Source of the DNA: a virus
Lineage: Duplodnaviria > Heunggongvirae > Uroviricota > Caudoviricetes
DNA length: 64,000 bases
Strand: one strand, 5' to 3'
IMG/VR virus record: IMGVR_UViG_3300033074_000961
The position numbers were made by a program, and so were the translations under genes. Below the pieces are notes generated by a model. That model did no database searches. It worked only from the letters and a program-made list of their open reading frames with translations, and had not been told where the DNA came from. Positions 1 through 64,000 of the stretch are shown here, piece by piece (positions within the stretch are counted from its first letter, which is position 1; each line of letters opens with the position of its first letter).

Positions 1-1560
1 GCGACACCCGCCATACATACCCGAAGGTATTTATTCTCCCCATCTTTATGCATCAGCAATGAATGAGGAATGACAAACCCACCAGTGTATGAACTGGTTG
101 AATTGGCACAGATTTGCTTGGGCGGTGTACCATAGAGCAGACAATACACCAAGGCATGACCCAATTCGTGAACCGCAACCAAGTGCTTGTAGTCATCCGT
201 GATTTCGTTACGAATCTGGTCAAGGACGGTAGGAATATGAATCTCTACCTTCTCGCCCCCAATCTTCGCCCACATTTTGTTCACGTCCACGGTAGCATGA
301 CACTTATCCGTATCTGCCAAGAGACATTTGTAGATGAAGGTAGGCAATGCCGAGGACAGAATGTTGGTGATAGTTGAGAGCAATGGACGCACCCCTTGAG
401 TCGGGAACACACCATTGTCGTACATCACTTTGTACACCGAAGGGTCAAAGGTAATTGTGATACCATTGGTGGTTGCAATCAGGTCGCCAATTTGCTTGCA
501 CTTCCTGATGATAATGTCCATGTAATTCTCCCTACTGAGCGAAGGATACAGAATATGCGAGTTGCCGAAACGGGCAATCTGTTCGGGACGGAAGCGATGC
601 CTCAAGGCATACTTGATGTCAATGACAGTCAGCTTCTTACTCCGTTCGTGATAGTAATCTGCATCGGCATCTGCCTCGCCAACATCATTGGCAATGCGGT
701 ATGCTTCGTCAAGATTTCCCGAAACGATGATAAGCATTTTCTTGAAAGAATCTCCCTCATAGAGTGCTGGATTATTGGCGCACTGGTCATAGAGACTCAT
801 GATTTTCTCGTCGTCCCACTTCATGATTTCTTCCATTGAATCCTGAACCTTGAAGAGACGCTTGACACGGCGAGCGAGATACACGGGCGTCTGATACTTG
901 CGCTTGACAGTTACTTTCTTGTCTTCGGCAACCGGAGGGGCACTACCTTCTGGTGTAGCGGCGACAGTATCATCTTTCTTGTTGTTTTTGCTGTTCGCTT
1001 TCTCCGTTTCTTCCCAATCCTTGTAATACTTACTATAGAGCAATTGTTCAAGCAACTCGGTCTTGCGAGTCAAGTCTGCTTGGAACTTACCATCACTCAG
1101 CAACGTCCATACGTCTTGGTGGGCATTGTTGTTGGTATTGACAGTGCCATCCTCTGCCACAGTGCGAAACTTCTGAAACTCGTCGAGGAACAAAATACAA
1201 CTTTCCTCGGGAGCGATGGAGGACGAGTCCAAGCGGTTTTGAATCTTCTTACTGGAATCATTGTCACCCTGCATTTCAATCTCAAGAAAGCGGTCTTGCA
1301 TTTTCATGTAAGAAACCATCTTTCTGATCATATCGGTCTTACCAACACCCGTGAGACCCCACAGACATACGATGGTAGGACGAATCTGCAACTCAGGAAA
1401 GATATACCAAACCTTGATGTTAGTCATTAGTTGGTCAATGATGTTATCCAGACCAACGAAGTCTTGCTTGAGTTTTGAAGCAATAGAGGCAAGCTCACGC
1501 TCTTTCGTCGCAATGTGCTCTACCATCTTTGCACGGTCAATTACTTTGTTTTTGGTTTCC
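1..1560 (-). CDS. AAA+ P-loop ATPase fused to an HExxH (FtsH/M41-like) metallopeptidase-like domain; partial, C-terminus lies beyond the window start
   Basis: Not in the ORF track because it runs off the edge. Manual minus-strand translation gives an uninterrupted frame from ATG at 1560 (alternative ATG 1527) to position 1. Motifs: Walker A GLTGVGKTD, Walker B ILFLDEFQK, then VAVHELGHALVY (HExxH) near the window start. Confidence 0.5.
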
Positions 1561-1768
1561 ATATTTTTGCTACTTTTTGTCTCCATGCCTCTTCTTCTTT
1601 CTCCTTCGCTTTCTTTCGCAGATAAGCGGAGAGAGAACGTTGCATGGATGGGATATGTTTCTTTTTGTCTGCCCGTTTATTCTCTTCGGCGTGTGCTTCT
1701 GCCAGCTTAGCAATATCCAACTCTTCATCGTTGGACAATACTCGCTTGGCAGTCTTGGGGTCCATATT
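1541..1768 (-). CDS. small basic hypothetical protein (internal start of ORF 1541..1906)
   Basis: Lys/Glu-rich C-terminus. Start moved to MDPKT so that it abuts the stop of the upstream gene. Confidence 0.3.
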   Translation of the reverse strand, partial: NMDPKTAKRVLSNDEELDIAKLAEAHAEENKRADKKKHIPSMQRSLSAYLRKKAKEKEEEAWRQKVAKIWKPKTK

Positions 1769-2168
1769 ACACCACAGGTTTCCAATCGGCAGGTATCTTC
1801 GCAAGGCGGATGATGCCTTTGTGATACCCCCACGCCACAAGGCGTTTGGCATTCTTATCCCTATGGTCAGGACCAACGAATGTATCGGGAAATCCAAACT
1901 CGTCAAACTTCACTTGCCGCCAACGAGTCTCGGGGAAATGCCCATCTTTGGAGGCGGGGATTGTTTCATCAAAGTACGTGCCAGTGACCACAACCACTTC
2001 CTTATCCAATCGTACCACAATCCATATGCGGCAACCACTATTGGGCAGTTCATTCCAACTCTTCCAATCAATGCGAAGGATGGATGATTTGCCAACTGCC
2101 TTGAGGAAGTCGTTATTCGGCAGTTCTTTTCCGCTTAGTACTTTGCTTTTCTTTTTGCTTTTCGTCAT
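1767..2168 (-). CDS. hypothetical protein
   Basis: 133-aa ORF with protein-like composition, in the same orientation as its neighbours. Confidence 0.45.
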   Translation of the reverse strand: MTKSKKKSKVLSGKELPNNDFLKAVGKSSILRIDWKSWNELPNSGCRIWIVVRLDKEVVVVTGTYFDETIPASKDGHFPETRWRQVKFDEFGFPDTFVGPDHRDKNAKRLVAWGYHKGIIRLAKIPADWKPVV

Positions 2169-2565
2169 AACGTTCTTGTCCTCTGTCTCTTTTGGGTTTC
2201 ACAAGGAAAACTTCCGCTAACCCCATGCTATAAAAAGTACTCAAATCTGGTCTGCCCTCGGGGTCTTCCGCAGTAGTTTTGACCCAACCCGTTTCGGGAG
2301 AGAACTTGGAAAACAATCCCAATGCCATACACTCGGCAGCACCGGGCCACAGTCCAGTCCATCGGGCAAAGAATGGATCGTGCCTCATGTTGCCCTTTTC
2401 ATCTTTGCACCCACCACATCGAAGCACTTGCCCACCACACCAAGAGCAGTGCTCAACATCGCACCCGCCCATGTGGGTCTCACCCGGCTTCGCACCGCAA
2501 TCGTGGCAGTTAGTCAGTTTGTCGTGGTTCATGTTACTTGGATTGTTTGTCAAAGCTGGGTGCAA
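2113..2565 (-). CDS. Cys-rich (zinc-ribbon-like) hypothetical protein with basic tail
   Basis: CHDCG...CSWCGG...CGGC motifs and a K/R-rich C-terminus. Confidence 0.4.
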   Translation of the reverse strand: MHPALTNNPSNMNHDKLTNCHDCGAKPGETHMGGCDVEHCSWCGGQVLRCGGCKDEKGNMRHDPFFARWTGLWPGAAECMALGLFSKFSPETGWVKTTAEDPEGRPDLSTFYSMGLAEVFLVKPKRDRGQERYDEKQKEKQSTKRKRTAE

Positions 2566-2722
2566 GGAAAGAGAGGACCATTGGCCATGCCATCATAACC
2601 ACATAGAAAAAGAAAACAAGTCCAATCTTATCCGACCCTTTTATAGATGGTGCAACCAATCCACATACATAGGATGCGAGAATGATGCCAACAATCAAAT
2701 AGAGAGCAAAGAACGTTTCCAT
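2534..2722 (-). CDS. small membrane protein
   Basis: Hydrophobic TM segments. Internal start METFF chosen because the upstream prs gene ends at 2724. Confidence 0.35.
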   Translation of the reverse strand: METFFALYLIVGIILASYVCGLVAPSIKGSDKIGLVFFFYVVMMAWPMVLSFLAPSFDKQSK

Positions 2723-2723
2723 A

Positions 2724-3686
2724 TTATTTGAAGAGTTCTGTAATACTATTGTTGTTGTGGGTTCCGAGGATAGCTTTACCAAACACGTCGGCAACACTTA
2801 CCACCGTGATGTACTCGGGAGTTTTCTTCATCCAATGGATTTCATCTTCCACAATTGAATCGGAGCAGAAGAAACGGGTGAATGTTCCCTTGCCCCAAGC
2901 TTCATGCAATCGTCCCGCACCCAACTCCGTAAGACAACCATGAGTCACGGCGAGATAAACATCCTTTGCCCCATTGTTCTTGCAACAATTGGCGGCACTA
3001 ATGAGAGTACCAGCAGACTCGGTAAGGTCGTCCAATACGAGCACGTTCTTGCCCTTCACGTCGCCCACGAACTGACTGACTTCAACATCAGTATCATTTT
3101 TGCGCTTCTTAACGATGAAGGCGAAGTCCACTCCATCCTTTTCTGAGAATTCCACTGCCTTTTTGATGCCTCCTGTGTCGGGAGCAACCACTACATCAAT
3201 CGAATACTTTTTCAATGCAGCGGAGAGAGTTGGTTGAAAGTAAAGGTGGTCCAGAGGAAGGTTGGTGAATCCTTGTACTTGCTGTGCGTGAAGGTCCATC
3301 GTAATGACACGATTGATTCCCGCAGCGGCAATAATATCAAGAACTAGCTTGGCAGAGATGGGGACTCGGGGTTTGTCTTTGCGGTCTTGGCGTGAATACC
3401 CAAGGTAGGGAATAACCGCAGTAATTCTGTCGGCAGAGGCACGGCGAGCAGCATCCGCCATGATAAGCAACTGCATCAGGTTATCATTGGCAGGTTGAGA
3501 AACCGCTTGCATCAAGAAAACGTCGGCACCCCGCACGTTCTCTTTCAGTTGGCAGTACCATTCACCCGAAGGAAACTGGTGATGATAGATTGCACCCCGA
3601 TTGATTGCATCGTGGCGAGCGGTTACGGATTTGGCAAGACGTTCACTCGCCTTACCAGCAAAGAGTACGCAACGTCGGTCTTTCAT
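2724..3686 (-). CDS. prs: ribose-phosphate pyrophosphokinase (PRPP synthetase)-family enzyme; could instead be an ADP-ribose pyrophosphokinase-type paralog
   Basis: Prs motifs DLHAQQVQGFF and VVAPDTGG; the 320-aa length is typical. Confidence 0.8.
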   Translation of the reverse strand: MKDRRCVLFAGKASERLAKSVTARHDAINRGAIYHHQFPSGEWYCQLKENVRGADVFLMQAVSQPANDNLMQLLIMADAARRASADRITAVIPYLGYSRQDRKDKPRVPISAKLVLDIIAAAGINRVITMDLHAQQVQGFTNLPLDHLYFQPTLSAALKKYSIDVVVAPDTGGIKKAVEFSEKDGVDFAFIVKKRKNDTDVEVSQFVGDVKGKNVLVLDDLTESAGTLISAANCCKNNGAKDVYLAVTHGCLTELGAGRLHEAWGKGTFTRFFCSDSIVEDEIHWMKKTPEYITVVSVADVFGKAILGTHNNNSITELFK

Positions 3687-3724
3687 GGTAGGTCAGTATA
3701 ACACACCCAAGATAATTGTCAAGG

Positions 3725-4540
3725 TCATTGTGGAATACGAACTCTGTGGACAGAACCCGGTCTTGTTGCTGCCGGTGGAGTGTAAACTAATTCATCACTA
3801 TAGACAGATTCAAGACCATTCGTAATATAAGCAGTAGCTGCATAGTAGGTGGGAATTCCTACAATGATGTTTGATAAAGTTATCGTCAACATTGCCTTGG
3901 CATCTACAACATTAGTATAGTTTCTACTTGACGGTCCAGAGTACACTTTATATTGAATGAACATGTTAGTGGAACTTGGGCTGGCATCCCACGCCAAAGT
4001 AACCTTTGCGTAAGTATTGGTTGAAGGCGGGAGATTTGTTATTGCATTAGCATAGATACAATAATTGAAATCAACGTTGCCACTCTGCATTGTTAGAGTC
4101 GTGGGCCATTGTCCATATGTTCTTGGCGAGCTTTCCCAACGAGTCGAACCACCACTTGTATTACAATATATTGCCGCTCCCTGTGTGTCAGACCATGAGG
4201 CAAACCAATAATACTGTCCATTAGTAAGAGAAACATTTGTCGCCAATGGCAATGAATACCAACCCGAAGACGGATTGGATATTTCTGAACTTTGTTGCAT
4301 CAATTGTGACGGACCAGAAGAATTTCCTGCATAGATTGCGAATTTGTATCTACCTGAAATACCAACAACTCGGGCATTTAGAGTAGAAATAGTCATGTTG
4401 GATGACGCTTGGAAACGAGACACATTGATATAGTTGTTAATTGGGTCGGAAGTAGTTCCGTTGCTATTATTTCCGATGAATGCATTAGCATTAACCACAA
4501 GGGTTAATAGAAATGAAATTGTTATCAGTAATGTTTTCAT
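3725..4540 (-). CDS. secreted hypothetical protein (N-terminal signal peptide, Asn/Ser/Thr-rich)
   Basis: MKTLLITISFLLTLVVNANA signal peptide. Confidence 0.5.
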   Translation of the reverse strand: MKTLLITISFLLTLVVNANAFIGNNSNGTTSDPINNYINVSRFQASSNMTISTLNARVVGISGRYKFAIYAGNSSGPSQLMQQSSEISNPSSGWYSLPLATNVSLTNGQYYWFASWSDTQGAAIYCNTSGGSTRWESSPRTYGQWPTTLTMQSGNVDFNYCIYANAITNLPPSTNTYAKVTLAWDASPSSTNMFIQYKVYSGPSSRNYTNVVDAKAMLTITLSNIIVGIPTYYAATAYITNGLESVYSDELVYTPPAATRPGSVHRVRIPQ

Positions 4541-4545
4541 AATGT

Positions 4546-5184
4546 TTATTCTCCGTATTTCTCAATTCCTTCTTGTCCAAAGCGGTTGAACAGTTTGTCC
4601 AAGTATGCTTGGGTTTTGATTTTGCACATCCAGATACCGCCTCTATGGGCACCCGTCTTCAATGTGCCTTTGCATACCACGCCCTCAGTAACAGGGTACT
4701 TGCCTGCCCTTACATCAGCAATGAATTGGTCCGTGAGGTTGCCAGTATAAACAACCTTGGGAGATATGATTTTGTATTTCTCACTTAGATTAACAAACTC
4801 TTGGGGTGATAGGAACTTCCTATTCTTATGCCCCACCATGATGTCAAAGCATACGAGACGCTGGGTTGGGTCATTGGGTTCATGCCATCCCGCAAAGGAT
4901 TGGTCGCCAAAGAACTCAAGGAAGGCGATGACTTCACGCTCATTGGGAAATTCACCCTCAATCAAGTCCACGAGGGGATTCTCAAAATGCTCATAGAAGT
5001 ATGGAATAGCAGGAGCGAGGAACGGATGCCCTTTATCAAACATCTGTGTGCGACTTCCAAACAAATGGAAACCTTTCTTGTTCGTGTACTTCACACGAAT
5101 GTTGCTGCCATCAAGCTTATCAAAGGCAATCATTGACTCCCGAGGAGCCTTGCCGCTTGGCATTATGGATGGATATTCAATCAT
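4546..5184 (-). CDS. RNA-ligase-family nucleotidyltransferase (KxDG motif I)
   Basis: AFDKLDGSNIRV matches ligase motif I (KxDGxN). Short, nucleotidyltransferase domain only. Confidence 0.5.
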   Translation of the reverse strand: MIEYPSIMPSGKAPRESMIAFDKLDGSNIRVKYTNKKGFHLFGSRTQMFDKGHPFLAPAIPYFYEHFENPLVDLIEGEFPNEREVIAFLEFFGDQSFAGWHEPNDPTQRLVCFDIMVGHKNRKFLSPQEFVNLSEKYKIISPKVVYTGNLTDQFIADVRAGKYPVTEGVVCKGTLKTGAHRGGIWMCKIKTQAYLDKLFNRFGQEGIEKYGE

Positions 5185-5777
5185 ACAAATGCTAATCCGT
5201 TTGTGTATTGTGGGTCATTGTCTGCGAACCCAACGTGCCCACGGTCCTCAACGAGTGTGGGTTTGTCATTGTGCATCAAGTAATGCTTATAGGCACGGTC
5301 ATACATCACGATGTACACCGCAGCGGCAAGGTTGGTGCAATGCCGTGTGGGTATCTTTACAAATCTGTGGCAGTGACGACGCATCACTGGTGGTATGCTG
5401 CCATCCTCGGGACCAAAGACGTACACTGCATCCTCGGGATGTTCAAAGTCCATCAAGCATTCGGAGTTGTCCACCAACTCAATTGCTACTGGTGTAATAC
5501 CTTTACCAAAATGCTCAAAGGGATAGTCAAACTGACGCAATTCAACATCCTTATATCCCTTGAGACGTTCCTCTCTTGGAAGTCGTTGTCCTTCATCCAG
5601 ACGCACACGATTACCAGTCCACCACACTTGCTTGAAACCAAAGCACGATGCTGCCCGTTGTACCGCACCTACGTTGGCAGAGTACTTGGGATTACATAAA
5701 ATCACGGCAGGGACAATCCCCTCGGGTTTACTATTCTTTCCGTATATGGCAGCAGCATTCATATGTCGTAGGCACAC
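5181..5777 (-). CDS. SPOUT (SpoU/TrmH-family) RNA 2'-O-ribose methyltransferase
   Basis: VYVFGPEDGSIP plus HCTNLAAAVYIVMYDR (TrmH motifs 2 and 3); N-terminal NVGAVQRAASCFG. Overlaps the ligase gene by 4 nt. Confidence 0.6.
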   Translation of the reverse strand: MCLRHMNAAAIYGKNSKPEGIVPAVILCNPKYSANVGAVQRAASCFGFKQVWWTGNRVRLDEGQRLPREERLKGYKDVELRQFDYPFEHFGKGITPVAIELVDNSECLMDFEHPEDAVYVFGPEDGSIPPVMRRHCHRFVKIPTRHCTNLAAAVYIVMYDRAYKHYLMHNDKPTLVEDRGHVGFADNDPQYTNGLAFV

Positions 5778-5971
5778 TCACGGGTGCAATCAGGACAGCA
5801 GGTACAATGAGGGTCGGTATTACCAGACATCTCTTCCGAGTAAGGACAGGAATGTGGTTCGCTTGCGGGATTACGCTTGCACCTTTTGCAGAGGTCTTTT
5901 TCTTCTTTGACTTCGCTATCCATATTGTGCCAGTTCTTTTTCCAACAGTTCTTTGTATTCGTTGTGGTCAA
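5759..5971 (-). CDS. small Cys-rich hypothetical protein
   Basis: CKRCKRN...CTCCPDC pattern. Confidence 0.3.
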   Translation of the reverse strand: MTTTNTKNCWKKNWHNMDSEVKEEKDLCKRCKRNPASEPHSCPYSEEMSGNTDPHCTCCPDCTRECAYDI

Positions 5972-6152
5972 GCAGTGCTTTGACCGCTTCGTTCAAAGTA
6001 TCTGCCAACTTCTTGCGCTCGTCGTCATCGTGCAACCCAAGAGCAATCTTGGTGTTGTCCACTTCGACATCTACATCGCAATACTTGGCAAGGTTTCGGA
6101 CTGTAATTGTCATACGTAATGTCGCCATCCACCCTTGGAGTTTGGTTGCCAT
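5916..6152 (-). CDS. hypothetical protein
   Basis: Charged, helical 78-aa ORF. Confidence 0.3.
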   Translation of the reverse strand: MATKLQGWMATLRMTITVRNLAKYCDVDVEVDNTKIALGLHDDDERKKLADTLNEAVKALLDHNEYKELLEKELAQYG

Positions 6153-6307
6153 CCAAGTTCTGTAAGGCGAGCGGTTTTTTCTTCGTCGTACTTCGTTACA
6201 TCAAGTCCGGCGATGATGACATCGTGCTCGGCACTGATGATGGTTGCTGGTTCTACGGACTTCACTATCTGAAGTCCCTCAATGATTAAGTCTAAAGTTG
6301 AGTGCAT
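6110..6307 (-). CDS. hypothetical protein
   Basis: ORF in a run of same-strand genes. Confidence 0.25.
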   Translation of the reverse strand: MHSTLDLIIEGLQIVKSVEPATIISAEHDVIIAGLDVTKYDEEKTARLTELGWQPNSKGGWRHYV

Positions 6308-6311
6308 ATGT

Positions 6312-6647
6312 TTATCCTAACGCCCAATTACAAATCCCCATGAACTCTCGGGGTTTCTCGTCCTCGGGCAAAAATCGCCATTCTCGTTTTTCGGTATCCC
6401 ATGCCCACCACTGTTCAGAGTGGACCATTGGGTGAATACCGGGTTCAATGTATTCCATTACCACATAGTCATACAAACACTCTTCAATGTTGCCACGGTT
6501 CTCTTTGACCGCAGTGTACGCTTCATTGTAGGTCGGATAGAATCCGAAAGTGCGCTTGCGAGAAAGGTATCGTTTATGGACACCGTATTCTTTCGCTTGC
6601 TTTTCCAGCGTTTCTTTACCAATGATTGATGTTATGAACCACGGCAT
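6312..6647 (-). CDS. hypothetical protein
   Basis: 111-aa ORF. Confidence 0.4.
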   Translation of the reverse strand: MPWFITSIIGKETLEKQAKEYGVHKRYLSRKRTFGFYPTYNEAYTAVKENRGNIEECLYDYVVMEYIEPGIHPMVHSEQWWAWDTEKREWRFLPEDEKPREFMGICNWALG

Positions 6648-6931
6648 AGTTGTAAAATCAGTTTGTTGACAAAATCTTTTCTGTCCGCTTCATTCAAGTT
6701 ATCCGAGTATGGTATAATCTCAGGTGTGAATGAAAGCAGCAAGGTGCGAGTTATTTCTCTTGGGTCGCCACGCAATGCTGACATCGTAATCAAGGGTTTC
6801 CCTTGATACCACCACGTATCAGAATAAGTGCCCCACTTGCCAACCCAAGGTTTGTTTACAAAACCAAGTTCAGTTAGCAGTTCCGCCAACCTTTTCTTGC
6901 TTGTTTTTCTTTTTTGGTTTGCCATATTCAC
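6632..6931 (-). CDS. hypothetical protein
   Basis: 99-aa ORF. Confidence 0.35.
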   Translation of the reverse strand: MNMANQKRKTSKKRLAELLTELGFVNKPWVGKWGTYSDTWWYQGKPLITMSALRGDPREITRTLLLSFTPEIIPYSDNLNEADRKDFVNKLILQLCRGS

Positions 6932-7070
6932 AATCGGGACAAATGACTAGCGGCTCTCCGTGGTTATGAAGCTGCCAAGCGAGAATACGCCACTTGGCGT
7001 ACGAAATGTCTTTCGCATCACCGAATGACTGTTTCTCGCCGCACTCACAGCATTCCAGCTTCCAACTCAT
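6870..7070 (-). CDS. zinc-ribbon hypothetical protein
   Basis: CCECG...CPDCEYG. A σ70-like promoter lies immediately upstream. Confidence 0.35.
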   Translation of the reverse strand: MSWKLECCECGEKQSFGDAKDISYAKWRILAWQLHNHGEPLVICPDCEYGKPKKKNKQEKVGGTAN

Positions 7071-7077
7071 CGTTGCC

Positions 7078-7110
7078 AGATGATACCACGCTTCTACAAA
7101 AAGTCAAGCT
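7078..7110 (-). promoter_or_regulatory. σ70-like promoter (TTGACT-N16-TGnTATCAT) for gene 6870..7070; its -35 box is half of the palindrome AGTCAAGCTTGACT
   Basis: Read on minus strand: CTTGACTttttgtagaagcgTGgTATCATctggcaacgATG. Confidence 0.5.
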
Positions 7111-7138
7111 TGACTTGGAACTATTTATGGTGTATGAT
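7110..7138 (+). promoter_or_regulatory. σ70-like promoter (TTGACT-N17-TATGAT) firing divergently from the same palindrome; start codon lies about 7 nt after the -10 (leaderless)
   Basis: cTTGACTtggaactatttatggtgTATGATagcgacaATG. Confidence 0.45.
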
Positions 7139-7145
7139 AGCGACA

Positions 7146-7283
7146 ATGAAGAAATTGTGGGACAGAGTAAAGTGGATAGGTGAGTGCCTATTCGTCTGGT
7201 GTATATTGCTCCCCATAATGATAATCCTGATGCAATTGTGGAAAAAGGATTACGAAAAGATGACCGACAACCGCTATGATTGA
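7146..7283 (+). CDS. small membrane protein (probably leaderless; shortened from ORF 7080..7283)
   Basis: MKKLWDRVKWIGECLFVWCILLPIMIILMQLW hydrophobic helix. The ATG sits at the predicted transcription start. Confidence 0.35.
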   Translation: MKKLWDRVKWIGECLFVWCILLPIMIILMQLWKKDYEKMTDNRYD

Positions 7284-7572
7284 CCTGAATAAAGTTCGAA
7301 GCATCCGTGCCCTTGAAGGGATGAAGAAGGATTTGACCGAGTTCGCCACATTTGATCGAGCGATAATGGTACAGGTCTATGACGAACAATATGGTTGGGG
7401 CGAGGAAGATTACGAGGCAGACCTTGACCAAGTTAAGGAAATGCTTGAGAAGGTGGAGCGTCGTATCAATAGTCTTTCCAACTATTTGAATAAGCAAAAG
7501 GTTAAGGTGGATAAGAAGAAGCATGGACAATCTGGTGCATCGGAATCCCCAACCGCTTCACAATCTGCTTAA
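7276..7572 (+). CDS. hypothetical acidic coiled-coil protein
   Basis: Protein-like 98-aa ORF. The antisense ORF 7045..7530 is low-complexity. Confidence 0.4.
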   Translation: MIDLNKVRSIRALEGMKKDLTEFATFDRAIMVQVYDEQYGWGEEDYEADLDQVKEMLEKVERRINSLSNYLNKQKVKVDKKKHGQSGASESPTASQSA

Positions 7573-8215
7573 TGCTTCCGTCTTTCTTATCCTTAATCTC
7601 TTCGGGCACAGTACAACCAACATGGATTTCTCCATTGTTCAAGTCGTAGTGGAATGATTTATCGAAGATACCTTCTTTCCTCACACGATCCAGATACTTT
7701 CTGATTGTGTCTGCCGTGCCGCCTTCTTTCACTTCTGACCCCTTGCCGAAAGTACAGGCAAGGATGAAGTCCGACTTGGCAACGAGTGCATTACGAGCGA
7801 AGAACCCCCTTGCAACAGGAATCAACTCAGCACCTTCCGCCTTTGCTATTTGAATCTGTGTAAGGGAGTTGATGTTGGTAGCCTTTTGAAACTGCCGATG
7901 ATAATAATTGGCAGTACCCCCGGGATTCTTATGGGAATCTCTTACGCCACTATCATAGAAAGACCCACCTTCAAATTCGGCGGGGAGGAAGAGACGAAGA
8001 TGGGGCACTTTCTTATCAAGAAATAGTTTTACTGCTACGTGATCTGCCCACGCTGCCCCACCTGATACCAAGTGTGAAATAGGATAATTGCTCTCCGCAA
8101 ACTGGTCAACTAAACCAGATGCAACGATGCACATGGCTTCAAAGTGTTTCTTTGAAAGCTTCTTTGCATCATCATTGCGTCCAGCCGTACCAACGATTGC
8201 GAAGGTGATTTCCAT
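7502..8215 (-). CDS. SLOG/DprA-like Rossmann-fold protein
   Basis: AIVGTAGR, VSGGAAWADHVA, FFARNALVAKSDFILA resemble DprA/Smf/SLOG motifs. Internal start MEITF chosen to abut the upstream gene. Confidence 0.4.
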   Translation of the reverse strand: MEITFAIVGTAGRNDDAKKLSKKHFEAMCIVASGLVDQFAESNYPISHLVSGGAAWADHVAVKLFLDKKVPHLRLFLPAEFEGGSFYDSGVRDSHKNPGGTANYYHRQFQKATNINSLTQIQIAKAEGAELIPVARGFFARNALVAKSDFILACTFGKGSEVKEGGTADTIRKYLDRVRKEGIFDKSFHYDLNNGEIHVGCTVPEEIKDKKDGSIKQIVKRLGIPMHQIVHASSYPP

Positions 8216-8216
8216 T

Positions 8217-8630
8217 TTACATGAAGACGACTTTGAACACCCATGCGAACAATATGCAAACCCACGGAGAGAGTAGAGGCACGAGGACTTCTGTAACTCT
8301 ATCCGAGACGGTCTTGGTCTTGTCCGCTTCACTGTTCAACTTCACTGTATGGGAACTGGTTACGAAGCGAACGACCATTAAAATAGCAGCTGCCTGAACC
8401 CATGTCAGTGCTTTGAGTCCGAGAATGGGGACCACGAACCATCCCCACAGGACAGAGAGGGCATAACCATAAGCAAAAACTCCATAATCCCAACCGAGAG
8501 GGAGAAGGAGAATGAAACCGAGTATAGCAGCAAGTGCTACACCAACTGACAGATTTTCGTCTTTCATATTTTTGTGTTTATTGAGAGCGGCCATCCGCTT
8601 TGCTTCTTCTTCGAAAAGGGATGGCTTCAT
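8217..8630 (-). CDS. multi-pass membrane protein
   Basis: Several hydrophobic segments. Confidence 0.45.
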   Translation of the reverse strand: MKPSLFEEEAKRMAALNKHKNMKDENLSVGVALAAILGFILLLPLGWDYGVFAYGYALSVLWGWFVVPILGLKALTWVQAAAILMVVRFVTSSHTVKLNSEADKTKTVSDRVTEVLVPLLSPWVCILFAWVFKVVFM

Positions 8631-8632
8631 GA

Positions 8633-8914
8633 TTAGAACGAGACAAGGGTTGGAGCTTGACGAACCAAGCGGTTACGAGAGAATGCTTTGAACTGTCCAT
8701 CCTTGGTAGAATGTGGATTGTCCAATTCATTACCCTTGATGTAGTCTGCATCGGCAGAGGTTACACGAAGATAACGGACTTTCATCTTGCCCGTTTCGCT
8801 ATCGGGGTATTCGAATTCCACTACGGGATAGCGGGGTTCTGGTGATGGAGTTGTCGCCGCAGTGGGCGGTGCCGGTGATTGTGCTGGATTACTCATATTG
8901 GGGCAGTCTATCAT
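8633..8914 (-). CDS. hypothetical protein (Pro/Ala-rich N-terminus)
   Basis: 93-aa ORF. Confidence 0.35.
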   Translation of the reverse strand: MIDCPNMSNPAQSPAPPTAATTPSPEPRYPVVEFEYPDSETGKMKVRYLRVTSADADYIKGNELDNPHSTKDGQFKAFSRNRLVRQAPTLVSF

Positions 8915-9369
8915 GCCTTGGGCGATTTGTCAACTTCTTTCCATTCGCCTATGGCAATCAGTTCATTTTTGATAGCGGTCCAATCCGTCTCGGGTTCAAA
9001 CCCTGCACGGTCATCTAGGAGGACGCTGAAATAGAATTTTTTGTTGAAATCGCTCCGAGGCGTGTTCTTGGCGTGAGGATTGGAATTGATATAATCAAAA
9101 TGAATTCCTTCATCTTCCAACCAATTGTAAACTTCGAAGAGTCGAGCAATCGGAGTTGAAGTCCACAGAATGAGCATAATGTCTTTCCGCTTGCTCAACA
9201 TCTGGAGAACTTCCTTGGCATCGGGGTAGAACTTGTGCTCGTCGGTCTTATCATCAGACCCCTTGCCACTCGGGATGATAGTGCCGTGTAAATCAATACA
9301 GAAGTACACTTCAGGCCATCCCTTGACCTTCTTCATGTCAAATGTCTTTCTGATATTGAATAGGTTCAT
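8911..9369 (-). CDS. hypothetical protein, possibly HAD-like hydrolase fold
   Basis: FCIDLHGTII is only loosely similar to HAD motif I. Confidence 0.3.
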   Translation of the reverse strand: MNLFNIRKTFDMKKVKGWPEVYFCIDLHGTIIPSGKGSDDKTDEHKFYPDAKEVLQMLSKRKDIMLILWTSTPIARLFEVYNWLEDEGIHFDYINSNPHAKNTPRSDFNKKFYFSVLLDDRAGFEPETDWTAIKNELIAIGEWKEVDKSPKA

Positions 9370-9698
9370 CGTCGTTTCCTTCCGAGACGCATAAGATTGT
9401 GCATCTGCTTTTGTTCAAATATCTTTACCTGCAAGTGATGCCCTTCCTTAAACCTTTCGTCGGGAGCAGCAACCGCAGCACCGTCATAAGCAGCAAGCAC
9501 TTTCCTTACAGTATCTACCTTAATGGCGGCGAGTTGTTGAAGTTTGAACAACAAGGTCTCCGTTTGAGATTTATTCAACCCACGATGGACACAATGAAGG
9601 GCAATCCTGTGTTCAGGACTGCCCTTCTTTAGCAAATCCCCAGCCACGGCAGCAACTTCGTACTCCCGTTCTGTTAGGGGTTTGGCGTACTTATTCAC
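9366..9698 (-). CDS. hypothetical protein with possible C-terminal HTH (LTEREYEV)
   Basis: Weak similarity to LuxR / sigma region-4 HTH. Confidence 0.3.
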   Translation of the reverse strand: MNKYAKPLTEREYEVAAVAGDLLKKGSPEHRIALHCVHRGLNKSQTETLLFKLQQLAAIKVDTVRKVLAAYDGAAVAAPDERFKEGHHLQVKIFEQKQMHNLMRLGRKRR

Positions 9699-10470
9699 GG
9701 CGGAAGGTTGGGATTGGGGCCAACTTGTGCAGAGTGGCAGCGTGCCGAGTCGTGTAGATTTCCAGCACTTGCTTCTGCCGAGGGGTTAATCCTTCAAGCA
9801 GGACCGTGGAGTAGCACCCCTTGCCATCTTCCACCCACTTCATTGCCCATTCCAGTTCCTCGTACGATGCACCAATGGCATCTTCATCCGTGCGGGTGTC
9901 CGCCCACAGACCATCCGTAGGAACTGCCTCAGAGAGTTCTGGCAGCACGCCCAAGTCACGGCACATCTGCCGCACTTCGGTCTTGGTCAAGTCGGAGATA
10001 GGAGAAATGTCCACACCACCATCACCATACTTGGTGAAGAAACCGATACCAAAGTCTTCCACCTTATTGCCGGTGCCTACTACGAACGCACCCTTGCAGC
10101 ACGCCACTTGATAAAGAGCAATCATGCGAAGGCGACTCTTCGTATTGGCAAAGGCAAGGTCATTGTTGTAGTCAATGCGGACTTCTTCACGAAACGCTTC
10201 AAACGTAGTCGTAAGGTCAATCTTGTGGAAAACTACATTGTTGTAGTTATCCTGCAACCAGTCAATGTGCTTTTCACCACGACTGGTTTGGTCGCCCTTG
10301 GTTTGACATGGAAGAATGACGCAGTGGGTCGGGAGTCCCGTCATTGCACAGAGGGTGGACACCAATGCGGAATCAACACCACCCGATACGCCAATTACCC
10401 AACCTTTGGCACCATTCTTTTTTGCGTAGTTATTCAACCACGCCACGATTTCATTTGCTAGTTCTTTCAT
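9691..10470 (-). CDS. nadE: NH3-dependent NAD+ synthetase
   Basis: PP-loop GVSGGVDSALV; 259-aa length and overall NadE architecture. Confidence 0.85.
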   Translation of the reverse strand: MKELANEIVAWLNNYAKKNGAKGWVIGVSGGVDSALVSTLCAMTGLPTHCVILPCQTKGDQTSRGEKHIDWLQDNYNNVVFHKIDLTTTFEAFREEVRIDYNNDLAFANTKSRLRMIALYQVACCKGAFVVGTGNKVEDFGIGFFTKYGDGGVDISPISDLTKTEVRQMCRDLGVLPELSEAVPTDGLWADTRTDEDAIGASYEELEWAMKWVEDGKGCYSTVLLEGLTPRQKQVLEIYTTRHAATLHKLAPIPTFRRE

Positions 10471-10471
10471 A

Positions 10472-10681
10472 TTAGAAACACTCCGTCTTTTTTGTTACAC
10501 CGAATTTCTTCATTGTTCTCTTCATGTCCGCAACCGCATCCCGCTTACGTTTGAAGGGAAGTCGGTTGGTAATCCACGCATCAGCAAACATACCGGGACC
10601 AAACCAAATGGGACATGCCCATTCCCATTGCCTATCAAGGCGACGGTTGAGGGTTCTGCGATAGGAGACAATCTCTTTCAT
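10472..10681 (-). CDS. hypothetical small protein
   Basis: 69-aa ORF between nadE and pncB. Confidence 0.3.
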   Translation of the reverse strand: MKEIVSYRRTLNRRLDRQWEWACPIWFGPGMFADAWITNRLPFKRKRDAVADMKRTMKKFGVTKKTECF

Positions 10682-11874
10682 GCTCCAATCTCCTGTAATG
10701 CCCGTTGAATTGCAGCGGCATCGCCTGTGTGCTTGCCAGCGTCATCCGAGAGCTTGACCACGGGAATCATACCTTGCCCGAAGTCAGCAGCAGTCAGTTT
10801 GATAACCATATTCAGCGGTTTGACTCCAACATCGTTAGTGAAGTTCGTTCCGATACCACCAACCGGCTGAGCAACTTTGCGATACTTATGGTCAATCGCC
10901 ACATAGTTGTAGTTTTTGCCAGCCATCACTTGGTCCTTCGGGGCAACCCCGAGACTGTCACTGAACACGAGACGCTTACCAATGGGATTGATACGCATAC
11001 GAGCGTAGAACGGCAGTACCTTATTGTCTGCCCAATCATAGGGTACACCCGAGTCTTGCCGCAGTCCATCGTACAGGTGAGCATCGTACTTCTCAAACTG
11101 ACGAAGGAAAAAGTCGGTCGTGAAAGTATCACTAAGAGATACACCAACATCACCCTCAAAGTGCTCTGCCCACACTTTGCGCCACATTTTGTCTGCCATG
11201 CGAACACCGTACAGTGCCGACATTGCCATAATGCATTCGTGGGCGTATGTGCCATGAGGGGTCACACCATACTTGAAAGCGAAATAGGGATTGCTCGTGC
11301 CGAGGAATCCATTAAGCATACGCATCTGTTTAACGACGGCTTCTTGAATCCTCTTGGCGAAACGACGGCGAGTGCCGAAGTCAATCCAGTGGCATCCCTC
11401 AGTCTGTAGGAGCACGCCTTTGTTCTCAATCCGTTGTTCCCACTCAGCATCGGGTTCTTGTCCCGTCATAATGAAATACAACTCGGAAATGATTGCCATG
11501 AGTTTGACTTCCCAGTAAATCGTGCGATACCACGGACCACGGATTTTGATACGAAGGTCTCCACCCTCTTGGGTAATGGTCACTTCATTGGGATTCATCT
11601 GATACCCATACAACCATTCAACATAGGTCGGGCGCATGTAAGGAATCTTCTTGAGCCAATCTGCCTCAAGATTGGTTAGACCAATGTGAGACAGCAAGTT
11701 GATTTGATGCTGTAGGTTTTCGGCAAACCCCTCGGGAAACTGAGTTTTGCCCCGGTTGAAGAAGGTGTACTCCACAATGGCACGGGGAAACATATGGAAG
11801 ACCACAGACCCCATGTTAATCTTGTAGAGGTCATCGTCCAACATGCTTGTGATAATCGGGCCTTTCACGTTCAT
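10678..11874 (-). CDS. pncB: nicotinate phosphoribosyltransferase
   Basis: DLYKINM N-terminus and GTSNPYFAFKYG region typical of PncB; 398 aa. Confidence 0.8.
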   Translation of the reverse strand: MNVKGPIITSMLDDDLYKINMGSVVFHMFPRAIVEYTFFNRGKTQFPEGFAENLQHQINLLSHIGLTNLEADWLKKIPYMRPTYVEWLYGYQMNPNEVTITQEGGDLRIKIRGPWYRTIYWEVKLMAIISELYFIMTGQEPDAEWEQRIENKGVLLQTEGCHWIDFGTRRRFAKRIQEAVVKQMRMLNGFLGTSNPYFAFKYGVTPHGTYAHECIMAMSALYGVRMADKMWRKVWAEHFEGDVGVSLSDTFTTDFFLRQFEKYDAHLYDGLRQDSGVPYDWADNKVLPFYARMRINPIGKRLVFSDSLGVAPKDQVMAGKNYNYVAIDHKYRKVAQPVGGIGTNFTNDVGVKPLNMVIKLTAADFGQGMIPVVKLSDDAGKHTGDAAAIQRALQEIGA

Positions 11875-11877
11875 GGT

Positions 11878-11912
11878 GTTATCCTATCACAGTGGTATAA
11901 AAAGTCAAGCTC
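11878..11912 (-). promoter_or_regulatory. σ70-like promoter (TTGACT-N16-TGnTAGGAT) upstream of pncB
   Basis: CTTGACTttttataccactgTGaTAGGATaacaccATG on the minus strand. Confidence 0.4.
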
Positions 11913-12204
11913 CCAATCCAAGAATCTCTCTAAGTCTCTTGGAAGGAGGGTTGTTCAACTTCCGGCGTTGGTCTCCCCACCACCGATTCTTTCTGAACCA
12001 CTTGGCAATGTCTCGCTTTACCAAGGGTCTGCCTAAACGATGTTCAAAGCATCCAATGCAAATGATAGCGGTGGCATTCTCACGCATTACGAATTTCCAC
12101 AATCCATTATTGACATAAAAATCTTCTCCCCGTCTCCACGGGTGACACCCACAGTCAACACAAGGCCAGTGACGCTTGTTATCGTTATGTAGTCTGGAAA
12201 TCAT
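11905..12204 (-). CDS. Cys-rich hypothetical protein
   Basis: CVDCGCHPW...CIGCFEH. Overlaps the downstream start by 4 nt. Confidence 0.35.
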   Translation of the reverse strand: MISRLHNDNKRHWPCVDCGCHPWRRGEDFYVNNGLWKFVMRENATAIICIGCFEHRLGRPLVKRDIAKWFRKNRWWGDQRRKLNNPPSKRLREILGLGA

Positions 12205-13925
12205 TTGCGTTTGATTTGATGAAAGCTGTTGCCATTGATAAAGAAAATGCCATCGCTGGTTGAGAACAACTTCATAGTGCTATCAAATGGAGGATTCTGC
12301 AACGTTTCAACCTGAGTGGCAGTGGCGAACAATTCCAATTCGTCGGGACTCGCCAGCAAAGCACACATACCATTCTCCATCACTGTGAAGTTGATAGTAT
12401 CATATGCCACGTCATCCACTTTGCGAACATCGCACGAGTTGTATGCCTTGTTGAAAATGATAATGAAGCGATCATATTGACCCTTCTTTTCACCGAGGAC
12501 CACAACTACATTCCGTTCTGCCTTGGCACCGACAATACGATACCCGTCCAACTGTGGGACGTGCTTGCTGAAACACGCACCTTGTTTGTATGGCAAGGTC
12601 AGATACATCTTGCCGAGCAAGTCCTGTACCACACAACCATCGTACATCTTGGAAGTAGTAACCGAGACGTTGGCAATTTCAATAGCACGACGAACCATTT
12701 TGTTGCCGAATGCCGTGAAGGAGTTCTCCATCAACTTACCGTGGGCAATGGTATAGATGCTGTTGTTCCTTGCGAACATTTCATTGCTCGTTGCCGTGCC
12801 AATAGGTTCACTAGCAGTAAGAGTCTTGAAGACTATCTTATTGCTATTGTCTTGTTGAGCAGTAATGAGAGTGCCATCCGATGCCGAGCAGAGAGTAATC
12901 TTCTTGGCATTATGCGTACCAATCTCTTTCTTGTTGGCATAGATATGGGTCTTAGTTGCCACGTAGTAGATGCCCAAGATTTGTTGAATTGCCAAGATAG
13001 GATTGGTATAGGCAGCGATTTCACTGACACCAATCTTATCCGTGCCTTGGATAGTGATAACTTGAGTGGGCACAAGCAAGGGCACACTACTATCTGCCAG
13101 CGGTGGAACACCACGCTCACCATTCAAGAACACTCGTTTGAACCAATCCAAGTGACGGCCCGGGATGACTTTGAAATCATTAACCGATGGAGGGACACGC
13201 ACTCCGCTATGGAATACGCTAATACCGTCGTCCATTTGCTTCGCCTTATCCTTGGGTTTGTAGTTGGGGTGAGTCCCACGATAAGGATGGATATTGGTAT
13301 AGAGCCAGAACGTCAGCACAGACCACGAGAACCAATCCGACTCAATGGTGGGATTGTAGTGCATAGTTCCACCCTTGTCAAAGGTAGTAACTTTCCTATC
13401 TCTCACCGAGTCCATAATAGCAGTTGCTCTGAACGATGGAGTGGAGTAACTATCCGTATCAATAAACCACGGCGTAAGATTGCTTCCCTTTTGTTCGGCA
13501 AGAATGTTCAACTCATTCAAGTCCACAATGAGACATTGAGCGGAGTGAACGTCGGCAACCACCTTCTGCATTTCTTTGACAAGGTGATTAACCATATGGA
13601 AGTCAATGTTGTTCGCATCCTTGAATGTGCGGGTGAAGAACTTCAAGAGCGGTTCAACGTTGTCCACGAAGCGGGTAGTGTACCCGAGCGGTTTGCCGTT
13701 CTTCGGGTCAAAGATGATTTCTTGTGGGATGACTACTTGGGGATTCTTAATCAATCCCAACTCCTGCATTTTCTTTGGCGGGAGCATCTTCTGGTCGGGG
13801 TCATGGTACAACTTATACGCCATGCCACTTTGGACATAGATTGCCGCTTCACCGCCAGCTGCCAAGTAGTTCTTGTCAGTAATGGTGATTACGCCACTGT
13901 TGCCTATTTTGACTTTCTGGTTCAT
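12201..13925 (-). CDS. protein-kinase-like (ePK/RIO/Kdo-like fold) protein with C-terminal extension
   Basis: Gly-rich loop AAGGEAAIYV, lysine in AYKLY, catalytic-loop-like IVDLNELNIL, FIDTDS (DFG-like). Confidence 0.5.
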   Translation of the reverse strand: MNQKVKIGNSGVITITDKNYLAAGGEAAIYVQSGMAYKLYHDPDQKMLPPKKMQELGLIKNPQVVIPQEIIFDPKNGKPLGYTTRFVDNVEPLLKFFTRTFKDANNIDFHMVNHLVKEMQKVVADVHSAQCLIVDLNELNILAEQKGSNLTPWFIDTDSYSTPSFRATAIMDSVRDRKVTTFDKGGTMHYNPTIESDWFSWSVLTFWLYTNIHPYRGTHPNYKPKDKAKQMDDGISVFHSGVRVPPSVNDFKVIPGRHLDWFKRVFLNGERGVPPLADSSVPLLVPTQVITIQGTDKIGVSEIAAYTNPILAIQQILGIYYVATKTHIYANKKEIGTHNAKKITLCSASDGTLITAQQDNSNKIVFKTLTASEPIGTATSNEMFARNNSIYTIAHGKLMENSFTAFGNKMVRRAIEIANVSVTTSKMYDGCVVQDLLGKMYLTLPYKQGACFSKHVPQLDGYRIVGAKAERNVVVVLGEKKGQYDRFIIIFNKAYNSCDVRKVDDVAYDTINFTVMENGMCALLASPDELELFATATQVETLQNPPFDSTMKLFSTSDGIFFINGNSFHQIKRK

Positions 13926-14701
13926 ACCACAATTGCCGCTACGGAAATATCGTCGGAATGCTTAATGCCTTCCTTCTCACATTTCCTTTTGAATGCCGCA
14001 AGACGACGGAGAACGAATTCGCCCTCGGTTGTCTTGTATCCCGTGAACTCGTCAACGAGGCTAGTCCATAGGATAGGTTCATTATCTGCACGACGAAAAC
14101 TATTGATACCATCCGAAATAACTGCAATGATGTCTCCCGGCTCCACGGTCGCATCAAAACTATATGGTTCAAGTGGCTTGGTGTTGACTTGAACAGTCTT
14201 GCCGAGGATAGTCACGGCGACTTCCTTCTTATTATCCTCTATGTTCTCGTAGGCTTGTCGCCTTAGAGGGTCAAGTTGATAAGCAAGGTAGTCAGGTGCT
14301 CCGCTAGTAAGATGGATATGGATACTATTGACGCCTAGTTTGGTTCTATGAACCAAGACACCATCACCATACATACGAGCAGTCAGTTTACCTTCCTTCA
14401 CCCACGCCACAAGCAACGTCGCATCCAATGCTTGAGAATGGAGATAAGGGAAGACATCAAATACTCGTTGGGCATTGTGGATAACATCCTGCCCCCACAG
14501 TTTGGCATCACTTTCCAATCCCAAACGAATCTGTCTCTTGGCAGACATGGCAAGACAACGAGCACCGAAGTCCACGTCGGGAGAAGCGGAGCATCCATCA
14601 CATACTACTGCATATGTCTTGCCTGCGATTTCCCCTGTGAGAGCATAGTCCTCACATACAATGTGGTCTTTGCCGATTTGATATGTACTGTTGGCGTTCA
14701 T
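13922..14701 (-). CDS. PP2C-family Ser/Thr protein phosphatase
   Basis: AVVCDGCSAS, VISDGI, DDISV metal-binding motifs. ATGA overlap with the kinase gene. Confidence 0.65.
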   Translation of the reverse strand: MNANSTYQIGKDHIVCEDYALTGEIAGKTYAVVCDGCSASPDVDFGARCLAMSAKRQIRLGLESDAKLWGQDVIHNAQRVFDVFPYLHSQALDATLLVAWVKEGKLTARMYGDGVLVHRTKLGVNSIHIHLTSGAPDYLAYQLDPLRRQAYENIEDNKKEVAVTILGKTVQVNTKPLEPYSFDATVEPGDIIAVISDGINSFRRADNEPILWTSLVDEFTGYKTTEGEFVLRRLAAFKRKCEKEGIKHSDDISVAAIVV

Positions 14702-15069
14702 TTAGATAAATCAATTTCGTTCAGTAGGTTGATGCTTCGGATGGTTGTGCCACAAATATGACACTTATCGGCGGGTCCACATTGAGCAGAACATATTCCA
14801 AGATGCCCCGTTGTAGAAACCATACCATGATTGCCCCACGTTGAGCGGTTGGTCCATTCTTCAAGGAGAGCATACATCTCGTCAAATCGCTTTTGTTTAA
14901 GCGTATTCGCCTCTCTTGCCTCTTTCAAATCAAGAGCAATCCGAAGGATACCCATTTCATTGATAGGGCCAGAACGAAGTTCACCTTCATTCTCTATCAA
15001 TTCTTCAAGCAGATTTTGTGGAACTCGCATTTTTCGTAATTTGTTGAATGATGTGCGACGTGGAATCAA
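14698..15069 (-). CDS. hypothetical protein
   Basis: 123-aa ORF with C-terminal Cys cluster. Confidence 0.35.
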   Translation of the reverse strand: MIPRRTSFNKLRKMRVPQNLLEELIENEGELRSGPINEMGILRIALDLKEAREANTLKQKRFDEMYALLEEWTNRSTWGNHGMVSTTGHLGICSAQCGPADKCHICGTTIRSINLLNEIDLSK

Positions 15070-15490
15070 ACTGCATCACGTCGGGGACAATGACTACTTC
15101 CGCTTTGTTCGGGTTCACCACGTCTTCGGGTTTGAAATTCGTATTCTTAAAGAGCACTGTGGGATGGAAGGAATTACAAGCAATCTCCCAATCATTCAAG
15201 CTGCCCATGATGAATGTTATGTCAACGCATTCCAACGCATTAACAATCATTACTCGTTGATGCTCCGATATGACTGGTCTATTCGGACCTTTGACCTTGC
15301 GTATAAAGTCATCGCAGTCCACGCCCACAATGAGGACATCACACATACGCTTGCATTTCTGCAAGTAAGCAAGGTGTAGTGAGTGGAATAAGTCAAAGCA
15401 TCCCGAAGTCAAACCAATGACGGGACTCTTCCCGAAGTAGTGGAATGAGATAAGGTCTTTGTCTCGTGTGCTGCGAATATCTATCAACAT
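15005..15490 (-). CDS. cytidylyltransferase-like nucleotidyltransferase (HxGH family)
   Basis: LTSGCFDLFHSLHLAYL matches GxFDxxHxGH of RfaE-II / TagD / NMNAT-type enzymes. Confidence 0.5.
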   Translation of the reverse strand: MLIDIRSTRDKDLISFHYFGKSPVIGLTSGCFDLFHSLHLAYLQKCKRMCDVLIVGVDCDDFIRKVKGPNRPVISEHQRVMIVNALECVDITFIMGSLNDWEIACNSFHPTVLFKNTNFKPEDVVNPNKAEVVIVPDVMQFDSTSHIIQQITKNASSTKSA

Positions 15491-15491
15491 A

Positions 15492-15746
15492 TTAGTCCTT
15501 CGGGTGTTCTCCGAATTGGAGAAAGTAGCTCAATCTCCACGAGTAGGCACAGGTGAATTCGTGTCGCCCATCCTCGGTCGTTCCCAAAACGAAAGCATTG
15601 TAATTTCTGTCCACACACCACTTGATGCATCGGTCAAAATCCCACAGGATAGGAAATGTAAAGATTTTGTTGGTCTTCGCATATCCATCATCTTCTTCCA
15701 TCGGGTCTGGACGCTCTTGAACTTCACTTTCAACGATGGCAGTCAT
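15492..15746 (-). CDS. hypothetical protein
   Basis: 84-aa ORF. Confidence 0.3.
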   Translation of the reverse strand: MTAIVESEVQERPDPMEEDDGYAKTNKIFTFPILWDFDRCIKWCVDRNYNAFVLGTTEDGRHEFTCAYSWRLSYFLQFGEHPKD

Positions 15747-16308
15747 AGTTGCTTATTGTTTTGCACATTTTAAGAAATTGGTCTTGAGGCATATCCCATT
15801 TCATGTTATTGACAATTGAGTGTACCCATTGCACATTTCCTTTAATGTATCCTTTGGACGAATCTATTCTATCCAACGATGCTGTTCCTTGTACCCGTCC
15901 ATGATTAGCACCAAATACAAGCGGGAGACCCGAAAGAGCACACTTCCTATTCTGTTTGATGAACAAATCCCATATCTCGTGGATGGTTAACTCGAATATG
16001 ATTTTCCGTGCCTTGGCATTGTACGAAATAGATTTGAAAAACCTACTGGAAATCTCTTTGTGACCTTTCCAACTCTTATGTGTTTCTCCGTAGGTGTAAT
16101 GAGAACATCCGCATGATTGGGTATGCCCACTTTTCAAATGAACTGCTTGTACTCTCTTTTTATTCCCACAATCGCAGTGACACTGCCATTGGGTTTGTCC
16201 GTTGATGCTTGGTAATCTATGTAAAACTACCAGTTTGCCAAATCGTTTATTTGTTAAATCAATAAGTTTCATATTATTCATCCCTATGTAGGTTGTTATA
16301 CCATACAT
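15730..16308 (-). mobile_element. free-standing HNH homing endonuclease (paralog of 36363..36950)
   Basis: CHCDCG Zn finger plus ASLDRIDSSKGYIKGNVQWV HNH motif. Shares long near-identical peptides with ORF 36363..36950. Confidence 0.65.
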
Positions 16309-16332
16309 AGGGATAAATATGATTCAAGTCCA

Positions 16333-17082
16333 CTAAAACTTGAAGTTATTGAGTGGAACGCTAGATTTTCCGCTTCCAAGGGCCGTGCTCGTTGAGCTAA
16401 TTGATTGACTCACAAAATCTGCGAGTTTAGCAATTTTGCCCGGGGTCGCTCGACCTATCGAAATGTACTGATCAAAACCACCATCGTCCTTGACGGTCTG
16501 GAGATAGGTATTCAAACTAATGTCGTCCTGAGTCACACCCACCAAAATCAGGAGGATGCTCTCAAGGTTCTCGGAGCGGCGAACTGCCTGCAACGATTTC
16601 TTGACTTGTGCGGGGTCCATGATGGCACCACAGTTGTTCTCACCGTCAGTAACGGCGACCACAATGGCGTTCACCAAGAAGTCCTGACTCGTCAATTGCT
16701 TGCCATAAGTGCCCGTGGCTTGGAGGGCTTCGTCCACTGCCTCAAAGAGAGCAGTGCTACCACCGAGTTGGAGAATGTTGTCATAATCCTTCTCGTTGAT
16801 AGTGGAGAGAAGCTTGAACCCGTGCAATTCAGTCAACCTATTGGCGAACTGAGTGAGACGGAGCATGAGGTTGTCACGCCGAGGCGACTTGTCACATGCC
16901 TTGAAGATGGTCTTCAATGCCTGTTCCAGTTGCACAGCGTAACCCTCGACGGAGCTGCTGGCATCCATCACGATGGTTGCCAGAGTGTACTCAGCGGCAC
17001 CGAGATCGTTAATCTTAGTGGCACTGAATTTGTATCCCGAACCTGCGTTCAGGTTTTCAAGGTTTTTGCTAAGTAAGCTCAT
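16333..17082 (-). CDS. von Willebrand factor A (vWA) domain protein
   Basis: MIDAS motif VMDASSSVEG; LGGSTAL. Confidence 0.6.
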   Translation of the reverse strand: MSLLSKNLENLNAGSGYKFSATKINDLGAAEYTLATIVMDASSSVEGYAVQLEQALKTIFKACDKSPRRDNLMLRLTQFANRLTELHGFKLLSTINEKDYDNILQLGGSTALFEAVDEALQATGTYGKQLTSQDFLVNAIVVAVTDGENNCGAIMDPAQVKKSLQAVRRSENLESILLILVGVTQDDISLNTYLQTVKDDGGFDQYISIGRATPGKIAKLADFVSQSISSTSTALGSGKSSVPLNNFKF

Positions 17083-17118
17083 AACTTGATATTCTGTTAT
17101 TGGTTGATGTTGATAGAA

Positions 17119-17997
17119 TTACCAGTCAGTCGTGCGAGTGACCTTCATTCCCTTGCCAACCATTTCCTTCACGAAGTCCTGACCGAGCTTCTCAAACGTA
17201 CCCACGTTCGAGGACGTGTCTTCCAGAAGGGTGAACTTCTGAACTTGGTCAACGCCGAAGTTGGCGGCAATGTCACGGATGGTGTTCGCAACGCAGTGCG
17301 ACAATGCTTCACCCGTAATGAGGATTTCATCTGCCTCAGTAAGTGTATCAATGAGGGCAGTGTTGAGACCCGTGCTTGGGTCTTGGTCGTCCGGCACGTC
17401 AGCCATCACGCCCGAGTAGTGTTCCGTAAACAAATTGGAACCCTTGGCGACGAAGTTGACTCGTTGGAAGTCCGCTTCCCACTCATACAGAGCGGCGGCG
17501 ACAGACGGCACGATGGAGTGACCCCACGTACCAATGAGACAGTGCGGCGGCCAAATCACCAACACGTAGCGACCATTCTTCTTCAAGGTCTCCACGTAAT
17601 TGAGGGCACGGCCCTGCCACTTCGGATTGTAGGCACGCCACGTTCCATTCTTCACGTCATCCTCAGTAATGAGGGTGAAGGGATTGGGACGCTCGCCCTT
17701 GGAATTGACCCAGAAGGCGGGGTGAGCAATGTGTACCAACTGGTGAGAATCCAGTGTGCAGTGAATTTGCTCAATGCGTTTCTTGTTCTTGACGATGAAT
17801 TTCGCCAAGCGATCCATGTCCGCATCAGCACCAGCAACTACCAGTGCGCCTTTCTCGTGCCCGAAGCGTGCAGTTTTGGCGTCTGCCCCGGGAGCCAGCG
17901 GAATGCAAAAATCATTCTGCGGATCGATTGTTATTAGATGTACGTTTTTTGTTGCCATAACTATGTGTCTTTCTTGTTTGTTTTCAGTCCCCGACAC
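17119..17997 (-). CDS. pncA: nicotinamidase (isochorismatase family)
   Basis: LITIDPQNDFC signature of PncA-type hydrolases; catalytic Cys region HCL. Confidence 0.65.
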   Translation of the reverse strand: MSGTENKQERHIVMATKNVHLITIDPQNDFCIPLAPGADAKTARFGHEKGALVVAGADADMDRLAKFIVKNKKRIEQIHCTLDSHQLVHIAHPAFWVNSKGERPNPFTLITEDDVKNGTWRAYNPKWQGRALNYVETLKKNGRYVLVIWPPHCLIGTWGHSIVPSVAAALYEWEADFQRVNFVAKGSNLFTEHYSGVMADVPDDQDPSTGLNTALIDTLTEADEILITGEALSHCVANTIRDIAANFGVDQVQKFTLLEDTSSNVGTFEKLGQDFVKEMVGKGMKVTRTTDW

Positions 17998-18014
17998 GGG
18001 ACTAAAGTGTTTGT

Positions 18015-18944
18015 TTACGGTAAGCGTAGTATCTCATTGTTGAAGTAATCGTTCAACATATGGAGCAGCGGACGATGGTTTTCCGAAACCTCCGCTTCGC
18101 TTAATTCTGCAAAGTTTTTCCAAGTGACATACTCAATGTCATCTGCCGCCTTGGGTGTACCGCCATTGTATTTCAATACGAAAAGGGCGGTCATAATCTT
18201 GTCTTGCTCCGAGCGGTAACGCCAATCATTAACGAAAGTGCTACCAACATACTTCGGTTCAATCACGTCAAGTCCCGTCTCTTCTTTGACTTCACGGATA
18301 GCTGCCTCTTCCATGCTCTTATCTTGAGCGGGGTCTGTGAACCCACCGGGGAAGCAGAGGGTAGAACGATTGGGTTTACGAGCAAGTAGAAGGCGTTTGT
18401 TATCGTAATCAATCACCGCCATGTCCACTGTCAACTTGAACGATGGGAATTGATTTTGGACTGCGTAAACAATACCTTCACGAAAGTCTTGGGTGGGTTT
18501 GGCCTTGATGCCGATGCGTCGGCGAATTTCACTCGCCGAAATGAATTTGCTAGGCACAAGTTCAATGGTGGGAAACCCACCCTTGTAGGAATTGATGAAA
18601 CTATCCCGACTGCCATACATGACCGCTTTCAATTTGGGTCCGATGGTCTGCGAAATGAGCTTGTCAAGGTTCTTGCTCCAAAGGTCGTTGTCGCCAACGT
18701 CATTCAGATAGAGAACTTCAACATCCCGATACTTTTCCTCAACCATTGCCTTGCGGATGCCGAAGTCAAACGGGTTGTTGGCAGTACACTTGAGCGGGGA
18801 TAGACCGAGAACGATGATTACTCGGGGATGGGCGTTGCGGACAATCTCGATGATTTCTTGATGTCCCTCGTGGAGGAATGGCGATTGGAATCTCGCCACA
18901 ATAACGCCAACGTCTGCATTTTGTTCAGTCACTTTCATAGTCAC
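18015..18944 (-). CDS. nadM: bifunctional NMN/NaMN adenylyltransferase – Nudix (ADP-ribose pyrophosphatase) NadM-type
   Basis: N-terminal ARFQSPFLHEGH (HxGH NMNAT motif as in NadM). C-terminal Nudix box REVKEETGL. Confidence 0.75.
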   Translation of the reverse strand: MTMKVTEQNADVGVIVARFQSPFLHEGHQEIIEIVRNAHPRVIIVLGLSPLKCTANNPFDFGIRKAMVEEKYRDVEVLYLNDVGDNDLWSKNLDKLISQTIGPKLKAVMYGSRDSFINSYKGGFPTIELVPSKFISASEIRRRIGIKAKPTQDFREGIVYAVQNQFPSFKLTVDMAVIDYDNKRLLLARKPNRSTLCFPGGFTDPAQDKSMEEAAIREVKEETGLDVIEPKYVGSTFVNDWRYRSEQDKIMTALFVLKYNGGTPKAADDIEYVTWKNFAELSEAEVSENHRPLLHMLNDYFNNEILRLP

Positions 18945-19065
18945 CTTATCTTGTATCTCGGTGTTGCTACACCCGCAAAGAACCTAATCCTTAATCTTGG
19001 TTCAATGCGAACAACAATACATAGTATTGATTGTGAAGAAAGTGTAACATAGACACTTTTTATTG

Positions 19066-19296
19066 TCAAGTTCTTTCTGCAACTTCTTCAAGTTGCTCTG
19101 CCGTAAGGGGTTTCCATCCTTCGATTTTTCCAGTGTCGTTGTCAATGGTGAGGCGAACATAGTCACCACCACCAATGCCAAGGTTGCGAGGCACTTCCCC
19201 ATTATATTCAAGTTCTGTCTCAAGGACTTTCATCCCGAAGCAGTCACTACACTTTGCCACGATTCGTATTTTCATATCAGTTTGTTTGTAGGGCAA
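19066..19296 (-). CDS. hypothetical protein
   Basis: 76-aa ORF. Confidence 0.3.
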   Translation of the reverse strand: MPYKQTDMKIRIVAKCSDCFGMKVLETELEYNGEVPRNLGIGGGDYVRLTIDNDTGKIEGWKPLTAEQLEEVAERT

Positions 19297-19942
19297 CGAG
19301 GCGGTCCAAACCTATGGCAACCTCGAAAACGATACCGTGCTCCCAATCACTACGCACCGAGCACCCCGCCACTTCCAACCCATTCAACTCCCAATCAAGG
19401 GTCTTGCTGGAATAGTGTGGTAATTCTTTTGCTTCAACAATTGTGCCGCCATAGCGTCCCGTCAATGCTGCCAATGCTTCCTCAAGGTACGGAGCTTTTG
19501 TGCCGAGCGAAGTAAAGAGCTGAAACTCCATCTGGTAAAATTGAATTAAACGCAGCTGCGATGCCCTCATGGTGTCGGCACACTTCTCGTCACGGAAGCT
19601 ACACCCGACTTGCCACATGCAGAAAGGTAGATATTTCTTCATTAGTGCCTTGTCGGGGAACTTCTGATCGAAGGATTCGTACGTGCCCACGGTTGTCTCA
19701 GGACGAAGAAAAAGGTTGCGCTCGCTCTTGACTTCAAGCAACTCAAACCCTGTAGCAATGTGAGAAGCAAGACGCTCCCGAGGGACAAGTATTGGCGTCT
19801 CACAACGCTCCATCTTGACGGCGGGATTTAGATTGCGCCAAGTGTCAATAAGCAGAGCGGGAATCTCCCGAATCAAAGACTCACGGCGAGTGATTTCAAA
19901 CTCCGACCAACTGACAGTAGCGTTTGTGAAAATAGGTTTCAT
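19277..19942 (-). CDS. class IIa aminoacyl-tRNA-synthetase-like catalytic core (HisRS/HisZ-like), no anticodon-binding domain
   Basis: Motif 1-like FLRPETT, motif 2 CSFRDE...QFYQMEF, motif 3 AIGLDRLVAL. Confidence 0.5.
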   Translation of the reverse strand: MKPIFTNATVSWSEFEITRRESLIREIPALLIDTWRNLNPAVKMERCETPILVPRERLASHIATGFELLEVKSERNLFLRPETTVGTYESFDQKFPDKALMKKYLPFCMWQVGCSFRDEKCADTMRASQLRLIQFYQMEFQLFTSLGTKAPYLEEALAALTGRYGGTIVEAKELPHYSSKTLDWELNGLEVAGCSVRSDWEHGIVFEVAIGLDRLVALQTN

Positions 19943-20247
19943 TATTTCCTACCAAGCAGTCGCATGGGAATGCGCCAGTACATCATTGCGAACCACACGA
20001 GCACAGTCAACACTGAAGAAAGCAAGTGGAGTCCATCTGTGGCGGCAATGGGGAAGGATAAAGGTTTGCCAGTGAAGAAGAGGATGGACACAATAAAGAG
20101 TACTTTGGTCACACCAAAGAGAAGAAATGAGGCGAAGAACCACCCCAAGAATCCACCGAGGCCGTCAACGGGTTTCCACGTCCCATGTTTCCGCATACAG
20201 AATGCCAGCGTGAACATGAACACAACGATAAAAAACATGTCTTGCAT
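19942..20247 (-). CDS. membrane protein
   Basis: Three hydrophobic helices. A σ70-like promoter lies upstream. Confidence 0.45.
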   Translation of the reverse strand: MQDMFFIVVFMFTLAFCMRKHGTWKPVDGLGGFLGWFFASFLLFGVTKVLFIVSILFFTGKPLSFPIAATDGLHLLSSVLTVLVWFAMMYWRIPMRLLGRK

Positions 20248-20253
20248 AGTGCG

Positions 20254-20288
20254 ATACTTTACTTCATGTGGTATAAAAAGTCAAGGGG
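20254..20288 (-). promoter_or_regulatory. σ70-like promoter (TTGACT-N17-TAAAGT) with a short leader
   Basis: CTTGACTttttataccacatgaagTAAAGTatcgcactATG. Shares the 18-mer GTGGTATAAAAAGTCAAG with the pncB promoter. Confidence 0.4.
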
Positions 20289-20655
20289 AAAGTATGACGG
20301 GTTGCATTTCTTCCCTAAGTAGGTCGGAAGGAGCAATGTAGCAGAGACCTATTTTGTAGTCCGCATATGCCACTGTTCGCTTCTGGAGGTAAAGTTTGAC
20401 GTTGGCACTGTCAAAACTACGATATTCAAGGTAGAACACTACATTATTGGTCTGTCGGTATGCTTCCGCAACAGGGATAAAGAAGTGTTTCCATTGAATA
20501 TGCTTTTGTTGAAATTCCACATAGGGTCCACGCTTACCAATCACTACACGGGTATATCCTGTAGCGAGCAACAGACCTGTAGCACTGTAGAACTTCAAGT
20601 CATCACTGCCCGAGTCCACATTGATTAACAAACTATTGCGTATTCGTTGACTCAT
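20281..20655 (-). CDS. hypothetical protein (internal start of ORF 20281..20760)
   Basis: Protein-like. Start trimmed to MSQRIRN to reduce overlap with the PRTase gene. Confidence 0.35.
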   Translation of the reverse strand: MSQRIRNSLLINVDSGSDDLKFYSATGLLLATGYTRVVIGKRGPYVEFQQKHIQWKHFFIPVAEAYRQTNNVVFYLEYRSFDSANVKLYLQKRTVAYADYKIGLCYIAPSDLLREEMQPVILSP

Positions 20656-21097
20656 CTTTTTCCCAAGGGTACACAATCCATTGGTCTTTATGTTTTGTTT
20701 CAACAAAGAAGTCGGGTTTGCAGTCAGGACTACTTTCGGGACACCAGTGGAGGGCAGCAACCCACATATTATCCGTGCGGACTACTTGCTTCAAGAACTT
20801 GATAGTTTTCCCACTGTCCACAATGTCATCCACCACGAGGAAAGGAACACCATCAAACATTTGTGCGAAGTGATACCACCGTTGGTCTCCTATAGCAGGA
20901 GCATTTCCATCACGAAAGGATATGTTGACAGAAGTGTGTTGTTTATTCAAAGCATAGGATAACCATCGAGAAAGCGGAAGTCCACCACGCTCAATGCCTA
21001 CAACCCATTGGAAGCGATTTTGAATCTTACCTAATTGAGCACAAAGATTTTGTGCCATCCGAGAGAAGTCTTCGTTGGTAAGGTATAACTTAGTCAT
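20633..21097 (-). CDS. gpt: type I purine phosphoribosyltransferase, xanthine-guanine PRTase (Gpt)-like
   Basis: IERGGLPL, PRPP-binding FLVVDDIVDSGKT, C-terminal QWIVYPWEKD resemble Gpt. Confidence 0.6.
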   Translation of the reverse strand: MTKLYLTNEDFSRMAQNLCAQLGKIQNRFQWVVGIERGGLPLSRWLSYALNKQHTSVNISFRDGNAPAIGDQRWYHFAQMFDGVPFLVVDDIVDSGKTIKFLKQVVRTDNMWVAALHWCPESSPDCKPDFFVETKHKDQWIVYPWEKDESTNTQ

Positions 21098-21504
21098 GAG
21101 AGTGTTGTAACAATATCTTTTGCTAACTGCAATAATTCATCTTCTGAGAACATTGCTTTAGCGAGGTTGGCATGATAATCAACAAAGCGAAGGTTAGAAA
21201 TATCATTAGTCCCACCACGACTTTTGGGAACAGAATGATCAATAGATATGTTTTTTCTAGTAAGGCGTCGTCCAGTCAAAGGACAAATCAATTGTTGCCG
21301 TTTGGCAATTTTCCATAAATCCCATGCCCCAATGCCTATACTGTACTTTCGCCGAAGGATTTCAGATAGATATTTGAAATACCTCTTTTGCTTGTGGCGT
21401 TTAGCTTTGCGACGAATTCGGGCAATATACTTAGGAGTATGCTTAATGCGATGATACTTTCGCCTTGCTTTTGCTCTCCGCTTGTCAATTTCTTCCTGAG
21501 ACAT
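21094..21504 (-). mobile_element. free-standing HNH endonuclease
   Basis: CPLTGRRL...IDHSVPKSRGGTNDISNLRFVDYHAN. Confidence 0.65.
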
Positions 21505-21508
21505 AAAA

Positions 21509-21542
21509 ATTGGACGGCAGACCCACCCGAATAGGTCTGCCG
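21509..21542 (-). terminator. rho-independent terminator (12-bp stem) followed by AATTTTTAT on the minus strand
   Basis: ggacggcagacc/ggtctgccgtcc hairpin downstream of gene 21605..22771. Confidence 0.5.
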
Positions 21543-21604
21543 TCCGTTATTAGGGCATCGGGAACGCTAGGAACGATGCCCCTTCTTCTTTTGGGAGAAG
21601 ATGT

Positions 21605-22771
21605 TTACAAAAGTTCTTTTTCAAAGTATCCATTGACGTACCCTTCAATGTACTTAGCGTGAGCGGGACTGTCTGCCCCTTGCACGTCTCCCGCAAGGAA
21701 ACGAGCAGAGTTCAAACGGTCCTTGTCATAGATACCCGCTTGCATTCCTTCGAGATACTTTTCCTCGTTGTCATCATCGTCGGAAAGGACACCGGCATCT
21801 TGTGCTGCCTGCACCAGTTCATTTGAATTTGGTGAAAGCGAATCTGCCAGTGCAACACCACCAATCACGGCGGGATCACCATTAGGCGCATCAAGACCGG
21901 GAGTCTCCATCGCACGGCATTGTTCACAATCACACCCACAGTTGGGACAGTCAGTACCGCCACAAGTGCAAGAGTTGTCAGTATCAAACTCGGGGTCTCG
22001 GGGTTCAAATTCCGAAGTATAAGTATCAGGCATCGGTCCAGTATATTCACCAATTACCCGATATTTGCAGCAACGAAGTTTCTGGCATGAGCAGTCGGAA
22101 GGCACAGAAACCACGTCGGCGGGGTCAATTTCCACTAGAATCACACGCTCGCCCCAACCACGGGCATAGGCGAGAGAACCAGCGTGCAACCCGAAGGAGC
22201 ATCCATTGCGGAAGTCGTCATCGCACGAGGACCGTTCGATTTCGATAGTTTTCCCGATTTCATTCAAGATATGTCCCTCGGAGTCCGTGACACCTTGAAG
22301 CACCACAGTCTTGGTGTTACCCATCACCGAGTAGAAAGACGAGCGGACACCTTTGTAGGCAATAATCATACCCTCGGGAGTCAGGGGCATGTTTTTGTGC
22401 TCAAGAAAGTTGTACAATTCGTTGATGGCTCGAGCGGAAGGATTCTTCAACTTACGTGCCATGTAATTGGCAATCGGCCTGAAGGGGAGACCATCACGCA
22501 AGAAAGCAAGCACCCGATCCGAATCAACCCCGTGCATCGGACGACCAGCATACGTGACACCTGTAGAATTCACGGAGAGCAACCCCACCGTGTAGTCTTC
22601 CATGACTGCCTTGAGAGAGATAAGGGAGCGAAGCACTGCTTCGTTTCCCGCTTTGAATGCATCCACAATCTCCGTCCACTTGGGATGGTCATTGCGAGCA
22701 GTGAGAATTTCGGAACCACCATTCAATACGAGGGTGAGCGTTCCATTCGTCAAAGACATTGCTGTAATCAT
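21605..22771 (-). CDS. hypothetical protein with Cys-rich segment; possible rIIB-like partner of rIIA (by position only)
   Basis: 388 aa, immediately downstream of the rIIA-like gene. Confidence 0.3.
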   Translation of the reverse strand: MITAMSLTNGTLTLVLNGGSEILTARNDHPKWTEIVDAFKAGNEAVLRSLISLKAVMEDYTVGLLSVNSTGVTYAGRPMHGVDSDRVLAFLRDGLPFRPIANYMARKLKNPSARAINELYNFLEHKNMPLTPEGMIIAYKGVRSSFYSVMGNTKTVVLQGVTDSEGHILNEIGKTIEIERSSCDDDFRNGCSFGLHAGSLAYARGWGERVILVEIDPADVVSVPSDCSCQKLRCCKYRVIGEYTGPMPDTYTSEFEPRDPEFDTDNSCTCGGTDCPNCGCDCEQCRAMETPGLDAPNGDPAVIGGVALADSLSPNSNELVQAAQDAGVLSDDDDNEEKYLEGMQAGIYDKDRLNSARFLAGDVQGADSPAHAKYIEGYVNGYFEKELL

Positions 22772-22802
22772 AGTCGTATCTTACTTGGTTTTGGTGTTTT
22801 TG

Positions 22803-23024
22803 TCAAATACTTTCTTCGGTTTCGGGAGGGAAGTTGTCTTGAATGACTGTCTTGTGGACTCTACTCACACAAGAAGGTGGGAAGAAACCGCCATTCCGAT
22901 TGATGAAAATGACACCATACTTGTCCACCATTTTTCGGTCGTGTCCGATAGTGTTGTCCTGATGCCCAAGGTAAGACCAATAAGTGCATCCACTCGTGTT
23001 TGTAATGAGCAAGTATGTTTCCAT
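22803..23024 (-). CDS. hypothetical protein
   Basis: 73-aa ORF. Confidence 0.3.
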   Translation of the reverse strand: METYLLITNTSGCTYWSYLGHQDNTIGHDRKMVDKYGVIFINRNGGFFPPSCVSRVHKTVIQDNFPPETEESI

Positions 23025-23056
23025 AGTGCGTTATTATACTTTGTTTCGGGTTATTG

Positions 23057-25480
23057 TCAAGCGGCAACTTCGGACTCTTCAACTTTCTCTTCCACAACGG
23101 GTTGTGGAGGAGCTGGCGGGGTCATGTCCCGAGTCAAGTCAATGAACAAGTCCATTGCGTTGACATACTTGGCGACTTTCGCCGCTTCTTCAGGCTTGGC
23201 ATAGTAATCGTTTTCCAAGTTGCTGAAATTGATATAAGGATACATGGCTTTGGCATCTTCCGTAACTTTCTCAAAGTCAATCGTGCCCACAGTCTCACCC
23301 TTAACCTTATCCCAGTAGTGCAGCTCCTTGAGGGCATTCACCAGCTTGAGATAGTTGTCATAATTTTTGTCGCTTCCCGTAGCGATAAGTTTCAACATGA
23401 GACTGTTCTTGTCCATGATTTGTGGAATAAGCAAATCTGCCCACGCCTTTTCAACTACCGTGCTACCATTGAATGCTTCGGCATCCACGAGAGAAGAAAC
23501 ATTCGTGATACCGGGAAGTGCTTCTTCAATGACAGACCAAACGTTGGTCCAATCGCCACAAGAAACCGCTTCCTTGAACCATTTCGCTTCACTGGTTTGC
23601 TTGCCCACGATGTACACCCGAGGCACGTCCAGACCAAGTTCATCCACCAGAACCTTGATGGCTTCGGCAACTTCGTCAGCATCCCGATGCCAGCCATTGC
23701 TCAACTTAACCGTAACACTCGGGTCTTCGGAAGTGTGCCAGCGACGACGGCGACGAGCACGAGTAACTTCACCAATCTCCACGAAGTAAGCACCCTCTTC
23801 GATTTCACGAATGGGCACTTCCATTTCTTCAACGGAGACTTCACCATCAAAATCCATATAACGGAGCGTGCGAGTACCCCCGCCACCGCCACCGTAGGAA
23901 CGAGACACTTTGTTGACATTATTCCACGTTTTCGCAGCGGGAAGGATTTCAGATAGAATCAACACGGGCACAGTATCAAAATGATACTCTGCGAAGAAAG
24001 CATCCCGCACAGTCTGGTTGACGAAGTTGAGGACATGCACCGTGCGAATCTTGGAACCATCCTGAAGAATGAGATACCTAGCGGCAACGGACTGTCCATA
24101 CTTCGCACCAGTATCATTGATGATAACAGCAACTTGATGGGAAGCAACGATGCGGTTGGCACTTTCAGAAGTGCAACGATTCATCTTCGCCCGTTTCTTC
24201 TTCTTGCGATACGTCACCATCACGGGGATAGACGGATTGTGCTTGTGCTTCTGAATGCCGGGGAAGTTAGTGACATCATTATCAAAACGATTGATGCCAT
24301 TAAATCCAGCGTCGTCAATCACAATATCGTTCCACTTGAATGACCCACGGAAGTTGATCTCGATGGACGTGAGATTGCCATCCAAAACCTTAATGCGCTC
24401 AATCGTGTCGGCATCCTCGCCTTTTTCCAGCTCAAGCATACCCGTGCCGAAAAGGGAGTTGTAAATCATTTTCGCTTCCCACACGGTCTTGGCATCGGCG
24501 AACTTCGCTTGGAAGGACTCCTGAATCTTAGCGAAGATGCTTTCAATGCGGTCCATGAGTGCCTTGATAGTGAAGTCGGTGTACTCAAGGGACTCCCGAG
24601 AGTCAACGAACTGAACTTCACCCATCTTGAAGAACAAGGTCACGTCATTGTTCTGGAGAAGGTCAAAGAGACAACGCTTTTGAGCAGTCAGAGACATGCG
24701 CTTGCTAAGGACGTTCCAATCAATACGGTAAGGAACACCGCCCATGAATGCCACGCCCACGGCAGAACCTTCCGAGCGAGGGCGAACGTTCCAACCCTCG
24801 CCTTGCAACGTCGGCGGGGTATTGCGGAATTTCATCATACGATTGAAATGGCTGTCTTCCAAGCGATTGATGGTAGGGAGGACTTCCCAATACTTAAAGT
24901 AATCGGCAGCCTCTTGATGGAAAGTCCACAGAGAAGATTGCTTCACGGGGATGCAGACTTCAATGCCAGAGGGTTCATCCGAAGGAGTGCGGGACAATTC
25001 ATAGACCGTGTGAAGTTTGGTGGAGTCGCCCTTGACACAGTTGTAAACAGCCTTCTCACCATTCACCCAAGACGTAACCGTGAAAGAATCGGCATGAGCA
25101 AATCCTGCCTTGCACCCGTAACCGAGTACGCCGTTCTCGGCAGCAGAGTTGCGCTTGGTGGACAATCCCATGACGCAATAGATGCCACGGATTTGGTCCT
25201 TGGTCAGTCCAGAACCGAAGTCACGGACTTTGAAGGTGAAATCTTCCATCGTCGGGAGAGTAACGATGACTTCGGAAGTTGGTTTGCCAGCGACAATGTG
25301 AGCATCGTTGGCGTTGTTGGAGTATTCACGGACAGATGCCAGCTCTTTGCGAGTGTACATCTTATCCGAGAGGGATTGCATGATACGGGCCTTGGTGTCA
25401 TCCGTAAAGTCGAAGTTTCCAACCACTTCAACCCCCATACCTTGCGTTTCAATCGTTTGCGGCGTTTCGTTCGGAATCAT
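23057..25480 (-). CDS. rIIA: rIIA-like protein with N-terminal GHKL (Bergerat-fold) ATPase domain
   Basis: N-box SNNANDAH, G1 VRDFGSGL, G2 LGYGCKAGF; 807 aa. The pattern matches my recollection of T4 rIIA (ITNMIDAH / CRDFGPG / FGLGSKSPF). Confidence 0.55.
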   Translation of the reverse strand: MIPNETPQTIETQGMGVEVVGNFDFTDDTKARIMQSLSDKMYTRKELASVREYSNNANDAHIVAGKPTSEVIVTLPTMEDFTFKVRDFGSGLTKDQIRGIYCVMGLSTKRNSAAENGVLGYGCKAGFAHADSFTVTSWVNGEKAVYNCVKGDSTKLHTVYELSRTPSDEPSGIEVCIPVKQSSLWTFHQEAADYFKYWEVLPTINRLEDSHFNRMMKFRNTPPTLQGEGWNVRPRSEGSAVGVAFMGGVPYRIDWNVLSKRMSLTAQKRCLFDLLQNNDVTLFFKMGEVQFVDSRESLEYTDFTIKALMDRIESIFAKIQESFQAKFADAKTVWEAKMIYNSLFGTGMLELEKGEDADTIERIKVLDGNLTSIEINFRGSFKWNDIVIDDAGFNGINRFDNDVTNFPGIQKHKHNPSIPVMVTYRKKKKRAKMNRCTSESANRIVASHQVAVIINDTGAKYGQSVAARYLILQDGSKIRTVHVLNFVNQTVRDAFFAEYHFDTVPVLILSEILPAAKTWNNVNKVSRSYGGGGGGTRTLRYMDFDGEVSVEEMEVPIREIEEGAYFVEIGEVTRARRRRRWHTSEDPSVTVKLSNGWHRDADEVAEAIKVLVDELGLDVPRVYIVGKQTSEAKWFKEAVSCGDWTNVWSVIEEALPGITNVSSLVDAEAFNGSTVVEKAWADLLIPQIMDKNSLMLKLIATGSDKNYDNYLKLVNALKELHYWDKVKGETVGTIDFEKVTEDAKAMYPYINFSNLENDYYAKPEEAAKVAKYVNAMDLFIDLTRDMTPPAPPQPVVEEKVEESEVAA

Positions 25481-25542
25481 AGCGTTTTGTTTTTGTCGTG
25501 TTGTTATGACTGATTTCGGGTCAGTCGTTTCTTATTACGCTA

Positions 25543-25574
25543 CAACTATAGCATACCCATTGAGGATGTCAACA
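25543..25574 (-). promoter_or_regulatory. σ70-like promoter (TTGACA-N16-TATAGT) with upstream A/T tract, ahead of the rIIA-like gene
   Basis: ctttttttattttcgctgTTGACAtcctcaatgggtatgcTATAGT on the minus strand. Confidence 0.45.
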
Positions 25575-25606
25575 GCGAAAATAAAAAAAGTTTCGGGCGA
25601 TGTATG

Positions 25607-26188
25607 TCATTGTTTATCAACGACATCCAATCTTTCGGCATCGTCCATTCTGGCAGAAATACCATCGCAAAGATGGAGCAACCAAGCAACTCGGGTCTTC
25701 GGTGCTACAGGACTTCCTGCCTCACGTCTTCCGTGATGGGCGAGAATAGCATGAAGAACCCGATCATGATACCTTTCATTGACATCAGGATACTTACTCA
25801 CGCAATCATGCCAGATGATACATGAACGGGGGAGATGGTGGATAAGCCTTCGGTGCTCGGCAGGTTTCCACACCTTCAACTCCCCTTGAAGCTCCATTGT
25901 ATAATCAAACATTTTACCCGTGTCGTGGAATAGTGCTGCCAGATAAAATTCAATTGGGTCAACCTTGTCGCAGAGATTGAGTAAAGGAATTGCCCATAGT
26001 CCCAACTCAATGATTTCGGTGGTATGGCGTAACAATCCACCCTCTTCATAGTGATGAAGCATTTTGTTATGACTACCCGCCCAATACTCAAATTGAGGAT
26101 ATTGAGATAGCAATTCGTTGAAGACTAGTTCTACGTTATGCTGTCTTGCCCGGGCACGGAGCAGTTCTATTCTTGGGACTTGGTTCAT
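25607..26188 (-). CDS. HD-domain phosphohydrolase
   Basis: H...HDTGK...HH...D arrangement: LRHTTEI, ALFHDTGK, AILAHHG, LHLCD. Confidence 0.6.
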   Translation of the reverse strand: MNQVPRIELLRARARQHNVELVFNELLSQYPQFEYWAGSHNKMLHHYEEGGLLRHTTEIIELGLWAIPLLNLCDKVDPIEFYLAALFHDTGKMFDYTMELQGELKVWKPAEHRRLIHHLPRSCIIWHDCVSKYPDVNERYHDRVLHAILAHHGRREAGSPVAPKTRVAWLLHLCDGISARMDDAERLDVVDKQ

Positions 26189-26634
26189 GATAGATATTTC
26201 AAGGCAAAGTAGTTGATGACTAAGTGGAGGAAATTGTCATGGACGATGTACAACCATGCCGAAATAAAGAACAGGCGTGGTTTGTAATACAAATCAGTTG
26301 ACCCATCGCCCGAGGTTGCCTTCGTGGTATTGAAGGGGCTGTCATCATAATATCCCGTGGTGTCGCACTTGGCATATTCGGGATAGATAAACTTCGGATT
26401 CAAGTGACCACGCAACCAGATGAAACGCTTGAGTGGAGTATGGAAGCGGTCAAGTAGGAAGTGCGTTGCTCCAATCACGAGCAGTGCTTTCCAACTAGTA
26501 GTAAGTAGCAAAAAACAGGCAGTGTAAATGAGAACATGCACTAAACATGGAATAGTGCGTTTAGACTTGTTCAATGCCATCCAGTCGGATTGCAGAACAT
26601 AATCACCCATTAGATGAACGAGGAGCTGCTCCAT
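26185..26634 (-). CDS. membrane protein
   Basis: Hydrophobic helices. Confidence 0.4.
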   Translation of the reverse strand: MEQLLVHLMGDYVLQSDWMALNKSKRTIPCLVHVLIYTACFLLLTTSWKALLVIGATHFLLDRFHTPLKRFIWLRGHLNPKFIYPEYAKCDTTGYYDDSPFNTTKATSGDGSTDLYYKPRLFFISAWLYIVHDNFLHLVINYFALKYLS

Positions 26635-27196
26635 TTAACATACTTATCTTACATTGAGTGTTTTCCAGAACTTCACCGCCGCACTCAAAGGTTCCGGTGA
26701 TGAAGACATCATTGATACCTTTCAACGATAACGAGTCTATACTACGAAAATACCCCACGTTTGTCAAGGAAAGATTACCCGTCATTTGGGAGAAGACCCA
26801 TTCATTCTCAAAGGTCTTCTTATAGACTGCCTTTGGACCAGTGAAGAACATGGTCTTGGTATGGTGTCGGTGATTAACTCCCGGCGAGAATAGTTCCTTG
26901 ACCTTTTCTATTTTAGAATCATACTCTTGCTGCTTCTTTTCTGCTTTGATGTTTCCAAGGTAATAGTCAACATATTCCATTGAAGCATAGAGAACGTCGT
27001 CGCCCAATCCTTGTCCGTCCATTTCGGTAAGGTAGTCATTGGGAACTACAAGAATAGGAATACGAAAAGGTTCTCGGGAGACGAGACGGCAATCCCGTGT
27101 TCTTAGAGTCGGTGATGCCAAGCACTCGGGATATTCAAAGACTTGTTCAATCTTTCCGCTTCTCGGGTCTTTCAATAGAAACAGTTTGAGTAACAT
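26603..27196 (-). CDS. hypothetical protein
   Basis: 197-aa ORF. Confidence 0.4.
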   Translation of the reverse strand: MLLKLFLLKDPRSGKIEQVFEYPECLASPTLRTRDCRLVSREPFRIPILVVPNDYLTEMDGQGLGDDVLYASMEYVDYYLGNIKAEKKQQEYDSKIEKVKELFSPGVNHRHHTKTMFFTGPKAVYKKTFENEWVFSQMTGNLSLTNVGYFRSIDSLSLKGINDVFITGTFECGGEVLENTQCKISMLNGAAPRSSNG

Positions 27197-27437
27197 TTTT
27201 TGGTGGGTAATTCACTACAAGATTAACTTGTTCACTTGCCTTTTGATGGTCTATGATTTTTTGTACTAAGTCTTGAAGTTCTTTATGAATACGCTCGGGA
27301 CTATTCCATAAGGGGTCTCCGCTACATGGACAACGACACTTACTGCCGCCAAAATGACCGGGAGGGGCGGGATGCCCTAATTCGCAGTTTCCATGATTAC
27401 CGTTTTCGCACGCCTGACAGTAGTAGAGGTAAACCAT
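27147..27437 (-). CDS. hypothetical Cys/His-rich protein
   Basis: CQACENGNHGNC...CRCPC. Confidence 0.35.
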   Translation of the reverse strand: MVYLYYCQACENGNHGNCELGHPAPPGHFGGSKCRCPCSGDPLWNSPERIHKELQDLVQKIIDHQKASEQVNLVVNYPPKNVTQTVSIERPEKRKD

Positions 27438-27438
27438 A

Positions 27439-27891
27439 TCAGTCGTAGTTACAGATGGTTAGCTCTATTGGACAATCACCGAAAAGATCACCGATTATTG
27501 CCCTAACTATGTCCCAAGACCCACCGCCAAGGCGACAACCCATGTTCTTGGGCAGTCCGAGACGTTGGACGTTTGCTTGTAGGGCGTGCTCTCTGACTAA
27601 TTCGAGACCCGTATAGAGTGCTTCATAGTTAGTATTGCGCTTCCATCCCCCAAAGTTGAACTGACCATAGACATTGTAGATATATTTATCATCATGTGCC
27701 TTTACCACAGACATCTTACCAAGGCGAGATACATCACCTTTTCGTCCATGTTGAAGGTCTGCCTTATACGCTTCGGGATACTTGGCACGAATGGCAGCGG
27801 CAATGCCAGCTCCCATTGTGTGAAAGCAGTTGCATTGGTGCCCGAACCCGTCAAGCGGGTGTTCTAATAAGTTGGCATCTACTTCAATAAT
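27439..27891 (-). CDS. macrodomain protein (ADP-ribose binding/processing)
   Basis: DGFGHQCNCFHTMGAGIAAAIRAKYPEAY matches the macrodomain nucleotide-binding loop. Internal start MIIEV chosen. Confidence 0.6.
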   Translation of the reverse strand: MIEVDANLLEHPLDGFGHQCNCFHTMGAGIAAAIRAKYPEAYKADLQHGRKGDVSRLGKMSVVKAHDDKYIYNVYGQFNFGGWKRNTNYEALYTGLELVREHALQANVQRLGLPKNMGCRLGGGSWDIVRAIIGDLFGDCPIELTICNYD

Positions 27892-28094
27892 CATTGCTTT
27901 ACGAGTGATTTGTACGTGCCAGCGGGACATCCGCCACAATCCACCTTGCCACAACCGAGGCAACGTTCTTCATTGACAACCTTATACTTTTTTCCATTGG
28001 GGTTGCACTTACCACAGGCATAAGGTATGTCGTCAATGATAATGAAGCGAAAGTTTTCGCAGCACGGGCATTCAGATTTCTTCTTAGTCGCCAT
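27891..28094 (-). CDS. Cys-rich small protein
   Basis: CPCCEN...CGKC...CLGCGKVDCGGC. Confidence 0.35.
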   Translation of the reverse strand: MATKKKSECPCCENFRFIIIDDIPYACGKCNPNGKKYKVVNEERCLGCGKVDCGGCPAGTYKSLVKQ

Positions 28095-28416
28095 CTGGTT
28101 TCTTGCTCACTTCTATGGGAGGGACTTCAAATCCTTCGCACCGACCTTCGGTGTTTATCTTACATCGGCTGGGAACCATACACTTCTCACCATGATTGTA
28201 TCTACATCCTGTCGCTTTACAATCAATATCTTCCCAATCCCGAGAGACGGGAAACCCATAGGGGCGACGTTCCCTTGGCATCAGACCAAGAACTTGTGGT
28301 CCATCCAGAAAAGCACGTTGCTTGTCCAAGTCTTCCATTAACCTTTCCGAAACTGTCTTACCACAGATGCAGCATCCACCACCATCACTATCATATTCAC
28401 AGGTATGGTCACTCAT
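28084..28416 (-). CDS. Cys-rich hypothetical protein
   Basis: CCICGKT, CRYNHGEKC. Start trimmed to MSDHT to avoid overlap with mazG. Confidence 0.35.
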   Translation of the reverse strand: MSDHTCEYDSDGGGCCICGKTVSERLMEDLDKQRAFLDGPQVLGLMPRERRPYGFPVSRDWEDIDCKATGCRYNHGEKCMVPSRCKINTEGRCEGFEVPPIEVSKKPDGD

Positions 28417-28417
28417 A

Positions 28418-28741
28418 TCACAGATGATATTTACTGCCCCAACGCTTCGAGACAATGTTGAACTTTTCAATGAGTGCCGCTTCCATATCAATATCCAGTT
28501 GGTCTGATAGGAGACTGAGGTACGTCAGAATGTCAGCAATTTCATGTGCCATCTTCTTCTTTGGAATCTTGTCACCCCGAGAGAGCTTCTTGAGATAGTT
28601 GCACAATTCGCCCACTTCACCCGCCAGCGCACCACCCCATGACAGAGGTATCCAAGTGTGCGAGTGCTTAATGTCGGCACGGGCACGGGCAGTGTTTATC
28701 TTGTGAAACTTGCAGAACGTCAATGCTTTCTTCTTTTTCAT
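28418..28741 (-). CDS. MazG-like nucleotide pyrophosphohydrolase
   Basis: EVGELCNYLKK...EIADILTYLSLLSDQLDIDMEAALIEKFNIVSKRW. Confidence 0.65.
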   Translation of the reverse strand: MKKKKALTFCKFHKINTARARADIKHSHTWIPLSWGGALAGEVGELCNYLKKLSRGDKIPKKKMAHEIADILTYLSLLSDQLDIDMEAALIEKFNIVSKRWGSKYHL

Positions 28742-29172
28742 ACTTTATCCCATTTGAATGCTGTTCGGGGCACCTTGAAGAATAGTTCACCACTCTTCAC
28801 GAACTTGTTTGGACTTTCCTTCAACGTATCTTCGGTTAGATGCTTCCGCAGCTCTTTACCGCTTATCATCCCGATACGAGTGAAGTCTCGGGAGAGAATA
28901 ACATAGCAAACGCTATTCTCCACGAAGAACTTTGCCTTCCTTTCGGGGACATTCACTTCCGCAAACGGAAACTCGTCAGAGTCCCAAACCAATCGGTGCT
29001 CCACTTCTACCTTGAGTGTACCATCTTCGGAGATTAAGTCAACCCCAAACTTGTTGGGGTTGTCGTCCAATGGCATCTTATTTTTGGCAAAGTACTCTTT
29101 GACCACCTTCCGTGACTTCGGATCATTCCGTTGATGAAGGGACTTGCTGAACTGTTTGTATTCACCCTTCAT
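28738..29172 (-). CDS. hypothetical protein
   Basis: 144-aa ORF. Confidence 0.4.
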   Translation of the reverse strand: MKGEYKQFSKSLHQRNDPKSRKVVKEYFAKNKMPLDDNPNKFGVDLISEDGTLKVEVEHRLVWDSDEFPFAEVNVPERKAKFFVENSVCYVILSRDFTRIGMISGKELRKHLTEDTLKESPNKFVKSGELFFKVPRTAFKWDKV

Positions 29173-30332
29173 TTCTTTAACGATTTATGATATGCTAACA
29201 AACCCAAAACCTTTTGAACGATCTTGGACATGCCTTCAGGAGTGCCATCAAACACTTCGTAGCACTCACCAGCATCATCCAAAGTATCCAGAATCATATT
29301 GTCTAGTGCTTTAGCTTCATCAAATCCGTGAATACGACCTTTGGGGTTGAATTTCTTCACCCTTTTAATAAAAGCATTGTAGGTCCACATTTTGCGATGT
29401 TCTTCATAGACCAGTTGCTTCAATGTTTCTCGCTTCTCTCCATCATAGACCACCGAGAGCAATAGCGGACTGTCAGTAATGACAACTTCCACTTGCCCCA
29501 AGAGACGGAAGATACGATGATGCTGCTTGCCGAAGATGTACACTTGGTTCTGGAAGGTGCGATGACGTTCTTCCCAAGTAAGGTCTTTGGCGTACTCAGC
29601 AGCGAGTTCGCAGTTAATACCACGACTCTTTAGTTCAAAGAATAGACCAGCTGCCGTGGTGCTCTTACCTGCTCCCGGTCCTGCGAACAAATTGACCACG
29701 AGAGTTTGTTTACGTGCTTCTTTTTCAAATGTCTCAACGACAGAGCGCACTTCCAAATCATCTTTGCGGCGTTGTTCCTCAATGGTTTCTTCAATTAACT
29801 CATTGAGTTCGGCGGCGTCCTGTTGGTCAAACAAGTCTTCAATCATGGCATCCAACCCACCATTGTCACCCCTCTTCTCTTCCTTATCCAATTTCTCAAG
29901 ATAAGCACGCTCGCTTTCTTCTTCACGTAAGCGACGTTCTCGGTCATCCAAAGCATTGGCCACGTTGCGCTTTGCACAAGCACATGAATGCTTGAATTCA
30001 AAATCATCCGAATGTTGTTTTACAAGGTCTTCCTCAACTTTCGCCGAAAAGAAATCCTCATACAATTCGTTGAGCGTCGGTTCTTTATTCAATCCAAGTC
30101 GTTCTCTTACCGTTTCTTTTGAACGGGGTTGAAATGTTTCTTCATCATTGAAGAAAGCATCAAATGCTTTAGATAGTTCACTTCGTTGTTGCATAGATTT
30201 TGGACAGTCGCAAGTTATTCTGTGTGCTGCATAATGTACCTTCCCACAGTAGGGACATCTCCACATTGGGTCTCCGCACGGCATACAGTTATTTCTTTCT
30301 CTTTTTGGTAGAAGTCTTTTTGTTCTTCTCAT
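29169..30332 (-). CDS. P-loop NTPase/kinase-domain protein with N-terminal zinc ribbon and acidic coiled coil
   Basis: Walker A NLFAGPGAGKSTTA in the C-terminal half. N-terminal CxxC...CPYCG. Confidence 0.5.
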   Translation of the reverse strand: MRRTKRLLPKRERNNCMPCGDPMWRCPYCGKVHYAAHRITCDCPKSMQQRSELSKAFDAFFNDEETFQPRSKETVRERLGLNKEPTLNELYEDFFSAKVEEDLVKQHSDDFEFKHSCACAKRNVANALDDRERRLREEESERAYLEKLDKEEKRGDNGGLDAMIEDLFDQQDAAELNELIEETIEEQRRKDDLEVRSVVETFEKEARKQTLVVNLFAGPGAGKSTTAAGLFFELKSRGINCELAAEYAKDLTWEERHRTFQNQVYIFGKQHHRIFRLLGQVEVVITDSPLLLSVVYDGEKRETLKQLVYEEHRKMWTYNAFIKRVKKFNPKGRIHGFDEAKALDNMILDTLDDAGECYEVFDGTPEGMSKIVQKVLGLLAYHKSLKK

Positions 30333-30897
30333 ATGGAGGAATCAAGTCGGAGGGTGTAAGAGGTTCATCTATTCCCTTCCAAGCACGCTTGGGGTTCTTC
30401 CGACTCTGTTTGACCTTCTCCATAAGTGTAATCATCTTCTTGTCGGTCTTGATGTTTTTCTTGTACTCGTCGGCACAGAAAATACAAAGAGATTGAATCC
30501 ATCCCTTATCGGTGCGACCAACGAATTGGTCAAATTGACCACAGTTTTCGCAAATGTAATGAGATTGGTATTCGGCAAAGGAAATAGCATTTCTGATATA
30601 ATCATCCCCACCTTCGTAATAGATACGGAGTGCGCCAAACTTCTCTTTTATTTGGTGAAAGACAACTTGAGGCACTTCGTCTTGTTCCACGCCAAGTTTT
30701 TTCCACTTCGCCGCTTGGTCAATGTGGTATTGAATAGCGTCACAAAGAGTATTCAGCAAGAAGAACCAACCATCGCCACAGGAGCATCCCCATGCCATAC
30801 AGGTCTTCTTCGGATCGCCATACATATCCCGAAAGAGTTTCGGGTATGTCTTCACTAAATGTTTTTCTAAAAGGGCATTCATATTATTTACGAGCAT
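30289..30897 (-). CDS. Cys-rich hypothetical protein
   Basis: CSCGDGW...CENCGQF...CIFCADEY. Confidence 0.4.
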   Translation of the reverse strand: MLVNNMNALLEKHLVKTYPKLFRDMYGDPKKTCMAWGCSCGDGWFFLLNTLCDAIQYHIDQAAKWKKLGVEQDEVPQVVFHQIKEKFGALRIYYEGGDDYIRNAISFAEYQSHYICENCGQFDQFVGRTDKGWIQSLCIFCADEYKKNIKTDKKMITLMEKVKQSRKNPKRAWKGIDEPLTPSDLIPPYEKNKKTSTKKRKK

Positions 30898-31228
30898 TCA
30901 TGGGATAACACTTCAAACAAGGAATGACTTCAATGCTGTTCGCTTTGAATCCAATATATCCTCGCCCGTAGCATTTCTTACAATTTGCCTTGGGAGCAAA
31001 TGGTACTTTGAGTTGCGTCTCCTTCTTCACGTCTTTGCCCGTCTTCTCGTCCTTTTCATACTTGACGACTGTGATGGTCTGAGGTCCACGCTTTGGAGCG
31101 GGAAGTCCCGTTACATCTTCAACAAGTACATACTCTGACGGAGGGGGTGCTTGTTGTTTTGGTGCTTGGGGAGTATAAACCAGTGGTGCTGGCGTTGCCG
31201 ATGCTTCTTGTTGTTTCACGTCTTCCAT
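30884..31228 (-). CDS. Pro/Ala-rich protein with C-terminal zinc ribbon
   Basis: CKKCYGRGY...CLKCYP. Confidence 0.4.
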   Translation of the reverse strand: MEDVKQQEASATPAPLVYTPQAPKQQAPPPSEYVLVEDVTGLPAPKRGPQTITVVKYEKDEKTGKDVKKETQLKVPFAPKANCKKCYGRGYIGFKANSIEVIPCLKCYPMNARK

Positions 31229-31316
31229 ATGTCTAAGTAGTACGAGGAAATGAAAATCCCTCAGTGTAGTGGTATTCTACACCGAGGGATTGAAACAGTC
31301 AACTTATTATAACCAC

Positions 31317-32492
31317 TTACTTCGTGGCTGGAGTGGGAGTATTGACGATAGGAGCACCCGTCAAAGTATCAAGACCCTTCACGTAGTTGTCCGTGAGAAT
31401 GTTGACCTTCATATCGGCGGGGAGATACCCCTTGATGCCACTAATGCCCGTTCCGAGACTCTTGGCAACTTCTACCTTCACCCAATTTTCAGAACCGGGA
31501 ACGGCATATGCCTTGAGCAAGAGTTCTTGAGAGGCGGCGGTTGCTTTACCCATAGCGATAACACCTTCGGCCTCGGCAATTTTCTGCAACTTTTGACCTT
31601 CACCCTTTAGCTCCGCTTGCTTTTTCTCTGCTTCGGCAGCAATGGTGACTTGTTCGGCAGAAGCCTTAGCGGCGATAACAACCTTCTCGTTTTCTGCTTG
31701 AGCGTTAATGACCATAATCTTGGCATCACGCTCGGCACCCACGACTTGAGTATTCAAATCGGCTTGTGCCTTTGCCTTGGCAACCAATGCTTCGGCAGTA
31801 GCAGCTTTCTCTTCCTCAACAGCACGTAGTTGCTTTTGCGTAGCAATCTGCTTTGCCTTGATTTCTTCAATGTACTTCGGGTCAAGTTCAATATGCTCAA
31901 TCACGAAGTTTTCTACAATGACACCACGCTCGGCGAGTTCATCGGTTTCTCTCTGGTCTTTGCCTGAGAGAGCGTCTTGAATTTCAGCTTGTAATTTGAC
32001 AAGACCATCACCAGAATAAGCATCAATAGCTTTCATCTTGGTTGCCTTGTCCTTGACGACACGCATGACCACAGGACGGATAATCTTGTCTTCCACGTCC
32101 TGACGAACGGTTTTGTGAATCATGACCAACTTGACGGGATCGAGACGCCAACGAAGATTCAAGGAGATTTTCATATCCTGTCCTTCTTGAGACTGGACGA
32201 GATAAGCATCACGATCACGCCCGACACCTTTTTCACCACCACCTTCGGTCTTGTCATTCATTACAAACACCTGCGAAGCAGCGTCGTACTTATAGACAGT
32301 TTGAGACCAACCCGGGAAGAGGAAATATGTCTTGGGTTGCATGACGGTTTCTTCAACACCACTCGCCCATGTTTCCTTAATGCCGAGTTGATTACCCTCA
32401 ATAGTAACCACCTTGAAGGTCAGGAGGGTAACGACCAAGGCGATGAGCAACACGATGCCGCTCACGATTAACTTGACTGGACTCTTATTCAT
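31317..32492 (-). CDS. SPFH/band-7 (HflK/C-, stomatin-like) membrane protein
   Basis: N-terminal TM LIVSGIVLLIALVVTLL, band-7 core, long Ala/Glu/Lys coiled-coil. The ORF may extend to 32669. Confidence 0.55.
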   Translation of the reverse strand: MNKSPVKLIVSGIVLLIALVVTLLTFKVVTIEGNQLGIKETWASGVEETVMQPKTYFLFPGWSQTVYKYDAASQVFVMNDKTEGGGEKGVGRDRDAYLVQSQEGQDMKISLNLRWRLDPVKLVMIHKTVRQDVEDKIIRPVVMRVVKDKATKMKAIDAYSGDGLVKLQAEIQDALSGKDQRETDELAERGVIVENFVIEHIELDPKYIEEIKAKQIATQKQLRAVEEEKAATAEALVAKAKAQADLNTQVVGAERDAKIMVINAQAENEKVVIAAKASAEQVTIAAEAEKKQAELKGEGQKLQKIAEAEGVIAMGKATAASQELLLKAYAVPGSENWVKVEVAKSLGTGISGIKGYLPADMKVNILTDNYVKGLDTLTGAPIVNTPTPATK

Positions 32493-32562
32493 ACTTGTTT
32501 GTGTGTTTGTTTGCTTACTGTTGATTTGTTTACCGAAATCTTCTGTTGGATATAGCTCAGTG

Positions 32563-32802
32563 CTATTCCGACTTCGGGGTTTTCTTGGACTTGGCATTTG
32601 TTTGCGTTGTTTTGGTTGGTTGTTCTGTTGATGGTTTGCTGCGAATAAATGATACCGTCCAATAAGCAAACCAACAAACGCCTATAGCTGATACCATATA
32701 CCACACGTTTCGGAGAGGGCGAATGCCTTCACCAACGGCGATGAAGAGCAATAACCAGATGACTCCCAAAATACAAAGGATTGCGAATTTTTTGTCTTTC
32801 AT
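32563..32802 (-). CDS. small membrane protein
   Basis: Two hydrophobic helices. Internal start MKDKK. Confidence 0.35.
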   Translation of the reverse strand: MKDKKFAILCILGVIWLLLFIAVGEGIRPLRNVWYMVSAIGVCWFAYWTVSFIRSKPSTEQPTKTTQTNAKSKKTPKSE

Positions 32803-32809
32803 AACTTGA

Positions 32810-33502
32810 TTATTGTTGACCGGGACTTGATGGGATATGGTGTCTGTCAACCGCCACAAACTGCTTCTTATTCATGATAGCAGTAATCTCGGCGAGAGAC
32901 AGAGGCTTCTTGTGTCCATCCCAACCACAGTCAAGAATCTTGCCGTGAGTGTTTGCATCGGCAGTGGACGGAGGATACCCATAATGAGAATGCCCGCAGA
33001 GCATCCAAGCTCCGTGCGACATCTCATTCCACACGCCAATAGGATAATGACACAAAATTGTGTACTGACCATTCAAGACAGCTTCCACGTAATGACCGAG
33101 AAAAGTCATATTCTTATACTTGAATGGATAGACCTCGGGCGGGAAAGGTCCGTGGTTGTTCGCCAAGACTCCCCGAACGAGCGTCTGATATACCTTCTTC
33201 TCGTGGGGGTTGTTGTGGTTGCCCCAGAGAGCAAAGATGTTCTGACACTGGAAAAGGTCCATTTGTGCATCAAATTGTTCCTTGGTAGTATTCAGACACC
33301 AATCCCCGAGGAAGATAAGAATGTCCGAAGGACGAACAATACTGTTCGTCACGTCAACAATCTGCTTAGTCATATCCTGTGCCGATTCATATCCCCGCAT
33401 CTTCCAAATGGGGACTGGCCAAGACTTCGGGTCGTGATTCAGATGAAAATCCGAACTCACGTAAATCTTTTGACTATCCGTTTCTCTTAGATTCATTAAC
33501 AT
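32810..33502 (-). CDS. calcineurin-like metallophosphoesterase
   Basis: DFHLNHD, GDW, GNHN, GHSH motifs. Confidence 0.6.
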   Translation of the reverse strand: MLMNLRETDSQKIYVSSDFHLNHDPKSWPVPIWKMRGYESAQDMTKQIVDVTNSIVRPSDILIFLGDWCLNTTKEQFDAQMDLFQCQNIFALWGNHNNPHEKKVYQTLVRGVLANNHGPFPPEVYPFKYKNMTFLGHYVEAVLNGQYTILCHYPIGVWNEMSHGAWMLCGHSHYGYPPSTADANTHGKILDCGWDGHKKPLSLAEITAIMNKKQFVAVDRHHIPSSPGQQ

Positions 33503-33503
33503 A

Positions 33504-34136
33504 CTAGCGTTTTCCTAATGCGATAAACTGCTTGAAGACGGCAGCAGTTGTCTTTGTGTCCACACTTGCATCGTGCAAGTCGCCGTCAATCGGGATATTG
33601 AAATACTTTGCCAGTGCTCCTACGCTTCCATCCGTGTCCATCGGCATCTTACCACAAGCACGAAGGAATTGGAGCACAACACTGGTATCCAGATAGTGAT
33701 AGGTACAGAACTGTTCCCATGACCCCGTTGAAATGAGGTACTTCAGAACGAATTCAATGTCACCCTTCACACCATGCCCAACGGGGGTTACACGATGAAC
33801 CTTGCCGTGAGTCTGGAGGAAATTAAACAACAAAGGCTTTGCCTGCTTGTAGGGGATGGCAATCTTGTCGTGCTCGGCAAGATTGATTTTGTTTACAGAC
33901 ATGCCTTGCCCACTCACGATGTAATCTCCATCGTCAGGCTTCACTGCCAGCGACAATTCCCCAAGGGGATTCATGTCGGCGTCAGTAACGAGGAAATAGG
34001 CAGTGAGAAGGGAATACTTCAAGTCCCTTCCACCCATTTCACAGTCAAGATGGAGGTATTTCATCATGTTGCCGCACATTATACGACAAGCACGCCAGAA
34101 GTCAAGCCCTTTTGATAAAGCGGTCAATTTTCGCAC
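33504..34136 (-). CDS. DEDDh 3'-5' exonuclease (DnaQ/RNase T/oligoribonuclease-like)
   Basis: Exo I YLHLDCEMGG; Exo III HDASVDT. The true start may be an internal Met. Confidence 0.55.
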   Translation of the reverse strand: MRKLTALSKGLDFWRACRIMCGNMMKYLHLDCEMGGRDLKYSLLTAYFLVTDADMNPLGELSLAVKPDDGDYIVSGQGMSVNKINLAEHDKIAIPYKQAKPLLFNFLQTHGKVHRVTPVGHGVKGDIEFVLKYLISTGSWEQFCTYHYLDTSVVLQFLRACGKMPMDTDGSVGALAKYFNIPIDGDLHDASVDTKTTAAVFKQFIALGKR

Positions 34137-34581
34137 GTTTCCACCATCTCAAGACTCTCCCCGAAGCAGGAGCATGACCACTTGAAGCTGCCTCTTCCAC
34201 AACATGATCCACCTTCAATCCCTTTTCTACTTCACCGAGGCGCAACCGCCCTACCAGTATAAAGTCGGTGGGTTTGTGTAACCATCCCTCTTCTGTGACA
34301 TTGGAATCAAACACTTTCTTGGGAGGGTCTGCTATGACTTTATCTTTGGTCCGATAGATTCGTAAACGAGCATCAAGATTGTATGGGATAGCGGTAATAC
34401 ATTGCTCTATTGAGGGAGAGACACAAATTCTATTACCATCTGGTTCATCACCGCCACGATTGAATCCATCTTCACGGGGTACAAGATGCACCCACTTATA
34501 GTTCAGGGTAGTGGATACGTGATACCAATACCGAGGGTAGGTATAAATAGATCTCTTACGAGACCGTCTCCTTGCTGCCAT
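34102..34581 (-). CDS. hypothetical basic protein
   Basis: 159-aa ORF. Confidence 0.35.
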   Translation of the reverse strand: MAARRRSRKRSIYTYPRYWYHVSTTLNYKWVHLVPREDGFNRGGDEPDGNRICVSPSIEQCITAIPYNLDARLRIYRTKDKVIADPPKKVFDSNVTEEGWLHKPTDFILVGRLRLGEVEKGLKVDHVVEEAASSGHAPASGRVLRWWKRAKIDRFIKRA

Positions 34582-34592
34582 ACTACGTTTTC

Positions 34593-35051
34593 TTAGGGGT
34601 GAAGCGGTAAGTCGCCCACCAGCATTTCTCTATCGGGACTATCATCAGCGATGAATAAGTACCCGCAAGTGAGTTCGTTTCTGAACAGAACCCACCGACC
34701 ATCTTCGTTTATGATTGCATCTGCCGTAAACGTGCGGCGGTCAATTAACTGAGCAATTTCTTCGTGGAGGGAATAACCATACTCAGGATCATATACTAAT
34801 CCCGCAGGCCATCCCTTCTTCAATGCTGCCTTGATAACTTCTGCCAGTTGAATTTTGTTGGCAGACAGACAAATCGTTGTACCAAATCCCTTGGCATCAT
34901 GTTGCCATTCTTTCACCCGAGGATGCTTGGGATACTCGAAAGTGAACTGGTTCGCCGCATGTGCGGCGTGTGCCATACCCTTACCGGGATTCAGCGAGGG
35001 CAAGTCATTACGCATCAAAATGTATAGGCGATGATTGGAACGTTTCTTCAT
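34593..35051 (-). CDS. peptidyl-tRNA hydrolase PTH2-family protein
   Basis: LYILMRNDLPSLNPGKGMAHAAHAA parallels the PTH2 VVRxDLxMxxGKxAAQxxHAA motif. Confidence 0.5.
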   Translation of the reverse strand: MKKRSNHRLYILMRNDLPSLNPGKGMAHAAHAANQFTFEYPKHPRVKEWQHDAKGFGTTICLSANKIQLAEVIKAALKKGWPAGLVYDPEYGYSLHEEIAQLIDRRTFTADAIINEDGRWVLFRNELTCGYLFIADDSPDREMLVGDLPLHP

Positions 35052-35230
35052 TCTGAGTCCTCTTCCTCAATCACCTTTTTCTTTCGGGGTGAGTGATTAT
35101 GGTAATGCTTGTGGATATTGATAATCCCTTTCCAAGGCCAATCACCAATCCAAAAGCTTGCAAAGGCGATGATACCTACAATGGATACTACTGCCGAGGG
35201 CCATGAGACTATTTCAGCTAACATAATCAT
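35048..35230 (-). CDS. small membrane protein
   Basis: Single TM helix. Confidence 0.3.
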   Translation of the reverse strand: MIMLAEIVSWPSAVVSIVGIIAFASFWIGDWPWKGIINIHKHYHNHSPRKKKVIEEEDSE

Positions 35231-36366
35231 TTCTTTCCTTGGAAGCAGTTGTCGGGGTCAATGTTGGCGTAGTTCGGAGTCCCAAGACCCGTCAAACCAT
35301 TGTAGCAGAAAGTTACTTCCTGACCAACCCATTTGTCAGTGTTCTTCAAAATCTCACGACGAGTCTCTTGCGAACCCTTAAATGTTGCATTGAATGTCTT
35401 ACCCTTCCACTTGATTTCGGCAGTGGCAGCGAGTCCGCTTGCATTCCCCGTACCTTCAAAGATGGTGAGAATGATACCTTCACTGTCATCAGTGGGCTTC
35501 ACCTTGAGAAGGTTGTATGAACGTTTGTGCTCGTAAGGAGCATTGCAGTTGCGAATGATAGAACCTTCATATCCATCCTTCACGTCTTCATCATAGATGG
35601 CGTACACATCATCCAATGTAGTCGCAAGACGATACGGCACCCACACTACGTACGGAACCTTATGCAACAGTTCTTTGAGTGCCTTGCGGCGTTCGAGATT
35701 GCCCGTTTGGGCAGTGATGCCTTCAAACCCATAACCATCGTACACATAAAGGCGCACGATTTGCTCTGAGCGGCGAAGCAACTCAGGAGTAATCTTGGAC
35801 TGCTTGGTGGTCCGCAGAATGGACATGAGTTCATTCAACTTAAACCGAAGGTCGTGGTTATATCCCTCACCATCCAAAAGGAGATTGGGATACTTATCAA
35901 ATAGGGGTTCAATTGCTTCCCAAATGTGGGGAATGGATGCATATTGCTCGCCCTTACGGGTAAAGAGTCCCCGTGCTTCTCCCACAACACGCCCACCGTT
36001 GTACTTCTTATCAACCATACAAGGTAGTTGAACCTTATCGGCATGGTCACGAAGCTTGTGGGCAAGCATCGGTTCAATGAACCGAGCGGTCTTGTCAATA
36101 TCCTTGATGTCTTCCCAATACCCTTCCCGCTTGATTTTCTTCTTCCACTTGGAATCTGCTTCCAACTGAGCCTGTTGCTCGTCAGTCGTCTCGTTTGCCT
36201 GACCTTTGTTCTTACCAGTACAAACAGACCACTTGGACGTTATCATATTGGGACTTCCCATTTTACCAACGATGGTTCGGTACTTGTTACCCTTAACCTC
36301 AATGCGCCATTCTTGGACAGATCCATCGCTATTGCGAGAGTAAAGTTCTGGATATTGGAGTATCAT
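35227..36366 (-). CDS. ATP-dependent DNA ligase
   Basis: EPMLAHK, motif I KKYNGGR (Asn in place of the usual Asp), motif III LLLDGEGY, motif IV EGSIIRN, motif V LLKVK. Confidence 0.6.
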   Translation of the reverse strand: MILQYPELYSRNSDGSVQEWRIEVKGNKYRTIVGKMGSPNMITSKWSVCTGKNKGQANETTDEQQAQLEADSKWKKKIKREGYWEDIKDIDKTARFIEPMLAHKLRDHADKVQLPCMVDKKYNGGRVVGEARGLFTRKGEQYASIPHIWEAIEPLFDKYPNLLLDGEGYNHDLRFKLNELMSILRTTKQSKITPELLRRSEQIVRLYVYDGYGFEGITAQTGNLERRKALKELLHKVPYVVWVPYRLATTLDDVYAIYDEDVKDGYEGSIIRNCNAPYEHKRSYNLLKVKPTDDSEGIILTIFEGTGNASGLAATAEIKWKGKTFNATFKGSQETRREILKNTDKWVGQEVTFCYNGLTGLGTPNYANIDPDNCFQGKK

Positions 36367-36950
36367 AGATTTCGATGTTTGACCACCATCTTACACGTTC
36401 TCAGGAAATTGTCAAGACTCAAATTCCACTTGATTGTATTGACCTTTTTATCTACCCAATGAACATTGCCCTCAACATAACCCTTATTAGGGTCTATGCG
36501 ATCAAGTGATGCTGTTCCATCAGAATAGTCACTTCTGGTCTTGAAAAATAGGGGGAGTCCTGTCAAAGTGCATTTGCGGTCTTGTTTTATGAAGATGTCC
36601 CATACGTAAGAAGTGGAGATGGAAAATTCTATACCTCTTTTCTTGGCATTCCGTTTGAGAGTTTCCCAATACTTTCCGCTTATATCTTCATATCCTTTCC
36701 AGCAAGAATTTGATTTCCCCCGACGATATTGACCGCATCCGCAGGAAGATATTTTACCCCCCACTAAATGCTTGGCAGCGACACTTTTTTCATTTCCACA
36801 ATCACACTTACATCTCCAGTACACTCGGTTACGAGTAATGTCAATGTCAATTGGAGTAAGTATTCCAAATCTTTGTCCACGAAGATCGTGACAACGCCTA
36901 TTATTGAGTCCTTTTGTAAGATTCATACTAATAAGTATTGTCGCTCGCAA
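36363..36950 (-). mobile_element. free-standing HNH homing endonuclease (paralog of 15730..16308)
   Basis: CKCDCG, ASLDRIDPNKGYVEGNVHWV. VWDIFIKQDRKCTLTGLPL is shared with its paralog. Confidence 0.65.
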
Positions 36951-36980
36951 TAAAAGTCCATTATTTTGGAAAGAAAATCA

Positions 36981-37532
36981 TCATAATGGACTGACTATCC
37001 CCCCCCGTTTGTCAAGAACTTCTTTCTTTTCTGTAAATCCTTGAAGGGCAGTAGAATCGGTAGCTGCAAAGAAACCGGGAAGACGTTGTTTTTCCTCGGT
37101 GTTACCCTCTCGGCGCATATCCCAAATACTGTCTATGAATTTTAGGTATTCTTCTTCTTCGTTGTAGCAAACGAATACGGATGCGTAAGAATTGACAACA
37201 TCATGCTCTACCCATATCCACAATGCTGCTTCAAAATGAAGCGTTGGAGAAATTTGATAAATTACACGCTGAATACCATCTTCTGGTTTTACAGGGCAGT
37301 TGTAAGTTACGCAATGTTCTTTATATTTTTCCAACAACTTCTCTGGGTCCACGGCAAAAGCAGTACGGAGAAGTTTAACCTTTTCCATCGTTCTTAACCA
37401 CTTACCCGAGGGTAAAAATGAGAACTCTCGGAGGTATCCATCAAAAGAGGCACATGGATGGCGATGAACTAGAAGCGGAAGAATCTTATCCCGCCAGTAT
37501 TCATGAACTTTATTGCAGTGGTTATAATTCAT
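36981..37532 (-). CDS. hypothetical protein
   Basis: 183-aa ORF. Confidence 0.4.
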   Translation of the reverse strand: MNYNHCNKVHEYWRDKILPLLVHRHPCASFDGYLREFSFLPSGKWLRTMEKVKLLRTAFAVDPEKLLEKYKEHCVTYNCPVKPEDGIQRVIYQISPTLHFEAALWIWVEHDVVNSYASVFVCYNEEEEYLKFIDSIWDMRREGNTEEKQRLPGFFAATDSTALQGFTEKKEVLDKRGGIVSPL

Positions 37533-37707
37533 TTTTGTATAAGTCGAAAATGTCGTTTAGCTTCGAGAGGAAGGTCGTCATATATTGACAACAACATCTC
37601 GTCGGTCTTCAATTCGGTAGGAAGTGTCCCATAAGTAAAGACTTTGAGTACGAGAGCCAGCTCGTAAATGGTAATATCGGGTTGTGGTGAATATACAAGT
37701 TTCTTTT

Positions 37708-39006
37708 TCATACTGCAATAGGTGCTTTGATAGCGGGGTGAGACTTATAGTCCACCAATTGTATGTCCTCAAACTTGAAATCCATCAGATTGCGGACATT
37801 GGGGTTGATGACTAACTTGGGCAGAATCTTGGGCGTTCTGCTTAGTTGTTCCTTGACTTGTTCCAAATGATTCTCATAGATATGCAAGTCTCCATAGGTA
37901 TGAGTGAATACTCCCGGCACCATATTGACACAATGAGCGATCAATGCAGTCAGTAGGCAATAGGACGTGATATTGAAAGGTACACCGAGGAAGGTGTCAC
38001 AACTGCGTTGGTAGAGCAAGCAATTAAGCCTTCGGCGAGGAACACCTACATTATCCAAATTCTTATGTTGATCTTCTTCCGTTTTACCGAGGTATTTGGG
38101 GAGCAATCCATACTTGCCATTATGATACACTTCGATTCTTTCTGCTATTGACAGAACTTCGGTATGAAAATGAAACATACAATGACATGGAGGTAGAGCA
38201 CAATGGTCAACCCAATAAGGATGCCAAGCACTAACAATTATGCGACGGTCATCGGGATTGGTCTTGAGCTTATCTACAACTTTCTTGAGTTGGTCCACTG
38301 TTCCATATTGGGTAGAGTCTAGTGGGTTATCGGCATTTCGTGGGACATAATAAGGAAATGCTCTCCACATTCCACCATAAGTTCCTTCCCCAAGTTCGCC
38401 CCACTTCTCAGCAAACTTGGCGTCGGTCTTAATGCGGTGAATGAATTCCGCCTGTGTATATTGCTCTGGTTCTGGACCGTGATGATGTTTGGTAAAGTCG
38501 GTAGTGCGTGTTCTTTCCTTGTTATACCAATCAACATATCGTTTATACGCCCATTCATCCCAGATATGAACGTCATTGTCCACAAGGTATTTGATGTTAG
38601 TATCCCCACGGATGAACCACAGCAATTCATGGACGATTGCTTTGAAGAAAATCTTCTTGGTAGTAAGAATAGGGAAGGCATCAAGGTCAATGTCGAACTT
38701 CGCTTGTGCTCCAAAGACCCCAATGGTATCAACCCCTGTACGATTCTTCTTACGTTTCCCTTCACGGAGAATAAGATTCAACAAATCATTGTATTCCGAA
38801 TCTACATGATTGTAAAATTGAATGACTTCTTCACAGGGAAGACATGGATGAACTTCTAGTCCACAGTTTGAACAGAGTTCTCTATCAATCTCTTCCTTTA
38901 CAACTTTGGGTAGAGATTCTTCAACACCCAGCTTTTGTGCAAGAGTCTTGAGCATCGCTTTTTCGTCGTTGGTTAATTCACTCATTTCCAGTACTTGGTT
39001 ATCCAA
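37708..39006 (-). CDS. thyA: thymidylate synthase family enzyme (ThyA / dNMP hydroxymethylase-type) with ~100-aa N-terminal Cys-containing extension
   Basis: FKAIVHELLWFIRGDTN, IVSAWHP, LPPCH active-site motif. N-terminal CSNCG...CLPCEE. Confidence 0.7.
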   Translation of the reverse strand: MDNQVLEMSELTNDEKAMLKTLAQKLGVEESLPKVVKEEIDRELCSNCGLEVHPCLPCEEVIQFYNHVDSEYNDLLNLILREGKRKKNRTGVDTIGVFGAQAKFDIDLDAFPILTTKKIFFKAIVHELLWFIRGDTNIKYLVDNDVHIWDEWAYKRYVDWYNKERTRTTDFTKHHHGPEPEQYTQAEFIHRIKTDAKFAEKWGELGEGTYGGMWRAFPYYVPRNADNPLDSTQYGTVDQLKKVVDKLKTNPDDRRIIVSAWHPYWVDHCALPPCHCMFHFHTEVLSIAERIEVYHNGKYGLLPKYLGKTEEDQHKNLDNVGVPRRRLNCLLYQRSCDTFLGVPFNITSYCLLTALIAHCVNMVPGVFTHTYGDLHIYENHLEQVKEQLSRTPKILPKLVINPNVRNLMDFKFEDIQLVDYKSHPAIKAPIAV

Positions 39007-39455
39007 AAATCCTTCTCTTCCCTAATCGTTTCTGATTTGGGAAACAAATGTTCAAACTCGGGCATGTAAGTATCACCTTCATAGTCACCGAGCACATTCG
39101 TTACATAAAGCTCGCTACATCGAGGAAGCATTGTTGTGTAAGTCTTTGCCCCACCAACAACCCATACCCGAGGCCACGGCACAGTAAGATGCCTTAAATC
39201 ATCGGGACTTACATACCGCCATTTTTCCGATGGCTGTAGTGCTCGTAAATTAGGGTTATTGGTCAAGATGTATGTGAACCTATTGGGAAGTGCTCCTACT
39301 TTCTGAAAGGTAGTCAATCCCATAATTAGGTATCCACCGAGAGTAGGGTCCGTGGTCATCTTTTTGAACCACTTCATGTCTTCGGAGATATGCCAAGGTA
39401 TTTCACCCTTGTATCCGATGACTCTATTTCCAGACATTGCTACGATTGCTTTCAT
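38982..39455 (-). CDS. folA: dihydrofolate reductase
   Basis: IVAMSGNRVIGYKGEIPW, IMGLTTF, WVVGGAKTY. Immediately upstream of thyA, as in T4 frd-td. Confidence 0.75.
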   Translation of the reverse strand: MKAIVAMSGNRVIGYKGEIPWHISEDMKWFKKMTTDPTLGGYLIMGLTTFQKVGALPNRFTYILTNNPNLRALQPSEKWRYVSPDDLRHLTVPWPRVWVVGGAKTYTTMLPRCSELYVTNVLGDYEGDTYMPEFEHLFPKSETIREEKDFWITKYWK

Positions 39456-39790
39456 GAATAGATGGTAGGAAAATCAGTTTTCAACTTGTTGTACGCTTCC
39501 CTATCATTCCATAGGATAGCATTTGATGCCATTGTTGCATAAGGTTCTACACAATTAGCACACACAAATTCAAGGAATGCCAGTTCCTTCTTGCCAAACT
39601 TGGTCTTATCCTCAATTTGAACATAATTCAGCAAAGCATCTACGATGAGCTTGGCGTCATATTTGTCCTTGGCACGAGCAATGATTTCCTCTTGCCCCTC
39701 TGGTCCTTTCCACACGGCAACTTCTTTACCATTCCATCCTTCTTCAATGAAACACCAATAGTGGTCGTTGCCGTATTTTGTTGCACTCAT
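39452..39790 (-). CDS. hypothetical protein
   Basis: 112-aa ORF. Confidence 0.35.
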   Translation of the reverse strand: MSATKYGNDHYWCFIEEGWNGKEVAVWKGPEGQEEIIARAKDKYDAKLIVDALLNYVQIEDKTKFGKKELAFLEFVCANCVEPYATMASNAILWNDREAYNKLKTDFPTIYS

Positions 39791-39832
39791 ATAACGTAGT
39801 ATCGCAGATCGTCCCGCAGTTGTCCACTTATT

Positions 39833-40243
39833 TTAAGTTTTACCGAAAGCCTTTTGTTGTTCTTCCCCGCCGTTTGGAACAAGTGGATAGAACTTACCCT
39901 TTTCAAGAGTGATGGTTTGGTCTCTATGAAAGGTCACACCAAGCTGCCCATCTTTCTTTACTATCTGTACATCCAGAATACCAAGACTCAAGATGGCAGA
40001 CCATATTTGATGGTACACGGGGTCAATGGGTGGGAACGGCGGCGAGTAGGGAATTGCTGTGAATACGGGAGTATCGCCGATTGGTTTGTTTAATACTTCC
40101 ATCCACTTCTTCATTAGATCGGGGTCGGGTTTTGAAAACTCTTCCATAGCTTCCCGGTGCCGCTTCTCTTCCTCGGGAGTTAACTCAACAGGCGGATACT
40201 TATCACTTTCCGTCCACGGGCCGTAATGGGGTAGTTTCTTCAT
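39833..40243 (-). CDS. hypothetical protein
   Basis: 136-aa ORF. Confidence 0.35.
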   Translation of the reverse strand: MKKLPHYGPWTESDKYPPVELTPEEEKRHREAMEEFSKPDPDLMKKWMEVLNKPIGDTPVFTAIPYSPPFPPIDPVYHQIWSAILSLGILDVQIVKKDGQLGVTFHRDQTITLEKGKFYPLVPNGGEEQQKAFGKT

Positions 40244-40577
40244 AAGGGATTAGTTTATAGTCATAGTCTTCTATGATATGGGGAGTTTCCCACGAAGACC
40301 ATTCATTACAGGTGACAACTTCATAGATACCATCTTTGCACTCATCAAGGTTGATGATGTTTTTGACTACTTCATCAGCACCAGCATTATGACAATCTTC
40401 ATAGAGAAGATTATATCCTTGGCATTTGCGCCGAAGATAACGGAGGGTTTTCTTGATATGTATTCCACTCCCGTCGTGCCATACCGAAGTTGTAAGTCGG
40501 ACAACACACTTGGGCGGGGGTTCTTTATACTTGGCAACCAAGTCATCAAAGGTTAGTGCTGTGATTTCTTTGCTCAT
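40203..40577 (-). CDS. hypothetical protein
   Basis: 124-aa ORF. Confidence 0.35.
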   Translation of the reverse strand: MSKEITALTFDDLVAKYKEPPPKCVVRLTTSVWHDGSGIHIKKTLRYLRRKCQGYNLLYEDCHNAGADEVVKNIINLDECKDGIYEVVTCNEWSSWETPHIIEDYDYKLIPYEETTPLRPVDGK

Positions 40578-41176
40578 CGGGCAACTACTTTGATGAAGTA
40601 GGTTAGTTCAATCTTCTCACCCACCGTAGAGGATACATCCTTGATAAGTTGACCTATCGTAACCGTATCCTCACGGACAAAGGGTTGATTGAGCAGACAT
40701 ATCTGGTTCACTCGCTTCTGAATTTTTCCTTGAATGATCTTGTCCCGCACCGGAGCAGGTTTGCCCTCCGTCTCACGGATGTATTCACTTGCCCACTTCA
40801 AGCGAACATCCTCTGGAATGGACTCCATAGAGATGTACTCGGGAGCAACAGGAGCAGAGACAATATGCATACAGATATTTTTTGCCAATGTAATGAAGGC
40901 ATCACTCTTGGCAACGAAGTCGGTCTGACATGCAAGCACAATCATTGCGCCAACACGGTTGTTGTGGACGTAAGAGTACACAATCTTGGTGTTGGCAGTG
41001 CGATTCGCCATCTCATTGGCATCTGCTTGCTTCTCGGCAATCAGAATCTTGACCGCTTCCGCCTCATCACCATTCGCTCGTTGAAGAGCTTCGTTGATCT
41101 TATTGATAGGTGAAAAGGTGATAGCACGGATATGCTTTACCTTCTCCACATTGGTCATTGTCTTTTCAACATTCAT
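40574..41176 (-). CDS. tsf: translation elongation factor Ts (EF-Ts)-like protein, short form
   Basis: N-terminal UBA-like VKHIRAITFSPINKINEALQ...AEAVKILIAE, core LACQTDFVAKSDAF (compare EF-Ts CETDFVA+N..F), C-terminal LLNQPFVREDTVTIGQLIKD. Confidence 0.55.
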   Translation of the reverse strand: MNVEKTMTNVEKVKHIRAITFSPINKINEALQRANGDEAEAVKILIAEKQADANEMANRTANTKIVYSYVHNNRVGAMIVLACQTDFVAKSDAFITLAKNICMHIVSAPVAPEYISMESIPEDVRLKWASEYIRETEGKPAPVRDKIIQGKIQKRVNQICLLNQPFVREDTVTIGQLIKDVSSTVGEKIELTYFIKVVAR

Positions 41177-41436
41177 TGTTCAAGTCCTTTCCATAACTCG
41201 GGGTCGGGATGGAGTTCCATACACTTTTTCATGAAATCACCCCGAGAGGGTATCTTGCTCTTACCGGGAAAACTCGCCGTGGCGTATGCCAAGAGAACAT
41301 CTAATGGATGTTCTTTGACATGATGCTGTAGATAGGCATAGAAACCATTTAAGGTTTCCCAATTGCCTTTCGTCATTTCTCCATCTATGAAATCATAAAT
41401 GGAATCAAGCACCGCATCACTTACGTCCTGCATCAT
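41173..41436 (-). CDS. hypothetical protein
   Basis: Internal start MMQDV of ORF 41173..41646. Confidence 0.3.
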   Translation of the reverse strand: MMQDVSDAVLDSIYDFIDGEMTKGNWETLNGFYAYLQHHVKEHPLDVLLAYATASFPGKSKIPSRGDFMKKCMELHPDPELWKGLEQ

Positions 41437-41713
41437 CTGATTTTGTTCCTTTGCCGAAGACTTGTTCAAACAAACCACTCTTACCAAAGACTTCCTCGAA
41501 CACGCTTTCGTATTCTCTGTACAATCCTTGATTGATTGGTTTAGTGAACCGCAACCCTTGTTTGCACGTTGGGCATGGCAGAGTAAAGATGGGTGCATTG
41601 GTGGGATAATCTCCCTTTTCCATTTCAAACTGACAACCACATACACGGCAAGAGAATTTCTTACCCAACCACCAGAACTCTGGTTCTAATTTGCCTTCTT
41701 TCAGTATTTTCAT
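41417..41713 (-). CDS. zinc-ribbon hypothetical protein
   Basis: CRVCGCQF...CPTCKQ. Confidence 0.3.
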   Translation of the reverse strand: MKILKEGKLEPEFWWLGKKFSCRVCGCQFEMEKGDYPTNAPIFTLPCPTCKQGLRFTKPINQGLYREYESVFEEVFGKSGLFEQVFGKGTKSDDAGRK

Positions 41714-41864
41714 TTTGTAAACTTTCCCCACAGGAATCCAACAGCAACAAATCCAACGAGTATAATGGCAAGGTGCATTGCTTTCACTCCTACCCAAGCT
41801 ATCGCCAATCCCTTCACTAAAATAACGAGAAGGAAAATAATTGCTATGACTCCTACAACTTTGT

Positions 41865-42656
41865 TCATTTTGGATATTCAGGTATCATTGCAAGGATTTT
41901 ATCCTTATCTTCGGTAAACTTCCACGCACCCTTGGAAACCCATCTAGTGCGCTCAACGGTGTTGTCTTGAATTTGAGCTTCAAAACTCTCTTTCACAATG
42001 AGACGCCCGTTCTTCTCACCATCGGTGTAATCCGTGGCCCAGTTCTTACCCGCTTGGTGAATCATCTCATGCTTGTCCGAAGTGGACTTGCCGTGAAGCT
42101 CCTTGTGCGAGTACAGGGATTGAGCAACCATTGAGACAGAGTTGCGAGCACAATCTTGATTACGCCAGATGAAGTAGTTCATCACTTCAACTCTGTCAGG
42201 AATGGTGAATACACGGGCATCAAAGAATGCCAGATGCTTTCGCATCCTCGCTTCTTTCAAATCCATTGGCAGTGTTTGAGTAATCTTAAACGCTCTCTCA
42301 AGCCGACATTGATTGAATTCCGCAGTCATGATAGATGCCGCCACAGAACACATTTTCTGTAGGTTGCCGTCAAACCATGCACAAGTACCAATGTCAACGA
42401 AGTCGGTCAAAAGTACACTGATCTCGTCAGATTGGGTATAGGCGAAGACCGCCCCCTGAAGTTCTGGGAGCATCGCAATGATTGCGGCGTCAATGTCCTC
42501 AAAGAGTCCTTTGTCAAAAGGTTTCTCAAGTCCTCGGGTGTACGTATGAAATGCCTTACCATCCAGACGGATGATTGTGTAAGTGCGTCTTGGCAGTAAG
42601 AACCGAGTACGGTCCTCATACTGCCCCTTCATTCTGTCGCCAAGTGCGTCTTGCAT
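41865..42656 (-). CDS. Thg1-like protein (tRNA-His guanylyltransferase / 3'-5' nucleotide polymerase family)
   Basis: RLDGKAFHTYTRGLEKPFD, AYTQSDEISVLL, FFDARVFTIP, NYFIWRNQDCARNSVSM follow the Thg1 family motif pattern. Confidence 0.6.
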   Translation of the reverse strand: MQDALGDRMKGQYEDRTRFLLPRRTYTIIRLDGKAFHTYTRGLEKPFDKGLFEDIDAAIIAMLPELQGAVFAYTQSDEISVLLTDFVDIGTCAWFDGNLQKMCSVAASIMTAEFNQCRLERAFKITQTLPMDLKEARMRKHLAFFDARVFTIPDRVEVMNYFIWRNQDCARNSVSMVAQSLYSHKELHGKSTSDKHEMIHQAGKNWATDYTDGEKNGRLIVKESFEAQIQDNTVERTRWVSKGAWKFTEDKDKILAMIPEYPK

Positions 42657-42659
42657 AAG

Positions 42660-43127
42660 TTATGAGAAGTGTTCGAACTGGAAGGTTGTCTCGGGACCAG
42701 TGCGCCAGACAACATCGCTGCCCTGATTGTCATAGAGAGCACCACCCGACCAACCTGTATTCAAGTTCAAATTGTCCTTGAAGATGTTGGGAAGAACGTT
42801 CCAACTCCAATTTACACTGACATCGGTTGACCCTGCAAATGTGGGTTCCCAATACAAACTCTGAGCGAGAGTAATCCACACTTCGGGACGCTTCTCAAAT
42901 GGATTGGTTCCAATAGAGAAGTCCAGACCGAAATAGGACTCCCCGTTGAGAGATTCACCACCACCGCCAAGGGTCAGTTCCCAACTGCCATATTCATTCT
43001 CCGCAGCGGGAGCATTGGTCAGTGATAGAGACGGAGCCGTAATGGCGTTAGTGCTGATGTTTGTCTGAGCGTTAACACTGAAGGTCAGTGCGACGAGCAG
43101 AATGAGTGATACAATGTACTTTTTCAT
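42660..43127 (-). CDS. signal-peptide protein, probable outer-membrane β-barrel
   Basis: MKKYIVSLILLVALTFSVNA signal peptide, alternating Gly/aromatic β-strand pattern, ends ...FQFEHFS. Confidence 0.4.
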   Translation of the reverse strand: MKKYIVSLILLVALTFSVNAQTNISTNAITAPSLSLTNAPAAENEYGSWELTLGGGGESLNGESYFGLDFSIGTNPFEKRPEVWITLAQSLYWEPTFAGSTDVSVNWSWNVLPNIFKDNLNLNTGWSGGALYDNQGSDVVWRTGPETTFQFEHFS

Positions 43128-43396
43128 ATGATTGTTTTCTGTATGTGTGTTTTGGTTGGGTGAGACAATTAGTCCGAGTTCATGGGAACGACGCAAGAGA
43201 AGAGAATCATCTTGGTCAATGAATATGTTTGTTGCCATAAATTAGAATCCCCACTCGTCTCGGAGTGCTTTCTTATCTGCCTTGCGCTTCTCACGGACTT
43301 CCTTGCGACGTTTCTTCGCTGCCCCACGGCGTTGCTGTGGGGTCATATAGCGAGTATCAATACGCTCGGCATGTCTTTCTTTGAGGACGTAGGGTC

Positions 43397-43696
43397 TCAT
43401 ACTACATTATACTTTCTCCACCATTCCAAGTCTTCACAGAAAAAGGCATGATACCCACAATGCTCCGTCCAAATAAGAAGCATCTCGTGCCCATCCACCT
43501 TTTGCTTCCTCAAATTTGCATTTTGGAATAAAAAGTGTGACCTATCACCGTGACACACTTCAACCACATAGTTAAACATATCACAGCGAAGGGTCGGACG
43601 CCTTGCTTCAAGGATTTCCTGTGCTTTCTTGATGACGGGATGCATTACGATTTGATGACGTAGGTATTCAGGAACAGCTTCCGTTTGACAATCCAA
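43397..43696 (-). CDS. hypothetical protein
   Basis: 99-aa ORF. Confidence 0.3.
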   Translation of the reverse strand: MDCQTEAVPEYLRHQIVMHPVIKKAQEILEARRPTLRCDMFNYVVEVCHGDRSHFLFQNANLRKQKVDGHEMLLIWTEHCGYHAFFCEDLEWWRKYNVV

Positions 43697-44160
43697 ATGT
43701 CGGTAAGGTCAGTCTGGTTTTGACAAATAAAGTCGCCTTCTTCGCCAGCCTGAACATTCTTCTCCGTGCCAACGGTAGCACCCCACTGCCCGATAATGGT
43801 AAACGAATTGCGGTTGTGTCCATCGGGCGTCGTCATGTCGTGCGTAACTTCAACGCAGTTTACAGCATTGTCGGGCAACGGTTCACAATCCATCCAGCCA
43901 TCTTTGTCAATGCTTTTGACAACGTACTTTTGAAGGAGTTTCTTGGGCATCTGCTGCCAAGCATCGCCTGCTTCGCCGACACAGATAACCACGCCATCGC
44001 CGAGGGGTTCATGCCCTTCCAACGTATCCACGAGGAACTTGCTAGTAACGGTACGGTCAACCAAAAGACTGACCAATGGCTTTGCTTTAATGGGGCGAGT
44101 CTTACTGGCAATTCGCCAATTCGTTATTTTTGTAGTATCAATTCTCATACGCTTCTCCAC
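43645..44160 (-). CDS. hypothetical protein
   Basis: 171-aa ORF. Confidence 0.4.
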   Translation of the reverse strand: MEKRMRIDTTKITNWRIASKTRPIKAKPLVSLLVDRTVTSKFLVDTLEGHEPLGDGVVICVGEAGDAWQQMPKKLLQKYVVKSIDKDGWMDCEPLPDNAVNCVEVTHDMTTPDGHNRNSFTIIGQWGATVGTEKNVQAGEEGDFICQNQTDLTDIWIVKRKLFLNTYVIKS

Positions 44161-45179
44161 CTTCCACCATAGAACAATGCTTTGAGAATGGACATGCCCT
44201 TCGGGTCACGCTTTCCCATGCCGTGTAACGGATCTGGTGCTGCTGTTACGACTTTTGGGTTATAGGATTCTCTGAACGCTTGAAATACATTCACTGCCCT
44301 GTTAAGCAAATCACCCTTGAGACAGAGTTCATCGCACAGCATGAAGTTCTTGTATCCAATATCAGCCAACCACGCCAATTCGTGAAAGTCAGCACACGAA
44401 GGAACGGGGTCGGTAATCACTGACAATAGTATCCGAGAGCCTACTATAGCTTCGGGGTCTTTGTCAACAATCATTTTCACTGCTGCTAAAATCTCGTGGG
44501 GTCTGTCAACTTCGACATACAAATCACCACGGGCGGCAACCAAGTTGCGATTAGGTTTCTTTTTGTATTCGTTTGCCACGTACGCCAACCCCGCCTTGTT
44601 CTCTATCTTTAAGTTGACAATGGCATCATCCCCTACCATTTCAACGAATTGATCTACGTCCCTCTGTGATTCAACGTAGGACAGAAACCAATGCTTAAAT
44701 CCAGCTGCCTTGACTTTCTCAATCTTTTCCAGCTCAACTGGTACAAATTGAGGACCACTAACAACCAGACTTTCATCACGGATATGAAGGGATTCCCCTT
44801 CCTTCACCATATACTTGGGACCACCTAAAAACTTGAGACGGAAACCACCTTCACAAACTTCGTGAAGAAGGGCGACATCCGCCCCTGCCTTGAAAAGAAC
44901 AGGGGTCGGAGTATCAACCTGAATCGGATGGTTAATCCGTATGTCCAAATACTCGTCATTCGGAATGAATTCCGTAACTCGGAGCTGACGCCCCTTAATG
45001 TCGTAATAGAGGGGCACATCAATACGCATATTCTTAATCCTTTCAAGCTCTTCGTCCAACTCAACCATGCTCATCATGGCACTATTCAGACGAATACTTG
45101 AAATGCGGTCATCTGTGGCGAAAGGCGCAAAGTGCGGAAAGCTTGGCCAAAGAGTGACTGACAGATTAAGGTTATTCAT
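44145..45179 (-). CDS. pyruvate-kinase-like / HpcH-type TIM-barrel protein
   Basis: LVAARGDLYVEVD resembles the PK active-site motif MVARGDLGVE. 344 aa, barrel only. Confidence 0.35.
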   Translation of the reverse strand: MNNLNLSVTLWPSFPHFAPFATDDRISSIRLNSAMMSMVELDEELERIKNMRIDVPLYYDIKGRQLRVTEFIPNDEYLDIRINHPIQVDTPTPVLFKAGADVALLHEVCEGGFRLKFLGGPKYMVKEGESLHIRDESLVVSGPQFVPVELEKIEKVKAAGFKHWFLSYVESQRDVDQFVEMVGDDAIVNLKIENKAGLAYVANEYKKKPNRNLVAARGDLYVEVDRPHEILAAVKMIVDKDPEAIVGSRILLSVITDPVPSCADFHELAWLADIGYKNFMLCDELCLKGDLLNRAVNVFQAFRESYNPKVVTAAPDPLHGMGKRDPKGMSILKALFYGGRWRSV

Positions 45180-45184
45180 ATTGA

Positions 45185-46180
45185 TTAGATTAAGGGTTTC
45201 ATCGTCTTACCGCTCCCGTCACCAATCTTCTTGACGGACTTGCGGAGGACAGACTTCCCACCACCCAACTTGGCACGGGTCGTTTCTGACGTTTTGTGAA
45301 TCGTTGCGAGCGACTTGTAAACGGTCTTGACCTGATCGGCAGATTGACGGTCTTCAATTTCGTGCTCAAAGTAAGCGATGCGATTCGCTTCCTTGGCAAG
45401 AATGCCGAAGATAACGTCCACCACACGCCCAGCCTCGGGAAGGTTGGCAATATGGTCATCACCGAGCAGTTCTGCCCAATGCTTCGTAATGCGACGGTCC
45501 TCTTCACTCAACGTATTCCCCGAAGAAGACCCATAGGGCTTACGAATGAGATAGACGGAGAACTTTTCCTTGAGTTTCTTGAACACCTGAGCGGTGGACA
45601 AGGATTTCTCCAACTTAATCCCGAGCAGCTGTTCGGCATGGTCGGGAGAAATGCTATCGTAGCATTGTTCGTCACCGATGAAAATCATAACGGGTTTGAC
45701 CGCCTTGGGGATTTCCATCTTCTCGGCAGCGAATAAAGCAGCGAGTTCATAGGTTTCTGTGGTTTGCCCACCACCACCACCTTCAATTACCAACTCCTTG
45801 AGTCGGTCCTTGAGTTCGAGACCCTTGGCGAAAGGACGCACTTGCAACGGGTACTTCTCGTTACAATAAGCATCACCAATTGCCATGAAGCAGATTTCGG
45901 CATCTTCACCCATGTACTCCTTCAACTCGTTTTCGAGATAAGGGAGTTTGGAGAAGATTGTGGCAGGCCAATCACCCATGCTGCCAGTCTCGTCAACGAC
46001 AATCACCAGTGGAGCAGAACTGTCGGTCTTGACGTTTTCGGCAATGAGGTCTTTGGTTCCCTTGCCAGCGGATACGGCAGCAGAATAACTGCGACCAACG
46101 TAAGCATCATAAGTGCGACGAGCACTTGCAAAATCGTGTCCTTTCCAGACACCGGGACTATAATCACCTGATTCAGACAT
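45185..46180 (-). CDS. vWA domain protein
   Basis: MIDAS VVDETGSMGD; IFIGDEQ. Confidence 0.55.
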   Translation of the reverse strand: MSESGDYSPGVWKGHDFASARRTYDAYVGRSYSAAVSAGKGTKDLIAENVKTDSSAPLVIVVDETGSMGDWPATIFSKLPYLENELKEYMGEDAEICFMAIGDAYCNEKYPLQVRPFAKGLELKDRLKELVIEGGGGGQTTETYELAALFAAEKMEIPKAVKPVMIFIGDEQCYDSISPDHAEQLLGIKLEKSLSTAQVFKKLKEKFSVYLIRKPYGSSSGNTLSEEDRRITKHWAELLGDDHIANLPEAGRVVDVIFGILAKEANRIAYFEHEIEDRQSADQVKTVYKSLATIHKTSETTRAKLGGGKSVLRKSVKKIGDGSGKTMKPLI

Positions 46181-46185
46181 ATGTT

Positions 46186-47193
46186 TTACTTTCCAGCGAT
46201 GGGTTTCATGCCCGAACGATGGCGTCCGAACACCTTTTTACGCAACTCCACAATTGTATCACAAAGGTCTTCCTTGCCATACTGCGGACGGGAGTTCACG
46301 TCTCGTGCAATCAATCGCTTAATGAATGCACACATTTCTTCGGGTACATCTTTAGGCACCATCTTACGCTCAACGTATTCTGGACCACCCGATAAAGCAT
46401 AAATCATCGTCATTCCAAGACTGTAATAGTCAGACTCGGGAATGAGGGGTTTGCCAGCTATTTCTTCGGGAGGGGCAAAGTAAGGAGTGAACCCCTTTGC
46501 TTCGGCAGAACCCGTGGGTTTCACCATTGACAAACCGAAGTCCACCAGAACTGCCATGTGCCTATCCTCTTGCACGATGATATTCTGGGGTTTCAAATCG
46601 CCATGCACCACGCCATGACGATGAATGTAATTAAGAGCATTGAGGATTCTTTCAGTAATCCACGCAACGGTTTCTGGTTCCATTGCTCCTACTCGTTTCA
46701 CTTCTTTCTCAAGAGTGAGACCGGGAATGTAGCTCATGACGAGCAGTACCCGTCCATCTTCCAACTTATACAAATCCCTCATGGCGGGGAGAGCGTAGTG
46801 TCTCAAATCCCACAACACTCGGCACTCTTGAACAAGCATATCCACATCATCCAAAGAGACGTTAGAGCAGTCTTTGATACAGACCAATTCTTTGAGAATG
46901 GAATGCTCTGCTTTGTAGGTGCGACCAAACCCGCCTTCGGCAATAACAGATTGAACTTTGTAAGGTCCAATTATCTTGGTAGTGCCTTCGATACGTTCAC
47001 GGTCAAAATCACGACGCTTACGGGGGTCGGTAAGAATGTCATGTGCTTCGTTGAGGGAACGGGCATGAGACCCCACAGTGGCATGGTCTAAATCAGGATG
47101 ATGTTCCTTCATTAGTGCCCGATATGCCGCCTCAATCACTGAGGGACTTGCTTTCGGGTGGACTTGGAGGACTTGATACCAGTCGTTTTTCAT
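46186..47193 (-). CDS. J-domain (DnaJ) – Ser/Thr protein kinase fusion
   Basis: N-terminus DWYQVLQV...MKEHHPD (J domain with HPD). Kinase HRHGVVHGDLKPQNII, DFG, APE-like PPE. Confidence 0.65.
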   Translation of the reverse strand: MKNDWYQVLQVHPKASPSVIEAAYRALMKEHHPDLDHATVGSHARSLNEAHDILTDPRKRRDFDRERIEGTTKIIGPYKVQSVIAEGGFGRTYKAEHSILKELVCIKDCSNVSLDDVDMLVQECRVLWDLRHYALPAMRDLYKLEDGRVLLVMSYIPGLTLEKEVKRVGAMEPETVAWITERILNALNYIHRHGVVHGDLKPQNIIVQEDRHMAVLVDFGLSMVKPTGSAEAKGFTPYFAPPEEIAGKPLIPESDYYSLGMTMIYALSGGPEYVERKMVPKDVPEEMCAFIKRLIARDVNSRPQYGKEDLCDTIVELRKKVFGRHRSGMKPIAGK

Positions 47194-47225
47194 TGTGGCG
47201 ACATATTATACCACAACCAGCGTTT
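47193..47225 (-). promoter_or_regulatory. consensus σ70 promoter (TTGACA-N15-TGgTATAAT), short leader to the J-kinase operon
   Basis: CGCTTGACAaaacgctggttgTGgTATAATatgtcgccacaATG on the minus strand. Confidence 0.5.
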
Positions 47226-47380
47226 TGTCAAGCGGATATTTTTAATCGCCTCGTTGATCGGCATCTCGGGCAGTTAGCCAACCCACATTCCATTCACCAC
47301 GAGCATCTTCATCAGGATAATCGGGGCAATCTTTTTGAGGCACACCATCAAAATACGCTTTGAATCCAGCATCCCACGCT

Positions 47381-47617
47381 TCAAGTTTTTCTTTGTCTGT
47401 CATAAGTTTCAAATGTTATACCAAATCCCTCCGACTCAAATTGAGGAGGAGTAAGATGTCGAATTACTGTGGCAGCACAAGCAGTATCTTGTTTCAATTC
47501 ACAAATGACTTCGCCGTGATACATCATGAAGAATTCAGATGCGTTTTCAGCACGGACTCTTCCACCATTATTCAGGTGTTGTAATGCTTCACTCGGCGTC
47601 ATCTTCATTTCCTTCAA
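47381..47617 (-). CDS. hypothetical protein
   Basis: 78-aa ORF. Confidence 0.3.
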   Translation of the reverse strand: MKEMKMTPSEALQHLNNGGRVRAENASEFFMMYHGEVICELKQDTACAATVIRHLTPPQFESEGFGITFETYDRQRKT

Positions 47618-47870
47618 TCAAGTCAGTCAGTTGTTTCGTTGGTTTAATGTATCCTTCCGGTGGTGCCAATTCTCCTTTTTCAACCATTCGCTGCATTTCG
47701 GTTAGTCCACCAGCAATAATGCAACCTTTATCCCCAAGCGGGAGCATCCCCAAAAACACAAGGGGTTCGAGTTGACGTTTTCCATCTCGGGAAACCGAGA
47801 CGAAAACTTCCATGTCATCCAAATCCGAAGACTGGTACAATGTTGACTCCTTCAGCTGTTTGAGTGTCAT
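47589..47870 (-). CDS. hypothetical protein
   Basis: 93-aa ORF. Confidence 0.35.
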   Translation of the reverse strand: MTLKQLKESTLYQSSDLDDMEVFVSVSRDGKRQLEPLVFLGMLPLGDKGCIIAGGLTEMQRMVEKGELAPPEGYIKPTKQLTDLIEGNEDDAE

Positions 47871-47874
47871 ATTC

Positions 47875-48690
47875 TTATCCTTTCATAGGATTGGGATTAG
47901 CACCACATTCTGGACAAGCCTTCGTCGGCATACCATCACTGGCATCCATTGGTCCCATCGGAGATGCTTCACCCATTGCCCACAATCCATATCCCCAACA
48001 AGTCGTACACTTCTTTGTCTGTGGCGGTTTGATAGGTGTATTCAATTGATTAGCAATATCTACAATCTGTTTGGATACACAATCGGGGATAACAATCTTG
48101 TATCCGCCCTTCTTTTTAGGAGGAAGTTCAATACACTTACCTTCTTTGATTTCCTTCATTGCCTCTTTGAGTTTACCCTTGATTTCTTCGGCATGGTCAT
48201 CACACTTCTTTTCAGTCCATCCATAAAAAGTCAACTCCCACAAAATCTCAGCAACAACCTTTTCCATAGAATACTTGGCGTCATTGATGATGGGCGTGTC
48301 AATGATTTTGCTCCACGAAGTAAACCCCATTGCAAAAGTCTTGTTGTGTTTATTGAGATTGCAATTGTAGTACTTACCCTTCTTGGGGAATTTATTTCCA
48401 CCCCAAGGTTTTGCACCTTTGGGAGGGGCAACATAGCGAGGGTTTAAGAAACAGACATCAGCGTACTTATGTTTATCAAACCAATCTTCTGCCTCATGTA
48501 CCAAAATGGACATGGAGTACTTGCGTGTACGAGGCTTTTCAAGAAGTTCCTTTACGACAGACGTATAGGCATCTACCGTTTGTTGCAACGTCGGTGCCTT
48601 AGACTTGGGTTCGATTTCACTGTCCTTTTTATTGATTAGACGATAGACCTCATCAAGGTCAACTGACATAAGTGCTTGTCGTAGAGTCAT
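47875..48690 (-). CDS. hypothetical protein with C-terminal Cys cluster
   Basis: 271 aa; CTTCWGYG...CPECG. Confidence 0.45.
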   Translation of the reverse strand: MTLRQALMSVDLDEVYRLINKKDSEIEPKSKAPTLQQTVDAYTSVVKELLEKPRTRKYSMSILVHEAEDWFDKHKYADVCFLNPRYVAPPKGAKPWGGNKFPKKGKYYNCNLNKHNKTFAMGFTSWSKIIDTPIINDAKYSMEKVVAEILWELTFYGWTEKKCDDHAEEIKGKLKEAMKEIKEGKCIELPPKKKGGYKIVIPDCVSKQIVDIANQLNTPIKPPQTKKCTTCWGYGLWAMGEASPMGPMDASDGMPTKACPECGANPNPMKG

Positions 48691-48705
48691 ATCCTTATTT
48701 GATGG

Positions 48706-48912
48706 TTATTTGATTTCTGGTGCAATCTTGGTGTACGTGAACAACACATTTTGTGGCATCATGTGAGCATGGTCTTGTTTGACCTGATTCTCAAACTTCA
48801 ATTGGGCCTCTGCCCGATTGATACCGTTCACCAAGTAAGAAACGTCTTTTTCAAAAGGTGCGGAGATACCCGCAACCTTCGCACTAACTCTGGCTTCAAT
48901 TAGAAATAGCAT
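48706..48912 (-). CDS. small hypothetical protein (leaderless candidate)
   Basis: ATG lies 5 nt after a TATAAT box. Confidence 0.35.
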   Translation of the reverse strand: MLFLIEARVSAKVAGISAPFEKDVSYLVNGINRAEAQLKFENQVKQDHAHMMPQNVLFTYTKIAPEIK

Positions 48913-48915
48913 ACT

Positions 48916-48947
48916 GTATTATACTCCTTTGTTGGGAAAAGTCAAGC
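48916..48947 (-). promoter_or_regulatory. σ70 promoter (TTGACT-N16-TATAAT), leaderless
   Basis: aagCTTGACTtttcccaacaaaggagTATAATacagtATG on the minus strand. Confidence 0.5.
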
Positions 48948-49283
48948 TTCCCCTCGTTGTTGTTTCATCAGAGGAATTAAATCCTCAAAAGTTTTTCGGA
49001 TGACCCGATACCGATAGCAAACCAAGTTCTTGGTATGCGTTTTAATGATAGGGTCAAGTTTGGTCTTATCCACTCGTTGAAGTGTGAAGTCTCGGAGCAG
49101 TTCCATACAGGTGCAAACTGTCTCGGGGTCTTTCGCTCCAGTGATAGTAATCAACTTGCGAGAATAACTACCCAAAAGGCGGGAGACTCGTCTGCTTGCC
49201 CAAGGTTTACCTTCAAGAAGTTGTTCGAGTTTTTCGCTTGCCTTTGTTTTTCCGAATGTGAATTTCATGATTGTTTCTTCCAA
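48942..49283 (-). CDS. hypothetical protein
   Basis: 113-aa ORF. Confidence 0.4.
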   Translation of the reverse strand: MEETIMKFTFGKTKASEKLEQLLEGKPWASRRVSRLLGSYSRKLITITGAKDPETVCTCMELLRDFTLQRVDKTKLDPIIKTHTKNLVCYRYRVIRKTFEDLIPLMKQQRGEA

Positions 49284-49645
49284 TGTCTTATGAATTTCTC
49301 TGCCAGTATCTTGTCTCGTCGTGGTTCTCCATTGAGATCGTTAATCAAACATTCAAGAATGATACCGCTAACGTCGTCTGCATGATTCACTCCATAGGTT
49401 GTGAGGAACCACATGCATAGAATACTATCCTTATCCCATAAAGACCATTCATTACGAAGATACATGCCGAGAGAAAAGTGAAGTTGCGTAGAAAGCATCT
49501 TCTTGATTTCTTCCTTTTCTGCGTCAGAAAGTGCCTCCTTGAGCAGGACGAGTGCTTCCTCAAGATTGACGGGAACCTTATCTTGGTTCAGATTCATATG
49601 GTATTTCGTAAGGATACGGAAAGAAATCCGCATCGTAATTATCAA
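49265..49645 (-). CDS. hypothetical protein
   Basis: 126-aa ORF. Confidence 0.35.
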   Translation of the reverse strand: MIITMRISFRILTKYHMNLNQDKVPVNLEEALVLLKEALSDAEKEEIKKMLSTQLHFSLGMYLRNEWSLWDKDSILCMWFLTTYGVNHADDVSGIILECLINDLNGEPRRDKILAEKFIRHWKKQS

Positions 49646-50324
49646 AGGGGAATTGAAAGTTGTGTCTCAGTTTATGTTTCCGCATGGGTGTCACCAACTG
49701 ATACTTTTCTCCCTCGCCCCGTTCGAGTACCAATATCTCACAGTTCTTAGGATTACCCCACGATTCAAATTCTTCCACCGAGCAATGAAACCATCGCATA
49801 ATGAATAGGCGCATGGTCATTCCATGAGTGACAATCACACAATTGCGAGGAAAGTCTTTCTTCTGAAAGTCCCGATGCATTGTATTCATGAAGTCGCTTA
49901 CACGGTCAAATACATCCGCACAGGATTCACCACCATCACGAAAACGATAGTAAAAGTGTCCGTAGCTATCCCGATATTCCTCAACCTTCTCCTTGTATCC
50001 TTCCCGAGATTCCATATTCTGTCCCCACTCTTGCTCACGAAGGCGAGGGTCTTCGTAATAACGATACAAATCTGGGTCTGGAATAGGGAATGATTTGCGG
50101 ATACCGGCATAGGTCTGACGAGTACGCCAGAAGGGAGAAACGTAGAACTGAATGGACTCGTGTGGTTGAATGTAAGTCTTGAGAGACAATCCTGCACTTT
50201 CTGCTTGCTGTTCGCCCAAGGGAGTAAGTTGAAGAGCGTAGTCGGGGGTTGTAGCGTATGCTTCTTTGTCGGCATTACCCACAGACTGTCCGTGCCGGAC
50301 GAGGAATATCTTATCGGGTTTCAT
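49578..50324 (-). CDS. histidine-phosphatase superfamily (phosphoglycerate-mutase-like) protein
   Basis: LVRHGQSVGN (RHG motif); HG later in sequence. Confidence 0.55.
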   Translation of the reverse strand: MKPDKIFLVRHGQSVGNADKEAYATTPDYALQLTPLGEQQAESAGLSLKTYIQPHESIQFYVSPFWRTRQTYAGIRKSFPIPDPDLYRYYEDPRLREQEWGQNMESREGYKEKVEEYRDSYGHFYYRFRDGGESCADVFDRVSDFMNTMHRDFQKKDFPRNCVIVTHGMTMRLFIMRWFHCSVEEFESWGNPKNCEILVLERGEGEKYQLVTPMRKHKLRHNFQFPFDNYDADFFPYPYEIPYESEPR

Positions 50325-50628
50325 TATCCAAATAGTTGACTATCGTTTGTAAGTGGCATCGGAGTGACTTACATTTTGGATTGCCGCAATGTGGTTCGCA
50401 CCGACACCAGCAACCAAGTTTCTTTCCTTTTAACGCTAACACTTTAGCATGAAATTCGGGATCACGCAACTTTTTATAGAAGTGCTCCGCAAATTTTTCA
50501 CATGCTTCATCCCGAGTGATACCGAGGCGATTGTGGTCGAAGGGATTACCAAATGGAGAACCACGCCCACAATAAACTTCCGCCTTGTGATGGCGAAGGT
50601 TTACTATGGACGTGGTTTTCTCACTCAC
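50311..50628 (-). CDS. small Cys/His-rich protein (GNPF...CWC...CH; DUF4326-like)
   Basis: YCGRGSPFGNPF...GCWCRCEPHCG. Confidence 0.35.
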   Translation of the reverse strand: MSEKTTSIVNLRHHKAEVYCGRGSPFGNPFDHNRLGITRDEACEKFAEHFYKKLRDPEFHAKVLALKGKKLGCWCRCEPHCGNPKCKSLRCHLQTIVNYLDNETR

Positions 50629-50920
50629 GTTGTTCTGATGCCTTACGCCGTCACCTTGCGAATCTGGATGCGGGACTTCAAGATGTAATTCTTGAGCCAG
50701 CTCACATCACCACGCAAAGGTTGACGGTTCAGACTGTAATTGGTGAAGGAAAGACCCGCATAGGGACCAGTCCAACGACCATTGGAACGATAGAACAAAC
50801 CGAACCGAGGTTTCGTTGATTTTGCCATAACTGTGTTTCTGTTGCGCCCCAACTATAGGGGCAGTTGTAGTTTCAGCGAGTAGATTACCACACTTTTAGA
50901 TTGTTGTCAAGTACGAAAAA

Positions 50921-50945
50921 ACCCCGCCCGAAGGCGGGGTCTGAA
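50921..50945 (-). terminator. rho-independent terminator
   Basis: accccgccttcgggcggggTTTTTT on the minus strand, directly after the stop of gene 50958..52514. Confidence 0.65.
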
Positions 50946-50957
50946 TTCGTATGGTTA

Positions 50958-52514
50958 TTACACCACAACACGGTCGTAACGAGGATTGTTCACCGTCTCG
51001 TAAACGATGTCCATAGGACTGAAGCTCTTCGCTGAGAGCAGCGACTTCAAGATGCTTGGTGAGCATCCCGAGACAAGGGCAGTGCCATTGTCGTCCGCAC
51101 GGATTGGGAAGTTATCGTTGCGGGAGGCAACGTTCCACCACACGATGCGAGGCAGCGTGTATCCATGCTTCTCGTACTTCTCACGGATGACTTGGAAGTT
51201 GGTCTTGCTGTTGCAACCCGAGGCTGCATCAAACTCCATGTCGGAGACCACATAGAGAACGCTTGGCATATCCTTTGCCGCAACACGGTTCTGCACCGCA
51301 GTACGGAGGATAAGGTCAAACGCAGACTGGAGATTCGTGGACTGAGCCCAGTTGGACTTGTCCATGTTATCCCACTTCTCAAGCAAGGTTTGTCCAACCA
51401 ACTTTTGGAAGGTTGGCGAGCTGGAGAAGTTCATCCAGAAGTCCTTGAAAGGACCAACGTTACGCTCTGCGAAGTAAATCGCAAGCGAGACCGACACGAG
51501 AATTGGCAGCATGTCATGGGTGAACATGGAGCCAGACACGTCGGCAATAACAATACCATAGTGCTCGTTACCTTCCAGCCAGTTTGGCATGGACTTCCAT
51601 TGCAGGTCTGCCTGCTTTGCGCTCATGGCGTCTGGACGACCATGCATGACGATGGAACGCAGGATTTCGTATGGGAATACGGCACCGGCATTCATCTTCT
51701 TCTCGCCCTTCTCAACGGACTTGAGATAGGCAGCGTAACGCTCCTGATCGTGCTTACCGAACGCCTTGCGGTAGTTCAGCGAAGCCTTGGAAGGAACGTG
51801 CTCGAAGTCAATCTTGGCCCAGTCGCCAGCGCACATCTTGACTTCAAGTACATCAATGTGCTTACGCAGCGCAGAGAGAATCTTGCGGTAACGCTTTGGA
51901 GTCAGTTCAAGAGCCTCACGGGTCTTGCGAGCAAGACGACGGGACTCCGCAGAACTGGTGTTCTCGGACTTGAGCCACTTGGCAAGCAGCGAGACGGACT
52001 CGCCCTTCTTCATGTTCTTGAGGTCTGCCTTCAACTGGGTAGCGAAAAGGGCATAGACTTCCGACTCAAGTGGGGTTCCCACGAGAGCATAGAGGTCATC
52101 ATAGCGTCCGAAGAACGCCACGTTCTCAAGGTTCTTGCGAGCAACGTCGGTGTAGTTCTGGGCGAGCCAGTTCACCAACGTACGGAAGGTCTTACGCTCT
52201 CCCTGTCCCTCACGTACGTCACGGAGGTAGAACAGAATCTTGGTAGCCAAGAGACGGTCCTGTGCAAATGCACGGGAGAAAAGATTGATTACGTCCTGCT
52301 CGGCACGAGAGCGGATTGCTCCACCAGCACCGAAGAAGTCGAGGACATAGTTGAGCGTGCTCTTGTTGGTCAGAGCACCCTTCTCGGTATAACCGAGATT
52401 TCCCTGATTCTGCATAGCAGACAGGAATGGGTTCTGTGAGAGCACAGTGGTTTGAGGCACAAACTGAGTTGAGCGGGTCTTACGAGTCACGTTCTTCATA
52501 ACGGTTCCTTTCAT
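50958..52514 (-). CDS. TROVE-like N-terminal domain + C-terminal vWA protein (Ro60/Rsr-like or DUF2828-type)
   Basis: C-terminal MIDAS IVIADVSGSM. N-terminal GYTEKGALTNKST...LDFF and REGQGERKTFRTLVNWL resemble TROVE motifs. Confidence 0.45.
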   Translation of the reverse strand: MKGTVMKNVTRKTRSTQFVPQTTVLSQNPFLSAMQNQGNLGYTEKGALTNKSTLNYVLDFFGAGGAIRSRAEQDVINLFSRAFAQDRLLATKILFYLRDVREGQGERKTFRTLVNWLAQNYTDVARKNLENVAFFGRYDDLYALVGTPLESEVYALFATQLKADLKNMKKGESVSLLAKWLKSENTSSAESRRLARKTREALELTPKRYRKILSALRKHIDVLEVKMCAGDWAKIDFEHVPSKASLNYRKAFGKHDQERYAAYLKSVEKGEKKMNAGAVFPYEILRSIVMHGRPDAMSAKQADLQWKSMPNWLEGNEHYGIVIADVSGSMFTHDMLPILVSVSLAIYFAERNVGPFKDFWMNFSSSPTFQKLVGQTLLEKWDNMDKSNWAQSTNLQSAFDLILRTAVQNRVAAKDMPSVLYVVSDMEFDAASGCNSKTNFQVIREKYEKHGYTLPRIVWWNVASRNDNFPIRADDNGTALVSGCSPSILKSLLSAKSFSPMDIVYETVNNPRYDRVVV

Positions 52515-53599
52515 ATACTTTCTGTTGTTCGGGTTTGTTCAAGATACATACGTGTTATCACGAGATAGCTGTTCGTATCTTCAACGAAAATACTACTAGA
52601 TGCAGCCCTTGACGTTGGCAACCTGCATTAAGCGTTCCTGCTGTACGCATCTAAAATTGGGCTAGGTCCAGACGTTTACTGTTCGTCCTCAGAGCACTAT
52701 GAGATTTCTCCTAACTGAATAGGTGGAGTATGCCAGTATCTCCGTTCTTTTTTCATGGTTAGATGAATTTAGTTTTGTTGCTGTACGGACCTAAATTGAT
52801 TGTAGCGTTGGTATCGGCATTTACCTTACCGAAAGTCCCTTTTTCACGGACTAACACTACGAAATTCAAAGAACAATCTACAAATTCAAGGGGTTTCAGT
52901 AAAGAAACCCCAAACAAGATGTCAGGATTTACCGTTGTCTCGGTGGCGTGTTTACGTCTGCCCTTGACGAGTGCTCCGAAAACTAACTCTCTATCGGGCA
53001 CTACTCCGAGGTCTTTTGGGACCGGGAACCACCCCGTAGTCTTGTCAACCGTTGACTGGACGGTTTGCTGCAAAGTCAATTGGTTACACAGTGCAGCCGC
53101 TTGTTCTCTTTTTTCTTTTATTTATGTCTTGCTGTGACGACATCTTAATTCAGCAAACCACTCGGTCTGCCGAAAGTTTGAAAGAACAACGAGATGCCTT
53201 TGCTTTTTCAATAGCGTATGCTGTACGCATCTCAAATCATTGTGGCGAGAAGTATATCACACTCGCCGAAATTGTCAAGCCCTACTTCAAACTTTTTTCA
53301 ACAGAGTTTGTTTTGGGTCCAAGTAGGTAATGGCGTCATCCAATTCAAGTTGAGCGTCCACGACCTTACTGGCAAACAACGCATTGTGATTCTTTCCGCT
53401 ATTCAGGCGCAAAGCATCACCCATCAAACGGTCTGCTTCGAGCAGGAGCGAATGAATCTTACGAGCACGTTGTTTATCGTTCATTGTGGAGCAAACAATA
53501 CCACAATACTGTGAACTTGTCAAGAGGGATTTTAGCGTTCTCTCTTATTGGGAGACTTCGGGTCTCTGAGGATAAGTATATGCCAAAAACCAAAAACGA

Positions 53600-54385
53600 T
53601 TATTTTTTCGTTTTTCTTTGAGAGTATGGTTTGTCCACATTATGCAAGTTCTGTTCTGCACACACCCGCTCGACATCATTCGAAATTGATTGAAGTCTCT
53701 GCTTTGCTAATTCGACATAAGTATCGTTAACTTCAATGCCCACGTAGTTATGGTCCATTGCTGCCGCAGCAACAAGAGTGGTGCCGATACCGCAGTAAGG
53801 GTCAAGCACGTTCAATCCTCTGCGTTCATCGGCAATGCTGTAAATACAACGCACTGGTAATTCAATAGGAAATGGTGCGGGATGTTCCTTGAATCCACTC
53901 TCGGGGCGGATACGCCAAATGGAAGTCATCTTGGCATGTCTGCTTTCCAGTTCATCACCTTTGGTCAATCCCTTTTGCATCCAATAGATTCTTTCTTCAA
54001 CTTGCCAGAATCTCCATCCTCTTACGTTGCCAGCAATGATTCTATCCCAAATGAGTTCTTGGCGAATGCCCCACATGGTTTTGTTCAACCAATCCAACGG
54101 ATGAATCATCTTACCATCTTGCCAACGGAGTTTGTGGTTGTAGAAGATATGCCCTCCCGGCTTGGTGACTCTCCACAACTGGTCCAACACTTGCACTTGC
54201 TGCTTCTGATACTCTTCTTCGGGCATGTTATCAGAGTGAACACCATATTCAACTTTGCCCACCAACTCCCCCGATACTTTCTGCTTATTGTATGGCGGCG
54301 AGGTAACGGTGATGTCAAAAAAGTCATCCTCAAACTGCCGCAGTACAGTAACAGCATCCCCAACGTAAATCTTGTTGTTATCCAT
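53600..54385 (-). CDS. DNA methyltransferase, β-class amino-MTase (SPPY motif IV before FxGxG motif I); N4-C or N6-A
   Basis: VTSPPY then DPYCGIGTT. Confidence 0.65.
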   Translation of the reverse strand: MDNNKIYVGDAVTVLRQFEDDFFDITVTSPPYNKQKVSGELVGKVEYGVHSDNMPEEEYQKQQVQVLDQLWRVTKPGGHIFYNHKLRWQDGKMIHPLDWLNKTMWGIRQELIWDRIIAGNVRGWRFWQVEERIYWMQKGLTKGDELESRHAKMTSIWRIRPESGFKEHPAPFPIELPVRCIYSIADERRGLNVLDPYCGIGTTLVAAAAMDHNYVGIEVNDTYVELAKQRLQSISNDVERVCAEQNLHNVDKPYSQRKTKK

Positions 54386-54454
54386 TATGACCCAAATTTT
54401 ATACTACAATGAGGCAAACGTCAACTTATAATAAGTTGACCTATCATATGTTAT

Positions 54455-55276
54455 GTGGCATACTCGTGGGCGATGATACAATTGTTCAACGAGGACTTCC
54501 TCAAGGCAGATTTTACTTCCATCCCACCAATCAATTTGGTGGTAACGTCCCCGCCGTACAATGTAGGCATTGAATATGACAAGCATGACGACACAATGAC
54601 CTATGAGGAATATCTTGTTTGGTGCAAAAAGTGGATTGCTAAGCTTTATTCATTGATGGCGGATGACAGTCGTATCTGCATAAACATTCCATTCTCCATT
54701 ACACCGATTCACTTGAATAAAGTCAAGGGTGCCGAGGACATCAACTACCCCGTATCAGCAGACTACACCGAAATCTGTCAGGAAGTAGGATTCAAATACT
54801 ATCGTAATGTCATATGGCAGAAGTTAGGAAGCAATAAGACGTGTTGGGGAAGTTGGCGGTCTGCCCGTGCTCCTTTCATCATTGACCCCAACGAGTGTAT
54901 CCTTATCTTTTACAAGGGGAATTGGAAGCGAAAAGAAAAGGGCAAGTCCACCATTCGTGGTCGTGAATTCATGACTTATGTAAAGAATCTGTGGCACATG
55001 CATCCCGAGACACAATCCAAGCATCCCGCAGCCTTTCCGTTGGAACTACCGAATAGGTGTATCAAACTTCTATCCTATGAAGGAGACCTTGTGTGTGACC
55101 CATTCTTAGGGTCTGGCACAACAGGCGATGCCGCAGTCAGATTGAAGAGAAGTTTTGTAGGTGTGGAGAAGAGCGAAGAGTATTTCAAAATGGCAAAAGA
55201 AAGGATTGATACAGCAGAAATTCAAACTTCTTTGATTGCATCAATCATGCCAGATGGTGACGAAGATGATGATTGA
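54455..55276 (+). CDS. DNA methyltransferase, β-class amino-MTase (second SPPY enzyme)
   Basis: VTSPPYNVG then CDPFLGSGTT. Confidence 0.65.
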   Translation: MAYSWAMIQLFNEDFLKADFTSIPPINLVVTSPPYNVGIEYDKHDDTMTYEEYLVWCKKWIAKLYSLMADDSRICINIPFSITPIHLNKVKGAEDINYPVSADYTEICQEVGFKYYRNVIWQKLGSNKTCWGSWRSARAPFIIDPNECILIFYKGNWKRKEKGKSTIRGREFMTYVKNLWHMHPETQSKHPAAFPLELPNRCIKLLSYEGDLVCDPFLGSGTTGDAAVRLKRSFVGVEKSEEYFKMAKERIDTAEIQTSLIASIMPDGDEDDD

Positions 55277-56336
55277 ACCAAATCTGTTCTACGAGAAAGG
55301 ACTGATTCATGCCAGAGGACACCACGATCCTGTCGGAAAGTGTTTGACCTTGTTGGCAGGTTCGCAGGGCGTTGTTTGCTCTAATCCACGAAGCGTTTTC
55401 TTCGGATGTCCCGAAATTCAAAAGGAATACGAACGAAATATCCTCAACAGTACGGCGAGTGCTGGTAATGATACTCAGTACTATCTTCAAAAAGACGTAA
55501 AGTGTTATGCCACTGATAACCGAGATGAACTTGATGTTGCGGCATCTCTTATTGCGGGTGCATTGATGAAGGGCGATACGTTGTGGAGAAATAAGGACGG
55601 AATGAGTATGAGGCAAATTCGTTCTACTCTACTCATCGAAGCTCCTGTTGAAAATTCAGATGAAGATATTCAACGATTCAATGCCGCAGCAACTCGGGCA
55701 TTTAACATACTTTCGGCAGACCGAGATGGAATGATTGACATTTTATCGAAGGCATGGCACTTCAAACAAATTCTTGGCACTAAGAACGAAGACCGATTCA
55801 TTATTCCCCGACAAGTGGACCACGGGATTGCTAAACTTTTCAACCTTCTCTGTGAAGAGGAAGAAGCATATGACCTTTCCATCCCTACAGATGGATATAC
55901 AATTTCTGACAAGATGGCAAACGACCTGTTCCACCAAAGCACGAGTAAAAAAGTCAGAAGTGGTATCATCAAGGACAATCTTCAAATGTCCAATACTCGT
56001 TCAGGTCAATCCAGCAACAATCACCAACGTCCACGGTTCGATTGCTTGCTTGCCATGCAGTACATCCCCTATTTGGTATGTGGAATTGTGCCCTACCACA
56101 AAATTGTATCACATTTCCGTCATACCGATGGGGGATGGGTATTGAAGAGAGTTCCCATAGACCATTTCCAATACATTCTCTCTCCCACCGAAACAATTCC
56201 TCCCCAAGACATCTCCCCCGACGATAAAGCGGAGATGGAAAACTTTGCACAACTAGTTAAGGGAGAGTTTTTTCCGAAACTCCTTGACAAACGACCAAAA
56301 AAAGCGGATACTACGCCGCAAATTGAAGTATGGTGA
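55263..56336 (+). CDS. hypothetical protein between methyltransferase genes
   Basis: 366-aa ORF. Start trimmed to the Met past the upstream stop. Confidence 0.4.
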   Translation, partial: KMMIEPNLFYEKGLIHARGHHDPVGKCLTLLAGSQGVVCSNPRSVFFGCPEIQKEYERNILNSTASAGNDTQYYLQKDVKCYATDNRDELDVAASLIAGALMKGDTLWRNKDGMSMRQIRSTLLIEAPVENSDEDIQRFNAAATRAFNILSADRDGMIDILSKAWHFKQILGTKNEDRFIIPRQVDHGIAKLFNLLCEEEEAYDLSIPTDGYTISDKMANDLFHQSTSKKVRSGIIKDNLQMSNTRSGQSSNNHQRPRFDCLLAMQYIPYLVCGIVPYHKIVSHFRHTDGGWVLKRVPIDHFQYILSPTETIPPQDISPDDKAEMENFAQLVKGEFFPKLLDKRPKKADTTPQIEVW

Positions 56337-57274
56337 AACCGAAGACGAAACTTACTCCTGTCCGCTACCCCGGCGGCAAGTCCAACGCTTTGAAGTTCTT
56401 GGACAAGCACCTACTGCGTTCATTTTCCACCTACCGTGAACCATTCTTTGGTGGTGGGTCTGTCGGTCTCTACCTGATGCAGTTCAACAAGGATGCAGTC
56501 TATTGGGTCAACGACTTGTTCTATCCCGTGTACTGTTTCTGGAAGGTTCTCTACGAGCGTCCCGATGAAATGGTGAAGTATCTCCTTGCTCGTCATGAGA
56601 CGTATTCCAAACCGCAAAGCGGGATTGCTGGACAAGACATAAAGGTAAAAGGAGTGCCTACCAAGGCTGCCGAAGCTGCTCGGGCACTACATGCATTCTG
56701 CCGCCAGCAAATTCAAATCAATATCGAACAGAAGGACGAGTTTCATACCGCTTGCCATTGGTATATCCTCAACAAGACTTCATACTCAGGTATGGCAATG
56801 ATTGGTTCATATGCGCCTCTTGCATGGGACCAGAACTTCACCATCAATTGCATCAACAATCTTCCCAAGACCACCGCACTTATGCGGAGCGTAAAGGAAG
56901 TTCGCATTACCAATTTGGATTATGCCGACATGCTGAAACCCGATGGCGACCACGACGAGAATACGTTTGTATTTCTCGACCCGCCCTACAAAATCCCCCA
57001 CAGTCTCTACGGGGATGGTGGAGACATGCATGAAGGATTTGACCATCGCCGTTTCTATGAGGAAGTCATCAAGTGTCCAACTCGCTGGTTGATTACCTAT
57101 AACAAAGACCCTGAAATTGACGCATGGTTCTTAGGATACCATAAACTCCCGTGGGAACTTCAGTACACCATGAAGGCGGCAAAGCGTGAGGGGCAAGAAG
57201 GGTCTGCCAAAACTGGCAAATCAGGTAAGAAGGGACGAGAGTTATTGATAGCAAACTATCCGCTTACAGCCTGA
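56330..57274 (+). CDS. dam: Dam-type (α-class, D12) DNA N6-adenine methyltransferase
   Basis: YPGGK, EPFFGGGSV (motif I), FLDPPY (motif IV). Confidence 0.7.
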   Translation: MVKPKTKLTPVRYPGGKSNALKFLDKHLLRSFSTYREPFFGGGSVGLYLMQFNKDAVYWVNDLFYPVYCFWKVLYERPDEMVKYLLARHETYSKPQSGIAGQDIKVKGVPTKAAEAARALHAFCRQQIQINIEQKDEFHTACHWYILNKTSYSGMAMIGSYAPLAWDQNFTINCINNLPKTTALMRSVKEVRITNLDYADMLKPDGDHDENTFVFLDPPYKIPHSLYGDGGDMHEGFDHRRFYEEVIKCPTRWLITYNKDPEIDAWFLGYHKLPWELQYTMKAAKREGQEGSAKTGKSGKKGRELLIANYPLTA

Positions 57275-58304
57275 GATAGTTTTTCCACACAATCCGTGCT
57301 TCATAATTCCAATCGTCCAACCCCCAGTTGTTGACGTAGTGTAGATTTATTTTTTTACCAATCCACGCCAACCATAGATGATTAACGATATTGTCAAGGT
57401 GCGTCGTCTTCGCCCTGTACAGAGGGTTCAACCACGGAATTTCGCTAGACCCAATAATAGGTACTTTCAAATGAACAAAGTCGGCAGCGACAATGTTGAA
57501 TGTTTCTGAAAATGATACCTGTAGTCCAAGGTCCATTCCACGAATAATCTTCAAGAACTCGTGGTGAAGCACCCACTCATGCGTCACCAGTTCGTGCTTT
57601 GTTCCTTGAAACAATGCTTGAATATTTTTGAAAGCATTGTCTCCATTCTGTTCTAGGCGAGAATGATTAACATGAAAATGTAAAGTCTTATTCAACTCGT
57701 TGGCGAATGCCATTGCTGCCATTGCTTGAATAAGTTGGTTCTTCATTGGGCGAACCGCACCGAAGCATCCAATTTCAAGAACATTTGGGTCTTTATCTTT
57801 CGGAGTCTTATGTTCAAACTCGATTGCCGACTTGTGTGGTTGATAGATGTTGGGCGAGTAAATAGTACGAATACCAAGTGATGCTCGTAAATCTTCACAC
57901 ATTCTCAGGGCATTTGGAGAAATGTGAAATTTTGGATACCTTTTTTGCAGTTCATCATACTTCTTAATCCATTCAATTGCCATTCCCTCGTTGGCGATGA
58001 AAGGAGTATTGCTATGCAATCTTACATGCCATTCAACTTTGGGATGTAATGGAATAAGTACATCGAATTTCTCTGGAACAACCCACAGTGCTTCAATAAA
58101 GACATGGGTGGGTTTATATCGGTGTACTTCACGATCAATAAAGTTGTTATCAACTACTTCTACCAGCTTTGCCTCTGCTCCCATACTCTCCAAGGCATTG
58201 CACAAGAAGCGACAGGAATTGAGAAGTCCATAAGATGCCCCATAGCGTGCTGGACGCTGTTTGCATATAAAAAGGACTCTCGGCTTGTTTTTCGCAGTAT
58301 TCAT
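57264..58304 (-). CDS. GT-B fold glycosyltransferase (GT4-like)
   Basis: EIGCFGAVRPMKNQLIQA (GRLxxxKG-like region) and ETFNIVAADFVHLKVPIIGS (E-x7-E region). Confidence 0.45.
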   Translation of the reverse strand: MNTAKNKPRVLFICKQRPARYGASYGLLNSCRFLCNALESMGAEAKLVEVVDNNFIDREVHRYKPTHVFIEALWVVPEKFDVLIPLHPKVEWHVRLHSNTPFIANEGMAIEWIKKYDELQKRYPKFHISPNALRMCEDLRASLGIRTIYSPNIYQPHKSAIEFEHKTPKDKDPNVLEIGCFGAVRPMKNQLIQAMAAMAFANELNKTLHFHVNHSRLEQNGDNAFKNIQALFQGTKHELVTHEWVLHHEFLKIIRGMDLGLQVSFSETFNIVAADFVHLKVPIIGSSEIPWLNPLYRAKTTHLDNIVNHLWLAWIGKKINLHYVNNWGLDDWNYEARIVWKNYLRL

Positions 58305-58379
58305 CTCAGAGATAAATATGAAAAAATAGCAAGAGAAGTCGGGAAAACCGACACTCCGAAAAAAAATTTCATAAAGGAC

Positions 58380-58408
58380 TTGACAAACCCCAAGTACTCT
58401 GTTATATT
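58380..58408 (+). promoter_or_regulatory. σ70 promoter TTGACA-N17-TATATT
   Basis: acTTGACAaaccccaagtactctgtTATATTtg, 25 nt upstream of the ATG at 58434. Confidence 0.45.
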
Positions 58409-58433
58409 TGCCACCGAAATTGAAAAAACGTCT

Positions 58434-58877
58434 ATGACTCTATCTCAAGCACTCAAAAAGAAGAACCGCCTCGCCGGTGAACTCGTCCGCAACCAGCAAA
58501 TCCTTCAGCGTGAGAACGCCCGTCGCTCTGACAGCGTTTCCAAGGTTGACCGAGTGGCGGTCTGGAACAGAATCCTTCAACTTTCCGAAGAACTCGGCGA
58601 GCTGAAGGGGAAAATCACCACTGCCAACGTGGGTATCTACCCCGCTCTGGAACGAATGGCAGAACTCAAGGCAAGAATTGCCTACGTGAACGGTCTGCCC
58701 AAGCGTGAGGGGGAAGAAATCTCCTTCGTGGGTCGTGACCAAGAAAAGTTGGTCTATACGTGGGAGTCCCACATTAACCAAAGTGCCGCCGACGCAATGG
58801 TTGCAGAAATCCAGAAGCAGATTGACACTCTGCAAGACCAAGTGGACGCATATAATGCGACCACGCAGGTTGTGTAA
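58434..58877 (+). CDS. coiled-coil hypothetical protein
   Basis: Internal start of ORF 58104..58877, placed past the divergent GT gene. Confidence 0.4.
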   Translation: MTLSQALKKKNRLAGELVRNQQILQRENARRSDSVSKVDRVAVWNRILQLSEELGELKGKITTANVGIYPALERMAELKARIAYVNGLPKREGEEISFVGRDQEKLVYTWESHINQSAADAMVAEIQKQIDTLQDQVDAYNATTQVV

Positions 58878-59377
58878 ACAATTTGAGGGCAGCTCGTGGA
58901 AGTGAAATCGTCGTAATGATGGGCGATACTTGGAGGGCGCAAGCCCTTCTATGCCTTACGAGAAAGAGAAAGATGCCCCACTTTATGTTCGATTCATGGG
59001 TGGGTTCAAAACTAAATTCTCAAGGTCTCAACAGTCAACCCGCAAGCCTCAAGAGTCAAACCTCTTTTTGCTTCATCGGGAAAACGAGAGTAATGGAAGC
59101 GAGCTGACCCTCTCCCCTTATGGCAACAAAGTACTCACACATACCCCGCCAATGTCGCCGACATGGGTTTCAAAGACCCCATGCCAAGACAAAATGCTAC
59201 TTTTGTTACCAACGCAGTTTCCTTGGCGATTACAACAATAGTACCAAAATCCGTCCCGAGGAATATCTACTTCATCAAATCTTCGGGGGTGGTCGCTTCA
59301 TCGTATCCCGTAAACGCAAAGAACGTAGGCGTCCGCTCCCTCCCCATCACCCCAAATACAAGGGGCCAAAATTTCCC

Positions 59378-59409
59378 TCTTGACTTTTTTTAATCGTGTG
59401 GTAAGATGT
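59378..59409 (+). promoter_or_regulatory. σ70 promoter (TTGACT-N16-TGgTAAGAT), 9 nt before the ATG
   Basis: ctcTTGACTtttttTAATcgtgTGgTAAGATgtcagcaatATG. Confidence 0.45.
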
Positions 59410-59416
59410 CAGCAAT

Positions 59417-59620
59417 ATGGCAGAACCAACACGTAAAAGTTACTCGCTTCGCCAAGCAATCAATGCTTTCGCAGGCGTAGATACCGAGCAATCCATCCGC
59501 AACGACACTTGTACCATGTGTCGGAAACCCGCACTTGCCTTCAAAGATGAACTAAGCAAGAAAGAGTTCACCATCAGCGGCATGTGCCAAGAGTGCCAAG
59601 ACAAAGTTTTTGGCTCTTGA
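59417..59620 (+). CDS. small zinc-ribbon protein
   Basis: CTMCRK...CQECQD. Confidence 0.4.
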   Translation: MAEPTRKSYSLRQAINAFAGVDTEQSIRNDTCTMCRKPALAFKDELSKKEFTISGMCQECQDKVFGS

Positions 59621-59655
59621 CAACTGACGATAAAACGCTAAACTCAAGCACAATT

Positions 59656-60918
59656 ATGGCAACTCTAATCAAAGAAGTAAAGCTGATCATGACCGAGGTT
59701 GGCACCAACAACAACAAGTGGTGGACCGGACAGCTTTTTGACGATGGCACAGTCAAAGCGACTTGGGGACGTGTCGGATACTCTGGTGACTCGGGTGAAT
59801 GGCAGGGTGGACAATCGTATTTGGATAAGAAAGTCAAGGAGAAGATCAAGAAGGGTTATACTGAGTTGAAGACTGTTGGTAACGCTGGTATTGCGCCGTC
59901 CAGTTCTGCTCCCGTTCGCAATGCAGACCTTCACCAGATTGCCAAAACTCAACTTATCAAATCTTCCAACCCGACGCTGGAACGTTTGATTAAGCGTTTC
60001 GTTGAAGCAAACGTCCACAAGATTACTCGTGACACGCAAATCACCTACAATTCATCAACGGGTTTGTTTGCCACGCCTCTCGGTATTGTCACGATGGAAG
60101 GTTTGACCGATGCTCGTGACTTGCTCGCCAAACTTGCTCCTATCGTTCGTGGTCGTCGCTTCGGGTCCGAAGCAGATGCTCTTTTGAGTAAGTATCTTCG
60201 TCTCATTCCTCAACATTTGGGTATGGGGCGATTCTCTTGCCAGTCGGTTATCCCCGACGACAATGCTTTGCAGAAGCAGAGCGACTTGATTGACTCTTTG
60301 GAGTCGTCCTATCAAGCAATGTCCACGCAACCGGCTCAAGCGGGTCAACCCGTCAAGAAGCAGGAAACCGTGTTCCAAGTGGACTTGGACGTACTCACCG
60401 ACCAATCCGAGCGCAATCGTTTGGAACGTTATTTTGAAACGTCCAAGAAACGTATGCACGGGTATGACAACGTGCGAGTGAAGGAAATCTTCGCCGTCAA
60501 TGTCCACGATATGACTCGTGGGTTTGAAAACAGCACCACTCCCATTAAAGAAGTGTTCCACGGCACTTCCCAAGCAAACTGCCTCTCCATTCTCAAGAGT
60601 GGACTCAAGGTGTCGCCTCCGTCCACTGCTGCCATCGCTGGCAAGATGTTCGGCAACGGCATCTATGGCGCAATCAACTCCACCAAGAGCCTTGGTTATA
60701 CTTTCAACCGTTGGGGTCAAGGTGGAGTGGGCGATGCGGGATGGCTCTTCATCTGTCAGTTCGCAATGGGCAAGATTTACGAGACTCGGCACAGCTGCTC
60801 TCCGCAACGGGGTTACGACTCTGTATGGGCGAAGGCTGGCGGCAGTCTGGCGAATGATGAATTGATCGTCTATCGCAATACCCAAGTCAAAATCACTCAC
60901 CTTTTGGAGTGCAAATAA
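59656..60918 (+). CDS. WGR domain – PARP-like catalytic domain ADP-ribosyltransferase
   Basis: N-terminus ATWGRVGYSG (WGR). C-terminus VFHGTSQANCLSILKSGLKV...GKMFGNGIYGA...NDELIVY parallels the PARP1 H-G-S / Y / E catalytic core (LLWHGSR...GYMFGKGIYFA...YNEYIVYD). Confidence 0.65.
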   Translation: MATLIKEVKLIMTEVGTNNNKWWTGQLFDDGTVKATWGRVGYSGDSGEWQGGQSYLDKKVKEKIKKGYTELKTVGNAGIAPSSSAPVRNADLHQIAKTQLIKSSNPTLERLIKRFVEANVHKITRDTQITYNSSTGLFATPLGIVTMEGLTDARDLLAKLAPIVRGRRFGSEADALLSKYLRLIPQHLGMGRFSCQSVIPDDNALQKQSDLIDSLESSYQAMSTQPAQAGQPVKKQETVFQVDLDVLTDQSERNRLERYFETSKKRMHGYDNVRVKEIFAVNVHDMTRGFENSTTPIKEVFHGTSQANCLSILKSGLKVSPPSTAAIAGKMFGNGIYGAINSTKSLGYTFNRWGQGGVGDAGWLFICQFAMGKIYETRHSCSPQRGYDSVWAKAGGSLANDELIVYRNTQVKITHLLECK

Positions 60919-60919
60919 T

Positions 60920-61189
60920 ATGCCAGAACGAACCCAAGAAAAAGCATTTCCATTCACCTACGATGGATGGGACGAAGCGGGTGGAGACTATGGTGATGTC
61001 CAGTTCTACAAAGTGGAATTCACCGAGGACTTCGGACCCATCAAGAAGGGTAGCAAGTTTGATTGCGTGGTGGTCTATCACTGCGAAGGCAAACTCGTTG
61101 CTTGTATTAACGGACCATTTGATGAAATACAAGGGTTCGCTCCGCAAGTAGGCGAGATTGTTGTACCATTCAAGGTCATCCCTGCATAA
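60920..61189 (+). CDS. hypothetical protein
   Basis: 89-aa ORF. ATGA-type coupling to the PARP gene. Confidence 0.4.
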   Translation: MPERTQEKAFPFTYDGWDEAGGDYGDVQFYKVEFTEDFGPIKKGSKFDCVVVYHCEGKLVACINGPFDEIQGFAPQVGEIVVPFKVIPA

Positions 61190-61193
61190 GCAT

Positions 61194-61598
61194 ATGGGAC
61201 GTTGCATAATTCAACTTGATGGTAAGCTAATGCATTGGACTTCGGTTAGTGATGGTCCGTGCTCTCTCTTGCTCACCGAAGAACAGTTTCGCCGCTATTG
61301 GCGAGAAGAGTTTGGTCGTGACCGATGGCCTGAACTTGCCGAGCTTCTTCTGACCGTCAAGGCGAAGGGTACTACTGCCCGAGGATATACGGTTGACGAC
61401 ATTATTAAAGAAAACCGTGCTGGTGAAAAGGGTAAGAAACTCACCAAGGCACAAATCATTGAAGCATACACTCCCACCGATGCCGAATTTGAAGAATGGT
61501 GTAAGAACCGAGACAAATTCGCCGAAGACCAGTACAAGGAATGGGAGGAAGTGTGGACAGAAAGATTCTCCCCGAAGAAAGAGAAAAAAGGGAGTTGA
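61194..61598 (+). CDS. hypothetical charged protein
   Basis: Internal start MGRCIIQ of ORF 61158..61598. Confidence 0.35.
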   Translation: MGRCIIQLDGKLMHWTSVSDGPCSLLLTEEQFRRYWREEFGRDRWPELAELLLTVKAKGTTARGYTVDDIIKENRAGEKGKKLTKAQIIEAYTPTDAEFEEWCKNRDKFAEDQYKEWEEVWTERFSPKKEKKGS

Positions 61599-61677
61599 CA
61601 TTTTCCACGGGTGATGTATAATAACCCCGTAACGTTGGAAAACAACAAACGACAACAACAAAATCAAATAGAACCAT

Positions 61678-62298
61678 ATGTGCAATCAAGCAAATGTTCC
61701 GTCCGTAACGCTCCAGACCGCCGTGCTCATGCAGGTGAAGGAGTTTGCCCAAAACTCTCAGCCGTTCAGCGTCCATGATGTGACCCGCAACCTTCGGATG
61801 AAGACCTCCCAAGGGGAGATCGAGATTCCCGAAGTGGAAGTGCAGGGTGCGTCTTTCCGTTTTGACATCCCCCACGTCAAGGTGAAGGGCATCTTTGACG
61901 AACTGTGGCGTACTGGTGTCTTTGACCCCGTGTTGACCCTCAACCGTACCTTCAACGGCACGTATTTTGAGTACACCCCGTCTCTCGTCGCTGGTGCTGC
62001 TCCTTCTGTGACCGTTACCGCTCCCCCCGTGACTCCGACTCAGACCGTGAGTACGCCGTCTGCCTCCCCGACTTCCGGTCCCGTGTCCGACTCGGTAGTT
62101 CAGAGCCGCATCCAGACCTATCTGGACAACTGCCAGTCCCGTAACTTCCGCCCGACCCTCAAACAGGTTCAGTCTGCCATCAAGCGTGACGTGAGCACTG
62201 GTTGGTCCTGTGAAAAGATTCAGGACTACATCGAAGGTCTCGGTTACTCCGTGGTTGCCGACCCCGATTACGTGTCTGCCTCACAAGTGGCACTGTAA
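61678..62298 (+). CDS. hypothetical protein with Pro/Thr/Val-rich linker
   Basis: 206-aa ORF. Confidence 0.45.
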   Translation: MCNQANVPSVTLQTAVLMQVKEFAQNSQPFSVHDVTRNLRMKTSQGEIEIPEVEVQGASFRFDIPHVKVKGIFDELWRTGVFDPVLTLNRTFNGTYFEYTPSLVAGAAPSVTVTAPPVTPTQTVSTPSASPTSGPVSDSVVQSRIQTYLDNCQSRNFRPTLKQVQSAIKRDVSTGWSCEKIQDYIEGLGYSVVADPDYVSASQVAL

Positions 62299-62477
62299 TG
62301 CCCGACTTGCCCGACATTGTGGTTCATCTTCCGGCAGAGCATTTCGATGCTCTGTCGGAAGTTATCTTTTCGGGACTTCAACGGGCAAACATTGACCCTA
62401 AGACCCGCAACGAGCTTCGGGATTGGTGGACCGCCGAAAAGGAATTCATAGAAGACGAAATAAAGGGACAAGCGTGA
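62298..62477 (+). CDS. small hypothetical protein (59 aa, below the ORF-track cutoff)
   Basis: Manual translation MPDLPDIVVHLPAEHFDALSEVIFSGLQRANIDPKTRNELRDWWTAEKEFIEDEIKGQA. TAATG and GTGA couplings on either side. Confidence 0.3.
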   Translation: MPDLPDIVVHLPAEHFDALSEVIFSGLQRANIDPKTRNELRDWWTAEKEFIEDEIKGQA

Positions 62478-63415
62478 GCGAGATTGTTATTGTAATGGGA
62501 TTCCCCGCCTCGGGGAAGAGTACGACGGTTGACCAATTTGTTAAACAAGGGTACACCCGCTTCAATCGTGATGCTGCTGGCGGCACAATGGAAGGTTTAC
62601 ATAATGCCGTTGACCAATACCTTCAGAAGTGCAACGACAATGTAGTACTTGATAATCTTTATCCTTCGGTGGAAAGTCGCAAGGCAATCATCGCCATCGC
62701 CAAGAAGCACAAGGCAACCATTCGGTGTGCCATGATGGGTACAAGCATGGAAGATTCTATGCTGAATGCCTGTCTCCGCATGATGCAGAAGCATGGATGT
62801 ATCCCCGACCCCAAAGATTTTGGACGAGTGGCAGACCCTAACACCTTCCCCGTAGCAGTTATCTACAAGTATCGGAAAGAGTTTCAACAACCGACCACAA
62901 AGGAGGGATTCGGTTCTGTCCAAGTAGTGCCGTTTGTTCGCACTTGGGGACCAGATTACATCAACAAAGCCATCCTTGTGGACTATGATGGCACTCTCCG
63001 ACTCAGCACGGGTAAACAGAAGTTCCCTATTCTTAAAGGGGATATAAAGATGATGCCGGGAAGGAAGGAAGTCCTACAACGGTACAAGGACCAAGGGTAT
63101 CTTATTTTGGGCGTAAGTAATCAATCAGGTGTCGCCAAGGGGCAGATTACCTTCGCTGAGTGCAAGCAACGATTTGTTGATACCAATGAAATGCTTGGGA
63201 AGGGTATCGTGGACGAATTCTCGTTCTGCCCTCACAAAGTCCCACCCATTTCATGCTACTGCCGCAAACCCAATGTTGGAATAAGTGCTTTTTACATTTA
63301 TCAACACAAGCTTCGACCTTCGGAATGTATCATGGTTGGCGATATGGGGAGCGATAAAACATTCGCTCATAGAAGTGGGTTTAAGTTTGTTCATGCCGAC
63401 GAATTTTTCAAATAA
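62474..63415 (+). CDS. pnk: polynucleotide 5'-kinase / 3'-phosphatase (T4 Pnk-like)
   Basis: N-terminal P-loop IVIVMGFPASGKST, C-terminal HAD phosphatase ILVDYDGTL ... GDMGSDK. GTG start 62474 preferred (P-loop near the N-terminus as in T4 Pnk). The ORF track gives ATG 62423. Confidence 0.65.
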   Translation: MSEIVIVMGFPASGKSTTVDQFVKQGYTRFNRDAAGGTMEGLHNAVDQYLQKCNDNVVLDNLYPSVESRKAIIAIAKKHKATIRCAMMGTSMEDSMLNACLRMMQKHGCIPDPKDFGRVADPNTFPVAVIYKYRKEFQQPTTKEGFGSVQVVPFVRTWGPDYINKAILVDYDGTLRLSTGKQKFPILKGDIKMMPGRKEVLQRYKDQGYLILGVSNQSGVAKGQITFAECKQRFVDTNEMLGKGIVDEFSFCPHKVPPISCYCRKPNVGISAFYIYQHKLRPSECIMVGDMGSDKTFAHRSGFKFVHADEFFK

Positions 63416-63424
63416 GTATGCTGT

Positions 63425-63970
63425 TTGGTCGAAATCCAATCTATTTATTGGAATACGGCAAAATATCATATGAAACGATGTAATAGATGTTTAGTTGAGA
63501 AGGAGGACTCGCAGTTTGAAGTTGGGCAAAATAAGTGTATTCCCTGTCATACTAAACGACGTGATTACTATCTCGAAAATCGTTCACAAGAAATCGCCCG
63601 AGCAAAAAAACACGCTAATAAAGATAGAAATCATACAAATGAACTAAAGCGAAAAAATTTGCGAAAAAATCCTGTCAGTTACATTTTATGGAGAACTAAA
63701 TCAAAATGTAAGAAAGAAAGCATTCCATTTGATTTAACTCATGCTGATATTATTGTTCCGTCTCATTGTCCAATTCTCGGAATTCCATTGATTATAGGAG
63801 ACACCAATTCACAAGATGGTTCTCCATCAATAGATCGCAAAGATCCCAAACTTGGATATGTAAGAGGAAACATTCAAATCATTTCTCATAAAGCAAATAC
63901 AATCAAGAGCGATGCTACAATCTTAGAAATTGAGAAAGTTTGGAGATATATGAAACAAATGCTCGGGTAG
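63425..63970 (+). mobile_element. free-standing HNH endonuclease
   Basis: CNRC...CIPCH zinc finger plus PSIDRKDPKLGYVRGNIQIISHKAN. Confidence 0.6.
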
Positions 63971-64000
63971 CTGAATTGGATACAGCAACAGATTTCTAAT

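Follow-up and report, generated by a model that had tools for sequence, protein, structure and literature searches.

The characterised bacterial PARPs to which the enzyme described here can be likened are HaPARP of Herpetosiphon aurantiacus (47 kDa) and CdPARP of Clostridioides difficile CD160, which have the same three-domain layout, a similar size and the H-Y-E triad. Both are DNA-dependent, automodifying and sensitive to PARP1 inhibitors, and each is paired with a PARG (DUF2263) (PMC5966428). PARPs have also been recorded in phages: those of Aeromonas phage Aeh1 and Cellulophaga phage phi4:1 were listed by Perina (2014; PMC4245714), jumbo-phage PARPs have been discussed and proposed to resemble the T4 ADP-ribosyltransferases (ARTs) in action (Iyer, 2021; PMC7824862), and the ‘NAD-jumbo phages’ combine complete NAD+ synthesis with NAD+ consumers that include PARP (Li, 2024, Microbiome; PMC11662467). 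The last of these studies regards PARP as sensing DNA damage so that phage DNA can be repaired, and it proposes a separate role, that of countering NAD+ depletion, for phage NAD+ synthesis. The literature that we found contains no biochemistry on any phage PARP; for phage ADP-ribosylhydrolases, a role of their own against DarT has been demonstrated (PMC11825919).

T4 Alt, ModA and ModB are likewise phage-encoded, NAD+-dependent ARTs used in infection, but they have neither the WGR nor the helical regulatory domain of the enzyme studied here. Their ART clade is the R-S-E one; that of PARP is the H-Y-E (diphtheria-toxin/PARP) clade. The DNA analysed here, referred to throughout as the window, is a stretch of 64,000 nucleotides from a virus of the Caudoviricetes (IMG/VR record IMGVR_UViG_3300033074_000961). 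A sequence-only reading of it had held that a PARP-family enzyme with its own NAD+ supply would be unusual in a T4-like phage. This overstated the case, because both phage PARPs and the combination of PARP with NAD+ synthesis are already in the literature, and the window is a good new example of them. Like the NAD-jumbo phages, it has complete Preiss-Handler/salvage synthesis together with a PARP; a macrodomain eraser is not discussed in the work describing those phages (PMC11662467). The value of the window lies in its being a well-characterised example with a conserved tandem winged-helix neighbour, and in the identification of cultured phages that carry PARP, and its PARP raises the question of what role a eukaryote-style break-sensing ADP-ribosyltransferase plays in a bacterial virus.

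The PARP gene and the domains that it encodes are as follows:

59656..60918, plus strand: PARP ORF, 420 aa, stop codon counted in; WGR, helical regulatory and ART domains
59656..59880, plus strand: WGR domain, residues 1-75, with NNNK at 18-21, WGRVG at 37-41 and KKGY at 65-68
59926..60324, plus strand: helical (PARP_reg-like) domain, residues 91-223
60373..60915, plus strand: ART catalytic domain, residues 240-420, with H302-G303, M331, Y337, K344, S345, Y348 and E402

The WGR motif and the PARP1-like catalytic core described in the sequence-only reading are both present, with WGRVG encoded by nt 59764-59778, HGT at residues 302-304 (nt 60559-60567), GNGIYGA at 333-339 and NDELIVY at 400-406. 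Searches of Pfam, which that reading had proposed as a check, gave a match to the PARP catalytic domain (PF00644) over residues 252-393 with E=1.1e-22 and a score of 81 bits, where the cut-off is 26.7, and a marginal match to WGR (PF05406) over residues 10-71, its 22.3 bits barely exceeding the required 22.0. The match to PARP_reg (PF02877) over residues 139-217 falls slightly below its cut-off (25.6 against 26.8 bits). Many of the homologues have precomputed matches to WGR, and many have them to PF02877. PHROG 23333 aligns to the whole of the ORF (E=1.3e-45), and the catalytic domain of PARP1 in the PDB is matched at E=5e-14.

Human PARP2 and PARP3 are the best full-length profile and structural matches to the phage protein, at about 20% identity. 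The alignment of the family profile with the WGR-HD-CAT region of human PARP2 (E=1.3e-25) covers residues 7-381 and 394-419, brings the catalytic glutamates together and runs through the PARP1/2 helical domain without a break. The motifs NNNKY, WGRVG and KK..(Y/W) are common to the WGR domains of the phage protein and PARP2 in this alignment, and in the D-loop the phage sequence PPSTAAIAGKMFGNGIY aligns with APPEAPVTGYMFGKGIY of PARP1. Structure prediction, also proposed earlier, points the same way: the AF2 model of the ORF has a pLDDT of 82 overall and of 85-94 in the WGR part, with six predicted helices in residues 91-223, and in Foldseek it comes closest to structures of PARP2/HPF1 and PARP1 bound at DNA double-strand breaks (E=2.5e-24). 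The Foldseek matches include full-length ones to WGR-CAT chains as well as HD+ART chains. Relative to human PARP2 and PARP3, the phage protein has no N-terminal tail and no HPF1. On the evidence of its sequence and modelled fold, the ORF is a genuine PARP1/2/3-type enzyme in a minimal WGR-HD-ART form and not a chance match.

Conservation within the family was scored in a set of 151 sequences, made up of the query and 150 cluster representatives (50% identity). The residues of the H-Y-E triad, H302, Y337 and E402, which align with H862, Y896 and E988 of PARP1 and with their PARP2 equivalents, are kept in 148, 148 and 147 of the 151 sequences, respectively. K344 and Y348 are each kept in 148, and the equivalents of PARP1 K903, S904 and Y907 are all conserved in the phage PARP. 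In the WGR motif, 138 of the 151 sequences retain G38 and 135 retain R39. The two results that would have refuted the sequence-only reading, a missing HMM match and a missing H-Y-E triad, did not arise. The phage enzyme is thus apparently catalytically competent, and it is predicted to have ADP-ribosyltransferase activity.

In the region preceding the catalytic glutamate, which forms the acceptor loop of PARP1/2, the phage protein lacks about 35 aa relative to PARP2: from aligned position 381 to 394, PARP2 has 48 residues and the phage profile 13. The short phage form, of 25-30 aa, is found family-wide in the same 151 sequences. Manual comparison with the PARP1 motif places Asn400 at the position of Y986, and a segment of PARP1/2 length with a tyrosine at that position is absent from the phage PARP. 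Human PARP3 and PARP4 have the H-Y-E triad, yet their product is mono-ADP-ribose only, and chain synthesis by the phage enzyme should therefore not be assumed.

Upstream and downstream of the PARP gene lie the following features:

59617..59644, plus strand: TTGACA-16-TAAACT, a sigma70-like promoter match by consensus only, its end 12 nt upstream of the PARP ATG
61678..62298, plus strand: tandem winged-helix protein, 206 aa, two winged-helix domains with a disordered P/T/A-rich linker between them
62423..63415, plus strand: polynucleotide kinase/3'-phosphatase (PNKP), P-loop kinase and HAD phosphatase (PNK3P E=1.1e-7, AAA_33 E=1.1e-6)

A longer ORF starting from a GTG at 59584 is possible, but the ATG at 59656 is favoured as the start, since almost all of the homologues are of about 420 aa and the promoter match lies within the GTG extension. 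No Shine-Dalgarno sequence is visible before the ATG. Sigma70-like matches are also found directly 5' of three genes that neighbour PARP, and scanning for the consensus returned 11 sites where 6.6 +/- 2.4 were expected, a modest enrichment. The match 5' of PARP is a weak indication that the gene may have a sigma70-like promoter to itself and be transcribed early.

In each of the seven relatives that were examined, the tandem winged-helix gene, whose product has no match in Pfam or PHROG, lies 3' of PARP and is read in the same direction. PNKP, which starts 1.5 kb 3' of PARP in the window, has a homologue near PARP in four of the relatives (L001, L006, L010 and L013). In LR756511.1 the gene directly 3' of PARP encodes an ATP-dependent DNA ligase, and in Cellulophaga phi4:1 such a gene is two genes away from PARP, while in XacN1 and 05F01 no ligase or PNKP is present within 6 kb of PARP. 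RNA ligase and CCA-adding enzyme also recur near PARP-family genes, and a NADAR gene is found 3 kb from one distant member of the family.

As the sequence-only reading had stated, the PARP shares its genome with a macrodomain protein, the Nudix half of NadM, Prs and NAD salvage genes, all of which could be matched in the window:

27439..27891, minus strand: macrodomain protein, TARG1/SCO6735-like (Pfam Macro E=1.2e-8; PDB 5e3b, SCO6735, E=4.5e-8; TARG1 4j5r E=9.5e-8)
18015..18944, minus strand: NadM-like NMN adenylyltransferase/Nudix ADP-ribose pyrophosphatase (Pfam Nudix; PDB 2qjo, bifunctional NMNAT/Nudix, E=4.6e-12)
17119..17997, minus strand: weak nicotinamidase (PncA)-like protein (Isochorismatase 21.6 bits, under the cut-off; PDB nicotinamidases E=7e-5 to 1e-4)
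10678..11874, minus strand: nicotinate phosphoribosyltransferase PncB (N-terminal domain PF17767)
9691..10470, minus strand: NAD synthetase NadE
2724..3686, minus strand: ribose-phosphate pyrophosphokinase Prs

It can be seen that PncB, NadM (NMNAT) and NadE, with Prs and the weak PncA, make up a full NAD+ salvage/Preiss-Handler route. These genes are on the strand opposite to PARP; the distance from PARP is 32 kb for the macrodomain gene and 41-57 kb for those of NAD metabolism. Members of the TARG1/SCO6735 class remove mono- or terminal ADP-ribose, or thymidine-linked ADP-ribose from DNA, and are not known to act on PAR chains. No PARG, ARH, NADAR, SIR2, Tpt1 or Alt/Mod-type ART was found among the approximately 83 window ORFs that were scanned, a set that takes in only part of the small ORFs. 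NARP1 is an NAD+-reconstitution pathway with an Adps/Namat pair. Prs and PncB were considered as such a pair, and this was judged less likely in view of the 7 kb between them, the PncB-type domain PF17767 of the NAPRTase and the presence of NadE; a PncB-type NAPRTase together with NadE fits the deamidated Preiss-Handler route. The window is also rich in genes for translation and RNA functions (EF-Ts, Thg1, PTH2 and an aaRS-like ORF), and it contains no tRNA genes.

The occurrence of these genes together was assessed in 50,697 phage records. A full-length PARP is found in 19 of them and a macrodomain homologue in 2,945; PncB is rare in phages, with 13 records, two of which have a full-length PARP as well. 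Three distant relatives show closer linkage than the window. In L010, a 365-kb relative, PncB, PNKP and Prs lie directly 5' of PARP, the huge phage LR756500.1 encodes macrodomain, PARP, PncB and NadM on one strand within 30 kb, and in Klebsiella phage 05F01 a macrodomain homologue and a PRTase lie 5 kb and 1.1 kb 5' of PARP, respectively. A functional link between PARP and the NAD+ genes has partial comparative support. Such associations of neighbouring genes, those with PNKP and ligase included, are anecdotal, drawn from phages that are related by ancestry and with genome size as a confounder.

We consider it probable that the window PARP is an early-expressed, NAD+-consuming ADP-ribosyltransferase that is activated by nucleic-acid breaks and that draws its NAD+ from the phage's own pathway. 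The fold, the domain architecture and the family-wide conservation of the NAD+ site and catalytic residues form the firm part of this proposal. By analogy with PARP2/3, HaPARP and CdPARP, binding of the WGR domain to a nucleic-acid break would relieve autoinhibition by the helical domain, and the enzyme would then ADP-ribosylate itself and nearby proteins, probably with short or long chains. Break sensing would be in keeping with the conserved WGR motifs NNNK, WGR and KKGY and with the DNA dependence of HaPARP and CdPARP; for the phage protein, break activation, the choice of targets and the making of single units or chains are all predictions. The genomic context suggests that PARP would be transcribed early from its sigma70-like promoter, that in the infected cell it may work at the ends of DNA or RNA beside PNKP and the tandem winged-helix protein, and that the phage Preiss-Handler pathway would keep it supplied with NAD+. 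The TARG1-like macrodomain protein may trim the modification, but not as a dedicated partner of PARP, because its homologues are so much the more numerous in the phage records (2,945 against 19).

That same disparity weighs against the self-contained cycle put forward in the sequence-only reading, with PARP as writer, the macrodomain protein as eraser, NadM-Nudix and Prs for recycling and PncA, PncB, NadM and NadE for resynthesis. Its components are indeed all in the window, and some linkage is seen in the distant relatives L010, LR756500.1 and 05F01. The notion of a dedicated, co-evolved set fared less well: the macrodomain is of a class that acts on mono- or terminal ADP-ribose rather than PAR chains, the genes are scattered over 57 kb on both strands, and no PARG or ARH was found among the scanned window ORFs, whereas HaPARP and CdPARP pair with PARG. 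In addition, both halves of the cycle have been given other tasks, phage ADP-ribosylhydrolases acting independently against DarT (PMC11825919) and NAD+ synthesis having a separate proposed use against NAD+ depletion (PMC11662467). We regard a dedicated cycle as unlikely. Equally improbable, in our judgement, is a constitutive or protein-activated enzyme that would mono-ADP-ribosylate host RNA polymerase or translation factors in the manner of T4 Alt/ModA/ModB, with a WGR domain that serves for localisation only. This would agree with the proposal made for jumbo-phage PARPs (Iyer, 2021; PMC7824862), with the early-type promoter context and the abundance of translation and RNA genes, and the shortened acceptor-loop region is compatible with mono activity. 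However, the WGR domain, the helical autoinhibitory domain and the DNA-contact motifs are strongly conserved, which argues for allosteric control by nucleic acid, and the characterised bacterial homologues are DNA-dependent.

The nucleic acid ends might themselves be the substrate. PARP could ADP-ribosylate 5'- or 3'-phosphorylated DNA or RNA termini produced by PNKP, as PARP3 and TRPT1 do in vitro, so as to protect them from host nucleases by a cap or to label them for phage ligases, and the macrodomain protein would reverse the modification. The recurrence of PNKP, DNA ligase, RNA ligase and CCA-adding enzyme nearby, the TARG1-class macrodomain and the NADAR gene close to a distant family member are consistent with this, but the evidence is purely contextual, nucleic-acid metabolism genes cluster in jumbo phages anyway and no adjacency is conserved across all PARP phages; we think such an activity very unlikely. 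A broader idea, which we hold to be quite unlikely, is that PARP, the winged-helix protein, PNKP and ligases might constitute a module for break signalling or end modification, like the eukaryotic PARP-PNKP-ligase pathway of single-strand-break repair, or for direct ADP-ribosylation of ends that the macrodomain would reverse, with the NAD+ pathway meeting the cost. A break-activated ADP-ribosyltransferase supplied by the phage's own NAD+ pathway is the reading that we favour, and the occurrence of this PARP clade, which is abundant in metagenomes, strongly conserved and found in phages that rebuild NAD+, suggests that these phages make much use of the cofactor.

The window PARP falls in a separate, metagenome-only clade comprising 120 or more clusters whose identity is 65% or higher. 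An identical protein is encoded by a single contig, of 94.6 kb, and the contigs of relatives reach 364-401 kb; a scan of viral contigs with the close-family alignment gave eight loci. No DNA nearly identical to the PARP region was present in the 50,697 phage records, and a scan for the close-family motifs in 185,579 genomes of representative bacterial and archaeal species returned no close relative, and with that no pointer to a host or prophage. More distant members of the family, at 30-38% identity, occur in bacterial chromosomal contexts. Structural genes are absent from the window. Its rIIA, the sole T4-type gene that was compared, is at most 29% identical to the rIIA of any cultured phage; ‘T4-like’ is a tentative label for the source phage. 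That phage is uncultured and distant from known phages, and is probably a large one of a jumbo-phage lineage. PARPs of cultured or annotated phages are 24-32% identical to that of the window, none above 32%, over 96-99% coverage. Those known to have the same architecture, which GenBank already labels poly(ADP-ribose) polymerase, are in Xanthomonas XacN1 (BBA65562.1) and Xoo-sp13, Klebsiella 05F01 and FBKp34, Stenotrophomonas CM1 and RAS14, and Cellulophaga phi4:1 and phi17:2 (PHROG 23333). The protein of Aeromonas Aeh1, a T4-like phage, is a homologue of the window PARP in its catalytic domain.

The PARP ORF (59656..60918, + strand) was confirmed as a real ORF, encoding a protein of 420 residues. 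Pfam identified a PARP catalytic domain (PF00644) at residues 252-393 (81 bits, E=1.1e-22; cut-off 26.7) and a WGR domain (PF05406) at residues 10-71 (22.3 bits; cut-off 22.0), together with a PARP_reg match (PF02877, residues 139-217) that scored 25.6 bits, below its cut-off of 26.8. PHROG 23333 ('polymerase') matched the full length at E=1.3e-45. The motifs named in the sequence-only reading are where it had placed them: WGRVG at residues 37-41, HGT at 302-304, GNGIYGA at 333-339 and NDELIVY at 400-406. When the single sequence was searched against PDB sequences, the PARP1 catalytic domain was matched at E=5e-14 and PARP2, from WGR to catalytic domain, at E=1e-13 over residues 7-377. A profile of 18 close homologues matched PARP2 at E=1.3e-25 (residues 7-381 and 394-419), aligning E402 of the phage 'LANDELIVY' with the catalytic Glu of the PARP2 'LNYNEYIVY'. 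An AlphaFold2 model built from an input alignment of 59 sequences has a mean pLDDT of 82.1, the two inter-domain linkers being its only low-confidence parts. Among PDB structures, Foldseek placed it closest to PARP2/HPF1 and to PARP1 WGR-CAT on DNA double-strand breaks (E=2.5e-24; multi-domain chain TM ~0.57), and PARP4 HD+ART gave a target-normalised TM of 0.75. Together, the sequence, profile and Foldseek matches show a minimal PARP2/3-like layout of WGR, helical regulatory domain and ART.

Conservation was counted over 151 sequences, comprising the query and 150 representatives of clusters at 50% identity. The H-Y-E triad is almost always retained: H302 and Y337, like K344 and Y348, are each kept in 148/151, and E402, like G303, in 147/151, with one Asp and mostly gaps among the other exceptions at E402. 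The D-loop and its PARP1 counterpart align closely, and N18, K21, G38, R39 and Y68 of the WGR domain are conserved, residue 37 being usually aromatic. The product is a bona fide PARP clade-1-type family member with an intact active site. Compared with PARP1/2, the segment before the catalytic Glu is ~35 residues shorter, a feature common to the whole family in the 151-sequence alignment, and Asn400 occupies what we take, from manual comparison with the PARP1 motif, to be the position of Y986. Human PARP3 and PARP4 have H-Y-E yet make only mono-ADP-ribose, so sequence cannot tell whether the phage enzyme has poly or mono activity.

Translation could begin upstream at a GTG (59584), which would give a longer protein. 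More probably it begins at the ATG at 59656, because nearly all homologues are ~420 aa and because a sigma70-like match falls within the GTG extension. Each of four consecutive + strand genes, PARP among them, is directly preceded by such a match (9 to 12 of 12 consensus positions):
58380-58408, + strand, sigma70-like promoter match
59380-59407, + strand, sigma70-like promoter match
59617-59644, + strand, sigma70-like promoter match, 3' end 12 nt from the PARP ATG
61595-61622, + strand, sigma70-like promoter match
No Shine-Dalgarno sequence was seen before the PARP ATG which, with the proximity of the promoter match, suggests early and possibly near-leaderless transcripts. Three consecutive DNA methyltransferase genes (53600-57274; two of N6_N4_Mtase type and one D12-class, Dam-like) lie just upstream of the PARP cluster, an arrangement that recurs in the related loci L001, L006, L007 and L009.

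A 5.8-billion-sequence collection contained 887 relatives at E<1e-5, the best 120 of which all reach at least 65% identity with a length of ~420 aa, on contigs of up to 364 kb. A cluster-representative search returned 2,676 at E<=0.001, of which 346 reached E<=1e-30; almost all are 405-455 aa long. A scan of 185,579 species genomes of bacteria and archaea found no close relative, and a full-length homologue was detectable in only 19 of 50,697 deposited phage genome records (best 32% identical), including Klebsiella phages 05F01, FBKp34 and KP13-16, Xanthomonas phages XacN1 and Xoo-sp13, Stenotrophomonas phages CM1 and RAS14, Cellulophaga phages phi4:1 and phi17:2, and two huge uncultured phages. 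The ART domain alone was matched in 50 phage records, Aeromonas phage Aeh1 among them. Distant members (30-38% identity) are divided between phage-like contigs and bacterial chromosomal contexts; one bacterial member (L019, Logan SRR8820263 contig, 1053-7921; 32% identity) adjoins a MksB/MksE/MksF condensin-like operon, and a NADAR gene lies 3 kb downstream of another distant member (L016).

Phage PARPs, and their co-occurrence with NAD+ synthesis, are already described, and the PARP ORF adds a member. Perina et al. (2014; PMC4245714) reported PARP genes in Aeh1 and phi4:1 and noted triad conservation; Iyer et al. (2021; PMC7824862), citing XacN1 BBA65562.1, suggested that jumbo-phage PARPs act like T4 ARTs but may add chains; and Li et al. 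(2024; PMC11662467) defined 'NAD-jumbo phages', with complete salvage or Preiss-Handler pathways and NAD+-consuming enzymes including PARP. Two tested bacterial enzymes of WGR-PARP_reg-PARP_cat layout are DNA-dependent, automodifying PARPs (PMC5966428). No report of phage PARP biochemistry was found in the literature searched, and the family is a reasonable target for experiments.

Pfam, PDB and PHROG scans of ~83 window ORFs bore out the earlier proposal that a macrodomain, the NadM Nudix domain and NAD salvage genes share the window with PARP:
2724-3686, - strand, Prs
9691-10470, - strand, NadE
10678-11874, - strand, PncB
17119-17997, - strand, PncA-like (weak)
18015-18944, - strand, NadM (NMNAT + Nudix)
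20633-21097, - strand, extra small phosphoribosyltransferase
27442-27891, - strand, macrodomain, closest solved relatives SCO6735 and TARG1
The window thus encodes a complete Preiss-Handler NAD+ route from nicotinamide, its PncA-like step weak, plus Prs. No PARG, ARH, NADAR, SIR2 or second ART family match was found among the ORFs scanned. The window DNA ligase is ATP-dependent, leaving PARP as the one NAD+-consuming enzyme identified among them, which mildly favours the NAD+ genes supplying PARP.

The immediate + strand neighbours of PARP are small ORFs without assignment and:
61678-62298, + strand, 206-aa protein with two predicted winged-helix domains and a disordered, variable P/T/A-rich linker (no Pfam or PHROG match)
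62423-63415, + strand, polynucleotide kinase/3'-phosphatase (PNKP)
63425-63970, + strand, HNH/EndoVII-like endonuclease
Of seven related loci, with PARP 52-82% identical, all seven carry the winged-helix gene downstream of PARP and in its orientation, and four have a PNKP homologue nearby. On L010 (a 365-kb IMG/VR contig, PARP 53% identical), PncB, PNKP, Prs, YopX, an OGFr_N-domain protein, PARP and the winged-helix protein are encoded in this order on one strand; the OGFr_N protein (opioid growth factor receptor conserved region; 7138-7686) sits with YopX between Prs and PARP. The huge phage LR756500.1 (PARP 24% identical) has macrodomain, PARP, PncB and NadM on one strand within 30 kb. In the huge phage LR756511.1, a 529-aa PARP-like gene is directly followed by an ATP-dependent DNA ligase and then by a protein with an N-terminal domain similar to the winged-helix neighbour (hhalign probability 82%, E=1e-5). 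Phage phi4:1 has a CCA-adding enzyme on one side of PARP and a DNA ligase two genes away on the other, and 05F01 has, upstream of PARP, a macro homologue at 5 kb and a PRTase at 1.1 kb. PncB is rare in phages (13/50,697 deposited records), and 2 of the 13 also carry PARP. No ligase or PNKP lies within 6 kb of PARP in XacN1 or 05F01. These links are suggestive but few, phylogenetically non-independent and biased to very large genomes.

The sequence-only reading had joined PARP, macrodomain, Nudix-to-Prs recycling and NAD+ resynthesis into a closed cycle. All its components are present and some NAD+-gene linkage recurs, but the assignment of the macrodomain as the PARP eraser is weak, because macrodomain homologues (2,945 phage records) are ~150 times commoner than full-length PARP, and because the window protein is of the TARG1/SCO6735 class, whereas the bacterial enzymes HaPARP (Herpetosiphon aurantiacus) and CdPARP (Clostridioides difficile CD160) are accompanied by the PARG class. 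Phage ADP-ribosylhydrolases moreover have a demonstrated independent role in counter-defence against DarT toxins (PMC11825919), and phage NAD+ synthesis has been proposed also to counter NAD+-depleting defences (Li et al., 2024; PMC11662467). Most probably, PARP is activated by breaks and carries out ADP-ribosylation early in infection, drawing on phage-made NAD+. Domain identity and residue conservation are established here, whereas how the enzyme is activated, what it modifies, how long its chains are and its coupling to the macrodomain are inferred.

Elsewhere in the window, RNA and translation genes are unusually concentrated (4546-5777, 19277-19942, 34593-35051, 40574-41176, 41865-42656 and 50311-52514, all - strand), comprising RNA ligase, SpoU methylase, a class II aaRS-like fragment, PTH2 peptidyl-tRNA hydrolase, EF-Ts, Thg1 tRNA-His guanylyltransferase, a TROVE-like DUF2828/DUF7788 protein and DUF4326. 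A Ser/Thr protein kinase with a fused N-terminal DnaJ (J) domain (46186-47193, -) and a separate PP2C phosphatase (13922-14701, -) may together act as a writer and an eraser of phosphorylation encoded by the phage. The thymidylate-synthase homologue (37708-39006, -), which DHFR adjoins at 38982-39455, is 432 aa against ~266 aa for the Pfam model, with an N-terminal extension and an internal insertion, and may be a modified-pyrimidine (hydroxymethylase-type) enzyme.
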